Assembly: GCA_027923505.1 (NCBI GenBank)
Contig: BROI01000014.1
Span: 620,001 to 684,000, forward strand
DNA from: Mayamaea pseudoterrestris
Taxonomy: Eukaryota
DNA: 64,000 nt
Direction of reading: 5' to 3'
Shown here: piece after piece, positions 1-64,000 of the stretch
How positions within the stretch are numbered: the first letter of the stretch is position 1
How the letters are laid out: each line of letters opens with the position of its first letter
Made by a program: the position numbers and the translations under genes
The notes under the pieces: model-generated
Databases searched by the model: none
The model's input: the letters and a program-made list of their open reading frames with translations, nothing else
What the model was told of the DNA's origin: nothing

Positions 1-2250
1 TATACAACTTAAAAGCAATTTGCTAACTCGATCGCAAGGCTTCCACACTGCGTGCACAAAGTCTTCTCGTCCGCATCGATGTGTTAAGTTTAAAACATCA
101 ACGTTGTGCTCATTTATCTGTTCGAAATTGCCATTGCCAAGAGGTTGCATGCCACGAGCGAGCCGCCGTTCATTATATCTCAGTGCGTTCTCCAGCTCCA
201 ACAGGAAATCGACATGGGCACGTAATTCTAAGCTGCCTTCAAACGCCACAAAGGATGCATGCGTGTCGAATATTTGATCATCAACATTCTTGTCGGTTTC
301 CTCGAAAGGCATGCATCGAAACGACTTCTGAAATGGATATGAAGACAAACCAAATCGACTTTTCAAGCCAGGATACTCTGCAAAGTGCCAAGCATGGATA
401 CCTGGAAATCGAACGCCAGCAATGGGAGAGGGCTTGGAAACGTTCAACAGACTTCTCCAACCGTTCGTTCCGTCACCACGCATGCTACCCGGTCCGCTTG
501 TGGCGCACAAGAAGAGACGCGTGCAACGAGCCAGTGTGCGATGGGGCTCTGCGCGAAGACGAAAGCCAGCCAATAATTGGTGCATGGCGCCGTTTCCAAG
601 TATTTGTCTGATTCTCGTCTCAACATGAGCAGTCTCGGCGACACTTGGTTCGTGTTGCGGATTTGAGCTCTTCAACACTACTCGTGCTAAACTTTGGAGG
701 ATCACCGAGTCGACGTGCTGTTTTACGGGAAGATACGATGAGCTGCTCGCTCCAGGAAACAGAGGTCGCTGACTCTTCATTTGCTTCCAAATCGCCGTCC
801 CTGGTGGGCAAGGTGCCATGCGCCCTCGCCGACTACCCGCCATTCGCAGCAAGACCTGTCCTCTCTCGGGATTGCTAAGAAGTGAGTCATCGACAGTCTT
901 GCCACATTCCTCTTCTGATGAGAATCCACGAATAAATCCCTTTTCCAACAGCCGCTTTAGAACGTCACATAGATCTTGCAACGCCGACAAATGTTTGTCG
1001 ACTGCCGCAGAATCTGGCGCATCGGAGGACGATATTTGCAAATCCTTCGTAGCATAATACCTCCTATAGACGTCATCGAGTCGAAACCAAAAACCCTTTC
1101 TGTAAAAGAGACGACAGTACAAATGTAGGCTTCTGTCATCGTCTTCCATTTCCAAACAGGGCGTCTGTTGTAAATGTTGTGCTGGAACGACAGCAGGCAA
1201 ACTTTCACACTCAGCATTGCCTGTTAATTTGTCGCGACAAAGTATACACGTGCACACCCATGAATCGTGAACGTCGTCGTCAACAGGCAGGATATATCGT
1301 CGCGCCAACGCCAGCACCACTGACAAGTCATCTCCGCGTTCCCACTGAAAGAGCGTGTCATGCTTCGGTCCCACGCGCCAACGCGCGTCACGCATAATGA
1401 TCCAGCAAATTTCGGCCAAGTTTTGTAGGTAGGCAGATGTGAGTGGCGTGATGGGATGCTGATGAGTGGATGCAGGTGATGTTGTAGCGGTCGTTGTTGC
1501 TGCTGCTGACAAGCTGCAAATTGCTGATTCCAAAGAATCTTCTTCCAATTCAGGGTCAGCTACTAATTGATCCATTGCCGGCGTTGCCATTGGTTGGTGC
1601 GCTGGTGTTGGCGTCTTGTCGGCTCGAAACACGAGCTGATCGACCAGAAACTGTTTGTCTTTCTCCAATGCTAGGAATGATGATGGCCCTGTCGTCGAGT
1701 GCTTCGGACCTGGAGTTATTAGACTAATGAGTGGTTCATCGTCCAGATCTTCGTCATCCGAAGTGAATGATGTTTTCGTATGCAATGTCTGCATCTGCAT
1801 ATCTTTCTTCGAATTAGCGGACGCAATACTGACATCCGTGCCTGCATCATGGTCATTACTCCATTCAGTGTTCATCGCGTTCGCTTGCTGAGATAGTGAT
1901 GCGCCCGATGCAGCTGCTGCTGGTTTCATGTAGAGAAACTCGACCGAGGAATCGTCATCATTGACTGACAGTAAGTCGTCCTTTGCGTCATCGCCATGAT
2001 CACTCTCGAGGTCCAAATCAAGACTTTCCTCCTTTGCTAAAGCTAATTGTTGCGTGTATTCTTGTTCTAGAAGAAGTCTAGATCTATTCTGACTGGTGTC
2101 ATTGGGTGGCGGCGGTGCCTTGCAATTCTCCTTTTGCATGGCATCAGTCGTGCGTTGCCGCTTCTTCACACTGCCGATGACACCTTTACCGGCATGCCGT
2201 GTCGTGTCACTGTTTCCTGACGACTGCGAGCATGGAGGAGACGTCGCCAT
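1..2250 (-). CDS. FAN1: Fanconi-associated nuclease 1-like protein, N-terminal part (runs off the left edge)
   Basis: Hand translation from the ATG at 2250 (MATSPPCSQSSG...) gives 750 codons with no stop before the edge, which is why the ORF track omits it. Motifs LHLYCRLFYRKGFWFRL and QIFDTHASFVAFEGSLEL resemble FAN1 (LYxRLFxRKxxW and IFxxRxxLxxYE). The VRR-NUC domain would lie outside the window. Confidence 0.65.
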   Translation of the reverse strand, partial: MATSPPCSQSSGNSDTTRHAGKGVIGSVKKRQRTTDAMQKENCKAPPPPNDTSQNRSRLLLEQEYTQQLALAKEESLDLDLESDHGDDAKDDLLSVNDDDSSVEFLYMKPAAAASGASLSQQANAMNTEWSNDHDAGTDVSIASANSKKDMQMQTLHTKTSFTSDDEDLDDEPLISLITPGPKHSTTGPSSFLALEKDKQFLVDQLVFRADKTPTPAHQPMATPAMDQLVADPELEEDSLESAICSLSAAATTTATTSPASTHQHPITPLTSAYLQNLAEICWIIMRDARWRVGPKHDTLFQWERGDDLSVVLALARRYILPVDDDVHDSWVCTCILCRDKLTGNAECESLPAVVPAQHLQQTPCLEMEDDDRSLHLYCRLFYRKGFWFRLDDVYRRYYATKDLQISSSDAPDSAAVDKHLSALQDLCDVLKRLLEKGFIRGFSSEEECGKTVDDSLLSNPERGQVLLRMAGSRRGRMAPCPPGTAIWKQMKSQRPLFPGASSSSYLPVKQHVDSVILQSLARVVLKSSNPQHEPSVAETAHVETRIRQILGNGAMHQLLAGFRLRAEPHRTLARCTRLFLCATSGPGSMRGDGTNGWRSLLNVSKPSPIAGVRFPGIHAWHFAEYPGLKSRFGLSSYPFQKSFRCMPFEETDKNVDDQIFDTHASFVAFEGSLELRAHVDFLLELENALRYNERRLARGMQPLGNGNFEQINEHNVDVLNLTHRCGREDFVHAVWKPCDRVSKLLLSCI

Positions 2251-2444
2251 GGCGCAGAAAGATTGCAGCGAGATAATGGAGGAGGCTCGTGATGATGGTC
2301 TGCCTTCATCGCCGAGTCGCCGCAAGGGTCGAGGTTCGGTCTGCACTAATTAATGAAAACCGCTGAGACATCTCAGAACACTGTCCTAGCGGTACTACAT
2401 ATCTGCATCCTCGTCGGCTTCGCCATCACATTCATTGTGTCACC

Positions 2445-3440
2445 ATGACGAAGCTTCCTCCACTTTGCTTTGCATTATTCATCCTGACTTCTCTGTTAAA
2501 TCTGTCATGTATCTATAGTCAAGAGACATGCAGTAAAAGCGACTCCGCGAATGGCGTCTGTTCTGCTTCAATTTTGATTCGAAATGACGACGCTCAGCAG
2601 GGCAAATTGACAGACATATCACATTGTCAATCGAAAGGAAACTTGTATCGACACTCTGGGACTGCACAGGCTTACAAGGCTAACGCGCCGTCGAAGAATC
2701 ATGTGTGCAGTCAAAGTTTGGATCAATCTCAAAAGCTTAAAATTGCAGGCTGGCCCTTGACGCGGCGATCCTTTCGAAACCCACCGACACTGACGATTCA
2801 AGTCAATCTATGGAGCTGCACCGTCAACGAGAATACAACGACAACCGACAATGAATGCTACTGTAAACCTCTCATTAATGAACAATCCGCTGTTGTTGAC
2901 GTTTGGCAGGCAAGGCCAGACGGAACCTACTCGTCCCTCCGCAGTAATTCTGGCGACTGCAGAGCGAAAGTAGCTGTTTCCTCGCAAGGCACGGCAACGA
3001 TGGAAACTCTAGCTCCGGGATCTGCTGGTGCAATGGGCGGCCTTGGACCAGCTGGCTGGGACTTTGCACCATATGCTGCTCCCGTCATTCACATGCTTGC
3101 ATCGGCGTCGAACCACGCTCCGATCCTCGTCGACATTCCCATCATCTTCGACCGCACCACCTTGCATCAAACTTCCTTTTCGTGGAGTGATTGGCGTGGA
3201 CATGGATGGATGACTAAAAAGCCAGTGGAGGAGAGAGCTTATCGAATCACGGCATGGGAGCCTGATGCAAAAGAGAATCGCATACAAATTTCTGTGGATC
3301 TCTACTTGCCAAGGACGGGCAAGAATGTTACGCTTTCGGAAGCCTTGTGCCCTGCACGCTTTTATGGATTGCCCTGGTCGTTCTACAAGGAGCCAATCGC
3401 AGAATGTGCGCCGTTCCTACTTGATTTCTTTGCGTTGTAG
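2445..3440 (+). CDS. Secreted intradiol ring-cleavage dioxygenase-fold protein
   Basis: Hydrophobic N-terminal signal peptide; AVVDVWQARPDGTYS, ETLAPG and PVIH match the intradiol dioxygenase core pattern, but the metal ligands are degenerate. Confidence 0.65.
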   Translation: MTKLPPLCFALFILTSLLNLSCIYSQETCSKSDSANGVCSASILIRNDDAQQGKLTDISHCQSKGNLYRHSGTAQAYKANAPSKNHVCSQSLDQSQKLKIAGWPLTRRSFRNPPTLTIQVNLWSCTVNENTTTTDNECYCKPLINEQSAVVDVWQARPDGTYSSLRSNSGDCRAKVAVSSQGTATMETLAPGSAGAMGGLGPAGWDFAPYAAPVIHMLASASNHAPILVDIPIIFDRTTLHQTSFSWSDWRGHGWMTKKPVEERAYRITAWEPDAKENRIQISVDLYLPRTGKNVTLSEALCPARFYGLPWSFYKEPIAECAPFLLDFFAL

Positions 3441-3510
3441 TGTTTCGACTCAAGACCACAAGTCAAAAGCGATATATCAACCTATCTTACTGCTTGCTGA
3501 TTACATGAAC

Positions 3511-4050
3511 TTATTCGTCATCATCGTCGTCATCACCACCTTCCTCTTCGAAATCATCGAAACGTGACCAATCCACAGTCGAAAAGGTCTTGCCATAGTT
3601 ATTGGCAGTCCAAGCCCAGTCTGTCAACTTGCCAGTCGTGAATTCACCAACAACAATAAACATGACCAGCCAGGATGCATAGAGAGCGGTCGACTTGCCG
3701 AATCTGCATAGAATAAAATAGTAGAGAAGAAGTAATGGGTTAACGAGCAATCGGTATCGTTTGTAGTTTAAAAGCAACGTCTTACGACAATTTATCAAAG
3801 ATCTTTCACGCCGATTGAATCCATTGACCAATTCAGTTTCGTTCACCTCCATCAAATAATTCAGAATCTCGCACTTGCTCACGCAGTTATTACACTAGTA
3901 ACATAAATGTAATACGCACGTGTTGTACCATTTGCGCAGAAAGCCAGGCGGAATTGGAGTAGCTCCTGCAGTTGCCAAGTGTCGCACCCTTTGCGCAGGA
4001 ATCTGCGCAGAGACTCGTCGGAGCGCTGAGTGTGCGGCGAGACGAAACAT
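3511..4050 (-). CDS. QCR9: Cytochrome bc1 complex subunit 9; 2 exons (4050-3920, 3703-3511)
   Basis: GT-AG intron at 3919-3704 joins ...LRKWYNT to FGKSTALYASWLVMFIVVGEF...DWAWTANNYGKTF, the QCR9/UQCR10 pattern (YN, ST, TM helix, D-x-x-W, N-x-GK). Confidence 0.75.
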
Positions 4051-4303
4051 GTCAATATAAAAGCTACTGTTTTGCTGTGATTTCTTCAATCGACTTCTCC
4101 TAGCTCGCTAGCCGGCAGCCACAACATCATGGTCGAGACGAGAGGTCCAACGCGTCGACGATGATGCATACGTCACAGTTCTCCTTAACCTTACCGTGAA
4201 CGCGCTGATCTTGCTAGCTAATGCAGCTAATCCAAGCCAGTATGAGGTGCTATCAATACCCGTAAGCTATTGCCATACTCAAAAGATAAAAAAGCAAATA
4301 AGG

Positions 4304-5547
4304 TTAATCACTGTCACTATCCATCATCATTGCTGAAAAGACACCACCACCGCTAGCCTTGGCAGCAGGCTTGGCTGCGACCGGCTTGCGAGACGCTGGT
4401 GTAGACCATTTCGTCGCTGTAGTCGCAACAGATTTGTATGCCCCTCCCGCTGGTGCCTTTGGTTTATTAGACATCTTACTCTTTTGCTGTTTTCGCTGAG
4501 ACTCCCACGCGGATCTGCTTGCTTGCACTCGAGCTTGGAAACCTTCGTCCGTTTCAAACCATCCGCGACTTGACTCCTATTGAATCAAGAAAAAGCTCCG
4601 TCAGAATGATGGTAAGATAATTTACACGGCATGATGATATAACATGTACTCACCTCAAGTGCCTCGATTTCAATGACAATTTCATCCTTTCGAGCCACCG
4701 ACTGAGATTCCTTGAGTGTCAATAAACGTCCCTTGGCTCCCTCCTCTATTGCTAATAAAGGCAGCATCTCCCTTCGCAGCTTTGCAATGTCCGACTCGTG
4801 CTTCAATGGATGCGGTGGGGATGTGCCAGTCTTTTCCAGCTTGGTCTTGCGTTCCTCTGCCTTGCCCTTTGCAATAGCAAGGTTCTCAACCCGTTTCTTC
4901 TTTCCTTCCTTTTCAGCTTCCGCAATTTCTTCCTTTAGGCTTTGTATACGCTCATCTACTTGGTCCAGTAGACTGCGTCGCTCCTCGACCGTGACGCGGC
5001 CATCCTCAACGTGCTTGTGCATGAGGTCGCGAACGAGAGTGAGCTTTTCTTCGAGCGACTTTAGCGAAACTGAATTGTAGAGCTCATCTTCCGCCTCGCT
5101 CAGTGGTGTTCCCTGCATAAGTTTCGTATCTAGTCCCTTGACAATATCAACAATTCCTTCAATCGCCTTGGCGCAACCCTTCTTTTGCGACCAAGACGGA
5201 CAAGTCGAAGCAATATTCTTTTCAAACACGTTGATACTAGAGTATGCAAGCTTGTACTCGTGCGAGCCCTCCGGAATCAATGCAGCTCCAAGGCTCATCT
5301 TTGCCATGTCCTTGCCAAGTTGATTGTTGCTTGCATTGACCTTTGGAAACACAACGACTGTTTTAAGATTCTTTCCGGTATCGTGCTGCAGCTTGAAAGA
5401 TCCTGCGCATTCCATGACAGCCGACGCTCCTCGATCTTCCTCGAAGTCACATTCTCGGAGCGTCGACGTTACCACCTTTGCAGCAGACTCGTCGTACTTT
5501 TGTCGACCAAGCTTGCCGGCGCCAACGATAAAGGTGATGCGGATCAT
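4304..5547 (-). CDS. Uncharacterised coiled-coil protein; 2 exons (5547-4654, 4576-4304)
   Basis: 320-aa ORF with a GTGAGT donor at 4653 and an AG acceptor at 4577, splicing in frame to ESSRGWFETDEGFQARV...MMMDSDSD*. Confidence 0.7.
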
Positions 5548-6198
5548 TGTTTCGAGGTCAAAGGGATCGGAGAATGCATCGCGAATCGTGTTTTCAATAG
5601 TTTGAGGAGCCTGGCCAGCAAGATCAAAGGTTTCGCTTTCTGCAAATCAAAAGCAAGTCACGCAATTGTCAGTTGGAATACGACCGGTACGTGGGCAGCC
5701 ATTGCCAGTTCATCGTCGCAAACGACTCACCAGTCGTATTGCGAATGGACGCTGCCATTCCACTGACAGCATGCGACATGTTGATGATGGTGATTGATTA
5801 ACTAAAAGGACGGGACTGATGGCGGAGAAAAGGGTGGAAGAAAGTAGTTGTTGCGTCATGGTCGTTTCGGAAAGGTGAGCCGAAATTCTGTCTTTTCACT
5901 CACGCTTGTCCGGCTCTTAACCCGATTCTGTCGCCAAGGAAAAAGCGATCCGAGCCTGTCGCGCACCATGCCAAAGAACAAGCCTCTTCAAGCCCCTTTG
6001 TTGCTGTCCAAAGAAGGATTATTTACGCAATCTACGTGATTTGAATTAGGGAAGATTGATTTCACCGATTAAAAACCTGGTGGTCCACAAGCAAGCGAGA
6101 GCTCTGAGCACTTATTCATAATTGACGGAAGAAGTTGCTGCTCAAGCCATCAGCCATCAGGTCGTGCACCTTTTGACAAAAAGCTCCATTAGCAGACA

Positions 6199-7947
6199 AT
6201 GCCATCAAGACTATGGCTAGGAACGCTGGCGATATGTATTTGCAACACTTCAGATGCATTTCAAGCTGCAGCGCCGTCGATGAGAATAAGATCACTTTTT
6301 GCGACACCCAGAGCCACACGCGACACTGTTAAAGCGCCCGGAAAATCACGGAAAAAGGGAGCAAATAGCACCAAGAAACGACCAAATATATCTACGACAA
6401 GGTCAGATTCGCAAATACCCGGACCACGTCCCATTCTAACAGATTATGAAGCTAATCGCAACATTCACACCAACAAACAGCGACTCGTCCAAGATATTGG
6501 TTGTCCTCATTTCGGAACCTGCTCGGGATGCTCCGTTTCTGCGCAAGTTGGAAGTGTGGACACAATACAATCTGCAAGCCAATTCTTTTCAAGTACACTG
6601 GTACAACGCAGTCGGACTCGAACAAGCTCTACGTCGGAATGGGATGACGACGCATCCGATGAATTAGCGTATCCAATCATTGTTCCATCCCCGCTTGGAC
6701 AGTGGCGGACGCAAGCTAAACTAGCCGTTGCTCCAAAGTCGTCCTCATGGAACAAGGATGGGTGTAGCTTGGGTTTGTTTGCGCGTGGGACGCACAATGT
6801 GTTGCGCATTCCTGATTGTCGAGTCCATCATCCGTCCATCAACCGGGCCGTAGCGCTTCTGGAGGAAGCCTCGGCCAAAGTTGGAACGCCGGCATATACG
6901 GGAAAGCGTGAAGTGAGTTTGCGCTATGTACAGTTTCAAGTGGAACGTATTACCAATAAGGTTTGTTTGACGCTCGTTTGGAGTGCTGAATCCTTGAAGG
7001 ACACACATCCGCACCTCACGCGTCTGACCAAGGAGCTGCAGCGAACGGACCCAAAACTTTGGCATAGCATGTGGTGCCACTGTAACGACGGATCTGGTAA
7101 CAATATTTTCTCGAGAAACCCAAAACGATGGCATCACTTGTCGGGGCCAGAGTTTGTGCGTGAGCCACTGCCTGTCAGTGACAATGGGTGGCTGTACTTT
7201 TCGCCACTCAATTTCCGCCAAGCCAACATGGATGGCTTTGATATACTTGCCAGAGATGTAGCTCAAGCAGTTCCTGGGGGGTCCAAAGTATGTGAGCTGT
7301 ATGCTGGAGTCGGGTTGCTGAGCTTGACGGCGCTCGCCTATCATGCAGAGTTGGATCCCCTAGAATGGGTCCGCTGCAGCGATGAGAACCCATCCAATCC
7401 GAGATCATTTGAAAAAGCTGTTGAATCGATAGCTCCTGCTGTTACTGGGCGCAACACACGAGGCAAGCGTGCCAAAGAGGAAGAGACCATGACATTGGCG
7501 CAACTTGCGTCAATGATGGAATCTGGTGCACTGAGCAATGCCAAAACTACCACAACCGGAGACAAGATCAGCTACCTTGTCGCAGACGCAGCCAAAGCTC
7601 TGCAATTAGGTCAAGCGCTCGGTGCTAACGTCCTTATTGTTGATCCGCCCCGGAAAGGGCTGGAGCCAGCTGTGCTGAGTGAATTGTGCAAGCCTTTTAA
7701 TCGGGCACAGCCGTATGTCGAGTCATCCTCCGCGTTGGTAATGATACCCGAAGAACGAATCAACTGGGTTAACGATGTTGATACTCTCATATACGTGAGC
7801 TGTGGGTTTGACGCTCTCGCCCGAGATACGGAGGAGCTTGTGACAAGCAATGCTGGATGGAAAATTGAGAGTTCTACTGGATACGTCCTCTTTCCTGGCT
7901 CCAACCACGTGGAAACGATCTGTATATTCAAGCGTAAGCTGACATAG
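6199..7947 (+). CDS. RNA (uracil-5)-methyltransferase, TrmA/RumA family, probably plastid-targeted
   Basis: Motifs CPHFGTCSGC (Fe-S), FRQAN, ELYAGVG, DPPRKG, YVSC (catalytic Cys) and FPGSNHVE; signal peptide ending SDA-F. Confidence 0.85.
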   Translation: MPSRLWLGTLAICICNTSDAFQAAAPSMRIRSLFATPRATRDTVKAPGKSRKKGANSTKKRPNISTTRSDSQIPGPRPILTDYEANRNIHTNKQRLVQDIGCPHFGTCSGCSVSAQVGSVDTIQSASQFFSSTLVQRSRTRTSSTSEWDDDASDELAYPIIVPSPLGQWRTQAKLAVAPKSSSWNKDGCSLGLFARGTHNVLRIPDCRVHHPSINRAVALLEEASAKVGTPAYTGKREVSLRYVQFQVERITNKVCLTLVWSAESLKDTHPHLTRLTKELQRTDPKLWHSMWCHCNDGSGNNIFSRNPKRWHHLSGPEFVREPLPVSDNGWLYFSPLNFRQANMDGFDILARDVAQAVPGGSKVCELYAGVGLLSLTALAYHAELDPLEWVRCSDENPSNPRSFEKAVESIAPAVTGRNTRGKRAKEEETMTLAQLASMMESGALSNAKTTTTGDKISYLVADAAKALQLGQALGANVLIVDPPRKGLEPAVLSELCKPFNRAQPYVESSSALVMIPEERINWVNDVDTLIYVSCGFDALARDTEELVTSNAGWKIESSTGYVLFPGSNHVETICIFKRKLT

Positions 7948-8356
7948 ACTAACTGCTCTGTGACTCTCTTTGGTACACGTCTGTCTCATGAAGCGATCTA
8001 CTGTAAACTCCCAGGCGAACAATGCAAACCTGCTGACATCTTGCAGTAGCAATACCAGTGCGACTCGAACCTTATTTTCGTCCGATGACGTGATCGGATT
8101 TCGAATATTTCGACCCTTTCGTCCACCATGGCAAGCCCGATGAGCACCTTGATAACAGCCTCTTGACGCTCCGGTCGTCGACTACAAGACGATTATCATA
8201 TTCAGTATCCCACAGTTTATCAGGAGGACTGCTCAAAGTCTATCGACAGTGTCGTTTCGACCTTAACTGCACGAGATTCCAACCGCATCGCCCTTCATTC
8301 TTCATTCTCGACCGACACAGACTCGCTCAACGGGAAAGCTGTCATCCGTTTCATAA

Positions 8357-9886
8357 ATGGTGGCACTGCTGCCACTGTCAATTTTGTTCATTTTTCGGTC
8401 CGCGACTTGCTTCTCGTCACGTACTAGCAGGCAGCAGTCACCAAACCGTGTGCGACCGAGTTTCGTCCATTGCATGGCCGATCCGCAAAATAATGGCAAA
8501 GATACAGTTAAGCATATTGTGCTAGTTGGTGGCGGGCATGCCCATGTACAAGTCATCAAGGCGCTGCACCAACGCGCGCGTGGCGAAAATGTGAGAATCA
8601 CACTGATCGATCCCCTCGAATCAGCTTGCTACTCCGGAATGGTCCCTGGATGCATCGTCGGGAGCTACGAACCCTCAGAGACCTTGATCAACTTGAGAAG
8701 TCTTGCAAAGTGGGCTTCGGCTGAGTTTGTACATGATAGTGTTGTTGACGTTGACTTCGATGAAAAGTGTGTTCATATTTCAAACGTGCCAGATCCAATA
8801 TTCTTTGATGTCATTTCATTCGATATTGGCTCCGTTTCTCGGGATCTAGACGATATTCCTGGAGCACGGGAGCATGCAATTGCGACTCGACCAATTCACA
8901 AGCTCGTCAGTCGACTCGATCAAGCACTAGAGCAACATAAGCAGAGACAAGTGGAAATGGGTGAAGAGCATCCTCCACATATTGTTGTGATTGGCGGAGG
9001 TGTGGCAGGAATCGAATTGGCCATGTCAGTAACGACGCGGTGGCAGAATTCGTACCCTGAAACTTCTTGTACCCTTCTGGATGCAGGCTCTGTGCTTATT
9101 CCAACTGAGTCGGCCCTGGCTCGTGAGAAGCTCAAGGAAACGCTTGCAACAAGGCGGATAAAGGTCAGACACGATGTGAGGGTGAAAGATGTTTTCGAAA
9201 ATTGTATTCAACTGGAAGACTCAGATACAATGATTCATTTTTCTCTGTGCATTTGGGCGACCGGTGCTGGAGCAAACCCATTAGCATACTATTTGAGTTC
9301 GAATCGCGGACTGGAAACGACGGAGCATGGTTGGATCAAAGTCCAGCCATCGCTTCAGAGCACGAAGTATCCTTACGTCTTTTCTGTTGGCGATTGTGCC
9401 TCAATTCAAGGTCTGGGACAAGGTTCGCCTCCGAAAGCAGGAGTGTATGCAGTCAGAGCCGGCCCAATTTTGGTTGAAAACCTTATCTCCTATCTGAAAG
9501 GGTGCGCACTTTCTGTTTATGAGCCACAGGACGACTTCTGGAAGCTTCTCGTATGCGGTGAAGAAACTGCCATTGGGTTTCGCTTTGGTATTGCTATCCA
9601 AGGCCATTGGGTATGGCAGTTAAAAAATCATATCGACCGCCAATTTATGCAGCAGTTCGACGTTGACAATCTTCCCCCTCCGACTGAAGCATCGCTCGAC
9701 ATGTCTCAGTACGACGACGTCAGCGATATGCTCCCCACATTGCAGCTCAATCCGGCGCATGATGCTGAGTTAATTCAAAGAAACGACGACGGAGTAGATT
9801 TTTTACAAGCATGGGCCGTCTTACGCGCAATGGCAAAGGACAGTGGTTACAGGGACAGTGTCATTAGTAACATAAAAAGCAGGTAG
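8357..9886 (+). CDS. FAD-dependent pyridine nucleotide-disulfide oxidoreductase resembling the N-terminal domain of SelD fusion proteins
   Basis: Motifs LVGGGHAHVQV, YSGMVPG, ISFDIGS, IGGGVAGIEL, WATGA, VGDCA, PKAGVYAVRAG and WQLKNHIDRQFM; signal peptide followed by ATC-F. Confidence 0.8.
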   Translation: MVALLPLSILFIFRSATCFSSRTSRQQSPNRVRPSFVHCMADPQNNGKDTVKHIVLVGGGHAHVQVIKALHQRARGENVRITLIDPLESACYSGMVPGCIVGSYEPSETLINLRSLAKWASAEFVHDSVVDVDFDEKCVHISNVPDPIFFDVISFDIGSVSRDLDDIPGAREHAIATRPIHKLVSRLDQALEQHKQRQVEMGEEHPPHIVVIGGGVAGIELAMSVTTRWQNSYPETSCTLLDAGSVLIPTESALAREKLKETLATRRIKVRHDVRVKDVFENCIQLEDSDTMIHFSLCIWATGAGANPLAYYLSSNRGLETTEHGWIKVQPSLQSTKYPYVFSVGDCASIQGLGQGSPPKAGVYAVRAGPILVENLISYLKGCALSVYEPQDDFWKLLVCGEETAIGFRFGIAIQGHWVWQLKNHIDRQFMQQFDVDNLPPPTEASLDMSQYDDVSDMLPTLQLNPAHDAELIQRNDDGVDFLQAWAVLRAMAKDSGYRDSVISNIKSR

Positions 9887-9931
9887 ATGAATCATAATAA
9901 ATGTACATGCATAAATTCAGACTTGAAGATC

Positions 9932-11814
9932 TCATTTCTTGACAGGATCCGTAGAACTCCAAATTTCGTCGTCATCGTAAACAAAATCTTCACCTTCTTC
10001 GTCGTCCAAAAGATCCCATTCTCCGTCGTCGTTGAAGCCCACCAACTCTTCAGTGTCGACATCCAAGTATCCACCTTGAGCAAATGGCCGCCACTGCAAT
10101 TCCTCCTGTGCTGGTGCGCTTGTCCCGAACCGAGCGGCATCTTCTTCAAGCAAATGCGGTGGAACGTAAGGATTCGTCATACGAGGCGAGAAGTCGAAGT
10201 CAAACTCATCCACCATGACAAGATCGCCGTCTTCGGCACCTCGGCTGATCAGTTCAGCACTGATCCCCAGAGCTACGAGCTGTCGGCCAAACCGCTCCAA
10301 TGCTTCCGGATACTCCCAGTGTGTCATGCGAGCAATTTGTTCGATGTATTTGCCAGAAATACGCCACTGACCTGGGTATGACGGATCAGATATGATTTCA
10401 TAGTCATCGCTGTCATAGTCCAGCCCAGCCATTGAAAGGTCGATCTCTGCAGGAGGTGGAAGATCTGGCTCTGGCTGCACGGCGACAAACTTACGGAGAC
10501 GGCTCATTAATTCCTTGACGCGTTCCGTTGTGGCAGCGGAAATGGACAAAACACGCGAGTGTCCTGCCGCGTCACGCAATGCAGCGAGTATATCCTCCTC
10601 CTGTTCCTTGACTTCTGATACGTCAATCTTGTTCAAAACGACCACTTGAGGCTTTTGAGCAAGAATCTCGTCGTACAGCTCGAGCTCCCGATTGATTGCG
10701 CGGAAGTCGCCTACCGGATCCTCCGATGTCCCATCAATTAAATGCAACAATACCCGACACCGTTGTACGTGCCTAAGAAAAGCACCTCCCATACCTGCTC
10801 CACCAGCAGCGCCTGTAAATGTAGTAAGAGGTTAGCATTCAGCTGACGGTCAAGGATTCGTTCTTTCAGTGGTATTTCCATCAACTGTAAGCACGCACCT
10901 TCAATGAGTCCTGGAATATCGCAAAGCACCAACCCAGCCGAGTCTTCGGCTAAATCACAAACACCCAGATTGGGAACCACTGTCGTGAACGGATAGTTTG
11001 CAATCTTTGGCCGTGCATTCGATGCTGCAGCCAGTAACGTTGATTTACCAGCATTTGGCTTGCCCAAGAATCCTACATCCGCCACAAGTCTTAACTCAAT
11101 CGAAAGCCAACGCTTCGCACCAGGTTCTCCATACTCTGCCAAACGTGGAGCAGTCCTTCGAGCCGTTTTGAACGCGTTATTGCCTCGTCCTCCTCGCCCT
11201 CCCTTGGCAACCAGCAGTGTCTCGCCATCCTCTCTCAATTCTCCAGCAAGCTTCTGTGTCTTTAAATCTCTCACCACTGTCCCCGGCGGCACTCGCACAT
11301 ACATATCATCCCCATATGGCCCATCCTTGTTCTTCCCCTGTCCCGGTTTGCCGCTATTGGCTCTCACGTGAACCTGCTGTCGGCAACCCATGAGTGTGTT
11401 GAGTTTCGAGTCACAAATCAAGTAAACACTTCCACCTCGACCACCCCGGCCTCCATTGGGTCCACCTCGAGCTTCACCCTTTTCGCGACGAAAGGCGACG
11501 CAGCCCTTGCCGCCGTCGCCGGCTGATACGTGGACGCGCGCCGTGTCAAAGAATTGCCACTCCGGATCGTCGGCGGCTGTTGGAACTGTACTTGGTGCAG
11601 CTGGGGAAGAAGAAGATGACTTGGATGATGATGCAACTCTGGTTGCGTATAATGATAAAGATTGTCTCGTAGACAATGATAGTGACGTTGATGCGTCGGA
11701 AAATATTGGCAAGGAAGTGTACCTTGACTGATGGGCCGCAAGCTGCTGTAGGTGCGAAAAGGCGGTCGTCGCGTCAAGGAAAAAGAATCCAATCAAAAGC
11801 AATGGACCAGTCAT
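9932..11814 (-). CDS. obgE: Plastid Obg/CgtA GTPase; 2 exons (intron 10898-10813); alternative start at 11847
   Basis: Motifs FFDTARVHVSAGDGGKG, GKPNAGKST, YPFTT, DIPGLIEG|AAGGAGMG and NKID, plus the C-terminal OCT-like domain; signal peptide with TTA-F. Confidence 0.92.
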
Positions 11815-12111
11815 TCCTTTAACGCGTAATCGAGTATGTTCCGTCATGCTGCTATAAAGATCGACGGCCACTACTAAAGAGCAAGCTCGAGAGGATACGA
11901 AGAAAGGATGTGCTGATGTTTCGTGTCGGAATCGAATGGTGGCCTTGTCGAATGATCGAAATCCCGCATCAATGAAAAGACGTTTGTCGTAGCGGCAATG
12001 GACAGACGGTGCGTTTCGGCGAGATCTTTCCCACCGCAAAAGATCACGCAACCCATCAAAGCGTAGTCCGCTAGAAAGCTTCTTAACTTGCACGCAACTC
12101 AAGCTCTAGTT

Positions 12112-13599
12112 ATGACATTTCCCAACGTTGATCTTCCATGGAAGCCGCTCTACCAGCAGGTCAAGGATGGAGAGGTAGCAAAGGATCAGTCGTCGCCCTT
12201 GCTGTTCTACTCGCTCGCTGCGACAATCGTTTTTACGGCTGCCGTTTATGCGTTTGAAGGCTACCTGGACAGCCGGCAGAAGGCATGCTACCAAAAGACG
12301 GAGTTTCCTAGCGAATTACAAAAGACTGTTTTGAAAATTGACAAGGAGCGTCAGCCGCAAACGTCCAAGTCTGCATCGAGCGATGACGGTTCGTCGTCGG
12401 CGGAATCCAAAGCGTTGCTTCCCCAACTTCAAGCCAAGTTTCGCAACGCGCAGTCGTACGGACTAGACAAGATTCAGTTTGGAATGATTGCTCATACATG
12501 GGATACCTTTGAGTCGATTGCCTTTTTGCTGCTGGGATTCTTGCCGTACGCGTGGGACTTGTCGTGCCGGTGGGGCGAGCGATTCGGGAATTGGAACGAG
12601 CGAAAGCATGCCATTATCATTTCACTCATCTTTTTGGCTGTAACAACTGTGATTGGAACGGTTACGGCGTTGCCATTTGAGCTTTACTCGACCTTTCAGA
12701 TTGAGCGCAAGCACGGTTTTAACAAAATGACCTTTGGTTTGTTTGTCATGGACAAGATCAAGAGTTTGTTTCTGACGGCGCTCATTGGAGCTCCGTTCGT
12801 CGCATTATTGCTCTACATTATCCAAGTGGGCGGGCCTTATTTCTACATTTACGTTTGGGGGTTCATGTTTTGCTTCTCCGTGTTCATGATGACGATTGTT
12901 CCAGTCTTTATCATGCCATTGTTCAACAAGTACGAACCTCTTGCCGACGGCAGTCTCAAGACTCGCATCTACGAGCTTGCGGGCCAGCTCAAGTATCCAC
13001 TTACCAAGTTGTTTGTTATGGACGGTTCTAAACGCTCATCACATTCCAATGCCTTCATGTTTGGCTTTGGAAATAACAAGCGCATTGTTCTCTTTGATAC
13101 CTTGCTTACACAAGTCACAGAGGACGAAGTGTTGGCCATTTTGGGTCACGAACTTGGGCATTGGAAGCTGGGCCACACGTTGGCTAATTTTGTCGTGACG
13201 CAGGTTTACATGGGTGCGGCCTTTTACTGCTTCGCCAGCACGTTTGGCGCGCAGGACTTGCACGCTGCGTTTGGTTTCAACGATGCGACTCGGCCGGTGC
13301 CAACTATCATTGCACTCTTGCTCTTTTTCCAAACACTGTGGGCGCCTGTTGACAAGGTGCTAAGCTTTGTCTTGACGGCCTTTTCGCGTTACAATGAATT
13401 TGCTGCGGATCGCTTCTCGGTTGATCTTGACATGTCAAGCAAGTTGCAGAGTGGCCTGTGCAAGATTCATTTGGAGAATCTTGGAGCCATGTGTCCTGAT
13501 TGGATGTATTCGACCTATCACTACAGTCATCCGCCGTTGGTGGAACGTTTGAGCGCCATGATGGCGCTGGACAAGCAAAAGCAAAAGAAGGTTACATAA
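12112..13599 (+). CDS. STE24: CAAX prenyl protease 1 (M48 zinc metalloprotease)
   Basis: Motifs DGSKRSSHSNA, HELGH, EFAADRF and YHYSHPPLVERL; multiple TM helices; C-terminal KKxx-like ER signal (KKVT). Confidence 0.95.
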   Translation: MTFPNVDLPWKPLYQQVKDGEVAKDQSSPLLFYSLAATIVFTAAVYAFEGYLDSRQKACYQKTEFPSELQKTVLKIDKERQPQTSKSASSDDGSSSAESKALLPQLQAKFRNAQSYGLDKIQFGMIAHTWDTFESIAFLLLGFLPYAWDLSCRWGERFGNWNERKHAIIISLIFLAVTTVIGTVTALPFELYSTFQIERKHGFNKMTFGLFVMDKIKSLFLTALIGAPFVALLLYIIQVGGPYFYIYVWGFMFCFSVFMMTIVPVFIMPLFNKYEPLADGSLKTRIYELAGQLKYPLTKLFVMDGSKRSSHSNAFMFGFGNNKRIVLFDTLLTQVTEDEVLAILGHELGHWKLGHTLANFVVTQVYMGAAFYCFASTFGAQDLHAAFGFNDATRPVPTIIALLLFFQTLWAPVDKVLSFVLTAFSRYNEFAADRFSVDLDMSSKLQSGLCKIHLENLGAMCPDWMYSTYHYSHPPLVERLSAMMALDKQKQKKVT

Positions 13600-13637
13600 T
13601 TATAGCGATACTAGCAATTTTAAGGCAATATATACAT

Positions 13638-14840
13638 CTAGCTAGTCTGGAAAACGTTTTGTATCATTGGCTTCTTGACAGCCAAAGCAGCGCGATCCAG
13701 TTCATCCATGGCGTCGGCGGAAAGTTTCCACCCACTGACACTACCCACATTACTCGTCGCTTGCTGAACGGTCCTGCAGCCTGGTATAGGAATTGTGCCT
13801 TTTTGCCGCGCCCAGTTGATGGCCACTTGGGATTGTGACTTGTCGTATTCCTCGCCCACTGCTTCCAATACGCGAAGCAAGTCTTGGGCACCAGGCAGGA
13901 GCTCGCGAAAGAGCTGCTTCCTCGGGCTAAAGCCAAGCAACCCGTTTGCTTGCGGCAGATTGTCGAGCGAATATTTGCCAGTCAGCAAGCCCAGACACAA
14001 TGGACTATATGAAATAAGTCGACAACCAACATCGTCGCAAATAGCATTCATATCCCGACAGACCTTGAAGGTCATGAGTGAATATTGAATCTGTGCCGTG
14101 GCGAGTGGAACGTTGCGCTCCTGCATGTAGGCAGAAATCTTTTGCAATTGTTTTGGTCCATAGTTGCTAACGCCGACAGCCTCGCACAATCCAGCATCGT
14201 AAACGTCAGCAAGTCCTTCCCAAAGGGCAGCTTCCTGAAAGGGTTGGTAGTTGGCCGTGGACCAGTGCAGTTGTGCAATGGCGAGTTTAGGTTGCTCGAG
14301 ACGTTCCAGTGACTCCTTGGCAGCAGTCATCATTGAGCTGGAAGTAATTCTCCAAGGGTATGGGGCAAACTTTGTTGCCACTTGCTGCTGATTATTCACT
14401 GATTTTCGGTCACTTGCACCAGAGCCAAATGTCAGAAACGAAAATGGATTGTTCAGGGATGGCGACGACGAGGCGGGCGCGTTGTTGGTTTGCTTTTCCA
14501 ACTGAAATCGTCGCTCAAATTTTCCCAGGAGCTTTTCCGCTCGGCCATTCAAATCCAGTGTGCCGTAGCTGTCGGCTGTGTCAAACAGTGTCACGCCAGC
14601 GCGTCGAACGGTTCTGTATGCTTCGTATATTTCCTCGTCTTGACTTGGATCATAGCCGAATAACAGTCGATTACCCCATGACCATGTGCCACAGCCAAGC
14701 TCTGATAATGACAAAGGACCTGCAGTGACGCGACCAACCGATAAAGGTCCTGATTTTGATTGTTGCTCTTGCAAAAGGCCTGCCGCGAGTATGATCGTCA
14801 GGAGAAAAATGAGCATCTTGATGAGTTCATTTCGAGCCAT
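13638..14840 (-). CDS. Aldo/keto reductase (pyridoxal-reductase-like subfamily) with N-terminal signal
   Basis: Motifs LGCGTWSWG, FDTADSYG, ATKF, QLHW, VGVSNYG, YSPLCLGLLTGKY and PIPG. Confidence 0.88.
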   Translation of the reverse strand: MARNELIKMLIFLLTIILAAGLLQEQQSKSGPLSVGRVTAGPLSLSELGCGTWSWGNRLLFGYDPSQDEEIYEAYRTVRRAGVTLFDTADSYGTLDLNGRAEKLLGKFERRFQLEKQTNNAPASSSPSLNNPFSFLTFGSGASDRKSVNNQQQVATKFAPYPWRITSSSMMTAAKESLERLEQPKLAIAQLHWSTANYQPFQEAALWEGLADVYDAGLCEAVGVSNYGPKQLQKISAYMQERNVPLATAQIQYSLMTFKVCRDMNAICDDVGCRLISYSPLCLGLLTGKYSLDNLPQANGLLGFSPRKQLFRELLPGAQDLLRVLEAVGEEYDKSQSQVAINWARQKGTIPIPGCRTVQQATSNVGSVSGWKLSADAMDELDRAALAVKKPMIQNVFQTS

Positions 14841-15040
14841 TGCGAGGCTTCAAATCCAGTGAAAGCAAAGGTACGTATTCTACAGCAGTGTCAGTTAGTT
14901 TCATGCACTTTTGTCTATATCATTAGCTCGTTGATCCCGTCGGTAGAGATCTTCGATTGCGCGATGTTTGCTCGAGTCGAACCTAAACGCGCGAATGAAA
15001 TGACGTATCAAGAGCCTCCACTATTGCTTATAGTGTACGT

Positions 15041-15168
15041 CAATAACTTTAAAATAAATCAAAGTTATTGGCACTGTAGCACAAACAGTAGTCCGAAAAT
15101 CAAAGTTATTGGCAGTGTCGCTTAAACAGTAGTCCAAAAACTTTGAAAATCAAAGTTCTTGGCACTGT
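15041..15168. repeat. AT-rich cluster of short direct and inverted repeats in a divergent intergenic region
   Basis: AAATCAAAGTT(A/C)TTGGCA(C/G)TGT at 15056, 15097 and 15147; inverted repeat CAATAACTTT-N10-AAAGTTATTG at 15041-15070. Confidence 0.75.
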
Positions 15169-15304
15169 GGGTCTTATAGTACACCGACACGTCAGCCGAC
15201 AGACGAAAACAAGCGAGAGACGACGAGACGATAGCTTCATTCCTTCACACTTTCTGCATCTTTAACAGCTTTTCCTTGACTACTACTGCATCACAAGCAT
15301 AATA

Positions 15305-16546
15305 ATGAAAAGGTGCTATATACGACTTGCCTATCCGTCCGTACTAGTTTTCTTTTGGAATGGCTGGGTGGTCTCAGGTCTGCCTGACTCTACTTGCGAC
15401 GCCGCAGAATCCATGGAATGCCATGCCAAGATCGGGAACAAGAACGCAACAAACCACGAAAGCCCAACTCGCTCTCTCATCTTTAACCGAATCCTCGCCG
15501 AAGATTACGAAGCGATTGATCCCAAGGTGCCAAAATGTATCCAATCATTGAAAGAGCGAGGTGCTCATCGGTGTTGGCATAAGCACTCCACCTTTTTGGA
15601 ACACTTGATTGGAGTCCACAACATTCTTCGTGGATGGAACGAATCGGAGATCGCAGGCAGAGTTGCACTCTTTCATTCCGCTTACTCCAACTCGTACGTG
15701 AATCTAGCCTTGTACGATCCTAATACGGAGCGCGACATTATGAAGGAGCTTGTCGGAGACCAAGCAGAGGAACTCGTGCACATGTTTTGCATCATTGATC
15801 GTCAGCAAGTCGTCGTGAACACATTGCTCAAACAAGGACACATACCCATGGAGGGACTCACGGTGCCTCATTTGAAGAAAGCTAATGAAAGCGTATTCTT
15901 GAGTGCGGAAGTTTTGCGCATGCTCATTGTCTTTACCATGGCAGATATTTCGGACCAATACTTTTATTGGCAAGACGAGCTTTGGGGCGGCGGTGGCACG
16001 GCAGGATCAATGGTTATTCCTGGAATGGACTTTACGGAACGTCACAATTCCAAGTCTCTCTGGCCAGGCATGAGCAAGCCAGGTTTGTGGATGAGTTACA
16101 TTTCAGATCTGACGCAGGTCGTCAAGACTTACAAAGGGGACATGTCTATGCCCCCTGTGCTCGACTTTGGAGCGCGAATCTTGTCCACCCAAGATGAGGC
16201 CCTGTCTCGTGACTTGTACTGGAATGTTATTAGCGAACAAGTGACAGGTGACGACGAGATTATTGCAACCCTTATAAAATCAAACGAACACAACCCGTTT
16301 GCATTCGAGCCATTGGTTCTGTTGGCGCAAAAGTATTTGCATGAGAATCGGTACGATGACGCGCTCGCATCGACGGAACGAGCCATTGAATTGGAGAAGG
16401 CGTGGCTTACTTGCTGGGACAAGCGCATGTCGTTTGGTGCATGGGTTGCGTGGACCAGAGTGATGCACCAAAAGGCGCAAGAGCGAAAGCCGTGGCCTTC
16501 CAACAGTTGGGAGGTCAACAATTTGGGCTTGGTGAAGAATGAATAG
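15305..16546 (+). CDS. DUF6817-like protein with a C-terminal TPR-like helix and a signal peptide
   Basis: CWHKHSTFLEHLIGV, LFHSAYSNSYVNL and WDKRMSFGAWVAW match my recollection of this plant/algal family. Confidence 0.7.
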   Translation: MKRCYIRLAYPSVLVFFWNGWVVSGLPDSTCDAAESMECHAKIGNKNATNHESPTRSLIFNRILAEDYEAIDPKVPKCIQSLKERGAHRCWHKHSTFLEHLIGVHNILRGWNESEIAGRVALFHSAYSNSYVNLALYDPNTERDIMKELVGDQAEELVHMFCIIDRQQVVVNTLLKQGHIPMEGLTVPHLKKANESVFLSAEVLRMLIVFTMADISDQYFYWQDELWGGGGTAGSMVIPGMDFTERHNSKSLWPGMSKPGLWMSYISDLTQVVKTYKGDMSMPPVLDFGARILSTQDEALSRDLYWNVISEQVTGDDEIIATLIKSNEHNPFAFEPLVLLAQKYLHENRYDDALASTERAIELEKAWLTCWDKRMSFGAWVAWTRVMHQKAQERKPWPSNSWEVNNLGLVKNE

Positions 16547-16612
16547 AAACATTTATGGCTAAACCTAATAATAATTGAGCTTAACTACTCAAAGTCACCT
16601 GATAATAATCAC

Positions 16613-17983
16613 TCATTGCGCAGCCTCTTTCTTCTCATCAACGTCGTCATCGTCGTCATTGATTTTTGCTTTGCCTTTTCTTCCTTTCTTCTCATCTTTC
16701 TTGGATTTGCCAAAAAGTTTCTCGAAGGCAGACTCGGCCGCTGCGTGAAGCCTTCCTGAAAGGCCCAAGCCCGAGCTCCTAGCCTCTTTGTCAAACTCGA
16801 GCAGCAACTCTTCCTGTCGCTGCGTGATCTCCTTTGGTATCTCAATTTTCAGGTGCACAACTTGATTTCCCTTTGAGGCGCTATTTAGTTGCTGAATGCC
16901 CTTGCCACGAAGCATCAGCTTTGTATTCGGTTGACATCCCTTTGGAATCTTCATCTCGACCTCGCCGGTCAGAGTTTTGACATCAACCGTCCCACCCAAA
17001 ATGGCTTGCGTCACGCTGATTGGAACTTCTGTATGTACATCATATCCATCTCGCTGGAAATAGTCATCGTCCTGCACAACGACCTGAACCAGCAAGTTTC
17101 CCGCTGGCGCACCTGGATCGCCCTCCGCTCCCTTTCCCTGCAGGCGAATGTTCATGCCCGTGTCAATACCGGGCGGAATGTCGACAGTGACTGACCGTTC
17201 CTTCACTTCCACTTGTCCAGTCTGAGGATTAGCAGTTTGATATCTAACGTTCATATCCTTTTGTGCACCAAACACCGCTTCCTGAAAGCTCAAATTGACG
17301 TGCATCTGCAAGTCCGCCCCTCGTCTTGGTCCACGTGGTCGTCGCCGGCCACCGCCAAAGAACATGTCAAACAAATCTTCTGGATCAATCTCTGGTGCAC
17401 CACCACCACCAGTCGACGAATGAAAGTGAAAGGACCCATCGTTAAAGTTAAATCCTCCCTCAAAAGGGTTGCCTCCGCCAGCTCCACCAAAGTTCATGTT
17501 TGGATCAACTCCGGCATGACCAAACTGATCGTACTTGCTGCGTTGATCGTCATCACTTAAAATCTCGTAAGCTTCCGTTACTTGCTTGAACTTTTCGGCA
17601 GCATTAGTGTTTTCCTTGCCTGCCGCGTCGGGGTGGTACTGCTTGGCGAGCTTGTAGTAGGCCTTTTTGATTTCTCCCTTGGACGCGGTGCGAGGAACAC
17701 CAAGGACTTCGTAAAAGTCTCGCTTCCCTTGGGAGGAAAAGAGACGACAAGAGAGTATGACACGGCTATTACGCAGTGAATGTCTGCACTCTAAACTCCT
17801 CGACAGTGATCTGTTGGTTCGATAGGACCGAGAGCCTGGTCGTTGTTGGTGTGATGTATTTGTCGTCGAAGTTCCACGAGAACAAAGTCCGAGCGATGCA
17901 ACGGCAGGACTCAACGCTCGTTGGATAATAATCGATCGGGCAGATGATCGGATAAGAGTGCCAGAAATGGTTGCAGGCATCAT
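16613..17983 (-). CDS. Mitochondrial DnaJ/Hsp40 chaperone (J domain, G/F region, C-terminal domain)
   Basis: [11 protein letters not shown] motif, G/F-rich linker and DnaJ_C domain; Arg/Ser-rich presequence from MMPATISG at 17983. Confidence 0.9.
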
Positions 17984-18245
17984 GGTTATGTGGCAACGTT
18001 CCAGGTGGTCGAAATGCAATTTGAATGAAAGGCTCTTGTCGCGAGGGAAGAAAACGAGGCGAGAGGTTGGTCGACAATGAGTACCGCAACGACGCGACTG
18101 CGAACCTTGTTTGTGTGACGTGTCGGGCGCGCGCAAGGCGCGGGGCGTTCTTCCAAGATTGACCATGGCAGTTTCTTCTTTGGTTGCGCATTCCAACCGC
18201 ATCTTTGGTTTTGTCGTCTCCGTTCAAGCGCTCCTACACTAAAAA

Positions 18246-18726
18246 ATGAAGCTTTCATCTGTGTCACTTGTCATTTGCTGGAGTCAAGCACTCACGCTGT
18301 CTACGGCGTTTCTCGCGCCTCAACCACTGTCGCGGTCGTTCGTTCGGAACAACATGAGCGACGGCAACTGGGGAAGCGACATGGCCAATGGGGCCGGAGA
18401 AGGAGCAATTGAACGACTAGAATTTAAGATATTTCCCGATGGTACGGGGCGACAGCAGATTCGCTGAATGACGTAGTCCATTTATGCATACTGATTCATC
18501 ATTTATCACGATTAATTCCTCGCTTTTACTCTCTTTTTCTGCAGGTCGTGTCGAAGAGGTTGTTCGTGGCATCAAAGGAAACAACTGCAACAAGGTAACA
18601 GAGACGATAAATGAAATGCTAGGAAAGGTTGTGGCAACGACACCGACGGAAGAAATGTTCGAGCAGGCGCTCATTGAGGATCAGAATCTTTACAACACTG
18701 ACTCGAGCAGCACCAGTAGTTGGTAA
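18246..18726 (+). CDS. Plastid-targeted DUF2997-like small protein; 2 exons (intron 18442-18544)
   Basis: Signal peptide with STA-F; the spliced product reads IERLEFKIFPDG|RVEEVVRGIKGNNCNKVTETINEMLG. Confidence 0.8.
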
Positions 18727-18827
18727 TATGTACATCATGTCAACAAAATTTAGAGATTTATTTATGAAATTGTATGAGTATGAAACCATAAGCCATTTAT
18801 ATATATTATAGAGCTGAGAGAAAAAGA

Positions 18828-19901
18828 CTATTTTGCAAGGATTCGTCGTCGCCGACGACCGCCTCCACCTCCTTCTCCGTTTTGCTGGTTATCTCCTTCT
18901 CCTCCATCCTGCTGGTTATCACCTTCGCCGCCGTTGGCATCATCTCCACCTCCACTATACGCCTCGCCCCCATCATACGTGCTGTCCTCGTTATCGTCCG
19001 CAGCAGTGGCAGCTCGGCAGTAGCGAAAGCCCGTTCCGCACGCTCCCAAAGCGGCAAGAAATATTCCAGCAACCACCATGACAATAATGCATACTGTAAT
19101 GCACCAGTTCTTGCGCTGGCCATGTTTGCGCATGACGCGTGACTTTTTCCGAAAGACCAACGCATCCTCGCGCATGACTTCCGATGTATGCAGTAACTTC
19201 TCCATTCGCTGCTGATTGTCCAAGACAAGACTAATGTTTCGGCCCATGATATTCTGCAAATTTTCCACCTTACTCTGAATAGCTTGAACCTTGGCGTCCG
19301 CCGCCAATTCCTTGTGGTTCAAGTTGTGATAGTGCATGGCAGATTGAAGGGTCGAACCAAAGGTGCTGTCAAGCGAGTAGGCCCGTGCCGTGTTGATGCG
19401 ATTGAACCGAAAGAGCTTGACAAAGTCTTCCTGAACGTGTTGCAAAAAGAAGAAATTGCTGAAAGTTAAGTAATGTAAAGAAGATGGGAATATCGCCATG
19501 TGAGGAATTTGAAACTAACATCAAAGAAATGCCCCAACTCATGAAATCCATAATACTTACACTTTCTGGTCCCTCATGTCAGGATCATCTCCCAGACAGA
19601 CATAGTATACGCCATCTTTCAAAAACAGATGAAAGTAGTGATCGTCGCGAAGCGCTTCAAGATCTTCCATGACACTATAGCATGACTCGACGAAATTCGA
19701 AAAGAAATCAGTTTCCTTTTGGTTGCGTTGAATAAACGTTCGACATTCTCCCTCCTGGATTGATCCCGGATGGTCTCTCAAGTGTTCAAGCAACTGTGTC
19801 GTCACTTGAGCCACGTTGGTGCTTCGAAGGTCGGCATTGGTCGCTTCGCAAAGGACGGCTGCATCGCGAGCCCGACAGACGTTGACGTAGACAATAGTCA
19901 T
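18828..19901 (-). CDS. VAMP7-like longin R-SNARE; 2 exons (intron 19560-19459)
   Basis: Longin domain (MTIVY..., YFHLFLKDGVYYVCL), synaptobrevin coil (KVQAIQSKVENLQNIMGRNISLVLD) and a C-terminal TM helix. Confidence 0.85.
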
Positions 19902-20186
19902 GGTTGATTACAAGTTTATGAAAATGTATATGGGGGTAATGCGACTAGAATGCAATGTAAAGGATGTTTCCTTGTCATTGTGGAAGGTCCATCGAAGCAT
20001 CGAAGGCAAACCCATCGGTTTCAACGCTTGCAACACGCGCGCTGGCGCGGCACACAAGTACCGGTTGACGTCGCACCAGATAACGATGCGACGCGTCTCC
20101 ACATCCACCGAAAGCTGCTTCACTTTTTCTTTGGCAGCTTGCCGGCACGGCTCATCTGCACAACAGAGCCACTACCATTGTCAACC

Positions 20187-22475
20187 ATGAATGTTCAACG
20201 TCGCAATGATGTGGCAATATACTGCCTCTCATCGGGTCCAACCTTGCCAGAATGGCTCGGCGAACGTGCTCGTCGTAACCTGTCGAAAAAGGATGAAAAC
20301 ATTCGACGACGAATCGAACTACTTCAAGACTTTCAAATGCCAGCCGCCAGCTCCAAGCTTGTGTCATCCAACGATGGACGCTACATTATAGCAGCAGGGA
20401 CGTATCCTCCACGCATCCGGTGCTACGACCTCCATGAGTTGACCATGAAGTTTGAACGATACTTAACAGCAAACGTTGTTGATCTATGCATGCTTGGCGA
20501 AGATTATGGCAAACTTGCCTTGCTTCAGGAAGATCGAACGATTGCCTTTCACGCCCCGTATGGTGCTCATGAATCGGTTAGGATACCAACATTTGGGAGA
20601 AACATGGCTTACGAACCTAATACCTGTGAACTGATTATCACTGCCAGAGGCAATAACTTGTATCGAATCAACTTGGAGGAGGGACGCTTTGCGGAACCAT
20701 GGTCGTACCAATCTGAAGCATCTAGTACTTGCATTTCCATCAGTTCTGCTCATCCTTTAGCTGCCGTTGGTAGTGAGGATGGCTTTGTACGCCTATGGGA
20801 TAGTCGAGCAAGCGATGGTGGTTTGCACCCCTTTATGAAGCTCGACGTGCAATCAGCAACCAGTAATTGCGGATACGCTGATGAGTACTGCAAGAATCCA
20901 ACCGAAATCACTTCCATTGCCCACGATCCTAGTGGCTTGTTCATGGCTGCTGGAACCGCTGGAGGTGTCGTGGCACTCTACGACGTGCGGACAAGTAAGC
21001 CGCTGTTTGTGCAGGAACACAAGCATGGTTTGCCAATTCACACTTGCAAGTTTCATCCCGGATCGGGCATGATTTTGAGTGGAGATGAAAAGCTTGTCAA
21101 GGCATGGCGGTACAAGTCAGCTGGCGACGTGGTTCGTAGCGAGAGATTCTCGGGAGATGCTAGCTCAGCGATTGGAGCCGTTCGCGTCAATGTTGAATCC
21201 ACTGGTGGGAAACTTTGCCATTTTATCGTGGCTGGTGACGAGACAGACCCACACGGAGAAAAGAGTGGCTTGCTACTGTGTGCGACCGATCAACCTAAGA
21301 TGGAATCTTACTACGTGCCGGCAGTTGGCACGGCGCCCAAGTGGTGTTCATTCCTTGAATCCATTACGGAAGAATTAGAGGAGCGTGATTTGGAGCGCGA
21401 AGGGGCTGATGGCGCAATTGTGCGTGATGGCCAAGAAACCGTCTTTGAGAATTACAAGTTTGTCAGTCGCGAAGATGTGGAGAAGTTGGGCATTTCAAAT
21501 CTCGTCGGAACGCCTTTGCTTCGGGGGTACATGCACGGGTTTTTCATGGACTCAAACCTTTACAATCGTGTCAAGGCGGTGGCCAACCCGTTCGAGTATG
21601 AAGAGTACCAAAAGAAAAAGCTGAAGGAACGTCTTGAAGCTAAGCGTTCAAGTCGTATTGCTCCACGTCAGTCTGATCATAAGAAGAAGTCGAGCGTAAA
21701 CGCTGAAATGGCTGAACGTTTGCAGAGCAAGGCAGAAGACTCAAAGAGTGGCAAGCATGCTCAAAAGCTTCTTGGAGATGATCGCTTCGGTAACTTGTTT
21801 ACAAATCCCGACTTTGAGATTGACCAAGCAGCCGACGACTTCAAGCTCCGTAACCCCAGTGGCATTGCAGCTGCGAAGCGCAAGAAGAACAACTTGGACA
21901 GCGATGACGAGGACGAGGGCAGCGATCGCAGTGTAGAGCATGGAACGTTAGAAAGTCACCAGAAAGCTACCGTTCAGTCAGACGACGACGATGGTCAGCA
22001 TGCTCTTACCGATGACGAAGGCTCTTCAAGCGATAGCGATGGTGATGGCTTTGGACGCGTGAGGGGCGAAGCTTATGAAGCAATGAAGGCGGCGAATAAG
22101 AAGAAGTCGACCGTCGACCGATCCAGGCAGAAGGATACGAGAAAACAAAGAAAAGTCAAGTTAATTGAAACAGATGCGATCGATGCCGATGGACTACACG
22201 TCGGCGTTGACAGCAAGGATGCGTCAACCATAATTAACCGCCGGTTAGACGACTTGAACATGCCGTTGGCCAAGCGGCTTGTGGATCAAGAAGAGTCTGA
22301 TAAACACATGCAGATCAAAGTCACAGGTGGGACGAAGGAAGCGAGGTACGTTCCAAAGTCTGATCGAAAAAAGTTTCGGAGCAACGACGATGGGCCCGAG
22401 GGGCGGCGTAAGCGCCGGGGAGTTCGAGAGCTGGGCTTTAAGACGCCATTTAAAAACAACAGGCCAACAAAATAG
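20187..22475 (+). CDS. NOL10: Nucleolar protein 10 / Enp2 (WD40, SSU processome)
   Basis: Motifs RIELLQDF, GTYPPRIRCYD, APKWCSFLESITEELEE, ANPFEYEEY and DDRFGNLFTNPDFEID (NUC153). Confidence 0.93.
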   Translation: MNVQRRNDVAIYCLSSGPTLPEWLGERARRNLSKKDENIRRRIELLQDFQMPAASSKLVSSNDGRYIIAAGTYPPRIRCYDLHELTMKFERYLTANVVDLCMLGEDYGKLALLQEDRTIAFHAPYGAHESVRIPTFGRNMAYEPNTCELIITARGNNLYRINLEEGRFAEPWSYQSEASSTCISISSAHPLAAVGSEDGFVRLWDSRASDGGLHPFMKLDVQSATSNCGYADEYCKNPTEITSIAHDPSGLFMAAGTAGGVVALYDVRTSKPLFVQEHKHGLPIHTCKFHPGSGMILSGDEKLVKAWRYKSAGDVVRSERFSGDASSAIGAVRVNVESTGGKLCHFIVAGDETDPHGEKSGLLLCATDQPKMESYYVPAVGTAPKWCSFLESITEELEERDLEREGADGAIVRDGQETVFENYKFVSREDVEKLGISNLVGTPLLRGYMHGFFMDSNLYNRVKAVANPFEYEEYQKKKLKERLEAKRSSRIAPRQSDHKKKSSVNAEMAERLQSKAEDSKSGKHAQKLLGDDRFGNLFTNPDFEIDQAADDFKLRNPSGIAAAKRKKNNLDSDDEDEGSDRSVEHGTLESHQKATVQSDDDDGQHALTDDEGSSSDSDGDGFGRVRGEAYEAMKAANKKKSTVDRSRQKDTRKQRKVKLIETDAIDADGLHVGVDSKDASTIINRRLDDLNMPLAKRLVDQEESDKHMQIKVTGGTKEARYVPKSDRKKFRSNDDGPEGRRKRRGVRELGFKTPFKNNRPTK

Positions 22476-22558
22476 TAAAACAATCATTTATTATGATCAC
22501 GTACGTTAGTTATACACTAAGCGAGAACAAATAAAAGGCAAATATTATAAGCATCGAC

Positions 22559-24169
22559 CTAAAATCCCGAAGAGGCATCCCTATATTGAACTGACAGGCC
22601 CGACGAGTCAATAGGAGCTGGCATTTGATTTTGATGAGTTTGGTTTGGCGGTGGGGGAGGCATCTGCGCTGGCTGTGGTGGTGGATACTGTCCCTGCGGC
22701 GTCGAAAGCTGCTGCTGTGATTGCGCGTGCCCACTGTAAGAAGGTCGATGAGGCGAGATCGAAGCTGCAACTGGCGGAGTATGAGAGTGGTTGTTCCCAT
22801 CCAACTGAACATTCTCCAACTGCGGAATTAAAGTAGCCCAAACCTGTTCCATTCGCTTATTGTATTCTACTTGCAAATTGATATAATCAAGGACGGTTCG
22901 CCTCATATCTTCCGCCTTTTCCCTACGAAACCTGTCAACCTCGCGAAGGACTCTTTGAGAAACCACCGCAAATTCATCGCGAGCCATCGCCTCGGCATCT
23001 TGGGCACGCCGAAGAGCCATCTCTGTCTGATACGCTTTAGCCTCTGATCCGATCTGCATGCGTAATTTGGCCAGTTGCATTTGCTTCGACTCAACATCAG
23101 ACACAGCAGTGCTGCACGTCAGTCGCTTTTCGTGGCGACGCTGCAAAGCCAACTTTACAGCATGAATAAGTTTAATGTAATCCTGTAGCGGCTCCTCGAA
23201 CTGTTGCATTTCCTTCTCCGCCTGCTCCGCGCTCAAAACACTTAGCTGATCGGCCGTATCACCCATTTTACGGAGCGCATCTCCCAAAGCATCCGCCTCG
23301 CTTTGGCCAAGCAAGTTGAATGCTAAACCAAATTCAAACATTCCATTCGCAATTTCCTTGCCCTTGCGTACAAGACCACTCGCTTGATGCGATACGGCCC
23401 GCATTTGCGCATCGAGTCCATGAATGTATCGAGCAATTTCTTCAAACAAGTCATCGTCAGGACTCTTGATCAAGTCACCCGTCATGCTTGTTTTTGCTTC
23501 GGCAAACCATCGCTTGATTCCATCCTTCTTGGGAGATGGAATGTTCATCATGAGTGGTTGCGACAATGTATTATCCACAAAAAAGGTTCCCTTAGCATTC
23601 TTGGCAACCTGAAAGCTAACATCATCGGCTCGCAGAAACGTATCCAAACTTGGAGCATCCGCCAGTTCCGGATGCACCGCAACTCGACGCAGAAACCGCT
23701 CCAGCTGCTGCCTTCGGTCCTCAACAAAGGCCGGACTAAAGCGTCCCACGGGCTGCTTGTCGGGAATGGGTGGAACAATGGCTCCGGCTCGTTCCGTGTG
23801 CAGACGCTCGTACAACCAGTAAAAGTCAGAGTAGCGACGCAAGACGGCCGAGTATGGCATGTCGCCCGAGGAATGGCGGACATCGACGCGGTAGCTAGTA
23901 TATGACTTTAATCCGTCGGTATGTTGGACTGGATCTGAAACCTGTTGATAAAATTCAATGGTGCGAAAGAACAACGAATGAGAATCGGTCGACAATACAT
24001 TGACGGTCGTCTCTCGCAGACAATCTCCCTCGACGATTAAACTTCTCTATGCATTCCGAAACTGCTTATATTCACTTACAGTAATGTGCATCGCCGCATC
24101 TTCCGCTCGTGTGCGACTACCGTGATGCGCCTCTGGCACCAGCGGAGGAGGTCCTCCAGTTGTCATCAT
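22559..24169 (-). CDS. Sorting nexin (PX-BAR, SNX1/Vps5-like); 2 exons (intron 24079-23942)
   Basis: Exon 1 (MMTTGG...MHIT) splices to VSDPV; PX motifs RRYSDF, PPIPDK and FVEDRR, followed by a BAR domain. Confidence 0.9.
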
Positions 24170-24510
24170 TATTTTCTGCTGCTTCTTTGCGACTCAAGTA
24201 GCGCTAAATTTAAAGGTGGCTTTTCCTTGGCACAGAGAAATCCGTAGTCTATGTTAGATGACCTGCTAAGGCAACTACAACGAGTCAGACACCAATCGGA
24301 GGACCGTTGGTTGGGTTTGTTGACAAGGGCGCGGCTGCTTTCGTCTTCGTCGTTCTGCGATCCATCCGCCGCGAAACGCTCACGACGTCACTTACGGATC
24401 AGGTTTTTCAATCGTGTTTCGTCGACTCGACGTTTTGGATTGTTTCAGCGAGATTGGCACTACAAGACTCGCGGGATCCATCACAATGGCAGCATACACC
24501 GATTTCCACC

Positions 24511-26235
24511 ATGATGAAATCCCTTTACACTCTCCTCTTGCTGCCAACAATTGTTGGAGGAGCCTCCGTCAGCGAACTTGACGATGCAATACTTCCCGAC
24601 CATGTCACAATCTGCGATGGCTCCAGTCCCGTCGGTTTGATCCAAGCCTATCTTCTCACCGAACCCCTAAAGTACTGCATGAATGATGGAGTCTGCAAAG
24701 ACGATTACGAATCACAGATGGAACCATGCGAATGTCCATCCGGCTTTGAAGGTCCCCACTGCGAGTTCATTGCCGGAACAATGCCAGAATGCACCATGAA
24801 GTGCTTCGCGGGAGGAATCTGCCAAACCGGCGCAAAGTCGTTTGAGCTACTTCAAAACAATTGGACAGCGCCAGAAGACTTTCAATACTGCCTCTGTCCC
24901 GATGAATTCCAGGGAGACCAGTGCGAGCGACAGGTCGAGACTTGTGATGGAAACAATCACTGCCTGCATGGCGGTACATGCACCTCCATTACCAGTCTGG
25001 ACGGCCAAGTCTCCAAGTATTGCGATTGCACAACGGCGGAGGATGGAGCTTATGCAGGCAAGTACTGCGACCACAAGGCAACCGTGTTTTGCGCCGAAGA
25101 TGATCCCAACGGACACGCCTTTTGTACCAACGGTGGAACCTGCAAGGGTGGCAGTGAACTAGGTTGCGACTGTCCCGACGGATTCATCGGACCCGTTTGC
25201 GAGTTCAAAAGTGAACAGCGCGCCTACAGCGAGTGCAAACTTGAGTGCTTCAACGGAGGAATATGTCGTAAGGGAGCCAAAGACATTAGTTACTTGGAAA
25301 AGTTTGGCTTTCACCGGCATTTGGCTGTGGAGCGATTCAACGAAGACTTTGAGCACTGTGTTTGTCCGAATGGACTAGTCGGACTGCAGTGCGAATACCA
25401 AATGGACGTTTGCCCGGGACGAGAGGTTGTTTGTATGCATGGTGGCGTGTGTCAGATAACGACGGACACGACAAAGGATGGATTTACGGCAATGTCATGC
25501 GATTGCTCCACCGCTGAGAAGGAGTACTTTCGATACACTGGCGAATACTGCGAAGTCAAATCAACCGAATTTTGTACTCTGGATGGACACAAGACGATGC
25601 GAGGAGAAAACTCTGATGCTTTCTGCACGCAAGGAGGCCAGTGTCGCGATTACGTTACAAACGGTGATCAGCATCCGGGATGTCATTGCCCCGATGGGAC
25701 AAGTGGAGATCACTGCGAGATTGGAAACCCGACTGTCATAAAGCAGAACAGCAACAGGAAACGTCTGCTTGGATTGCTACTCAGCTTGGGTTTGATCCTT
25801 GTCGTTATCCTTGTCATTGTCGTGCGCCACCGACGAAAGGGTGGCCTCGCGCTGTACCACCCGCATCGACGCAACCGCGGCAACATTGAACCGTTCAAAG
25901 ACTGTCCGCCGCCACCAACAATGGATCACATTAACAATATGGAAAATTCTTGGATGCGAAGTAGCAGGACGAATCGCAGTCACCATAGCGGGAATGAGGT
26001 GGAAGGCCACTTTCTTGACGATCAAGCTTCCGTTTCATCTCTGGGTCTGAGTGAGTCAATGTCTAACCAGTTTGGAGGAAGTGTCAATGAAGCTGAAATG
26101 TCCGTGCACGCAAGCGTGAGGGACCAAGCTGCATTTTCCAAAAGTCAAAATGGTAATGTGATTCTCATGAAACCGAAAGCAACCTCGTCCAACACTTCGT
26201 CTGGATACATTGCCCCAGCAAATGACATTATATAG
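24511..26235 (+). CDS. Multi-EGF-domain type I membrane protein
   Basis: Signal peptide, about nine EGF-like Cys repeats (CxNGGxC...CxC...GxxCE), TM helix LLGLLLSLGLILVVILVIVV and a basic stop-transfer. Confidence 0.85.
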   Translation: MMKSLYTLLLLPTIVGGASVSELDDAILPDHVTICDGSSPVGLIQAYLLTEPLKYCMNDGVCKDDYESQMEPCECPSGFEGPHCEFIAGTMPECTMKCFAGGICQTGAKSFELLQNNWTAPEDFQYCLCPDEFQGDQCERQVETCDGNNHCLHGGTCTSITSLDGQVSKYCDCTTAEDGAYAGKYCDHKATVFCAEDDPNGHAFCTNGGTCKGGSELGCDCPDGFIGPVCEFKSEQRAYSECKLECFNGGICRKGAKDISYLEKFGFHRHLAVERFNEDFEHCVCPNGLVGLQCEYQMDVCPGREVVCMHGGVCQITTDTTKDGFTAMSCDCSTAEKEYFRYTGEYCEVKSTEFCTLDGHKTMRGENSDAFCTQGGQCRDYVTNGDQHPGCHCPDGTSGDHCEIGNPTVIKQNSNRKRLLGLLLSLGLILVVILVIVVRHRRKGGLALYHPHRRNRGNIEPFKDCPPPPTMDHINNMENSWMRSSRTNRSHHSGNEVEGHFLDDQASVSSLGLSESMSNQFGGSVNEAEMSVHASVRDQAAFSKSQNGNVILMKPKATSSNTSSGYIAPANDII

Positions 26236-26572
26236 CCACTTAAATAGCTTTACATCTATGGATATCTCTTCTTCGCAATGACTATTACGTACTACTTGCC
26301 GTACCCGAAAGCCATCGGCCCGAGCACAGTAGCTAACCCAATTACTCACGAGCGCGCTAATTTAACTTTTCGAGTTCAACAATGTACTTCTGCTCGCGCG
26401 AAAACTGCCGACGCGCGCCTTGGAGCAGCGAAGGGGAACCTCCGAATCGGCAACCGCGAGAGTCGCACAAATTCTTCGGCCATTCCTGTTCAGTCGGTCA
26501 GCCATTGCCCACTGCTCATTGCACATCCCGTGAGCATACTCCCGCACTCCTGCTAACAATCAACTCATTACA

Positions 26573-28011
26573 ATGATGAATCTAATCCACAAGAAGACTT
26601 TTGCCACGATAATTGCCTTGTCGATTGCCTCCCTGTCCATGCTGCCGACCATTTCCGCGCAAACAGTCGACTGCGGTGACGGTCGTTGCTTCAATGGCGG
26701 TACCTGCCTCACCCAAGACGTGAATGGCGCTACTGAATATCATTGCGATTGCAGTGCCACATATGGAACTAACGTTGCCTACGCCGGTCGCTACTGTCAG
26801 TACAAGGCGACGGTCTTTTGTCCCACCAACGACGGGGCAAACGTCAATCTCTTTTGCGTCAACGACGGAACCTGCAAGTCGGATCCATACGAAGGCTGCA
26901 ACTGCAATGACCCGTACACTGGTTTCGTCTGCGAGAAGAAGATTCCGGAGAGTCAGTCGGGCAATGATGATGGAAACTACGACACTGTTTCGGGAAAGTG
27001 GCCCGATCCAGTCGACCCCACCGACGACAATGTCGCGACGGCTCCAGCGCAATCTCCTAGTAAGACTGAAGCGACGGGACAGTCGAGCATCATTGGTGAC
27101 TTGGTTTACCAGAACCATAATGACGGCGACGGAAGCAGCGGTAACTCCAATTTGGAAGAGGTTCAGGAGGGTGGCTACATTGGCAAGGTTATTTACAACA
27201 ACAAGGATTATCTCCCGGACAATAACCAAGACGACGACGTCATCAAGGAAACAACCATGCCTCCCGTCAATGACATTGACATTTGCACGACGAATGGATC
27301 GACGCTGGATGCGACGCCACTTTCCTTTTGCGTCAATGGAGGAACTTGCATGCGCAAAGTCACGACACTGCAGGGGTACGTTTCTGTTATGTGTACGACT
27401 TTATGCTGGCTTGCGGGCCGTTTGCAGGATAGGATGTGCACATGCGCAATCATGCACGTTAACACTTGCATTGTCTCACATATCACCTTTCTATCTACAG
27501 TCACGCCGGCTGCGAATGTCCCGATGTGTGGACGGGCCCACACTGCGAAATCAGCATTGCCATTATAGAAGCGGCGGAAGCAGGCGCGGGACCTTCAGTT
27601 GGAAAGTCGTTTGGCGTTGCAGTCATTGTCTTGGCTACACTTGCGATAACTGCTTTGATAGCATTCGGGACAGTGATGTATTGCAAGAGTCGCAAGCGTC
27701 GTCGGTCAACAAAGACCAATGCTCGCCTTCGTTGGGGTGGACCGGCTGCTTACAGTGACGATAATTCCGACATCAACTTGGCGCCCCGCCAACAGTCCTT
27801 TTACGAGGGAGATTATCCAGCCAGTACGCACGTTTCGTCGACCCGAGACCCCATGGCGCAGTTTGGACAGTCGCATGCTGCGGCGGCGGCTTCCATGCAT
27901 CAAGGCTCGGTGGACGATGGAAGCGCGCGGTCGGAAGCAGAGCCGCAGATTTACATTGGACCGCCTCGCGATGAAGATGGTCATGTGTTGCACAGTGTCG
28001 AAATTCTTTAG
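26573..28011 (+). CDS. EGF-domain type I membrane protein; 2 exons (intron 27376-27500)
   Basis: Signal peptide and three EGF-like modules; the splice gives ...LQG|HAGCECPDVWTGPHCEI, then a TM helix and a basic cytosolic segment. Confidence 0.85.
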
Positions 28012-28413
28012 AGTGGTTGAAGGGCTGACAGCTGAGCAGTGTTGTGGGCGCACTGTGCACCGAGCGATGGTTCCAGAGTTGCGACTAGATATTTGCATAG
28101 ATATAAATGTTTGAGACAATGACTTATAAACGAAAGTATTACATATTCTATTAGTACGGCGACTGTAGGTTTGGTTTGACCATGTCAAAGCTTTGGAAGC
28201 GGTTCGATGTAAACATCTACCATTACGCAGTATGCTCCAACCTTACAAAGACTTTCACCTAGCTGGCTTTATCATCAACAGTACCTGCTGTAACTACAAA
28301 TGTGATGCGTAAAACGCGAGCCAAATAATCATTGTAACAAAAAATTCGACTGCTACTTAAATCCTGTGTCACATGCGCTAGTAGAGTACGTAGCCTCGAC
28401 CAACACCGGATCG

Positions 28414-30036
28414 TTAAACAAAATACTCTCCATTGATATTGCGAGCATAACCTATTCCAGCTGTAATTATATAAAATGAGTTGGATGAGACAAGTGAGCA
28501 AGTGGGGAGCAAAAGAGCACAATATCTTCTCAAGCTAAGCACTTGAAGACTTACGCGTCCCGAAGAGAATTCTCGAGCTCAATACACCGTCGATCATGGT
28601 CATGTTCCGTTGCAAATCCTTCAAGCACATTGCCTTTCCATCTTCATGCTTTGCTGGGTCAATGTCGATCACGTTGTAGGCAATGTTTCCGCGACTCTGG
28701 TTGATCTGCTGAGCAATATTGACGCCGGCAACAGCGCAGCAATCTGTAATCTTTGACAATACTCCAGGAATATTCTTGTTGACGACAGTCAGCCGGATAT
28801 GCGCCTCTTCTCGCTCTGGCATGCTGACATTAGGAAAGTTCACAGAGTTGCGAATCGTTCCGTGCTCAATGTATTGGCGAATCGTTTCTGCGGCCATGGC
28901 AGCCGCTTCGTCTTCGGCCTCTTCTGTAGAGGCACCAAGGTGTGGAAGAACAATGGACTTTTCGTGGTCCCACAAAATGTCATCCGGAAAGTCCGTCACG
29001 TACCGGCAAGTGCTTCCAGTGTCAAGGTAGTCCTTCATGGCGGCCGAGTCGACCAATTCACCACGGGCAAAGTTTAACAAGACGGCATCCTGCTTGAAAT
29101 GAGCAATCACATCGGCGCCAATGATTCCATGCGTGCCTCCTTCGTCCATGGTTCCTTTAATGTAGGGAATGTTTAAACTAATGTAATCCGCAGTCGCCAC
29201 GGCCGAAGCAATCGAGTCCGTCAAGATGGTTTCACGCGGAAGCTTCAACGCCGACTGTACCGAGAGACCCGGGTCATAGCCCTGCACTTTCATGCCAAGA
29301 GCGGATGCATCTCTTGCTGTTGCAGCTCCAATGTGTCCCAATCCAATGACGGCTAGCGTCTTGCCCTTGATTTCGCGACCGCCAAACATTGCCTTGTCCT
29401 TTTCAACACGCTCCTTGGCCAAGCCTTGCGACCCCAGCACTTTCATATGGTTGATTCCATCAACCACTCGTCTACTTCCAAGCAGCATGCCGCAAAGAAT
29501 CAACTCCTTGACAGCATTCGCATTCGCACCAGGTGTATTGAAGACTGGGATACCAAGTTCCGTCATGCGTGCCACTGGAACATTGTTGGTTCCAGCTCCG
29601 CATCGCGCAATGGCTCGCACCGAAACGTCCACCTCTGACTCTTGGAGCTTGTGCGACCGCAGCAGCAAGGCATGGGCAGGGCCAGCCGCGTCGGAAGCGG
29701 CGCTCACAGCGTAGAGTGTTTCGGGGAATCGAGCTAAGCCAACTGGCGAGATTTTGTTGAAGGTTTGGATGGCGTACTTTCCCGGTTTAATGTAGTCTAA
29801 AGAAATGATTGACGTAGTTTTAGAAACATTGCAATGCCTTCGCTCTTATCTGAATTCTTTATCGTCAGTATTCACTCACCTTGAATGTCCGTCACGTTCC
29901 AGCCCGATGTGTAATGGTCGACGTCGCAAGGAATTGGGCTCCAGCCTTCCGACAGGGAACTCATGCCCCGATAGGACGCACAGCGAAGGGCCGTCCTGGC
30001 CGACTGTCGCGAAAGGCTAGCCATCAAGAGACTCAT
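28414..30036 (-). CDS. serA: D-3-phosphoglycerate dehydrogenase, paralog A; 3 exons (introns 29879-29797 and 28554-28461)
   Basis: Motifs FNKISPVGLARF, AIARCGAGTNN, GLGHIG, NFARG and PHLGAST plus an ACT domain. The spliced end FGTPGIGYARNINGEYFV* matches paralog B. Mitochondrial-like presequence. Confidence 0.9.
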
Positions 30037-30142
30037 GTTGATGGTGTCTGTAATACAATGGCGACGCTGCGAGTGGAAGATTCGTCGGCAAGTGTGATGG
30101 GCGCGCCTCTTTGGATGGCCGGAACGCTTTGTCGCTGCGCGT

Positions 30143-30165
30143 CACGTGCTTCCTCATGACGTCAT
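30143..30165. promoter_or_regulatory. Candidate bZIP/bHLH sites in the bidirectional PGDH promoter
   Basis: CACGTG at 30143-30148 and the perfect palindrome ATGACGTCAT at 30156-30165. Confidence 0.35.
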
Positions 30166-30373
30166 TCAACGCATTTTCATTGGCTCGATTCAAAAACGTG
30201 CGGCGCGTCATGTTCGCGTGACCAATCGAATCGTGGATCGTTTCCTTCCTTCCCGACCATCAAACTGGAACGTTCCGACGACGCTGCGGCATGAGTCAAG
30301 CAAGGACGACGAAGGTGCAGCATTGAGCCATAATTTACTGGTACATAGCAACAGAGACAAATTGACAAGCATC

Positions 30374-31903
30374 ATGTTGACGTCTCGTCCATTCGCCAAG
30401 CTCGCACGCTCCTCGGCCGGACGGACTGCATGCCTTTCATCGCACCGCTCCTTCTCCTCCATTGAGGTGGAACGCATTGAAGTCGAGCATGGCCGCGGGC
30501 AATGGAAAACCTACGGCGACGTTTCCAACTACACCCCCGGCAAGTACCAAGTCAAGACTTTCAACAAGATTAGTCCACTTGGATTGGCTAGGTTTCCGAC
30601 GGAGAAATACGAGATTCGTACCGACAAGCAGGAGGCGAGAAATGCGCATGCCATTATGCTGCGGTCGCACAAGTTGCAGGAGGACGAAGTGCCTCATACG
30701 GTGCGAGCGATTGCCAGGTACGAATAGCAATGATGAAGCTTGGATTGAGACTTGTGTGTGCAGCTGTGGATACAGCCACTTACCGAATCCTTATGTAATT
30801 CATTTCATGACAGATGCGGTGCAGGAACCAACAACATTCCAGTTGCTCGAATGACGGAACTTGGCATTCCAGTATTCAACACACCAGGAGCTAACGCCAA
30901 CGCTGTCAAGGAGCTTGTCTTGTGTGGCATGCTTCTGGGGAGTCGCCGTGTTGTGGACGGCATTAACCACATGGAAGAGCTGGGCAAGGCTGGAACGGCC
31001 AAGGAACGTGTCGAAAAGGACAAGGCCATGTTTGGTGGAAGGGAAATCGCTGGCAAAACATTAGCGGTTATTGGCTTGGGGCATATTGGAGCTGCCACGG
31101 CTCGGGATGCGTTTGCGCTTGGCATGAAGGTCAAGGGATATGACCCCGGCCTCAGTGTCAAATCCGCCCTTCAGCTGCCAAAGGACTTGGAGCTGTCGTC
31201 GTCCATTGTCGCTGCAGTCAAGGATGCCGATTACATTAGTATCAATATTCCATACATCAAGGGAGAGGGTGGAACACATGGTATCATTGGCGCTGATGTC
31301 ATTTCACACTTTAAATCGGATGCCGTCTTGCTAAATTTTGCACGTGGCGAGCTTGTGGATTCTGCGGCCATGAAGGACTTTTTAGACTCGTCTGCGGCAG
31401 GCCGATACGTTTCCGATTTCCCAGATGATTTGCTTTGGGACCATGCCAACGCAGTCATCCTGCCTCACTTAGGTGCATCGACCGAGGAAGCGGAAGATTC
31501 GGCTGCGGCCATGGCGGCAGATACAATCCGAGCCTTTCTGCAAACTGGAACAATCAAGAACTCTGTCAATTTCCCCGATACTGAGCTTGGACAGCTCACT
31601 ACTGGAACAACGGTGCGGTTTACCATTGTTAACAAGAACATCCCTGGTATGCTTTCCAAGATAACGGAGAAGTTTGCTGCAGAAGGCCTCAACATTCTGC
31701 AGCAGGTGAATCACTCTCGGGGCGACATTGCTTACAACGTTGTAGACATTGATACCTCGACACAAGACGATGTTCGCAGTTTCAAGTCTATACAAGAGAA
31801 GATCACCATGCTGGAAGGTGTTCTCAGCAGTCGCGTCATCTTTGGCAAACTTCCGCCAGGCACAGGCTACGCAAAGAACTTGGATGGAGAATACTTTGTA
31901 TAG
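30374..31903 (+). CDS. serA: D-3-phosphoglycerate dehydrogenase, paralog B; 2 exons (intron 30718-30813)
   Basis: Same motif set as paralog A; the splice restores AIAR|CGAGTNN; presequence MLTSRPFAKLARSS...HRSFS. Confidence 0.92.
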
Positions 31904-32078
31904 GTAACTGCTAACTGCAATCAAGTATAGAAATAAAGAATCCAAAAAATCTAGCTGTGCACTTCTGTAGTTCTACCGGTAGCATGGCAGAGAGCTACAA
32001 CAAGAATAAGCATTAGGTCGGTGTCGCTAAAGTGTTGTGTATTTATTTTATTAAATTCGTTGCAGCTAAAAGAGCAAT

Positions 32079-32654
32079 TTACTTCTTCTTGCCACCGCCA
32101 ATCTTGAATGCCTCTGGAAGCTTGTTGTCCTCAATCCGGGCTCCAGAGTAGTCGTACTTGGTCTTCGCCATGCGGTGTCCGAGATTGGGTGCCTTGAGCC
32201 AGCTTCCGCCCTCGCTGGTTCCTCGCTTCAAGTAGAACTGTGTAAAATCCTCGAATTTAAATGCCTTCTTGACATTCTTTTGGTAGTTCTCCGACTTCTT
32301 CTTTTCGTCTTGTGCCCGGACCTTTGCGTACTCGGCAGCACTCAAGCCAGCTGGGATGTACGACTTGGTGCCGATGGCTCCAGTCTTGATGTTCTTGCCA
32401 CTGCGAGCACCATATGTGTTCTGGTCCTTCTTAGGAGTCCAGAGATCCATGTTTGCAATCTGTAATACGAAGAAAGCAAGTGTAAGTCTTGGTCGAGGTT
32501 CAACTTGGGAAACTACCTACATGAATGAAAGCATCAAGGCGCAACGTACGTCGTCGAAAAGGGCATTCATCGCAGTGCTCTGCTTCGGCTGGGCGGCCGG
32601 AGCGAAAGCGGAGGCAACTGATAGGGAAGCGACGAGGACGGCGGCGAACTTCAT
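32079..32654 (-). CDS. Small Lys-rich plastid-targeted protein of unknown function; 2 exons (intron 32549-32460)
   Basis: MKFAAVLVASLSVASA-FAP is a canonical ASAFAP presequence; in-frame splice ALFDD|IANMDLW. Confidence 0.85.
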
Positions 32655-33207
32655 GGTGAGATGCTTGAATAGATCGTCAAGAATGGTCGACTTGGCAAAG
32701 CCGCGAGCACGACGTTGCGTGCGTCTCGCAGGTTGAGGCGTATCTTTGCGCGCAAACTCCGGCACTCCGGGTTTATTATGAACGAGTTTAGCTACCCTGA
32801 CGGAGGGCACTATGAAAACACGTTTGGAGCATAACGTAACGTCTGTCTCAGTGTTTCATTAGCGTAGCTGGACGCTATACTGTTATTTGAGTCGTCGGTA
32901 ACGGAGAGAAGTAATCGCAATAGGTGCTCAGACTTCCCTTGCCCCTTCATTTGAAAGGAGAAAATCATGTGTACCATTCTAAACCTTTCCTGATCAAGTG
33001 CATGGCACATACCAGTACATACTGTATTGAAAAGGGTGGTACAGTTGGCAGACCACTCCAGGGCCTACCGGTAAGTAGCTATGCAAAGACACTTTAATAA
33101 AGTGGTGCCAAGGCCCCTAGAATGGGGAAGACTATAGCTTATTGAATTGAAACCTGCTAGACGGCAGCGCACTACCTGGTAGGAAATCATAAATGCCATA
33201 TCATAGG

Positions 33208-33702
33208 TTACTCCGAAGTGGCCAGTGAAACAGGTTGCGAGAGGGTTCGACGATGAAAGGCGTAGAATGTGCGCCTTCGAACGAGGTGCGGGTCGTTCCG
33301 TCTCCTTTGTTCTTCCTCGACGTAGCTTGCAAAGTGCTTCCGCTCCTGCGTATAAACAATCGAAATAGTCAGATTATGTAGAGCCATGCATGCGTGCAGT
33401 GCAGTCTAATAGGGATAAAACGAACGTTTCCTTTCCAACCAAACGACCGACAAAATGCTCGGCATTCATCCCAAACAACTGTGATTGTGACGTACGTTTT
33501 CATCTCGTATTTTATCAACACTGCTCCATCCCAATGTAAAAGAGCTTATGGCCAACACTCCGAGAAAGTATGGAAATCGATCCGGAGTAAAGACGGACTT
33601 CTTGAACGTTTGCTGAGCAACGTCTGTCCCTGCCTTGACAGTGCTCAAGCCGCTGTGGACGGAGCTCAAAAAGCGCACAGCTCGAGTCACCGGGGAAGCC
33701 AT
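33208..33702 (-). CDS. Small single-pass membrane protein (~114 aa), possibly mitochondrial; 2 exons (intron 33495-33346)
   Basis: GTACGT donor after ...KIRDEN; CTGAC branch point and CAG acceptor; in-frame exon 2 ERKHFASYVEEEQRRR...SE*; TM segment FPYFLGVLAISSFTLGW. Confidence 0.55.
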
Positions 33703-34486
33703 GTCAACAGATTAGTTGCGTCCTTGCACAAAGAGAGTATATATATGATGGGGACGAGTGTTGATGGAGTGAGATGTGTCATGTTTCGAATCGTCGACGC
33801 GACGGCCATTGGCATCGACAGGGCGAAGATGATGACGTCGAGCGCGTCATTCCCACTTTGAGACTCATGAAAACGAAACGCACATGGCGTGAATCGGTGG
33901 ATTAGAACAGCCGGTTCATCGACACCCTACAACCGCGAATGGAACGGCAAGTTGCGACGAATGTGTTGAAGTTCCGCCAGCGCAGAAAGTCGGAGAAATG
34001 GCAGGACGAGACAATTGATAGGGCCACACTTACGTCAGTTGTTTGATCGGGGTCACGTTGTTTTCAGTGTACTCTGTACCTTATACAGATGATGACTGAT
34101 TCAAAACCACGTATCGGTATGATACGCAAACCTTATCATGTGTCAATTCTTTGCCTCCCGTGGACACGAGCAGGTCCATGCCTTCGGTACACCTCGATCC
34201 ATACTCAGAACTCCCTCGGCTGCCAACGCTTTTTCTTTGTGACTCCTCGGAGCTTGACCGTACGTCTTCTTTCCGCTTAAGCCTCCGAAGTTCGGCGCCA
34301 GATCCGGGGTCCTTGTGCTTGTGACTTGTGATTCTCGATCGGTTCACAACTCGTTGAGGGAGTCGTTTGGCCGAGCACTTGTACTTATATAGACCATTCT
34401 TCTCACGCCTCTTTGCTGGCTTTGAGCAAGCTAACGTTGCAATATCGATTAGCATCTAGATACTTGATACAAGACGCAAGATAAAG

Positions 34487-34623
34487 GTAAGTCAATTGAA
34501 GTCACGGACCGAAGAAAGCCTGCGAGCGTCGTGCTCCGAAACGCACACCAGGCACCCGGAAACTTCACAAGTGCCACAACTAACGATCCACACAAAATTC
34601 CCCCGCTCGCTGCATTCTCACAG
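34487..34623 (+). other. Putative 5'-UTR intron of the polyQ gene
   Basis: AAG|GTAAGT donor, ACTAAC branch point near 34580, and CAG acceptor 8 nt before the ATG at 34632. Confidence 0.6.
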
Positions 34624-34631
34624 GCAACGAG

Positions 34632-34774
34632 ATGAACAATAACAACCACCAAGCCGGCAGCAGCGCCGATCAATCGGCTCTCTCCTTGCTTGTCAACGCG
34701 GCGGAAGGTAGCCGCGATGCTCGTTCGCAGCAGGAGAGTATGCAGCAACATCACCAGCAGCAACAGCACCTCCA

Positions 34775-34813
<39 letters not shown>

Positions 34814-36635
34814 ATCCTTCGCCAACCAGCTACGCCAGCAAAGCCTTGGTCGTGATCAAGGCTTGTCACTGGAGGAGCAGTTGCTGCTGCAGCAGCAGCT
34901 GCAAGGTGCTTCCTTTGGCGGCGGAGGAGGAGGTTCCATGAACCTTTTGAACCAGCTGCGCGAGCAGAATCTGTTTAGTCAGTACGGGCAGCAGCAACAA
35001 CATCAGCAGCAGCAACAGCAACAACTTGCAATGCTACTTGGGCTAGGAGGTGGACAAGGTTTGGGAGGAGGGCATTCAGCTGATGTTCATTCGGCACTGG
35101 CGGCTCAGTTGCGCCAGCAGGCGCAGCAGCAACAGCAGCAGCAGCCGCAGTTCACATCGGCTGATTTGTTGGCGTTGAGTCGGTCGGGTGGACTTGGAGG
35201 GCTCTCTGGAATTCTTGGAAACGGAGGAGGCCTTGGAGCAGGTGGCGCGAGCAGCTTTGCCACTGAACTAGAAGGGTTACAGAGGTTGGAAGAGTTGGAG
35301 CGTCGTCAGCGACTCTTGGCCGCAGCAGCGGCTGGAAACGGAGGTTTGCCGCAAGGTCCAGTTGGGATTGGCAGCATGGTTCGAAACGAGCATATTGATC
35401 CAAATGGGTCGCCCATGTTGATGCCAAAGATGAATCCAGAAGATTCCCGTCCTCCTGTTCCCACACGTCCCATTTCGTCAGTCAACGTTGGGTCGGCCCG
35501 TAAGAAACTTCCTGGCGCGGACCTTGTCGGCGGCGTCATGAAACCTTCGTCGAACGGCGGCCTTGGTGCAATCGCGTCTGCCGATGACAACAAGGAAGAG
35601 TTGGAAAAGGCTCCTGGATCAGTCATTGTCCCATGTCGTGCCCGTGGCATGGTACGTTGGACATGTTCTGCCTTGAGTGATGATTACGTACCAATTTGCG
35701 CGTATGTTAACCAAGTTGCATTCCCTTTTTTACAGCCCATGGACCACAACTTTAAAACAGCTTACTTTGTAATTCCCGAGAACGTCAAGCATGGCGAGGA
35801 GCTCATTTGCTCGTATTTTGCCTGCCGCAACGCTGGGATCAAGTTTCGCTATTGCTCGCACTGCAAGGTCCCCGTCGCGAAACGTAACTTTCGTAAGCGT
35901 CACAAGCATGGTGGCCAAGATGTTGCTCAGCTTCCGGGCGAAGATTCGGATGGCGAAGAAGAGATGGCTGCTGTCAAGAAGGGAATTCCCTCACAGATCA
36001 TGGCCGGTCACAAGGGCGAAGAGGTCGAGGCAGATGGCATTTCGTCGCAGAGCACCGACTCCAACCAGGGCAAAGCCGTAGGTCTGGCTCATTCAGCCGT
36101 TCGAAACTTTGGGAACTCCAAGAAGCAGGCGGCCGCTGCTATGGCTATGCCAGTTCCACTTGCCAAAGATATGGGTTCGCGCAAGGCAACTTCGGAACGC
36201 GAGATGCGTTGGTTGACTCTTTTGACGAGGCGCCCGGCAACGAAGGACGGCGACGCCATGTCTGGGTGGTTGATGGAAGTACTGGCGGTGAGTGATCTTG
36301 ACACGCCGCTCCAGCAGCCTGGTCAAGAAGGCGACGCTGTTCTCGTTTCGGAAGAGCCCAACAAGCTGCCCGCCGTTCCTGCGAAAGAGGATGTCGACAC
36401 TGCATCTAGCGAGGAATACAACTCGTCCAGTGATGAATCGTCTAACAAGCTGCAGGAGAAGCCAACGTCGTTTGATGAAGTGGCCAGAAAGCGTCCGACG
36501 GAAATGATTGACGATGCAGTGGGCGCGCCTCCGCCGTCGGGTGAAGGCAGCAACTTTGCCAGTGGCAGTTTTGCCGCTTGGAAGGAGCGAAAGAAACAGA
36601 AGAAGCAAGACAAATCTGGCTCTGATGAGGCTTAG
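34632..36635 (+). CDS. PolyQ/Gly-rich protein with a Cys/His domain (putative lineage-specific transcription regulator); intron 35652-35735
   Basis: Q-runs at the N-terminus; spliced domain PCRARGM|PMDHNFKTAYF...CSYFAC...FRYCSHCKVPVAKRNFRKRH; basic NLS-like C-terminus. Confidence 0.75.
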
Positions 36636-36784
36636 TGCTGCTAAAACTGAGAAGTGGGGCAGCGTTTGGAACGTTGATTGCTATGCTCCCTTTATGCGTG
36701 TAGAATGATTGGTGATATTAAAAAGGAAGTTATCAAGGTACACTCGTTAAATTTTTTATTTATTGCATTTTACCTGCAAGCTCA

Positions 36785-37618
36785 TCATTCACGTAGAGAG
36801 CTGAGGAATATAAAATCATTACCAAGTCGATGAGACGTGGATTTAGCCGACAAGTCCAGTGGCCGAGCTCCGTACATCGGCGCAATTCCATGGCTTAATA
36901 ATTTAGGAGCGACCGTAACACAAAGTACATCCACCAAATTATTGTTGAATAGACTTGAGATGACTTGAGCGCCTCCTTCCACCATTAGCGTCTTGATGTC
37001 ATGGCGAAGCCACAGCTGAGCGAGCGCCTCCTTGATGTCGATTCTTCCGTCGGGCCCGCAAGGACACGGACAAAGTCGGACATTCGCCGGGAGAATGCTC
37101 ATAGAGTCAGCCGCTTGCTGACTGCAGCATACAATAAGACTCTCTACCCTCAGACATTCTTTCATTGATCTTAAAGAATGGAGGTTTGAATCGAGAGCGA
37201 CTGGAATTGGTTGTTGACGAGCTACACTTGAATGCGGATTCCAGAGTCGATTGTTTAGTCTTGGATTGTCCAAAGCAAGAGTTCTTCCTCCTATTAGTAT
37301 ACCGTCATGTAAAGAACGAATCGCATGTGTCAAGCGCATTGATTCTTCGCCGCTGAGTGGATAGTTGCTCGTCGTCTCAGATTTGGACGCATCCTTGAAA
37401 GGAGCCAACATTCCATTCAAGCTTTGAGCGAATGAGACTGTGATGATAGGAAGTGTGTTTTCGTTTCGTTCATTGGCGACAAGCTTATGCATGTTCTTCA
37501 TCTGATCAAGAATGTCGTCAATAGTGCGATCGCAGCAGCTGCTTCTCGGGTCGACAGCTTCGGCCATTGTGATATGACACACACCGAGAAATAGAAAGAT
37601 CAATATGACGCCAGACAT
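36785..37618 (-). CDS. RibD C-terminal-domain (Rib7-like) pyrimidine reductase
   Basis: Motifs ITVSFAQSLNG, THAIRSLHDGILIGGRT, DNPRLNNR, LMVEGGAQVI and VTVAPKLL; hydrophobic N-terminus. Start codon uncertain. Confidence 0.85.
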   Translation of the reverse strand: MSGVILIFLFLGVCHITMAEAVDPRSSCCDRTIDDILDQMKNMHKLVANERNENTLPIITVSFAQSLNGMLAPFKDASKSETTSNYPLSGEESMRLTHAIRSLHDGILIGGRTLALDNPRLNNRLWNPHSSVARQQPIPVALDSNLHSLRSMKECLRVESLIVCCSQQAADSMSILPANVRLCPCPCGPDGRIDIKEALAQLWLRHDIKTLMVEGGAQVISSLFNNNLVDVLCVTVAPKLLSHGIAPMYGARPLDLSAKSTSHRLGNDFIFLSSLRE

Positions 37619-37814
37619 TCTGCAGGCCAACTGGATACATAGTGGATCATGGTAACACCAATTTTGCAACTGCTTTGATACCGGAAAGCGTACTTGTATC
37701 GATTGATTGATTACTGTACAACAACATCATGCTTGCTGATGTCGAAACCAATAAAGGTCGCGCGATTGGAGAAGATTGTCGCACAGGTTTTAGCGATTAT
37801 GGAAAGCTATCAAT

Positions 37815-40800
37815 GCCTTGACATTCAAACGCCCATAAAACATGCCATGTATACACCCAAATCATGCCAGAATGGTGCCAACATCATTATTCTGTCTGCG
37901 CTACATGATAGTATGCATGATGGGTGCCCTGGTAGACTGCAATGTGATTGGTGACAAGTTGTCACCAGTCTCAGCCTGCAGATGCCGTGACATTCAATTG
38001 CCCATAAAACATGCCATGTATACACCCAAATCATACCAGAATGCTGCCACCATCATTGTTCCGTCTGCGCTACAAGATGTTATGCTTGGTGGCTGCCCTA
38101 GTAGACTGCAATTTGATTGGTGACAAGATGTCACCAGTCTCAGCCCACAGATGCCATGACATTCAGACGCCCCCTACAGCAAGCCCGGTAGGTGCCCAAA
38201 TTACACCAGAATGGTGCCAACATCATTTCTCAGGCTGCGCTACAAGATTGTAGGCATGGCTGGTGTCTCAGGGGATGGCAATGTATTTGGTGACAACTTG
38301 TCACCAGTCTCAGCCCGCATATGCCATAACATTCAGACACACCTACAGCAAGCCCGGTAGGTGCCCAAATTACACCAGAATAGTGCCAACATCATTATTC
38401 AGGCTGCGCTACAAGATGGTAGGCTTGGCTGGCGTCTCAGGGGATGGCAATGTATTTGGTGACAACTTGTCACCAGTCTCAGCCCGCAGATGCCATGACA
38501 TTCAGACACACCTACAGCAGGCCCTGTAGGTGCCCAAATTACACCAGACTGGTGCCAACATCATTTTTGAGGCTGCGCTACAAGATGGTAGGCTTGGCTG
38601 GTGGGTCTCAGGGGATGGCAATGGATTTGGTGTCAACTTGTCACCCGTCTCAGCCCGCATATGCCATAACATTCAGACACACCTACAGCAAGCCCGGTAG
38701 GTGCCCAAATTACACCAGAATGGTGCCAACATCGTTATTCAGGCTGCGCTACAAGATGGTAGGCTTGGCTAGTGTCTCAGGGGATGGCAATGGATTTGGT
38801 GACAACTTGTCACCAGTCTCAGCCTGCAGATGCCATGACATTCAAACGCCCCTACAGCAAGCCCTGTAGGTGCCCAAATTACACCAGAATGGTGCCAACA
38901 TCATTATTCAGGCTGCGCTACAAGATGGTAGGCTTGGCTGGTGTCTCAGGGGATGGCAATGTATTTGGTGACAACTTGTCACCAGTCACAGCCCGCAGAT
39001 GCCATAACATTCAGACGCCCCTACAGCAGGCCCGGTAGGTGCCCAAATTACACCAGAATGGTGCCAACATCATTATTCAGGCTGAGCTACAAGATGGTAG
39101 GCTTGGCTGGTGTCTCAGGGGATGGCAATGTATTTGGTGACAACTTGTCACCAGTCACAGCCCGCAGATGCCATAACATTCAGACGCCCCTACAGCAAGC
39201 CCGGTAGGTGCCCAAATTACACCAGAATGGTGCCAACATCATTATTCAGGCTGCGCTACAAGATGGTAGGCTTGGCTGGTGTCTCAGGGGATGGCAATGT
39301 ATTTGGTGACAACTTGTCACCAGTCACAGCCCGCAGATGCCATAACATTCAGACGCCCCTACAGCAGGCCCGGTAGGTGCCCAAATTACACCAGAATGGT
39401 GCCAACATCGTTATTCAGGCTGCGCTACAAGATGGTAGGCATGGCTGGTGTCTCAGGGGATGGCAATGTATTTGGTGACAACTTGTCACCAGTCTCAGCC
39501 CGCAGATGCCATGACATTCAGACACACCTACAGCAGGCCCGGTAGGTGCCCAAATTACACCAGAATGGTGCCAACATCATTATTATGGCTGCGCTACAAG
39601 ATGGTAGGCTTGGCTGGTGTCTCAGGGGATGATAATGTATTTGGTGACAACTTGTCACCAGTCTCAGCCCGCAGATGCCATGACATTCAGACACACCTAC
39701 AGCAGGCCCTGTAGGTGCCCAAATTACACCAGAATGGTGCCAACATCATTTCTCAGGCTGCGCTACAAGATGGTAGGCATGGCTGGTGTCTCAGGGGATG
39801 GCAATGTATTTGGTGACAACTTGTCACCAGTCACAGCCCGCAGATGCCATAACATTCAGACGCCCCTACAGCAGGCCCGGTAGGTGCCCAAATTACACCA
39901 GAATGGTGCCAACATCATTATTCAGGCTGAGCTACAAGATGGTAGGCTTGGCTGGTGTCTCAGGGGATGGCAATGTATTTGGTGACAACTTGTCACCAGT
40001 CTCAGCCCGCAGATGCCATGACATTCAGACACACCTACAGCAAGCCCGGTAGGTGCCCAAATTACACCAGAATAGTGCCAACATCATTTTTCAGGCTGCG
40101 CTACAAGATGGTAGGCTTGGCTGGCGTCTCAGGGGATGGCAATGTATTTGGTGACAACTTGTCACCAGTCTCAGCCCGCAGATGCCATGACATTCAGACA
40201 CACCTACAGCAGGCCCTGTAGGTGCCCAAATTACACCAGAATGGTGCCAACATCATTTTTGAGGCTGCGCTACAAGATGGTAGGCTTGGCTGGTGTCTCA
40301 GGGGATGGCAATGTATTTGGTGACAACTTGTCACCAGTCTCAGCCTGCAGATGCCATGACATTCAGACACACCTACAGCAAGCCCGGTAGGTGCCCAAAT
40401 TACACCAGAATGGTGCCAACATCATTATTCAGGCTGCGCTACAAGATGGTAGGCTTGGCTGGTGTCTCAGGGGATGGCAATGTATTTGGTGACAACTTGT
40501 CACCAGTCTCAGCCTGCAGATGCCATGACATTCAAACGCCCCTACAGCAAGCCCTGTAGGTGCCCAAATTACACCAGAATGGTGCCAACATCATTATTCA
40601 GGCTGCGCTACAAGATGGTAGGCTTGGCTGGTGTCTCAGGGGATGGCAATGTATTTGGTGACAACTTGTCACCAGTCACAGCCCGCAGATGCCATAACAT
40701 TCAGACGCCCCTACAGCAGGCCCGGTAGGTGCCCAAATTACACCAGAATGGTGCCAACATCATTATTCAGGCTGAGCTACAAGATGGTAGGCTTGGCTGG

Positions 40801-43800
40801 TGTCTCAGGGGATGGCAATGTATTTGGTGACAACTTGTCACCAGTCTCAGCCCGCAGATGCCATGACATTCAGACACACCTACAGCAGGCCCGGTAGGTG
40901 CCCAAATTACACCAGAATGGTGCCAACATCATTTCTCAGGTTGCGCTACAAGATGGTAGGCTTGGCTGGTGTCTCAGGGGATGGCAATGTATTTGGTGAC
41001 AACTTGTCACCAGTCTCAGCCTGCAGATGCCATGACATTCAAACGCCCCTACAGTGGCCCTGTAGGTGCCCAAATTACACCAGAATGGTGCCAACGTCAT
41101 TATTCAGGCTGCGCTACAAGATGGTAGGCTTGGCTGGTGTCTCAGGGGATGGCAATGTATTTGGTGACAACTTGTCACCAGTCTCAGCCCGCATATGCCA
41201 TAATATTCAGACGCCCCTACAGCAAGCCCGGTAGGCGCCCAAATTTCACCAGAATGGTGCCAACATCATTATTCAGGCTGCGCTACAAGATGGTAGGCTT
41301 GGCTGGTGTCTCAGGGGATGACAATGTATTTGGTGACAACTTGTCACCAGTCTCAGCCTCAGATGCCATGACATTCAGACACACCTACAGCAGGCCCTGT
41401 AGGTGCCCAAATTACACCAGAATGGTATTAACATCATTTCTCAGGCTGCGCTACAAGATGGTAGGCTTGGCTGGTGGGTCTCAGGGGATGGCAATGGATT
41501 TGGTGTCAACTTGTCACCAGTCTCAGCCCGCATATGCCATAACATTCAGACACACCTACAGCAAGCCCGGTAGGTGCCCAAATTACACCAGAATGGTGCC
41601 AACATCATTATTCAGGCTGCGCTACAAGATGGTAGGCTTGGCTGGTGTCTCAGGGGATGGCAATGTATTTGGTGACAACTTGTCACCAGTCTCAGCCTGC
41701 AGATGCCATGACATTCAAACGCCCCTACAGCAAGCCCTGTAGGTGCCCAAATTACACCAGAATGGTGCCAACATCATTATTCAGGCTGCGCTACAAGATG
41801 GTAGGCTTGGCTGGTGTCTCAGGGGATGGTAATGTATTTGGTGACAACTTGTCACCAGTCACAGCCCGCACATTCAGACGCCCCTACAGCAGGCCCGGTA
41901 GGTGCCCAAATTACACCAGAATGGTGCCAACATCATTATTCAGGCTGCGCTACAAGATGGTAGGCTTGGCTGGTGTCTCAGGGGATGGCAATGTATTTGG
42001 TGACAACTTGTCACCAGTCTCAGCCCGCAGATGCCATGACATTCAGACACACCTACAGCAGGCCCTGTAGGTGCCCAAATTACACCAGAATGGTGCCAAC
42101 ATCATTTTTGAGGCTGCGCTACAAGATGGTAGGCTTGGCTGGTGTCTCAGGGGATGGCAATGTATTTGGTGACAACTTGTCACCAGTCTCAGCCCGCAGA
42201 TGCCATGACATTCAAACGCCCCTACAGCAGGCCCTGTAGGTGCCCAAATTACACCAGAATGGTGCCAACATCATTATTCAGGCTGCGCTACAAGATGGTA
42301 GGCTTGGCTGGTGTCTCAGGGGATGGCAATGTATTTGGTGACAACTTGTCACCAGTCTCAGCCCGCAGATGCCATAACATTCAGACGCCCCTACAGCAAG
42401 CCCGGTAGGTGCCCAAATTACACCAGAATGGTGCCAACATCATTAATCAGGCTGCGCTACAAGATGGTAGGCTTGGCTGGTGTCTCAGGGGATGGCAATG
42501 TATTTGGTGACAACTTGTCACCAGTCTCAGCCTCAGATGCCATGACATTCAGACACACCTACAGCAGGCCCTGTAGGTGCCCAAATTACACCAGAATGGT
42601 ATTAACATCATTTCTCAGGCTGCGCTACAAGATGGTAGGCATGGCTGGTGTCTCAGGGGATGGCAATGTATTTGGTGACAACTTGTCACCAGTCTCAGCC
42701 CGCAGATGCCATGACATTCAAACGCCCCTACAGCAAGCCCTGTAGGTGCCCAAATTACACCAGAATGGTGCCAACATCATTTTTGAGGCTGCGCTACAAG
42801 ATGGTAGGCTTGGCTGGTGTCTCAGGGGATGGCAATGTATTTGGTGACAACTTGTCACCAGTCTCAGCCCGCGCAGATGCCATGACATTCAGAACACACC
42901 TACAGCAGCCCTGTAGGTCGCCCAAATACACCAGAATGGTGCCAACATCATTTTCAGGCTGCGCTACAAGATGGTAGGCTTGGCTGGTGTCTCAGGGGAT
43001 GGCAATGTATTTGGTGACAACTTGTCACCAGTCTCAGCCCGCAGATGCCATAACATTCAGACGCCCCTACAGCAAGCCTGGTAGGTGCCCAAATTACACC
43101 AGAATGGTGCCAACATCATTTCTCAGGCTGCGCTACAAGATGGTAGGCATGGCTGGTGTCTCAGGGGATGGCAATGTATTTGGTGACAACTTGTCACCAG
43201 TCTCAGCCCGCAGATGCCATGACATTCAGACGCACCTACAGCAGGCCCTGTAGGTGCCCAAATTACACCAGAATGGTGCCAACATCATTTTTCAGGCGGC
43301 GCTACAAGATGGTAGGCTTGGCTGGTGTCTCAGGGGATGGCAATGTATTTGGTGACAACTTGTCACCAGTCTCAGCCCGCAGATGCCATGACATTCAAAC
43401 AGCCTACATCAGGCCCTGTAGGTGCCCAAATTACACCAGAATGGTGCCAACATCATTTCTCAGGCTGCGCTACAAGATGGTAGGCTTGGCTGGTGTCTCA
43501 GGGGATGGCAATGTATTTGGTGACAACTTGTCACCAGTCTCAGCCCGCAGATGCCATGACATTCAGACACACCTACAGCAGGCCCTGTAGGTGCCCAAAT
43601 TACACCAGAATGGTGCCAACATCATTTCTCAGGCTGCGCTACAAGATGGTAGGCTTGGCTGGTGTCTCAGGGGATGGCAATGTATTTGGTGACAACTTGT
43701 CACCAGTCTCAGCCCGCAGATGCCATGACATTCAAACGCCCCTACAGCAAGCCCGGTAGGTGCCCAAATTACACCAGAATGGTGCCAACATCATTATTCA

Positions 43801-46800
43801 GGCTGCGCTACAAGATGGTAGGCTTGGCTGGTGTCTCAGGGGATGGCAATGTATTTGGTGACAACTTGTCACCAGTCTCAGCCCGCAGATGCCATGACAT
43901 TCAGACGCCCCTACAGCAAGCCCGGTAGGTGCCCAAATTACACCAGAATGGTGCCAACATCATTTTTAGGCTGCGCTACAAGATGGTAGGCTTGGCTGGT
44001 GTCTCAGGGGATGGCAATGTATTTGGTGACAACTTGTCACCAGTCTCAGCCCGCAGATGCCATGACATTCAGACACACCTACAGCAAGCCCGGTAGGTGC
44101 CCAAATTACACCAGAATGGTGCCAACATCATTTTTCAGGCTGCGCTACAAGATGGTAGGCTTGGCTGGTGTCTCAGGGGATGGCAATGTATTTGGTGACA
44201 ACTTGTCACCAGTCTCAGCCCGCAGATGCCATGACATTCAGACACACCTACAGCAAGCCCTGTAGGTGCCCAAATTACACCAGAATGGTGCCAACATCAT
44301 TTTCGAGGCTGCGCTACAAGATGGTAGGCTTGGCTGGTGTCTCAGGGGATGGCAATGTATTTGGTGACAACTTGTCACCAGTCTCAGCCCACAGATGCCA
44401 TGACATTCAGACGCCCCTACAGCAAGCCCGGTAGGTGCCCAAATTACACCAGAATGGTGCCAACATCATTTTTGAGGCTGCGCTACAAGATGGTAGGCTT
44501 GGCTGGTGTCTCAGGGGATGGCAATGTATTTGGTGACAACTTGTCACCAGTCTCAGCTCGCAGATGCCATGACATTCAGACGCCCCTACAGCAAGCCCGG
44601 TAGGTGCCCAAATTACACCAGAATGGTGCCAACATCATTTCTCAGGTGGCGCTACAAGATGGTAGGCTTGGCTGGTGTCTCAGGGGATGGCAATGTATTT
44701 GGTGACAACTTGTCACCAGTTTCAGCCCACAAATGCAATAACATTCTGACGCCCCTACAGCACCCAGCTCCCACTACGAGATGGTGCCAACATCATTATT
44801 GTCGCTACAAGATGGTAGGCTTGGCTGGTGTCTCAGGGGATGACAATGTATTTGGTGACAACTTGTCACCAGTCTCAGCCTGCAGATGCCATGACATTCA
44901 GACACACCTACAGCAGGCCCTGTAAGTGCCCAAATTACACCAGACTGGTGCTAACATCATTTTTGAGGCTGCGCTACAAGATGGTAGGCTTGGCTGGTGT
45001 CTCAGGGGATGGCAATGTATTTGGTGACAACTTGTCACCAGTCTCAGCCCACAGATGCCATGACATTCAGACGCCCCTACAGCAAGCCCGGTAGGTGCCC
45101 AAATTACACCAGAATGGTGCCAACATCATTTTTGAGGCTGCGCTACAAGATGGTAGGCTTGGCTGGTGTCTCAGGGGATGGCAATGTATTTGGTGACAAC
45201 TTGTCACCAGTCTCAGCCTGCAGATGCCATGACATTCAAACGCCCCTACAGCAAGCCCTATATGTGCCCAAATTACACCAGAATGGTGCCAGCATCATTA
45301 TTCAGGCTGCGCTACAAGATGGTAGGCTTGGCTGGTGTCTCAGGGGATGGCAATGTATTTGGTGACAACTTGTCACCAGTCTCAGCCTGCAGATGCCATG
45401 ACATTCAGAAACACCTACAGCAGGCCCTGCAGGTGCCCAAATTACACCAGAATGGTGCCAACATCGTTTTTGAGGCTGCGCTACAAGATGGTAGGCTTGG
45501 CTGGTGTCTCAGGGGATGGCAATGTATTTGGTGACAACTTGTCACCAGTCTCAGCTCGCAGATGCCATGACATTCTGACACACCTACAGCAGGCCCTGTA
45601 GGTGCCCAAATTACACCAGAATGGTGCCAACATCATTTCTCAGGTTGCGCTACAAGATGGTAGGCTTGGCTGGTGTCTCAGTGGATGGCAATGTATTTGG
45701 TGACAACTTGTCACCAGTCTCAGCCCGCAGATGCCATAACATTCAGACGCCCCTACAGCAAGCCTGGTAGGTGCCCTAATTACACCAGAATGGTGCCAAC
45801 ATCATTTTTGAGGCTGAGCTACAAGATGGTAGGAATGGCTGGTGTCTCAGGGGATGGCAATGTATTTGGTGACAACTTGTCACCAGTCTCAGCCCACAGA
45901 TGCCATGACATTCAGACGCCCCTACAGCAAGCCCGGTAGGTGCCCAAATTACACCAGAATGGTGCCAACATCATTTTTGAGGCTGCGCTACAAGATGGTA
46001 GGCTTGGCTGGTGTCTCAGGGGATGGCAATGTATTTGGTGACAACTTGTCACCAGTTTCAGCCCGCAAATGCAATAACATTCTGACGCCCCTACAGCAAG
46101 CCCGGTAGGTGCCCAAATTACACCAGAATGGTGCCAACATCATTATTCAGGCTGCGCTACAAGATGGTAGGCTTGGCTGGTGTCTCAGGGGATGACAATG
46201 TATTTGGTGACAACTTGTCACCAGTCTCAGCCCGCAGATGCCATGACATTCAGACACACCTACAGCAGGCCCTGTAGGTGCCCAAATTACACCAGAATGG
46301 TGCCAACATCGTTTTTGAGGATGCGCTACAAGATGGTAGGCTTGGCTGGTGTCTCAGGGGATGGCAATGTATTTGGTGACAACTTGTCACCAGTCTCAGC
46401 TCGCAGATGCCATGACATTCTGACACACCTACAGCAGGCCCTGTAGGTGCCCAAATTACACCAGAATGGTGCCAACATCATTTCTCAGGTGGCGCTACAA
46501 GATGGTAGGCTTGGCTGGTGTCTCAGGGGATGGTAATGTATTTGGTGACAACTTGTCACCAGTTTCAGCCCGCAAATGCAATAACATTCGCACCGGCCCG
46601 TAATCCAGAATGGTGCCAACATCATTATTCGGTCTGCTACAAGATGGTAGGCTTGGCTGGTTCTCAGGGAGACAAACTTGCACCCGCAGGTGCCATGACA
46701 TTCAGACACACCTACGAGGTGCCCAGTGTCTAAATTACACCAGAATGGTGCCAACATCGTTTTGAGGCTGCGCGACAAGATGGTAGGCTTGGCTGGTGTC

Positions 46801-49800
46801 TCAGGGGATGGCAATGTATTTGGTGACAACTTGTCACCAGTCTCAGCTCGCAGATGCCATGACATTCTGACACACCTACAGCAGGCCCTGTAGGTGCCCA
46901 AATTACACCAGAATGGTGCCAACATCATTTCTCAGGTGGCGCTACAAGATGGTAGGCTTGGCTGGTGTCTCAGGGGATGGCAATGTATTTGGTGACAACT
47001 TGTCACCAGTCTCAGCCCGCAGATGCCATGACATTCAAACGCCCCTACAGCAGGCCCTGTAGGTGCCCAAAATACACCAGAATGGTGCCAACATCATTAT
47101 TCAGGCTGCGCTACAAGATGGTAGGCTTGGCTGGTGTCTCAGGGGATGGCAATGTATTTGGTGACAACTTGTCACCAGTCTCAGCCTGCAGATGCCATGA
47201 CATTCTGACACACCTACAGCAGGCCCTGTAGGTGCCCAAATTACACCAAAATGGTGCCAACATCATTTCTCAGGTTGCGCTACAAGATGGTAGGCTTGGC
47301 TGGTGTCTCAGTGGATGGCAATGTATTTGGTGACAACTTGTCACCAGTCTAACCCCGCAGATGCCATGACATTCAAACGCCCCTACAGCAGGCCCTGTAG
47401 GTGCCCAAATTACACCAGAATGGTGCCAACATCTTTATTCAGGCTGCGCTACAAGATGGTAGGCTTGGCTGGTGTCTCAGGGGATGGCAATGTATTTGGT
47501 GACAACTTGTCACCAGTCTCAGCCCGCATATGCCATAATGTTCAGACGCCCCTACAGCAAGCCCGGTAGGTGCCCAAATTACACCAGAATGGTGCCAACA
47601 TCATTTTTGAGGCTGCGCTACAAGATGGTAGGCTTGGCTGGTGTCTCAGGGGATGGCAATGTATTTGGTGACAACTTGTCACCAGTCTCAGCCCGCAGAT
47701 GCCATGACATTCAGACACACCTACAGCAGGCCCTGTAGGTGCCCAAATTACACCAGAATGGTGCCAACATCATTTCTCAGGTTGCGCTACAAGATGGTAG
47801 GCATGGCTGGTGTCTCAGGGGATGGCAATGTATTTGGTGACAACTTGTCACCAGTCTCAGCCAGTAGATGCCATAACATTCAGACACACCTACAGCAAGC
47901 CCGGTAGGTGCCCAAATTACACCAGAATGGTGCCAACATCATTATTCAGGCTGCGCTACAAGATGGTAGGCTTGGCTGGTGTCTCAGGGGATGGCAATGT
48001 ATTTGGTGACAACTTGTCACCAGTCTCAGCCCGCAGATGCCATGACATTCAGACACACCTACAGCAGGCCCTGTAGGTGCCAAAATTACACCAGAATGGT
48101 GCCAACATCATTTTTGAGGCTGCGCTACAAGATGGTAGGCTTGGCTGGTGTCTCAGGGGATGGCAATGTATTTGGTGACAACTTGTCACCAGTCTCAGCC
48201 CGCAGATGCCATAACATTCAGACGATGGTGGTGCCTAAATTACACCAGAATGGTGCCAACATCATTTCTCACTGGGTTCACGGTCGAGGTTCACGCCTCG
48301 ATCGTCAGCGATTTCACTCATGTATGTGAGGATTCGGTCACAAGTGTGACTCAACCCTGCACAGGATTAAATGCATACAAAACACAGGTAGCTAACCGTC
48401 TTGTCATAAGACGCAGGTCAACTCAACTCAATAATATTGTGTCACAAATTTCACCAGAATGGTGCCAACATCATTAATCAGGCTGCGCTACAAGATGGTA
48501 GGCTTGGCTGGTGTCTCAGGGGATGACAATGTATTTGGTGACAACTTGTCACCAGTCTCAGCCCGCAGATGCCATAACATTCTGATGCCCCTACAGCAAG
48601 CCCGGTAGGTGCCCAAATTACACCAGAATGGTGCCAACATCATTTTTGAGGCTGCGCTACAAGATGGAAGGCTTGGCTGGTGTCTCAGGGGATGGCAATG
48701 TATTTGGTGACAACTTGTCACCAGTCTCAGCCATCAGATGCCATGACATTCAGACACACCTACAGCAAGCCCGGTAGGTGCCCAAATTACACCAGAATGG
48801 TGCCAACATCATTATTCAGGCTGCGCTACAAGATGGTAGGCTTGGCTGGTGTCTCAGGGGATGGCAATGTATTTGGTGACAACTTGTCACCAGTCTCAGC
48901 CCGCAGATGCCATGACATTCAGACACACCTACAGCAGGCCCTGTAGGTGCCCAAATTACACCAGAATGGTGCCAACATCATTTTTTCAGGCTGCGCTTCA
49001 AGATGGTAGGCTTGGCTGGTGTCTCAGGGGATGACAATGTATTTGGTGACAACTTGTCACCAGTCTCAGCCCGCAGATGCCATGACATTCAGACACACCT
49101 ACAGCAGACCCTGTAGGTGCCCAAATTACACCAGAATGGTGCCATCATCATTATTCAGGCTGAGCTACAAGATGGTGGGCTTGGCTGGTGTCTCAGGGGA
49201 TGGCAATGTATTTGGTGACAACTTGTCACCAGTCTCAGCTTGCAGATGCCATGACATTCAGACACACCTACAGCAGGCCCTGTAGGTGCCCAAATTACAC
49301 CAGAATGGTGCCAACATCATTATATAGGCTGCGTTACAAGATGGTAGGCTTGGCTGGTGTCTCAGGGGATGGCAATGTATTTGGTGACAACTTGTCACCA
49401 GTCTCAGCCCGTAGATGCCATGACATTCAAACACACCTAGCGGCCCTTAGTGCCCAATTCAGACATGGTGCCAACATCATTATTAAGGCGGGCTACAAGA
49501 TGGTAGGCTTGGCTGGTGTCTCAGGGGATGGCAATGTATTTGGTGACAACTTGTCACCAGTCTCAGCCCGCAGATGCCATGACATTCAGACACACCTACA
49601 GCAGGCCCTGTAGGTGCCCAAATTACACCAGAATGGTGCCAACATCATTATTCAGGCTGCGCTACAAGATGGTATGCCTGGCTAGTGTCTCAGGGGATGG
49701 AAATGATATTGGTGACAACTTGTCACCAGTCTCAGCCTGCAGATGCCATGACATTCAAACACACCTACAGCAGGCCCTGTAGATGCCCAAATTACACCAG

Positions 49801-50021
49801 AATGGTGCCAACATCATTGTTCCATCTGCGCTACAGGATGGTACGCCTGATGGGTGCCCTTGTGGACTCCAACACAATGTGACTGGTGAAAACTTCTCGG
49901 CATAAAACATGCCATGTATACATCCAAATTACACCAGAATGGTGCCAACATCCTTACTCAGTCTGCGCTACAAGATGGTATGCCTGATGGGTCTCAGCCC
50001 ACGGACACCAGCCTTGACATT
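37815..50021. repeat. Tandem satellite array, 169-bp monomer, ~72 copies
   Basis: Example monomer at 42141-42309 (GGTGTCTCAGGGGATGGCAATGTATTTGGTGACAACTTGTCACC...GGCTTGGCT). ORF-track starts recur every 169 bp; the edge units are diverged. Confidence 0.98.
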
Positions 50022-50612
50022 GAAGCACTACTCTCAATTGTGCAAACCTCTGTTTCTAGGAAAATAATTATCATATACCCTATGCTCTTTATGTCTGCTG
50101 CTGACTCAGCACAATAGTCTCATTCCCGACTGTTCCTTCATGATCACTGCTCGTATCGCTTATTTGCTTGCCCACTTGAAACTTAATGATGGATTTGCTC
50201 ATGCACTTGCCAACTGGCATCCAACACTCTCCTCCATGAGCACCTCCTAATTCTCTAAACTCTACAAAATTGCCGTGCATTGCCAGCTAGTTGGTGCTCT
50301 CCTCATCGCCGCTCTCCATCAAGAAACTGTACTGGTATAGATACATGTACAGTTCTTTAGGGATGAGACAAACTAAGCACTGGTCCAGACAAGCCACTGA
50401 ATATTTAGTTGGTGGATTGCAGTGGTAACGGAATGCGAAAGTGGACTTGTTCAGCTACAGTAATCATTTAGAAATGCGTGCCCATACCTTCAAACCAGAA
50501 AAAACCAGCCTTACTGTTAGGCAAATGAATGTACATTGGCTTGGCGCATACTTTGTTTATAGGTGACAAGTATTCAGTTGGCAGCGTATCTACCCATACA
50601 AACCAGACTTGC

Positions 50613-51818
50613 TTACCGTTCACGCTGATATCGTCCAGGTTTGACATCTTGCAGACGCTTCTGCAGCGCTTCTCGGCCGCCACCCTTTTCGTCCCAGTAC
50701 CGCAGCACCTGCTCACCTTTCACTTCTCCGCGTCGTGTATCCCATACAAGTTGAAAATCAACTTGCGGGTTCACCATGTGCAATTGCCGCTCGCGAGGCT
50801 TCCCAAGCGGATTGTGAATGTAGCGAACACCGTCGAAATCAAAATCTTTGGGTCTATGCGAGTGACCAAATATGTGCATGTGACGGCGGCCAGCAATCGG
50901 CAGAGAACGTAACTGTTGGCCAATGAGCTCGCTCCCTGCTACCTTGGCAAACTTGGCGGACATGTCGCCGGCGCCATGGTCGAGCCAATCCAGCGAAAAA
51001 TCATCCTGCTCCAAGTCAATCCAATCGGGTAAAGACTGCTTGTTTGGCAAAAAATGTGACACCGTCATTAATGCTGCTGAAGAATACTCATCAATTAGTG
51101 TGAATTGTCGCGTATTTCGCTCCAGCAAGTGCTCCGTCAAGCCAATGGGAATGCGAGCAGTAGACTCTATTTCGCTCGGGGGGGAATTGCGCCATCGACA
51201 TCGTAAAAAATCCACCCAAGGCCAGTGCCGAAAACCTTTTGAAAGATCATTGGAAAAACATAGACTCCCATCGTACCAGCTTTGTATTGGTAGTACCAAA
51301 AGCGACTGTCTGCCGTTGACAAGACAAGGATCCACCATGACGCCAAGCGTTCGACACTCATCGTAAACTTGTTCCATTTTCTCAAGCGAGTCAAACTCGT
51401 CTTGCTTGTTCAGCCAAGCCTCGTGGTTGCCACAGATGAAAAAGACATGACATCGGTCTTGCATGTAGCGCATCGACCTTCGAAAAACATCCATGTCGTG
51501 CGAAATATCACCAGCCACAATGAGCAAGTCTCGTTTCGTCCAATGATGCTCATCCATTTTCTCTCGAAGCCACTTTAGATTGTCGACGTGATCCGTATGC
51601 AAGTCGCTGAGGCAAAATACTCGGTCAACGTTGTTTAAACAATGATGGAGTGGAAGGCTTGATTCTTCGTCGACTGTGGACAATGTGGACGTGGTGTCGT
51701 GGAGTGCATAAATGCGTCTACTAATAAGTCGTTTGCTCGTCAGCGATACATGTTCAAATGAATGTGTCTGGTCTAGAAGAAGCGTCAGATAGCTCAGATA
51801 TAGCCATGGTATTTGCAT
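50613..51818 (-). CDS. Calcineurin-like metallophosphoesterase with a probable bipartite presequence
   Basis: Motifs SDLH, AGDIS, GNHE, SHFLP and GHSH; signal peptide from MQIPWLYL ending THS-F. Confidence 0.85.
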   Translation of the reverse strand: MQIPWLYLSYLTLLLDQTHSFEHVSLTSKRLISRRIYALHDTTSTLSTVDEESSLPLHHCLNNVDRVFCLSDLHTDHVDNLKWLREKMDEHHWTKRDLLIVAGDISHDMDVFRRSMRYMQDRCHVFFICGNHEAWLNKQDEFDSLEKMEQVYDECRTLGVMVDPCLVNGRQSLLVLPIQSWYDGSLCFSNDLSKGFRHWPWVDFLRCRWRNSPPSEIESTARIPIGLTEHLLERNTRQFTLIDEYSSAALMTVSHFLPNKQSLPDWIDLEQDDFSLDWLDHGAGDMSAKFAKVAGSELIGQQLRSLPIAGRRHMHIFGHSHRPKDFDFDGVRYIHNPLGKPRERQLHMVNPQVDFQLVWDTRRGEVKGEQVLRYWDEKGGGREALQKRLQDVKPGRYQRER

Positions 51819-52035
51819 AGTGAGCGATGAATGAAAGCAGACGAAGGGCAGGACATTTTTGACGAAAAAATGAAACGGATCGTCGCGCGTCAAACGTGCT
51901 CGATGTCGCACCGCAACTCATTCTGCACGCTTCATTCGGTCAATCCCCACCATGGCAAAACAACGAAACAACGACTAATCTCTATACTACCGGTAGTAAC
52001 AGATAAAAGCTATTTACTACATACCTGCATACAAA

Positions 52036-55000
52036 ATGAGTGAAGTAAAAACTGAAAAGAAGCAAAAAACCAATGCGCTGTCTCCCGTAGAACGACTGCA
52101 GGAGCTCGCCATGCTGAAGAAAATTGCGCAGGAAATGGAGCAGCATTTACAAATGCACGACAAGACCTTGGCAGAGTTTTTTGTTTCGCAAGCAGAAGCA
52201 AAAGTGAAGAAGTCAATAAAGGAAAACAGTTCTGCGCCTGATTATTTAGCAACGGCCAAGTCACTGCAGCAGGAACTGACATTACAAGGCGCTGAAAATA
52301 TTTCGTTAGCATTTTGCTCCGTCCTTGTGGAACTAGTTTACAGAGAGTCTCCTCGGATTGCTCGCTTCCAGCAAAAGCTTTCCGCAAAGAGACAGCAGCA
52401 AAAGAGTAATGAGCCAGTTGTGTTGAGCAGCATGCAGGACTCGCAGCGCAAGCAGGAGCTTTCGGGCGTCTTCCCAGGGCTTGCCAAGAATAATTTATCG
52501 CATGGCGTTCCACTGGATGATAACTTTTACGAACACTCGACACGAAATACAGAAAGACAGCAATCAATAAATGCGAGACGTGGAGTTGACAATCGACCGG
52601 CTTGGATGTCGCAGACGAATGGACAGCCTCACGCAGCCCCGTCTTCAGCAGCAGCAGGGGTTCCACAGTCTGGGGAAAAGCGACGAGTCAACAATTTACC
52701 AGCATGGATGACCAAGTTGGAGCCTGATGCGAAGCGTGCTCGCTCGGAACAATTGGAACTATACGGCATTTACAAGGGAAGCATTCTCAAGACACTAGAC
52801 TTTGGTTTGGTGGTTGAGTTTAGTGCTGGCTCGTCTCGACATGAGGGCATGGTGTTTAACACGCAAATATCGAAACAGCCCAATGCTCCGCACAATTACA
52901 GGCGCAATCAACCTGTATGGGTTAAGGTGATTAGTGTCAAGGATCAACAGAATGGAGAAAAGAAGATTGCATTGAGTTTAAAGGATGTTGATCAAAAGGA
53001 TGGAACGGATCTCATGCCGCATCGTTCACTCGTTGCCTCTGGGTACGACAAGCCAGCAGCTGCATTCGCGCCTCCATCCTCCGTCGTACATCCTGGTCTT
53101 GATGTACAAGCACTGAAACAAAAGGAAGCCGAGGAGGAAGCATCTCGGCGGGTTCGATCCATGGGCGATGGTTCGAGTACCATTCGTCGACGCAAGCAAT
53201 TGACCGAGCACGAGTTGTTTGAAGCGCAGCAACTTATTCGATCGGGAGTGTTGCCCGTCGAACAATACCCCACATACGACGCTGAAGGTGGACTTGGCAT
53301 GCTTGCTGTGGAAGAAACGGAGGAAGAAACAGAAGTTGAGCTGGCCGAAAGCGAACCTGCGTTTTTGCGAGGACAAACACGAAACAGTGGTCGCGACTCG
53401 GATCCCATTAAAATTGTCAAGAATCCCGACGGGTCCATGCAACGTGCTGCCATGCAGCAATCAGCCTTATCGAAGGAGCGTCGCGAGTTGCGTCAAGCGC
53501 AGGCGAATCAGTTGATTGATTCCATTCCAAAGGACTTGAATCGACCTTGGGAGGATCCAGTGCCAGAAGCTGGAGAGCGGCACTTTGCGCAGGAACTACG
53601 GGCGATCAACATGAGCGCTTTTGACGGAGCACCTGAATGGAAGAAGAAGGCTGAGAACAAAACACTGTCGTTCGGCATTATTTCCACCAAGTCAATCAAG
53701 GAGCAGCGAGAGAGCCTTCCGGTCTATCGATTGAAAAAGGAATTGATGGAAGCCATATCGAAGAATCAAATTTTGATTGTAGTCGGGGAGACTGGAAGTG
53801 GTAAAACAACACAAATGACGCAGTACATGGTTGAAATGGGATTGACGAAAAGTGGAATGATTGGGTGCACACAGCCTCGTCGAGTTGCAGCCGTCTCAGT
53901 TGCGAAGCGTGTCGCGGAAGAGTATGGCTGCGCTCTTGGAGAGCAAGTTGGTTACTCGATTCGTTTTGAAGATGTTACATCCAAGGAAACGATTATCAAG
54001 TACATGACGGATGGTATGTTGATGAGGGAGTACCTCGCAGACAACGATCTACGTCGCTACAATGCGCTAATGCTGGATGAAGCTCATGAGCGAACCGTGC
54101 ATACTGATGTACTCTTTGGCCTTTTAAAGGACTTGTGCAGGAGACGGCCCGACTTGAAGATCATCGTTACGAGTGCTACATTGAATGCAGAGAAATTCAG
54201 CGCTTACTTCTTTGACTCGCCGATCTTTACAATTCCTGGTAGGACGTTTCCAGTTGAGATCTTGTATGTGAAGGAGCCAGAACCAGATTATCTTGAGGCT
54301 GCTATCATCACCGTTATGCAGATCCACCTCGACCAACCAGCGGGTGATATCTTGGTATTTTTAACGGGTCAGGAAGAGATTGATACATGTTGCGAAACAT
54401 TGTACACGCGAATGGAGGCGTTGAAAGATCTCGCACCTGAGCTCATTATTTTGCCCGTGTACTCCGCTTTACCGTCGGAAATTCAGTCTCGTATTTTTGA
54501 GCCGGCTCCACAGGGATCGCGTAAATGCATTGTCGCAACTAATATTGCCGAGGCGTCGTTAACAATTGACGGAATTTACTATGTGGTCGATCCTGGATTC
54601 AGCAAACAGAATGTCTACAATGCTAAGCTAGGCATGGATTCCTTGGTTGTCACGCCGATCAGCCAAGCTTCAGCCAAACAAAGAGCTGGCAGAGCGGGTC
54701 GAACGGGCCCAGGGCGATGTTACAGGCTCTATACTGAGTCTGCTTTTAAAAACGAAATGCTGCCAACCAACATTCCCGAAATTCAGCGCACCAATCTGGG
54801 AAATGTTGTCCTGCAGCTTAAAGCCATGGGTATTAACGATCTGCTCGGCTTTGATTTTATGGACCCGCCGCCGGTCGCCACGCTTATTGGTGCACTGGAG
54901 TCCCTTTTTGCTCTTGGGGCTTTGGACGAGGAGGGCTTGCTGACGCGGCTTGGCCGCAAAATGGCTGAGTTTCCTCTTGATCCAAGCTTATCTAAAATGC

Positions 55001-55680
55001 TCATCTTATCTGTGGATCTTGGCTGCTCGGATGAAATTCTTACGATCACAGCCATGCTTTCGGTAGAAAATCCGTTCTTTCGTCCTCGTGACAAGCAAGC
55101 GCAGGCTGACATGAAAAAGGCGAAGTTCCATCAGGTGGAAGGAGACCATCTGACTCTTTTGACAGTCTACAAGGGATGGGAAGCAGCGAAATTTAGCAAT
55201 CCATGGTGCTTTGAAAACTATATCCAGGCGAGAAGCATGCGTCGCGCACAGGACGTGCGCAAGCAGCTCGTGACAATCATGGATCGTTACCGACTGGACC
55301 TGATCAGCGCCGGAAAGAACTATAAGATCATCTGCAAGGCTATATGTGCTGGCTTTTTTACCAACGCTGCAAAGAAGGACCCTCAGGAGGGATATAAAAC
55401 CTTGGTCGACCAGACTCCAGTGTACATTCATCCATCTTCGGCATTGTTTCAAAAGAACCCCGAATATGTTATCTATCACGAACTTGTTCTGACGACAAAG
55501 GAATACATGCGCAACATCATGGTTATTGACGCCAAGTGGCTCGTCGAGTTAGCTCCAGCCTTTTACAAACAAGCCGATGCGAACAAGATTACAAAAGCGA
55601 AACGCAAGGAGAAGATCGAACCCTTGTTCGACCGATTTAATCCTAAGGATGCCTGGAGACTGTCGCGGCGAAAGGGATAA
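52036..55680 (+). CDS. PRP22: Pre-mRNA splicing DEAH helicase Prp22/DHX8
   Basis: S1 domain, motifs [16 protein letters not shown] and [10 protein letters not shown]2/OB-fold region, and C-terminal KIEPLFDRF...WRLSRR. Confidence 0.96.
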
Positions 55681-55724
55681 AAGATTGTATATATAACAAA
55701 ACTGGCTAACAGAGTAGCGATTTC

Positions 55725-57194
55725 TTATTGTATTTCATATGTGGGTAGGTGCTCGTCCGCAGGTTTGCCGTCAACGGTGTCATGAGTTGTTGGCAAAATG
55801 TTGGCCATCGTAAAGGAACCATATTTCATGTCGTCAAGCCAAGTCGACCATTGCGGAACTCTGCTTTTGCTTCGACTCACTGTAAAATTAATAACCTTGT
55901 CGATAATAGCAGCTGTCATAGCTCGCGTCATGGCGCCGCGCATGTCCACTGATGACTCGATCAAGCGTTCCATTTCGTCATGTGACCAGCGAAGTAGCGT
56001 GCAGTCGTCCGTCGCGACAATTGTATAGAACGAGTTTGATACCTTTGGCGCGGGGACGGGAGTGTCGACGACGTGAATGGTTCGCCGGTGAGCAAGACTG
56101 GGTGCGTCCGACTCGGATCCGTCATTATTTTGTCGATTGGCATTCTCATGTACCGGCGAAGGTTTACTTTTCTTTGGCTGCACTGTTACTTGGTAATCGT
56201 CATCGTCGCCTTTGACAGCCTTTGTCGCCGTACGTTTGGCTTGATGCTTGATCCAGTACTGTTCTAAAAAGGCCATTTCTCCAACCCATGCACCCGGTGC
56301 CTCCCGAGGCTCATCATCGTCCACCGTCGGTGAGTCCTTGATCGAAACCGCAGACAGTCGACGCCCTAGTGCACTTGCTTGCGTCTGGCCCTTGACGACG
56401 AGATACACATGGTCCAGCTTTTCACCTTGCCGTACAATGAGCTTGTTCTTTGGAACATGTATCACCTCGGCGCGATTGTAGATAATCTCAAACTGTTTCG
56501 GCGTAATGCCATGTCTTAAAAAGTATGTATCGTATATTTCTTCCTGCTCCCTTGTTAATCTCACACTAGAAGTCCGTTCCTTGTAGATGTTTCGGATGAA
56601 GTAGCCATTGACTGCTGCAAAAGTGAGCGCCCAAGCGATAGGAACAGGCCGAAAGGGTATTTGCTTGGAGTGGTAGATCACAGAGGCGAGACTGCCCGTC
56701 ACCGAAAAGACGCGCAGCTCCAAAACGTCAGAGCGAGTAAAGCCAATCAGAGAAGTAATCGAGCCTAAATTCAAGATTAATGTCGGCCAATTGAGGTGCC
56801 ACCATTCAACAAATCTATTCCAGAACTCCTCAAAGGATTCCCATGCATTTTCTGACGAACGTGAAGCTACAATTGCCGGCTCGACGGCTTTAAAAGGTTT
56901 TGGAGGCGCGAGCGAGGATTGCACTGGCATTTTTGGTATATCTGGCAAAATGTTCTTCTTTTTGGGAGGAATCTTGATTCGAAAGAATACTCCTCTGTGA
57001 ACGCCTTGGATGTAATTGGTTTTAAAGAAAGGTTGCCTCTGTTGTATCTTGGCTTCCGTGTCGATCAGCTTTCGTACTTCATCCGTCCGATGAAATCTAA
57101 TCCGTAACAGCTTGTCAAGGAACTTTCGATTCGTCATCATAGAGTTTTGCAGTGAACATGAGAAAGCTTGGCTCACCTTTTGGCAAGCTTTCAT
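55725..57194 (-). CDS. Popeye-domain / cyclic-nucleotide-binding membrane protein
   Basis: Three TM helices (DVLELRVFSV...W...FAAVN), then EQEEIYDTYF, ITPKQFEII, VRQGEK, GAWVGEMAFL and TIVATDDCTLLRW. True start uncertain. Confidence 0.75.
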   Translation of the reverse strand: MKACQKVSQAFSCSLQNSMMTNRKFLDKLLRIRFHRTDEVRKLIDTEAKIQQRQPFFKTNYIQGVHRGVFFRIKIPPKKKNILPDIPKMPVQSSLAPPKPFKAVEPAIVASRSSENAWESFEEFWNRFVEWWHLNWPTLILNLGSITSLIGFTRSDVLELRVFSVTGSLASVIYHSKQIPFRPVPIAWALTFAAVNGYFIRNIYKERTSSVRLTREQEEIYDTYFLRHGITPKQFEIIYNRAEVIHVPKNKLIVRQGEKLDHVYLVVKGQTQASALGRRLSAVSIKDSPTVDDDEPREAPGAWVGEMAFLEQYWIKHQAKRTATKAVKGDDDDYQVTVQPKKSKPSPVHENANRQNNDGSESDAPSLAHRRTIHVVDTPVPAPKVSNSFYTIVATDDCTLLRWSHDEMERLIESSVDMRGAMTRAMTAAIIDKVINFTVSRSKSRVPQWSTWLDDMKYGSFTMANILPTTHDTVDGKPADEHLPTYEIQ

Positions 57195-57425
57195 CCATGG
57201 TCAAGCATCGAATGTTCTCTACCGTAGGTGGTCGTCACGCAAAGTGTCGCACCGGTTTTGCATTCCGGCGCGCCAAGCACAGTTGAAGTTTCGAAAACCA
57301 AGCTCCAGCCATCAGATCCATCCCCAAGATCCCATCAAAGGGCTGTCTGGCGAACAAAAGCATTCATTCTTCGCTTGTTCCTCGCTCAGTATCTCTACGT
57401 ACCAAGACAGCGTCTGTTTGCGACC

Positions 57426-58985
<1,560 letters not shown>

Positions 58986-59314
58986 AGGCCCGACACCTGT
59001 ACTTGCATATGAATGATAATGGCGACGGGAAATGAAATCCCGCTAGCCTACTTTTGAATATCCACTTTTTCGAATAATTCAATAGTAGATTTTCTTCTTT
59101 ACTTTAACTCCGTTACAAGGTCTAGAGCTCTATCGTAGTTTAACTTGGCGAAGACGGCATAGCTGACTGCAGCAGCGTCCTTCCGTCGTCCGTGGAACCC
59201 GGAGTTGCCGTGCACAGATCGTGCTGCCAAAACTCACGCCTCGAACAAAGCCGGCACAGTCATCGAGGAAAGCGACCATTCCGTCCCAGTTGTAGCAAGG
59301 GATTTTCTTAAAGC

Positions 59315-62300
59315 ATGGCGACACAAGCACGAGGCCTTCAAAATTTTATTTCTGACTTGCGCAATGCAAAGGGAAAGGTAAGAAGAGTAACCGGCGAAGA
59401 CAACAAGTCGATCCGACGCCATGGTGGCCGATCATCGCCGTGCAGCCTTGCGCGCAGCGGTACTGAAAACGAGTTGTCAGCCAATGAGAAGACACCCTTT
59501 GGATCGACTTTGGCATTTGTATGGATGAATGACTTATGCCTCGAAGTTTCTTTGAAGAAAATAGCCAGATTTGGTCATTATAACCCTTGCGAGACCACCA
59601 TGATGGCGGACATGTTTACGATGCTTTTGCTTAACCAGCGCTTGCTCTACCCTTTTTAGGACGACGAGAAGAAGCGCGTCGACAAGGAGCTTGCTAATAT
59701 ACGGAAGAATTTTACGCCAAAGGGTGGGAAATTGGCTGACGACGGAAGCAATCCGAGTCTGTCGTCGTATCAACGCAAAAAATATGTTTGGAAGCTTGTT
59801 TACATTCATGTGCTTGGATACGATGTCGATTTTGGCCACGCAGAGGTTTTAGTGTTAGTGAAGTCTCCAAAGTACTCGGAGAAGCTTGTTGGATACACGG
59901 CGTTGAGCCTGTTAATGCGCGGTGACGATTCTTCGATAGGCTCGATTCGAAGCACCATTGTAAAAGACTTGACGCAACCGACTGCCGCCAGCTCGAAAAG
60001 CGGCGTCCCTCCAGATGCAGCACAATCACTGGCTTTATGTTGTACTGCAAATATTGTTGGGCTTGAGTTGATCCAGTCGCTGCATGTCGAAGTTCAGCAA
60101 ACGCTTGTAGCCAAAGCCACGAGCTCTTACGTCAAGAAGAAAGCTGCACTTTGTCTTTTGCGACTGGCACGTACCAGTGCCAAGCTTATACAAAGCAGAG
60201 AATTTGCGCCGCAAGTTGCGCAGCTGCTTCAAGATCGTCATCTAGGTGTGCTGACGAGCACCATGGGTCTTTTGTACGGATTGGCAACGCAGGTTCCTTC
60301 CGAGTATGTTAGTCTCATACCATATGCGGTTCACATTCTTGGGATGCTAGTCTTGAAAAAGGCATGCGCTCGCGAATACTTGTACTATCGCACTCCAAGT
60401 CCATGGCTGCAGATTAAGCTGCTGAAGTTTTTGCAACTGTACCCACAGGCGCTAGTTTCTAATGGCGAGGAAGAATCGGCCAGCAACGGTGGCGGTGCCC
60501 ACATTTCGCAATTGACGAGCATTATTTCTAAGATATTGACCGAAACAGATGTATCTGACTCGATCAATAAATCGAATGCGGATCACGCTGTGTTGTTCGA
60601 AGCAGTGAATTTGATCGTATGTTGGGGGTCCTCAAGTCCACCTCAATTGCGAGAAGGAGCGATGAAGCTGCTTGGTAAATTCATTTCTGTCCGCGAGCCA
60701 AACATTCGATACCTTGGACTGATGACGATGGCAAAATTGGCGCATTTAGAAGGCAGCATTGAGGCAATCAAGAAACATCAAGCCACGGTCCTCGTTTCGT
60801 TGAAAGACGCTGATATTAGCGTTCGTCGCCGAGCATTGGATCTTTTGTTCGTCATGTGCGATACGGATAATGCCGAGAGGATTGTTGACGAGCTTGTCGC
60901 TCACCTCGCCCAGGCCGATGCTGCAATCCGCGAAGAGATGGTGCTCAAAATAGCAATTCTCGCTGAGAAGTACGCGACTGATCTTCGCTGGTATGTTGAC
61001 ACGATATTAAAGCTCATCTCAATCAGTGGCGACTACGTCAGCGACGCTATTTGGCATCGAGTCGTTCAAATTGTTACAAATCACCCTCAAGGGGACTTGC
61101 AGGCCTACACGGCTGCCACGCTTTTAGTTGCGACAAGTCCTCGTCGGTGCCACGTGACAACTGTGCGTGTTGCGGCCTACATACTCGGCGAATTTGGGTT
61201 TTTGATTGCGGAACGACCCGGCATGAGTGGAGAGGAGCAGTTTAGGATCCTACACCAGCACTGGCCCACAGCTGATAGCCAGACGCGGTCTGTTCTGTTG
61301 ACAACATATGCCAAGCTGTCAAACTTGTACGAGGAATGTCGACCATTGGTTGCGCCAGTTTTTGCAAGATGTAGCAATAGTGTCGAAGTGGAAGTTCAAC
61401 AACGCGCCGCTGAGTATTCTTCGATGAGGGAAGCCTTCAATCCCGAGGCAGTGGAAGATTTGCTTCGCGAGATGCCTCCATTTGAAGAAAAGAAAACGAG
61501 CGCATTAGAGCAGCGACTTCGAGAAAAGGAAGGCGAAGAAAGTGCTGCTGTCCAAAAAGCTCAAAGGCCGAGCGCGGCACAACGAAAACGAGCTGCGCAA
61601 AGCGCTGCAGCGGCGAAAGCAGTCGAAGAAGTGGCCAAGGCGGAGCTTCAAGAAGAGCCCGACGACCCCGTCAGCCCCATTAGTGGTAAGTATTCTAGGA
61701 ATTGGATGCTATTTGAAAGCAAGCAGTGCTTATCTTACGTTGTTTCTTATTGAACCATTAGACGGAAGCCCAGGAACTGCAAAAGATTTCAATCGCACCG
61801 AAAAAATTGGTATTCCGAAAGAAGTCATACCAGCCATGCGAAAAGCCTTTTCGAATCTCTGCACATCGCCATCTGGAGTACTGTTTGAAAATGCGCTCCT
61901 TCAAGTTGGTGTGAAGCATGAATACGTCGGTGCTCAAGGCCGCGTTTCCATATTTTTTGGCAATTTGAGCAAAGCACCTTTGCACAACTTCCGCGCAATT
62001 ATTGATGAAGTCGATCATCTTAATATTCAAAAGCAAGGAACACAAGGTCTCCTCGATCCGGACGACGACGGTGGCTGCACCGTAGCCGTTAGAACCCAAG
62101 CGAAGTTGCTTTTGATTGTCGAATGTGCCGCACCATTTGATGATGCTCCTGCCATGCGCGTGGCATTTACAACTGATGGTGGCGAGTACCATGAGTATCC
62201 ATTGCGCCTTCCTATCGTCGCAACTTGCTTCATGGAACCTGTTTCCCTTGAGCCTCAGCCATTTATGCAGCGATGGAAGAGTCTAGAGGGTCAGGATCGC

Positions 62301-62624
62301 GAGTGTCAAGAGGTCATAAAGGCGCCGCCAAATGCTCCTCCCATTGACGAAGAGTACATGGAACGAATCTCGGCAATTGTCACGGACGGACTAAAATTCG
62401 GGCGTTGTCCTGGTTGCGATCCAACACCCTGGACCGTCTCGGGAGCTGCGACATTTCGGACTGTGGCAAAAGATGCGAATGGCAACAACATTAATGTCGG
62501 CTGTTTGGTTCGCGTTGAAGCCAATCCGCAGGCTGGAGCATTCCGAGTCACAACACGAACCCTGCATCCGTTATGCTCCAAAGCGATTAAGAACGTTGCA
62601 CTTGTGAGCATAAAACTGGCTTAA
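59315..62624 (+). CDS. AP2A: AP-2 complex subunit alpha; 3 exons (introns 59378-59659, 61686-61761)
   Basis: RGLQNFISDLRNAK, KRVDKELANIR, YQRKKYVWKL, PWLQIKLL and NIRYLGL, followed by the appendage domain GVLFEN...QVG. Confidence 0.95.
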
Positions 62625-62681
62625 GGACGCAAGTGTCGCATGTAGCATTTAAGTCGCATGCTATATTGTACCAATGTTAGT

Positions 62682-64000
62682 CTATGCGTTATGTAATATG
62701 CTGGAGGCTTGAGCTAGAGACGCACGAAGACCCCAGTAGTTCAGTTGCAGAGCTGACTCTGTCATCTCCACATTGTGTATACGATTCTTCAGAGCTTTTA
62801 ATGTATTTGTCATCTCGGCATCAAAGTCACTTTGCGTGGCAAAGTCGCCGTAGCCTTTACTGTCGACAAGCCGCTTTATTTCAGGCGGCAGACTTTCAAA
62901 TGGATATGTTGCCTTCGTGCCACGCACTTTGTTTTTCGACAAAAGGCTTTCGATCTTCTCCCATAATAACGGTTCGTCGTACCAAATACAGTTGCCACCC
63001 TCGTCAAAATCCCTCGTGTCCGAAAGAGGCGGTTTCTCGCCCTTCCGGCACATCCAAACCCTTTCCTTAACTGCGCTTACGAAGCTGATAGTAAGACCCA
63101 TGCGTTCAGCTCGCCCGACTCTCCCACAGCGATGAATGTAGACCTCCGGTGTATCCGGTAGAGTCATGTTGATGACAAACGGCAGACCCTGAATGTCAAT
63201 TCCGCGAGCTGCAACGTCTGTCGCGAGGAGAATGCGTACAGTCCTCAATTTGAATTTCTCAAGACTTTCCTTCCGCTCCTGCATCCTCCGCATACCCGCC
63301 AGCACCGCAAAGCTGTACTTTTCAACGTATCCTTTTCCATCGGTTTGGCTCAAGCTTTTCAAGTACTTTTCGGTTTGATTACAATCTAAATTTGTTCGAC
63401 AGAATACCAACACTTGGTCCATGTCAAACCTATCAATCGTCTCGAGAAGTAAACGCATCTTCACCTGCTTAATCTTTTCGCTGTTAGCTTCTTCATCATC
63501 AAGCCCATCAAAAGAGACCGGCGCTTCCAAGTTCCCGCCTCGATGGACGCTGTCTGTTTGCAGCAGATGCGCACTAGAGTCAAATGCAGACGGATGAACT
63601 TCAATTACAAAATGATGAACTGTCTCGGGAAGAATACTGTCATTTTGTTTTAACTTTATCCACGTTGGCCGGTGACAGAGGGTGCCAGCCAGTTCTTGCA
63701 CCTGCTTACTTTCAAGAGTTGCCGAGAAGAAGCACACTTGGAGACGTTCAAATCGGGAAGTAATTTGGTTGCTGGCGACGAGTAACCTTCCATAGATGGA
63801 CTTGATGCCTTTGATCGACTCTTTATTGCTAATTAGCTCGTCTGCTTCATCTAATACCAGGATACGCCCGTTCGATGTCTGGATTGTTCCCTTTTTCACA
63901 TAAGACGCCATGATAGGCGGAGTGCCGACGATGATATCTACCAGTCCTTCCTTAAGCAGATCAATTGTGACTCTCGGATTGATCCCGCCCACAAGCAGTG
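62682..64000 (-). CDS. DDX1: DEAD-box RNA helicase, DDX1-like (5' part outside the window)
   Basis: Motifs DEAD, SAT, TDVAARGID and HRCGRVGRAERMG, plus the DDX1-type tail KERVW...EGGNCIWYDE. Confidence 0.85.
   Translation of the reverse strand, partial: LLVGGINPRVTIDLLKEGLVDIIVGTPPIMASYVKKGTIQTSNGRILVLDEADELISNKESIKGIKSIYGRLLVASNQITSRFERLQVCFFSATLESKQVQELAGTLCHRPTWIKLKQNDSILPETVHHFVIEVHPSAFDSSAHLLQTDSVHRGGNLEAPVSFDGLDDEEANSEKIKQVKMRLLLETIDRFDMDQVLVFCRTNLDCNQTEKYLKSLSQTDGKGYVEKYSFAVLAGMRRMQERKESLEKFKLRTVRILLATDVAARGIDIQGLPFVINMTLPDTPEVYIHRCGRVGRAERMGLTISFVSAVKERVWMCRKGEKPPLSDTRDFDEGGNCIWYDEPLLWEKIESLLSKNKVRGTKATYPFESLPPEIKRLVDSKGYGDFATQSDFDAEMTNTLKALKNRIHNVEMTESALQLNYWGLRASLAQASSILHNA

Follow-up and report, generated by a model that had tools for sequence, protein, structure and literature searches.

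A 12-kb array of an abundant 169-bp satellite family lies between genes in a raphid pennate diatom

The window analysed here, a 64-kb stretch of DNA from the raphid pennate diatom Mayamaea pseudoterrestris, contains at positions 37815-50021 a non-coding array of head-to-tail 169-bp units, with about 71 unit-equivalents over 12,207 bp, all in a single (+) orientation. It is satellite DNA: a kilobase-scale tandem array without coding capacity, abundant at more than one locus and under concerted evolution, and at this locus it is an ordinary satellite array. The interpretation that we favour, with some reserve, is that the array is genuine and interstitial, belongs to a major 169-bp satellite family, is homogenised and forms an island of CG-methylated heterochromatin. 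Most likely, the array has no cellular function at this locus beyond that small heterochromatin island.

Tandem Repeats Finder (TRF) reported the array at period 169 as 37813-46589 (52.1 copies, 93% matches), 46683-48223 (9.1 copies) and 48445-49843 (8.3 copies). Phasing with an 18-nt anchor yielded 69 anchors, whose spacing was exactly 169 in 54 of 68 intervals and 168-171 in 63 of 68, the remaining values being 159 (twice), 153, 278 and 363. A 21-nt core of the unit was found 71 times with up to 3 mismatches (0.01 expected by chance), always on the + strand and always within 37867-49954. The count of about 72 monomers made in the initial annotation of this DNA was borne out, since 12,207 bp minus a foreign insert of 174 bp leaves about 71 units, and its hand-counted GC content of 52% for 42141-42309 was recomputed as 52.07%. 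The whole array has 51.0% GC versus 49.3% for the remainder of the window, with 100-bp values of 37-58%. Stops are present in all frames of the array, stop-to-stop frames having a typical length of 91 aa and a maximum of 204 aa, and neither Rfam matches nor tRNA genes were found in it. No sub-repeat structure was detected within the unit, and no solo unit elsewhere in the 64-kb window. As previously noted, the array interrupts gene-dense DNA: it is internal in the window, with at least 14 kb of genes on either side and the nearest ones, two intact housekeeping genes, at 196 and 590 bp. The coordinates of all these features are given in Table 1. The shorter distance is that to the start codon of an intact gene, a proximity that would be unexpected if heterochromatin spreads.

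Table 1. Satellite array, its parts and its neighbouring genes (window positions)
Feature	Position	Strand	Remarks
Whole satellite array	37815..50021	+	~71 unit-equivalents of 169 bp
Two old-type edge units	37815..38152	+	Position of dyad 2 holds different sequence
Homogenised core sub-array, young units	38153..46589	+	Five or more variant types in a mosaic, without regular higher-order period
Decayed unit(s), several indels	46553..46830	+	Anchors 278 apart; TRF breaks the array at this point
Second young-unit run	46831..48271	+	TRF and anchor phasing
Unrelated 174-bp insert	48272..48445	+	Interrupts the array
Third young-unit run	48446..49743	+	TRF and anchor phasing
Right edge	49744..50021	+	Hybrid unit, young in its 5' half and old-type in its 3' half, then truncated old-type unit with deletions
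Dyad 1, example	42167..42185	.	19-bp perfect palindrome, 9-nt arms, 1-nt centre; spans the unit junction (phasing used)
Dyad 2, example	42050..42073	.	9-nt arms, 6-nt spacer
Left neighbour, intact RibD_C-domain (riboflavin pyrimidine reductase-like) gene	36785..37618	-	ATG 196 bp from array
Right neighbour, calcineurin-like metallophosphoesterase gene	50613..51818	-	Stop codon 590 bp from array

The core of the array consists of homogenised young units and both of its edges of old, diverged ones, with old-type sequence states present at left and right. In an alignment of 66 units, 63 were 91-99% identical to the consensus; the outliers were the left flanking unit (anchor 37959, 76.9%), which is the sole aligned unit in the phase of the left-edge pair, an internal unit at 44710 (77.2%) and one at 49392 near the right end (85.2%). 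Core units have a mean pairwise identity of 94.5%, flat at 93.9-94.3% across lags 1-12, and near-identity runs among them at any lag amount to just five runs of 2 units, so that the array has no higher-order repeat. Moreover, the TRF rows with a period of 338/339 scored no better than those of period 169. A direct duplication of 35 nt of unit sequence (48237-48271 and 48446-48480, 91% alike) brackets the 174-bp insert, for which neither a further copy in the window nor an Rfam match was found. Unequal exchange and gene conversion, acting inside the array and possibly also between it and others, would keep the units homogeneous, and such homogenisation would leave a mosaic young core with decayed old units on both edges.

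The observed/expected ratio of CpG was 0.27 in the array versus 1.04-1.05 in both flanks, and TpG (1.58) and CpA (1.84) were in excess over their flank values (1.19 and 1.18, respectively). The depletion stops within about 500 bp of the array borders, and among 306 windows of 169 bp in the flanks a single one was as CpG-poor as the unit consensus. This pattern is probably the footprint expected from long-term CG methylation, an evolutionary footprint read from sequence composition and effectively one amplified observation, because all units descend from one sequence. Per-site variation at CpG sites within the array is just 3-fold higher (4 sites), which was counted against the methylation reading. 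CG methylation of repeats is described as established in diatoms and dependent on DNMT5a (PMC9998398). The array could be packaged as CG-methylated heterochromatin with roughly one nucleosome per unit, and deamination of 5-methylcytosine would then produce CpG loss and TpG/CpA gain inside the array, not outside. The proposal that the locus is heterochromatic, which was one half of the initial reading, thus gained indirect support from the CpG depletion with TpG/CpA excess, whereas the other half, a candidate centromere, gained none.

Two short dyad symmetries are found in the unit consensus, where the expectation per shuffled sequence was 0.0056 and two were attained in 6 of 5000 shuffles. An exact dyad 1 is present in 66 units, and for dyad 2, out of 75 pattern matches, at least 7 of the 9 arm positions are complementary in 58 and all 9 in 20. 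In the phasing used, the ends of the unit are perfectly complementary 9-nt arms located 150 nt apart. A nucleosome-phasing domain, the other possibility raised in the initial annotation, would suit the nucleosome-sized 169-bp unit, but no 10-bp WW periodicity was detected in the consensus. The conserved dyads may be protein-binding or cruciform-prone sites, and might help to recruit heterochromatin. Viral contigs have only the palindrome in common with the unit (38 loci, longest match 35 nt).

The abundance of the family was estimated from public contigs matching the stretch 37200-38640, taken from two studies (X1 and X2) and from further runs of the same study as X1 (X4 and X5). Matching contigs numbered 60,101 of 555,133 in X1, 11,938 of 182,933 in X2, 624 of 812,177 in X4 and 517 of 324,751 in X5, sequencing errors raising the count of distinct contigs at this depth. 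The single-copy left flank had a depth of 164.4 in X1 (629 bases, 0 differences) and 31.7 in X2 (645 bases, 1 difference), and the summed depth per unit position was 5.2-5.5 million and 0.66-0.68 million, respectively. The resulting unit/flank ratios, 3.2-3.4 x 10^4 in X1 and 2.1 x 10^4 in X2, are rough, as summed contig depth does not equal copy number; a ratio of about 2-3 x 10^4 implies, equally roughly, megabases of satellite. Integration over all bins gave about 17 Mb for X1 and 10.6 Mb for X2 provided that each contig is counted once, values that may be inflated given that 27,877 X1 contigs fit two places. As X1 may be the sample behind the window assembly, X2 alone is independent. The family has, in rough terms, on the order of 10^4-10^5 copies. 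A monomer confined to a single locus genome-wide, the outcome that the initial annotation had named as fatal to its proposal, is thus not what was found, the unit depth in X1 and X2 being about 2-3 x 10^4 times that of the flank.

Three contigs (two in X4 and one in X5) have CCCTAA repeats fused 5' of the unit, in all three with the same orientation and the same phase (window-equivalent ~37841-37844), and the telomere-adjacent unit carries old-type letters. CCCTAA is given as the diatom telomere repeat in the Fistulifera preprint (10.1101/2021.11.10.468027). Among the loose ends listed for X1 and X2 there were no telomere junctions, and copies of the family in contigs also join other, non-telomeric sequence. 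Satellite depth in X4 and X5 was 0.27% and 0.08% of that in X1, a level that fits carry-over between libraries, so the telomere junctions may come from the same organism and not from relatives. The family probably also occupies subtelomeres; the array in the window has genes on both sides and no telomere repeat (a search for two CCCTAA units, allowing up to 1 mismatch, gave 0 matches).

The array might instead be a satellite-type regional centromere, or a pericentromeric remnant of one, with the 169-bp family as the centromeric repeat of the lineage, CENH3 nucleosomes in phase with the units and palindromes acting as CENP-B-box-type or non-B-DNA signals. The unit is nucleosome-length, as in centromeres of that type, and is by far the commonest tandem repeat seen, a position held by the centromeric repeat in many animals and plants according to Melters et al. 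(PMC4053949). Moreover, the young core with old edges recalls layered alpha-satellite centromeres, the dyad symmetries are conserved, the rest of the 64 kb has no low-GC region of centromere type, and adjoining telomeres would be compatible with telocentric chromosomes. We nevertheless consider this unlikely. The higher-order repeat that is typical, though not universal, of such centromeres is absent, and genes at 196 and 590 bp with no transposons nearby do not make gene-poor DNA. As the 12-kb array amounts to about 0.1-0.3% of the family, most copies must lie elsewhere, and telomere repeats are the only outside sequence identified at their junctions. Known or predicted diatom centromeres are also short, low in GC and non-repetitive, and the array's GC content is slightly above that of its surroundings. 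The characterised ones are described as stretches of 500 bp or more with <33% GC and no repeats (10.1101/096016); no 500-bp stretch of the window goes below 39.6%, the value at 28071. A low-GC centromere of the Phaeodactylum type was rejected for the array, which has 51% GC, is wholly repetitive and never falls below 37% GC over 100 bp. There is a slim chance that this pennate lineage abandoned or never had centromeres of the Phaeodactylum type, that a megabase, palindrome-bearing, CG-methylated 169-bp satellite acts as an epigenetic and possibly telocentric centromere, and that the array is an active or recently inactivated one. A satellite centromere, if true, would be the first in diatoms, and the type of centromere would have changed within pennates.

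The telomere junctions bear on another alternative, in which the array and the genes to its right are a former chromosome end (telomere, satellite, genes) that was fused or translocated with loss of its telomere repeats. The telomere repeats of the X4 and X5 contigs lie on the 5' side of the unit (+ strand) and adjoin an old-type unit, as would befit such an end; the leftmost units of the array are likewise old-type, and its border at 37815 is about 27-30 bp from the telomere-joining phase. An internalised end is even so improbable: the window retains no remnant of telomere repeats, and the right edge is old-type too, as for any array homogenised from the middle. In addition, the left junction is common to contigs of X1 and X2 and is therefore not recent.

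An origin from a transposon, in which the unit was at first either a small non-autonomous element or a repeat internal to a larger one, transposed and was then amplified locally, would account for the 9-nt inverted repeats at the unit ends, for the presence of the family at many places and for the location of the array in an otherwise ordinary intergenic region. This origin is hard to credit, as none of the 28 scanned ORFs of the window matched a transposon family, no solo unit was found elsewhere in the window, the unit has no sub-repeats and the viral contigs match just the palindrome. Repeats common to both flanks do not exceed 11 nt, with 11-nt matches at chance level, and beyond these neither a terminal inverted repeat nor a target duplication was found in the flanks. 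Classification as a transposon-borne or MITE-derived array was rejected at this locus for want of element parts, terminal inverted repeats and a target-site duplication.

An assembly artefact (an array collapsed, expanded or created by a false join of two satellite-bearing contigs) is very unlikely: the abundance of the family could let assemblers mis-join, and contig support covers the left junction, but that junction is found in contigs of two studies (0 and 1 differences), the 71 cores share one orientation where two joined chromosome ends would be head-to-head, the same old-type units are found at both edges, and units at 94.5% identity are distinct enough for long reads.

To our knowledge, model diatoms have compact genomes that contain transposons but hardly any satellite DNA, and their centromeres are short, low in GC and non-repetitive. 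No described satellite family was found for diatoms in the literature searched. A diatom with megabases of one nucleosome-length unit that adjoins telomeres, is also found between housekeeping genes and bears a mutational footprint of the methylation type would mean that chromosome architecture varies widely among diatoms, and assemblies and genome-size estimates for such species may overlook a large share of repeats. The 169-bp unit provides a handle, as a FISH probe, a CENH3/5mC target or a 19-bp palindrome bait, for heterochromatin, chromosome ends and possibly centromeres.

Interpreted as an interstitial satellite, the array resembles the interstitial and heterochromatic satellites described in insects and other organisms (PMC10048060) in its nucleosome-length, non-coding, head-to-tail units, its concerted evolution and its place as a small intergenic array of a major family; it differs in belonging to a diatom and in being 51% GC, not AT-rich. 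Alpha-satellite-type centromeric repeats of animals and plants share with it the near-nucleosome unit, the young core with older edges and the short dyads, whereas the array lacks a higher-order repeat, is not AT-rich and has gene-dense flanks. With centromeres of the Phaeodactylum type (10.1101/096016) it has in common the diatom host and the non-coding intergenic location; those are reported as 0.5-3 kb long, non-repetitive and <33% GC (36-42% in the Fistulifera solaris predictions, 10.1101/2021.11.10.468027), unlike the 12 kb of repetitive DNA with 51% GC seen here. In another stramenopile, Phytophthora parasitica, PpSat1 is described as the most abundant family, with copies adjoining telomere repeats and arrays among transposons, and PpSat2 as forming arrays in gene-rich DNA (PMC7290008). 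Telomere-adjoining copies, gene-rich arrays and foreign inserts in some arrays recur in the diatom, a likeness by description, with no sequence relation expected; here one family combines the telomere association with the gene-rich location, and the array in the window is not among transposons. Finally, in contrast to the subtelomeric satellites described in Chlamydomonas reinhardtii (PMC8287924) and plants (PMC3797529), the array is internal, with genes on either side and no telomere repeat, while copies of its family join telomere repeats in a fixed orientation and phase, as those satellites do.

The tandem array that the initial annotation had placed at 37815-50021 was borne out by Tandem Repeats Finder, by anchor phasing and by core matching. 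Tandem Repeats Finder returned a period of 169 at 37813-46589 (52.1 copies, 93% matches), with further period-169 blocks at 46683-48223 and 48445-49843. Unit phasing was carried out on an 18-nt anchor found 69 times; the 68 spacings between anchors equal 169 in 54 cases and fall in the range 168-171 in 63, with exceptions of 159 (twice), 153, 278 and 363. Moreover, a 21-nt core gave 71 matches at up to 3 mismatches between 37867 and 49954, every one on the + strand, with 0.01 expected, and a trimer of the consensus had no match in the window outside the array. The 169-bp consensus has a GC content of 51.5% and the whole array 51.0%, compared to 49.3% in the remaining window; the earlier hand count of 52% for 42141-42309 agrees with the computed value of 52.07%. 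The array is, in its behavior, ordinary satellite DNA.

Between stop codons, frames in the array have a typical length of 91 aa and a maximum of 204 aa. Rfam searches gave no match at the gathering threshold over the whole window or at E<=1 on 41800-42700 and 48200-48520, no tRNA was found, and no RNA run is listed among the runs holding words of the unit. The unit has neither a 10-bp WW periodicity nor an internal sub-repeat, and single-stranded DNA folding of one unit was unremarkable (z = -1.35; equalled by 17 of 200 shuffles).

Unit variation was measured in an alignment of 66 unit-sized intervals out of the 68 between anchors, leaving out those of 278 and 363 bp. Identity to the consensus is 91-99% in 63 of these 66 units, and the outliers are listed in the table. 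Core units show a mean pairwise identity of 94.5%, flat at 93.9-94.3% across lags 1-12, and near-identity runs of two units number only five, counting every lag; comparison of lag identities and near-identity runs thus revealed no higher-order repeat in the array. At least five unit types were distinguished from ten polymorphic positions, interspersed without regular order. A set of "old-type" states is found in the first two units on the left and again, at the right end, in the 3' half of the penultimate unit and in the truncated unit that closes the array; this set includes a different sequence at the position of the second dyad described below. As the edge units are old-type and the core is homogenized, the core is a young set within an older small array. 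Such young cores and old edges would be expected if exchange homogenized the middle of an array and seldom reached its ends. Two features interrupt the core, a decayed unit and an unrelated insert. The insert lacks inverted ends, matches nothing in Rfam and occurs just once in the window; it may be filler DNA left by the repair of a break, and not a mobile element.

Positions in the window of exceptional units, core interruptions and the genes bordering the array
Feature	Position	Strand	Details
RibD_C-domain gene, intact, left neighbor	36785-37618	-	ATG 196 bp from array start
Outlier unit, left edge	37959	+	76.9% identity to consensus
Outlier unit, internal, truncated	44710	+	77.2% identity to consensus
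Decayed unit with indels, interrupts core	46553-46830		Several indels; anchor spacing 278
Unrelated insert, 174 bp, interrupts core	48272-48445		35-nt direct unit duplication on both sides, 91% alike
Outlier unit, shortened, one unit inside right edge	49392	+	85.2% identity to consensus
Metallophosphoesterase gene, right neighbor	50613-51818	-	Stop codon 590 bp from array end

Dyad symmetry occurs twice per unit. Dyad 1 is a perfect 19-bp palindrome with 9-nt arms and a 1-nt center, exact in 66 units, one old-type unit among them. Dyad 2 has 9-nt arms and a 6-nt spacer; its pattern was matched 75 times, with at least 7 of the 9 positions complementary in 58 matches and all 9 in 20, and in young variants the states of consensus positions 44 and 59 bring its pairs from 7 to 9. 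Against these two dyads, the expectation is 0.0056 per shuffle, and 6 of 5000 shuffles had two. An exact 26-base pattern extending the palindrome had no locus in JGI metagenome contigs, and two pattern scans of prokaryote genome contigs were likewise negative. The single JGI metagenome locus for the 21-mer core (L001) was taken as a chance match, only those 21 bases being common, and 38 viral-contig loci with the palindrome (L002-L039) were rejected as unrelated, having only 18-35 nt around it in common. Each of these 38 viral stretches has one or two copies of the 19-nt palindrome pattern; with 18 bases specified, this seems to exceed chance and could stem from a recurrent phage sequence.

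The array is strongly depleted in CpG, with an observed/expected ratio of 0.27 versus 1.04 and 1.05 in the left and right flanks. Its ratios for TpG (1.58) and CpA (1.84) compare with 1.19 and 1.18 in the rest of the window, and those for GpC are 1.16 and 1.19, respectively. The depletion spans ~37.5 kb to ~50.5 kb in 500-bp windows, and a CpG content as low as that of the consensus was reached in a single one of 306 windows of 169 bp from the flanks. The 4 positions at which the consensus has a CpG show ~3-fold more variation per site among array units than the remaining positions, on small numbers, and the 71 units do not amount to 71 independent CpG observations because all share descent. 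Repeats are targeted by DNMT5a-dependent CG methylation in Phaeodactylum, according to the relevant part of PMC9998398, and the footprint seen here, though indirect, fits long-term methylation of the satellite. At the right side, the depletion runs ~300-500 bp past the last recognizable unit into the unique flank (observed/expected 0.43 at 50001 and 0.75 at 50251), which could reflect spread of methylation or fully decayed units. At the left side it ends within ~300 bp, short of the coding sequence of the neighboring gene.

Abundance of the family was drawn from public run contigs matched to 37200-38640, a segment comprising the left flank and ~5 units. Words of the unit were found in 20 runs from 14 studies, four of these runs each having at least half of the words; in eleven runs from metagenomes of soil, rhizosphere or leaf litter, the share of the sampled unit words is small (0.14-0.19). 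Among contig sets of runs carrying the unit, matched records numbered 60,101 of 555,133 in X1, 624 of 812,177 in X4 and 517 of 324,751 in X5, all from one study, and 11,938 of 182,933 in X2, from another. The left junction of the array is present in X1, which may be the sample from which the window derives (629 bases, 0 differences, depth 164.4), and also in X2 (645 bases, 1 difference, depth 31.7). For single positions of the unit, depths add up to 5.2-5.5 million in X1, a 3.2-3.4 x 10^4 multiple of the single-copy flank, and to 0.66-0.68 million in X2, where the multiple is 2.1 x 10^4. Integrated across all bins, depth corresponds to ~17 Mb in X1 and 10.6 Mb in X2, provided that each contig is counted once. 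As summed contig depth is not copy number, these values give orders of magnitude only, namely a family of 10^4-10^5 units, or megabases, in which the 71 units of the array represent at most a few thousandths. Old-type edge units amount to ~10^2 copy-equivalents in X1 (20,273/164.4 for bin 38082-38130), a number that might, speculatively, scale with the number of arrays.

At contig loose ends the unit joins to other sequence. Among the loose ends listed, at least two contigs in X4 and at least one in X5 carry CCCTAA repeats 5' of the unit, alike in orientation and unit phase. Telomeres of the diatom Fistulifera solaris are reported to consist of this motif (10.1101/2021.11.10.468027). Satellite depth relative to X1, from the same study, is 0.27% in X4 and 0.08% in X5, and the signal in both is possibly carry-over between libraries, so the telomere junctions may be from the same organism. 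The unique flank at 37200-37787 is not covered by contigs from X4 and X5, but such a hole is no proof of a different species or of a missing locus. Some unit contigs of X4 and X5 end at window-equivalent positions 38265, 38404 and 38455 in what we take to be transposase adapter sequence of sequencing libraries, and such adapter-like ends imply that adapter remnants are present in those contig sets.

The initial annotation had proposed a candidate centromeric or heterochromatic locus here, while noting that characterized Phaeodactylum centromeres are low in GC and non-satellite. This background is confirmed by 10.1101/096016, where they need a stretch of at least ~500 bp with GC under 33% and have no repeats. 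Centromeres predicted for Fistulifera are 1.4-2 kb long, with 36-42% GC and not highly repeated (10.1101/2021.11.10.468027, in part), and a like summary of diatom centromeres appears in a section of an oomycete centromere paper (PMC7082073). As GC minima are 37% over 100 bp in the array and 39.6% over 500 bp across the whole window, the array is no centromere of the known diatom type, and the window holds none. A satellite-type centromere is also unlikely, given the absence of a higher-order repeat, the above-average GC of the array, its gene-dense flanks, its small share of the family and the telomere-adjacent copies within that family. We consider it quite improbable that the array is an internalized former chromosome end: its left border carries old-type units and lies just 27-30 bp off the phase of the telomere junctions, but no telomere repeat remains in the window and the right edge is old-type too. 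Transposon-derived origin, to which the 9-nt inverted repeats at the unit ends would point, is similarly improbable, as neither parts of an element nor target duplications nor isolated units outside the array are present in the window. An assembly artefact is very unlikely, since contigs of X1 and X2 have the left junction in common, every unit has one orientation and the old-type edges match on both sides.

For the array as ordinary satellite DNA of a large family, the closest described stramenopile case is PpSat1/PpSat2 of Phytophthora parasitica, a pair of which, in the portion of PMC7290008 concerned, one family is abundant and associated with telomeres, the other being located in gene-rich DNA. 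No satellite family described for any diatom was found in a full-text literature search that reached few subscription journals and no supplements, and a family of this kind may yet be described in the paper on the source organism's genome. The array by itself is ordinary. In comparison with the model species of diatoms, a satellite of megabase scale that borders telomeres and bears a footprint of methylation type is unexpected, and it offers direct handles for experiments.

The surroundings of the array are gene-dense. A Pfam scan of 28 ORFs of at least 150 aa gave housekeeping domains in 21, no match in 7 and transposon-related domains in none; the domains include NOL10, sorting nexin, DnaJ, OBG GTPase, CAAX protease, aldo-keto reductase, DEAH helicase and adaptin. 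The best match with a species name for the left neighbor is from Seminavis (40%). AP-2 alpha extends over two adjacent + strand ORFs, 59915-61753 (Adaptin_N) and 61836-62624 (Alpha_adaptin C), the first being 83% identical to an Epithemia protein, 80% to those of Nitzschia and Cylindrotheca, and 92-93% to its closest matches, which lack a species name. By the protein matches of these two genes, the window derives from a raphid pennate diatom that has no close relative of known name among the proteins searched. An OBG-type GTPase is similarly distributed over 10738-11847 (GTP1_OBG/MMR_HSR1) and 9932-10792 (DUF1967), both on the - strand, and short introns rather than broken genes are the likely cause of both splits. 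Two D-2-hydroxyacid dehydrogenase paralogues with an ACT-like tail (phosphoglycerate-dehydrogenase-like), at 28535-29566 (-) and 30851-31903 (+), lie divergent and back to back with ~1.3 kb between them, which looks like an inverted gene duplication. A (GCA)23 run (81% matches) at 34742-34810 gives a long low-complexity tract to the 667-aa ORF 34632-36635 (+), which has no Pfam match. Finally, the intergenic stretch 15056-15140, upstream of ORF 15305-16546, carries 2.1 copies (88% matches) of a 41-bp repeat unit.
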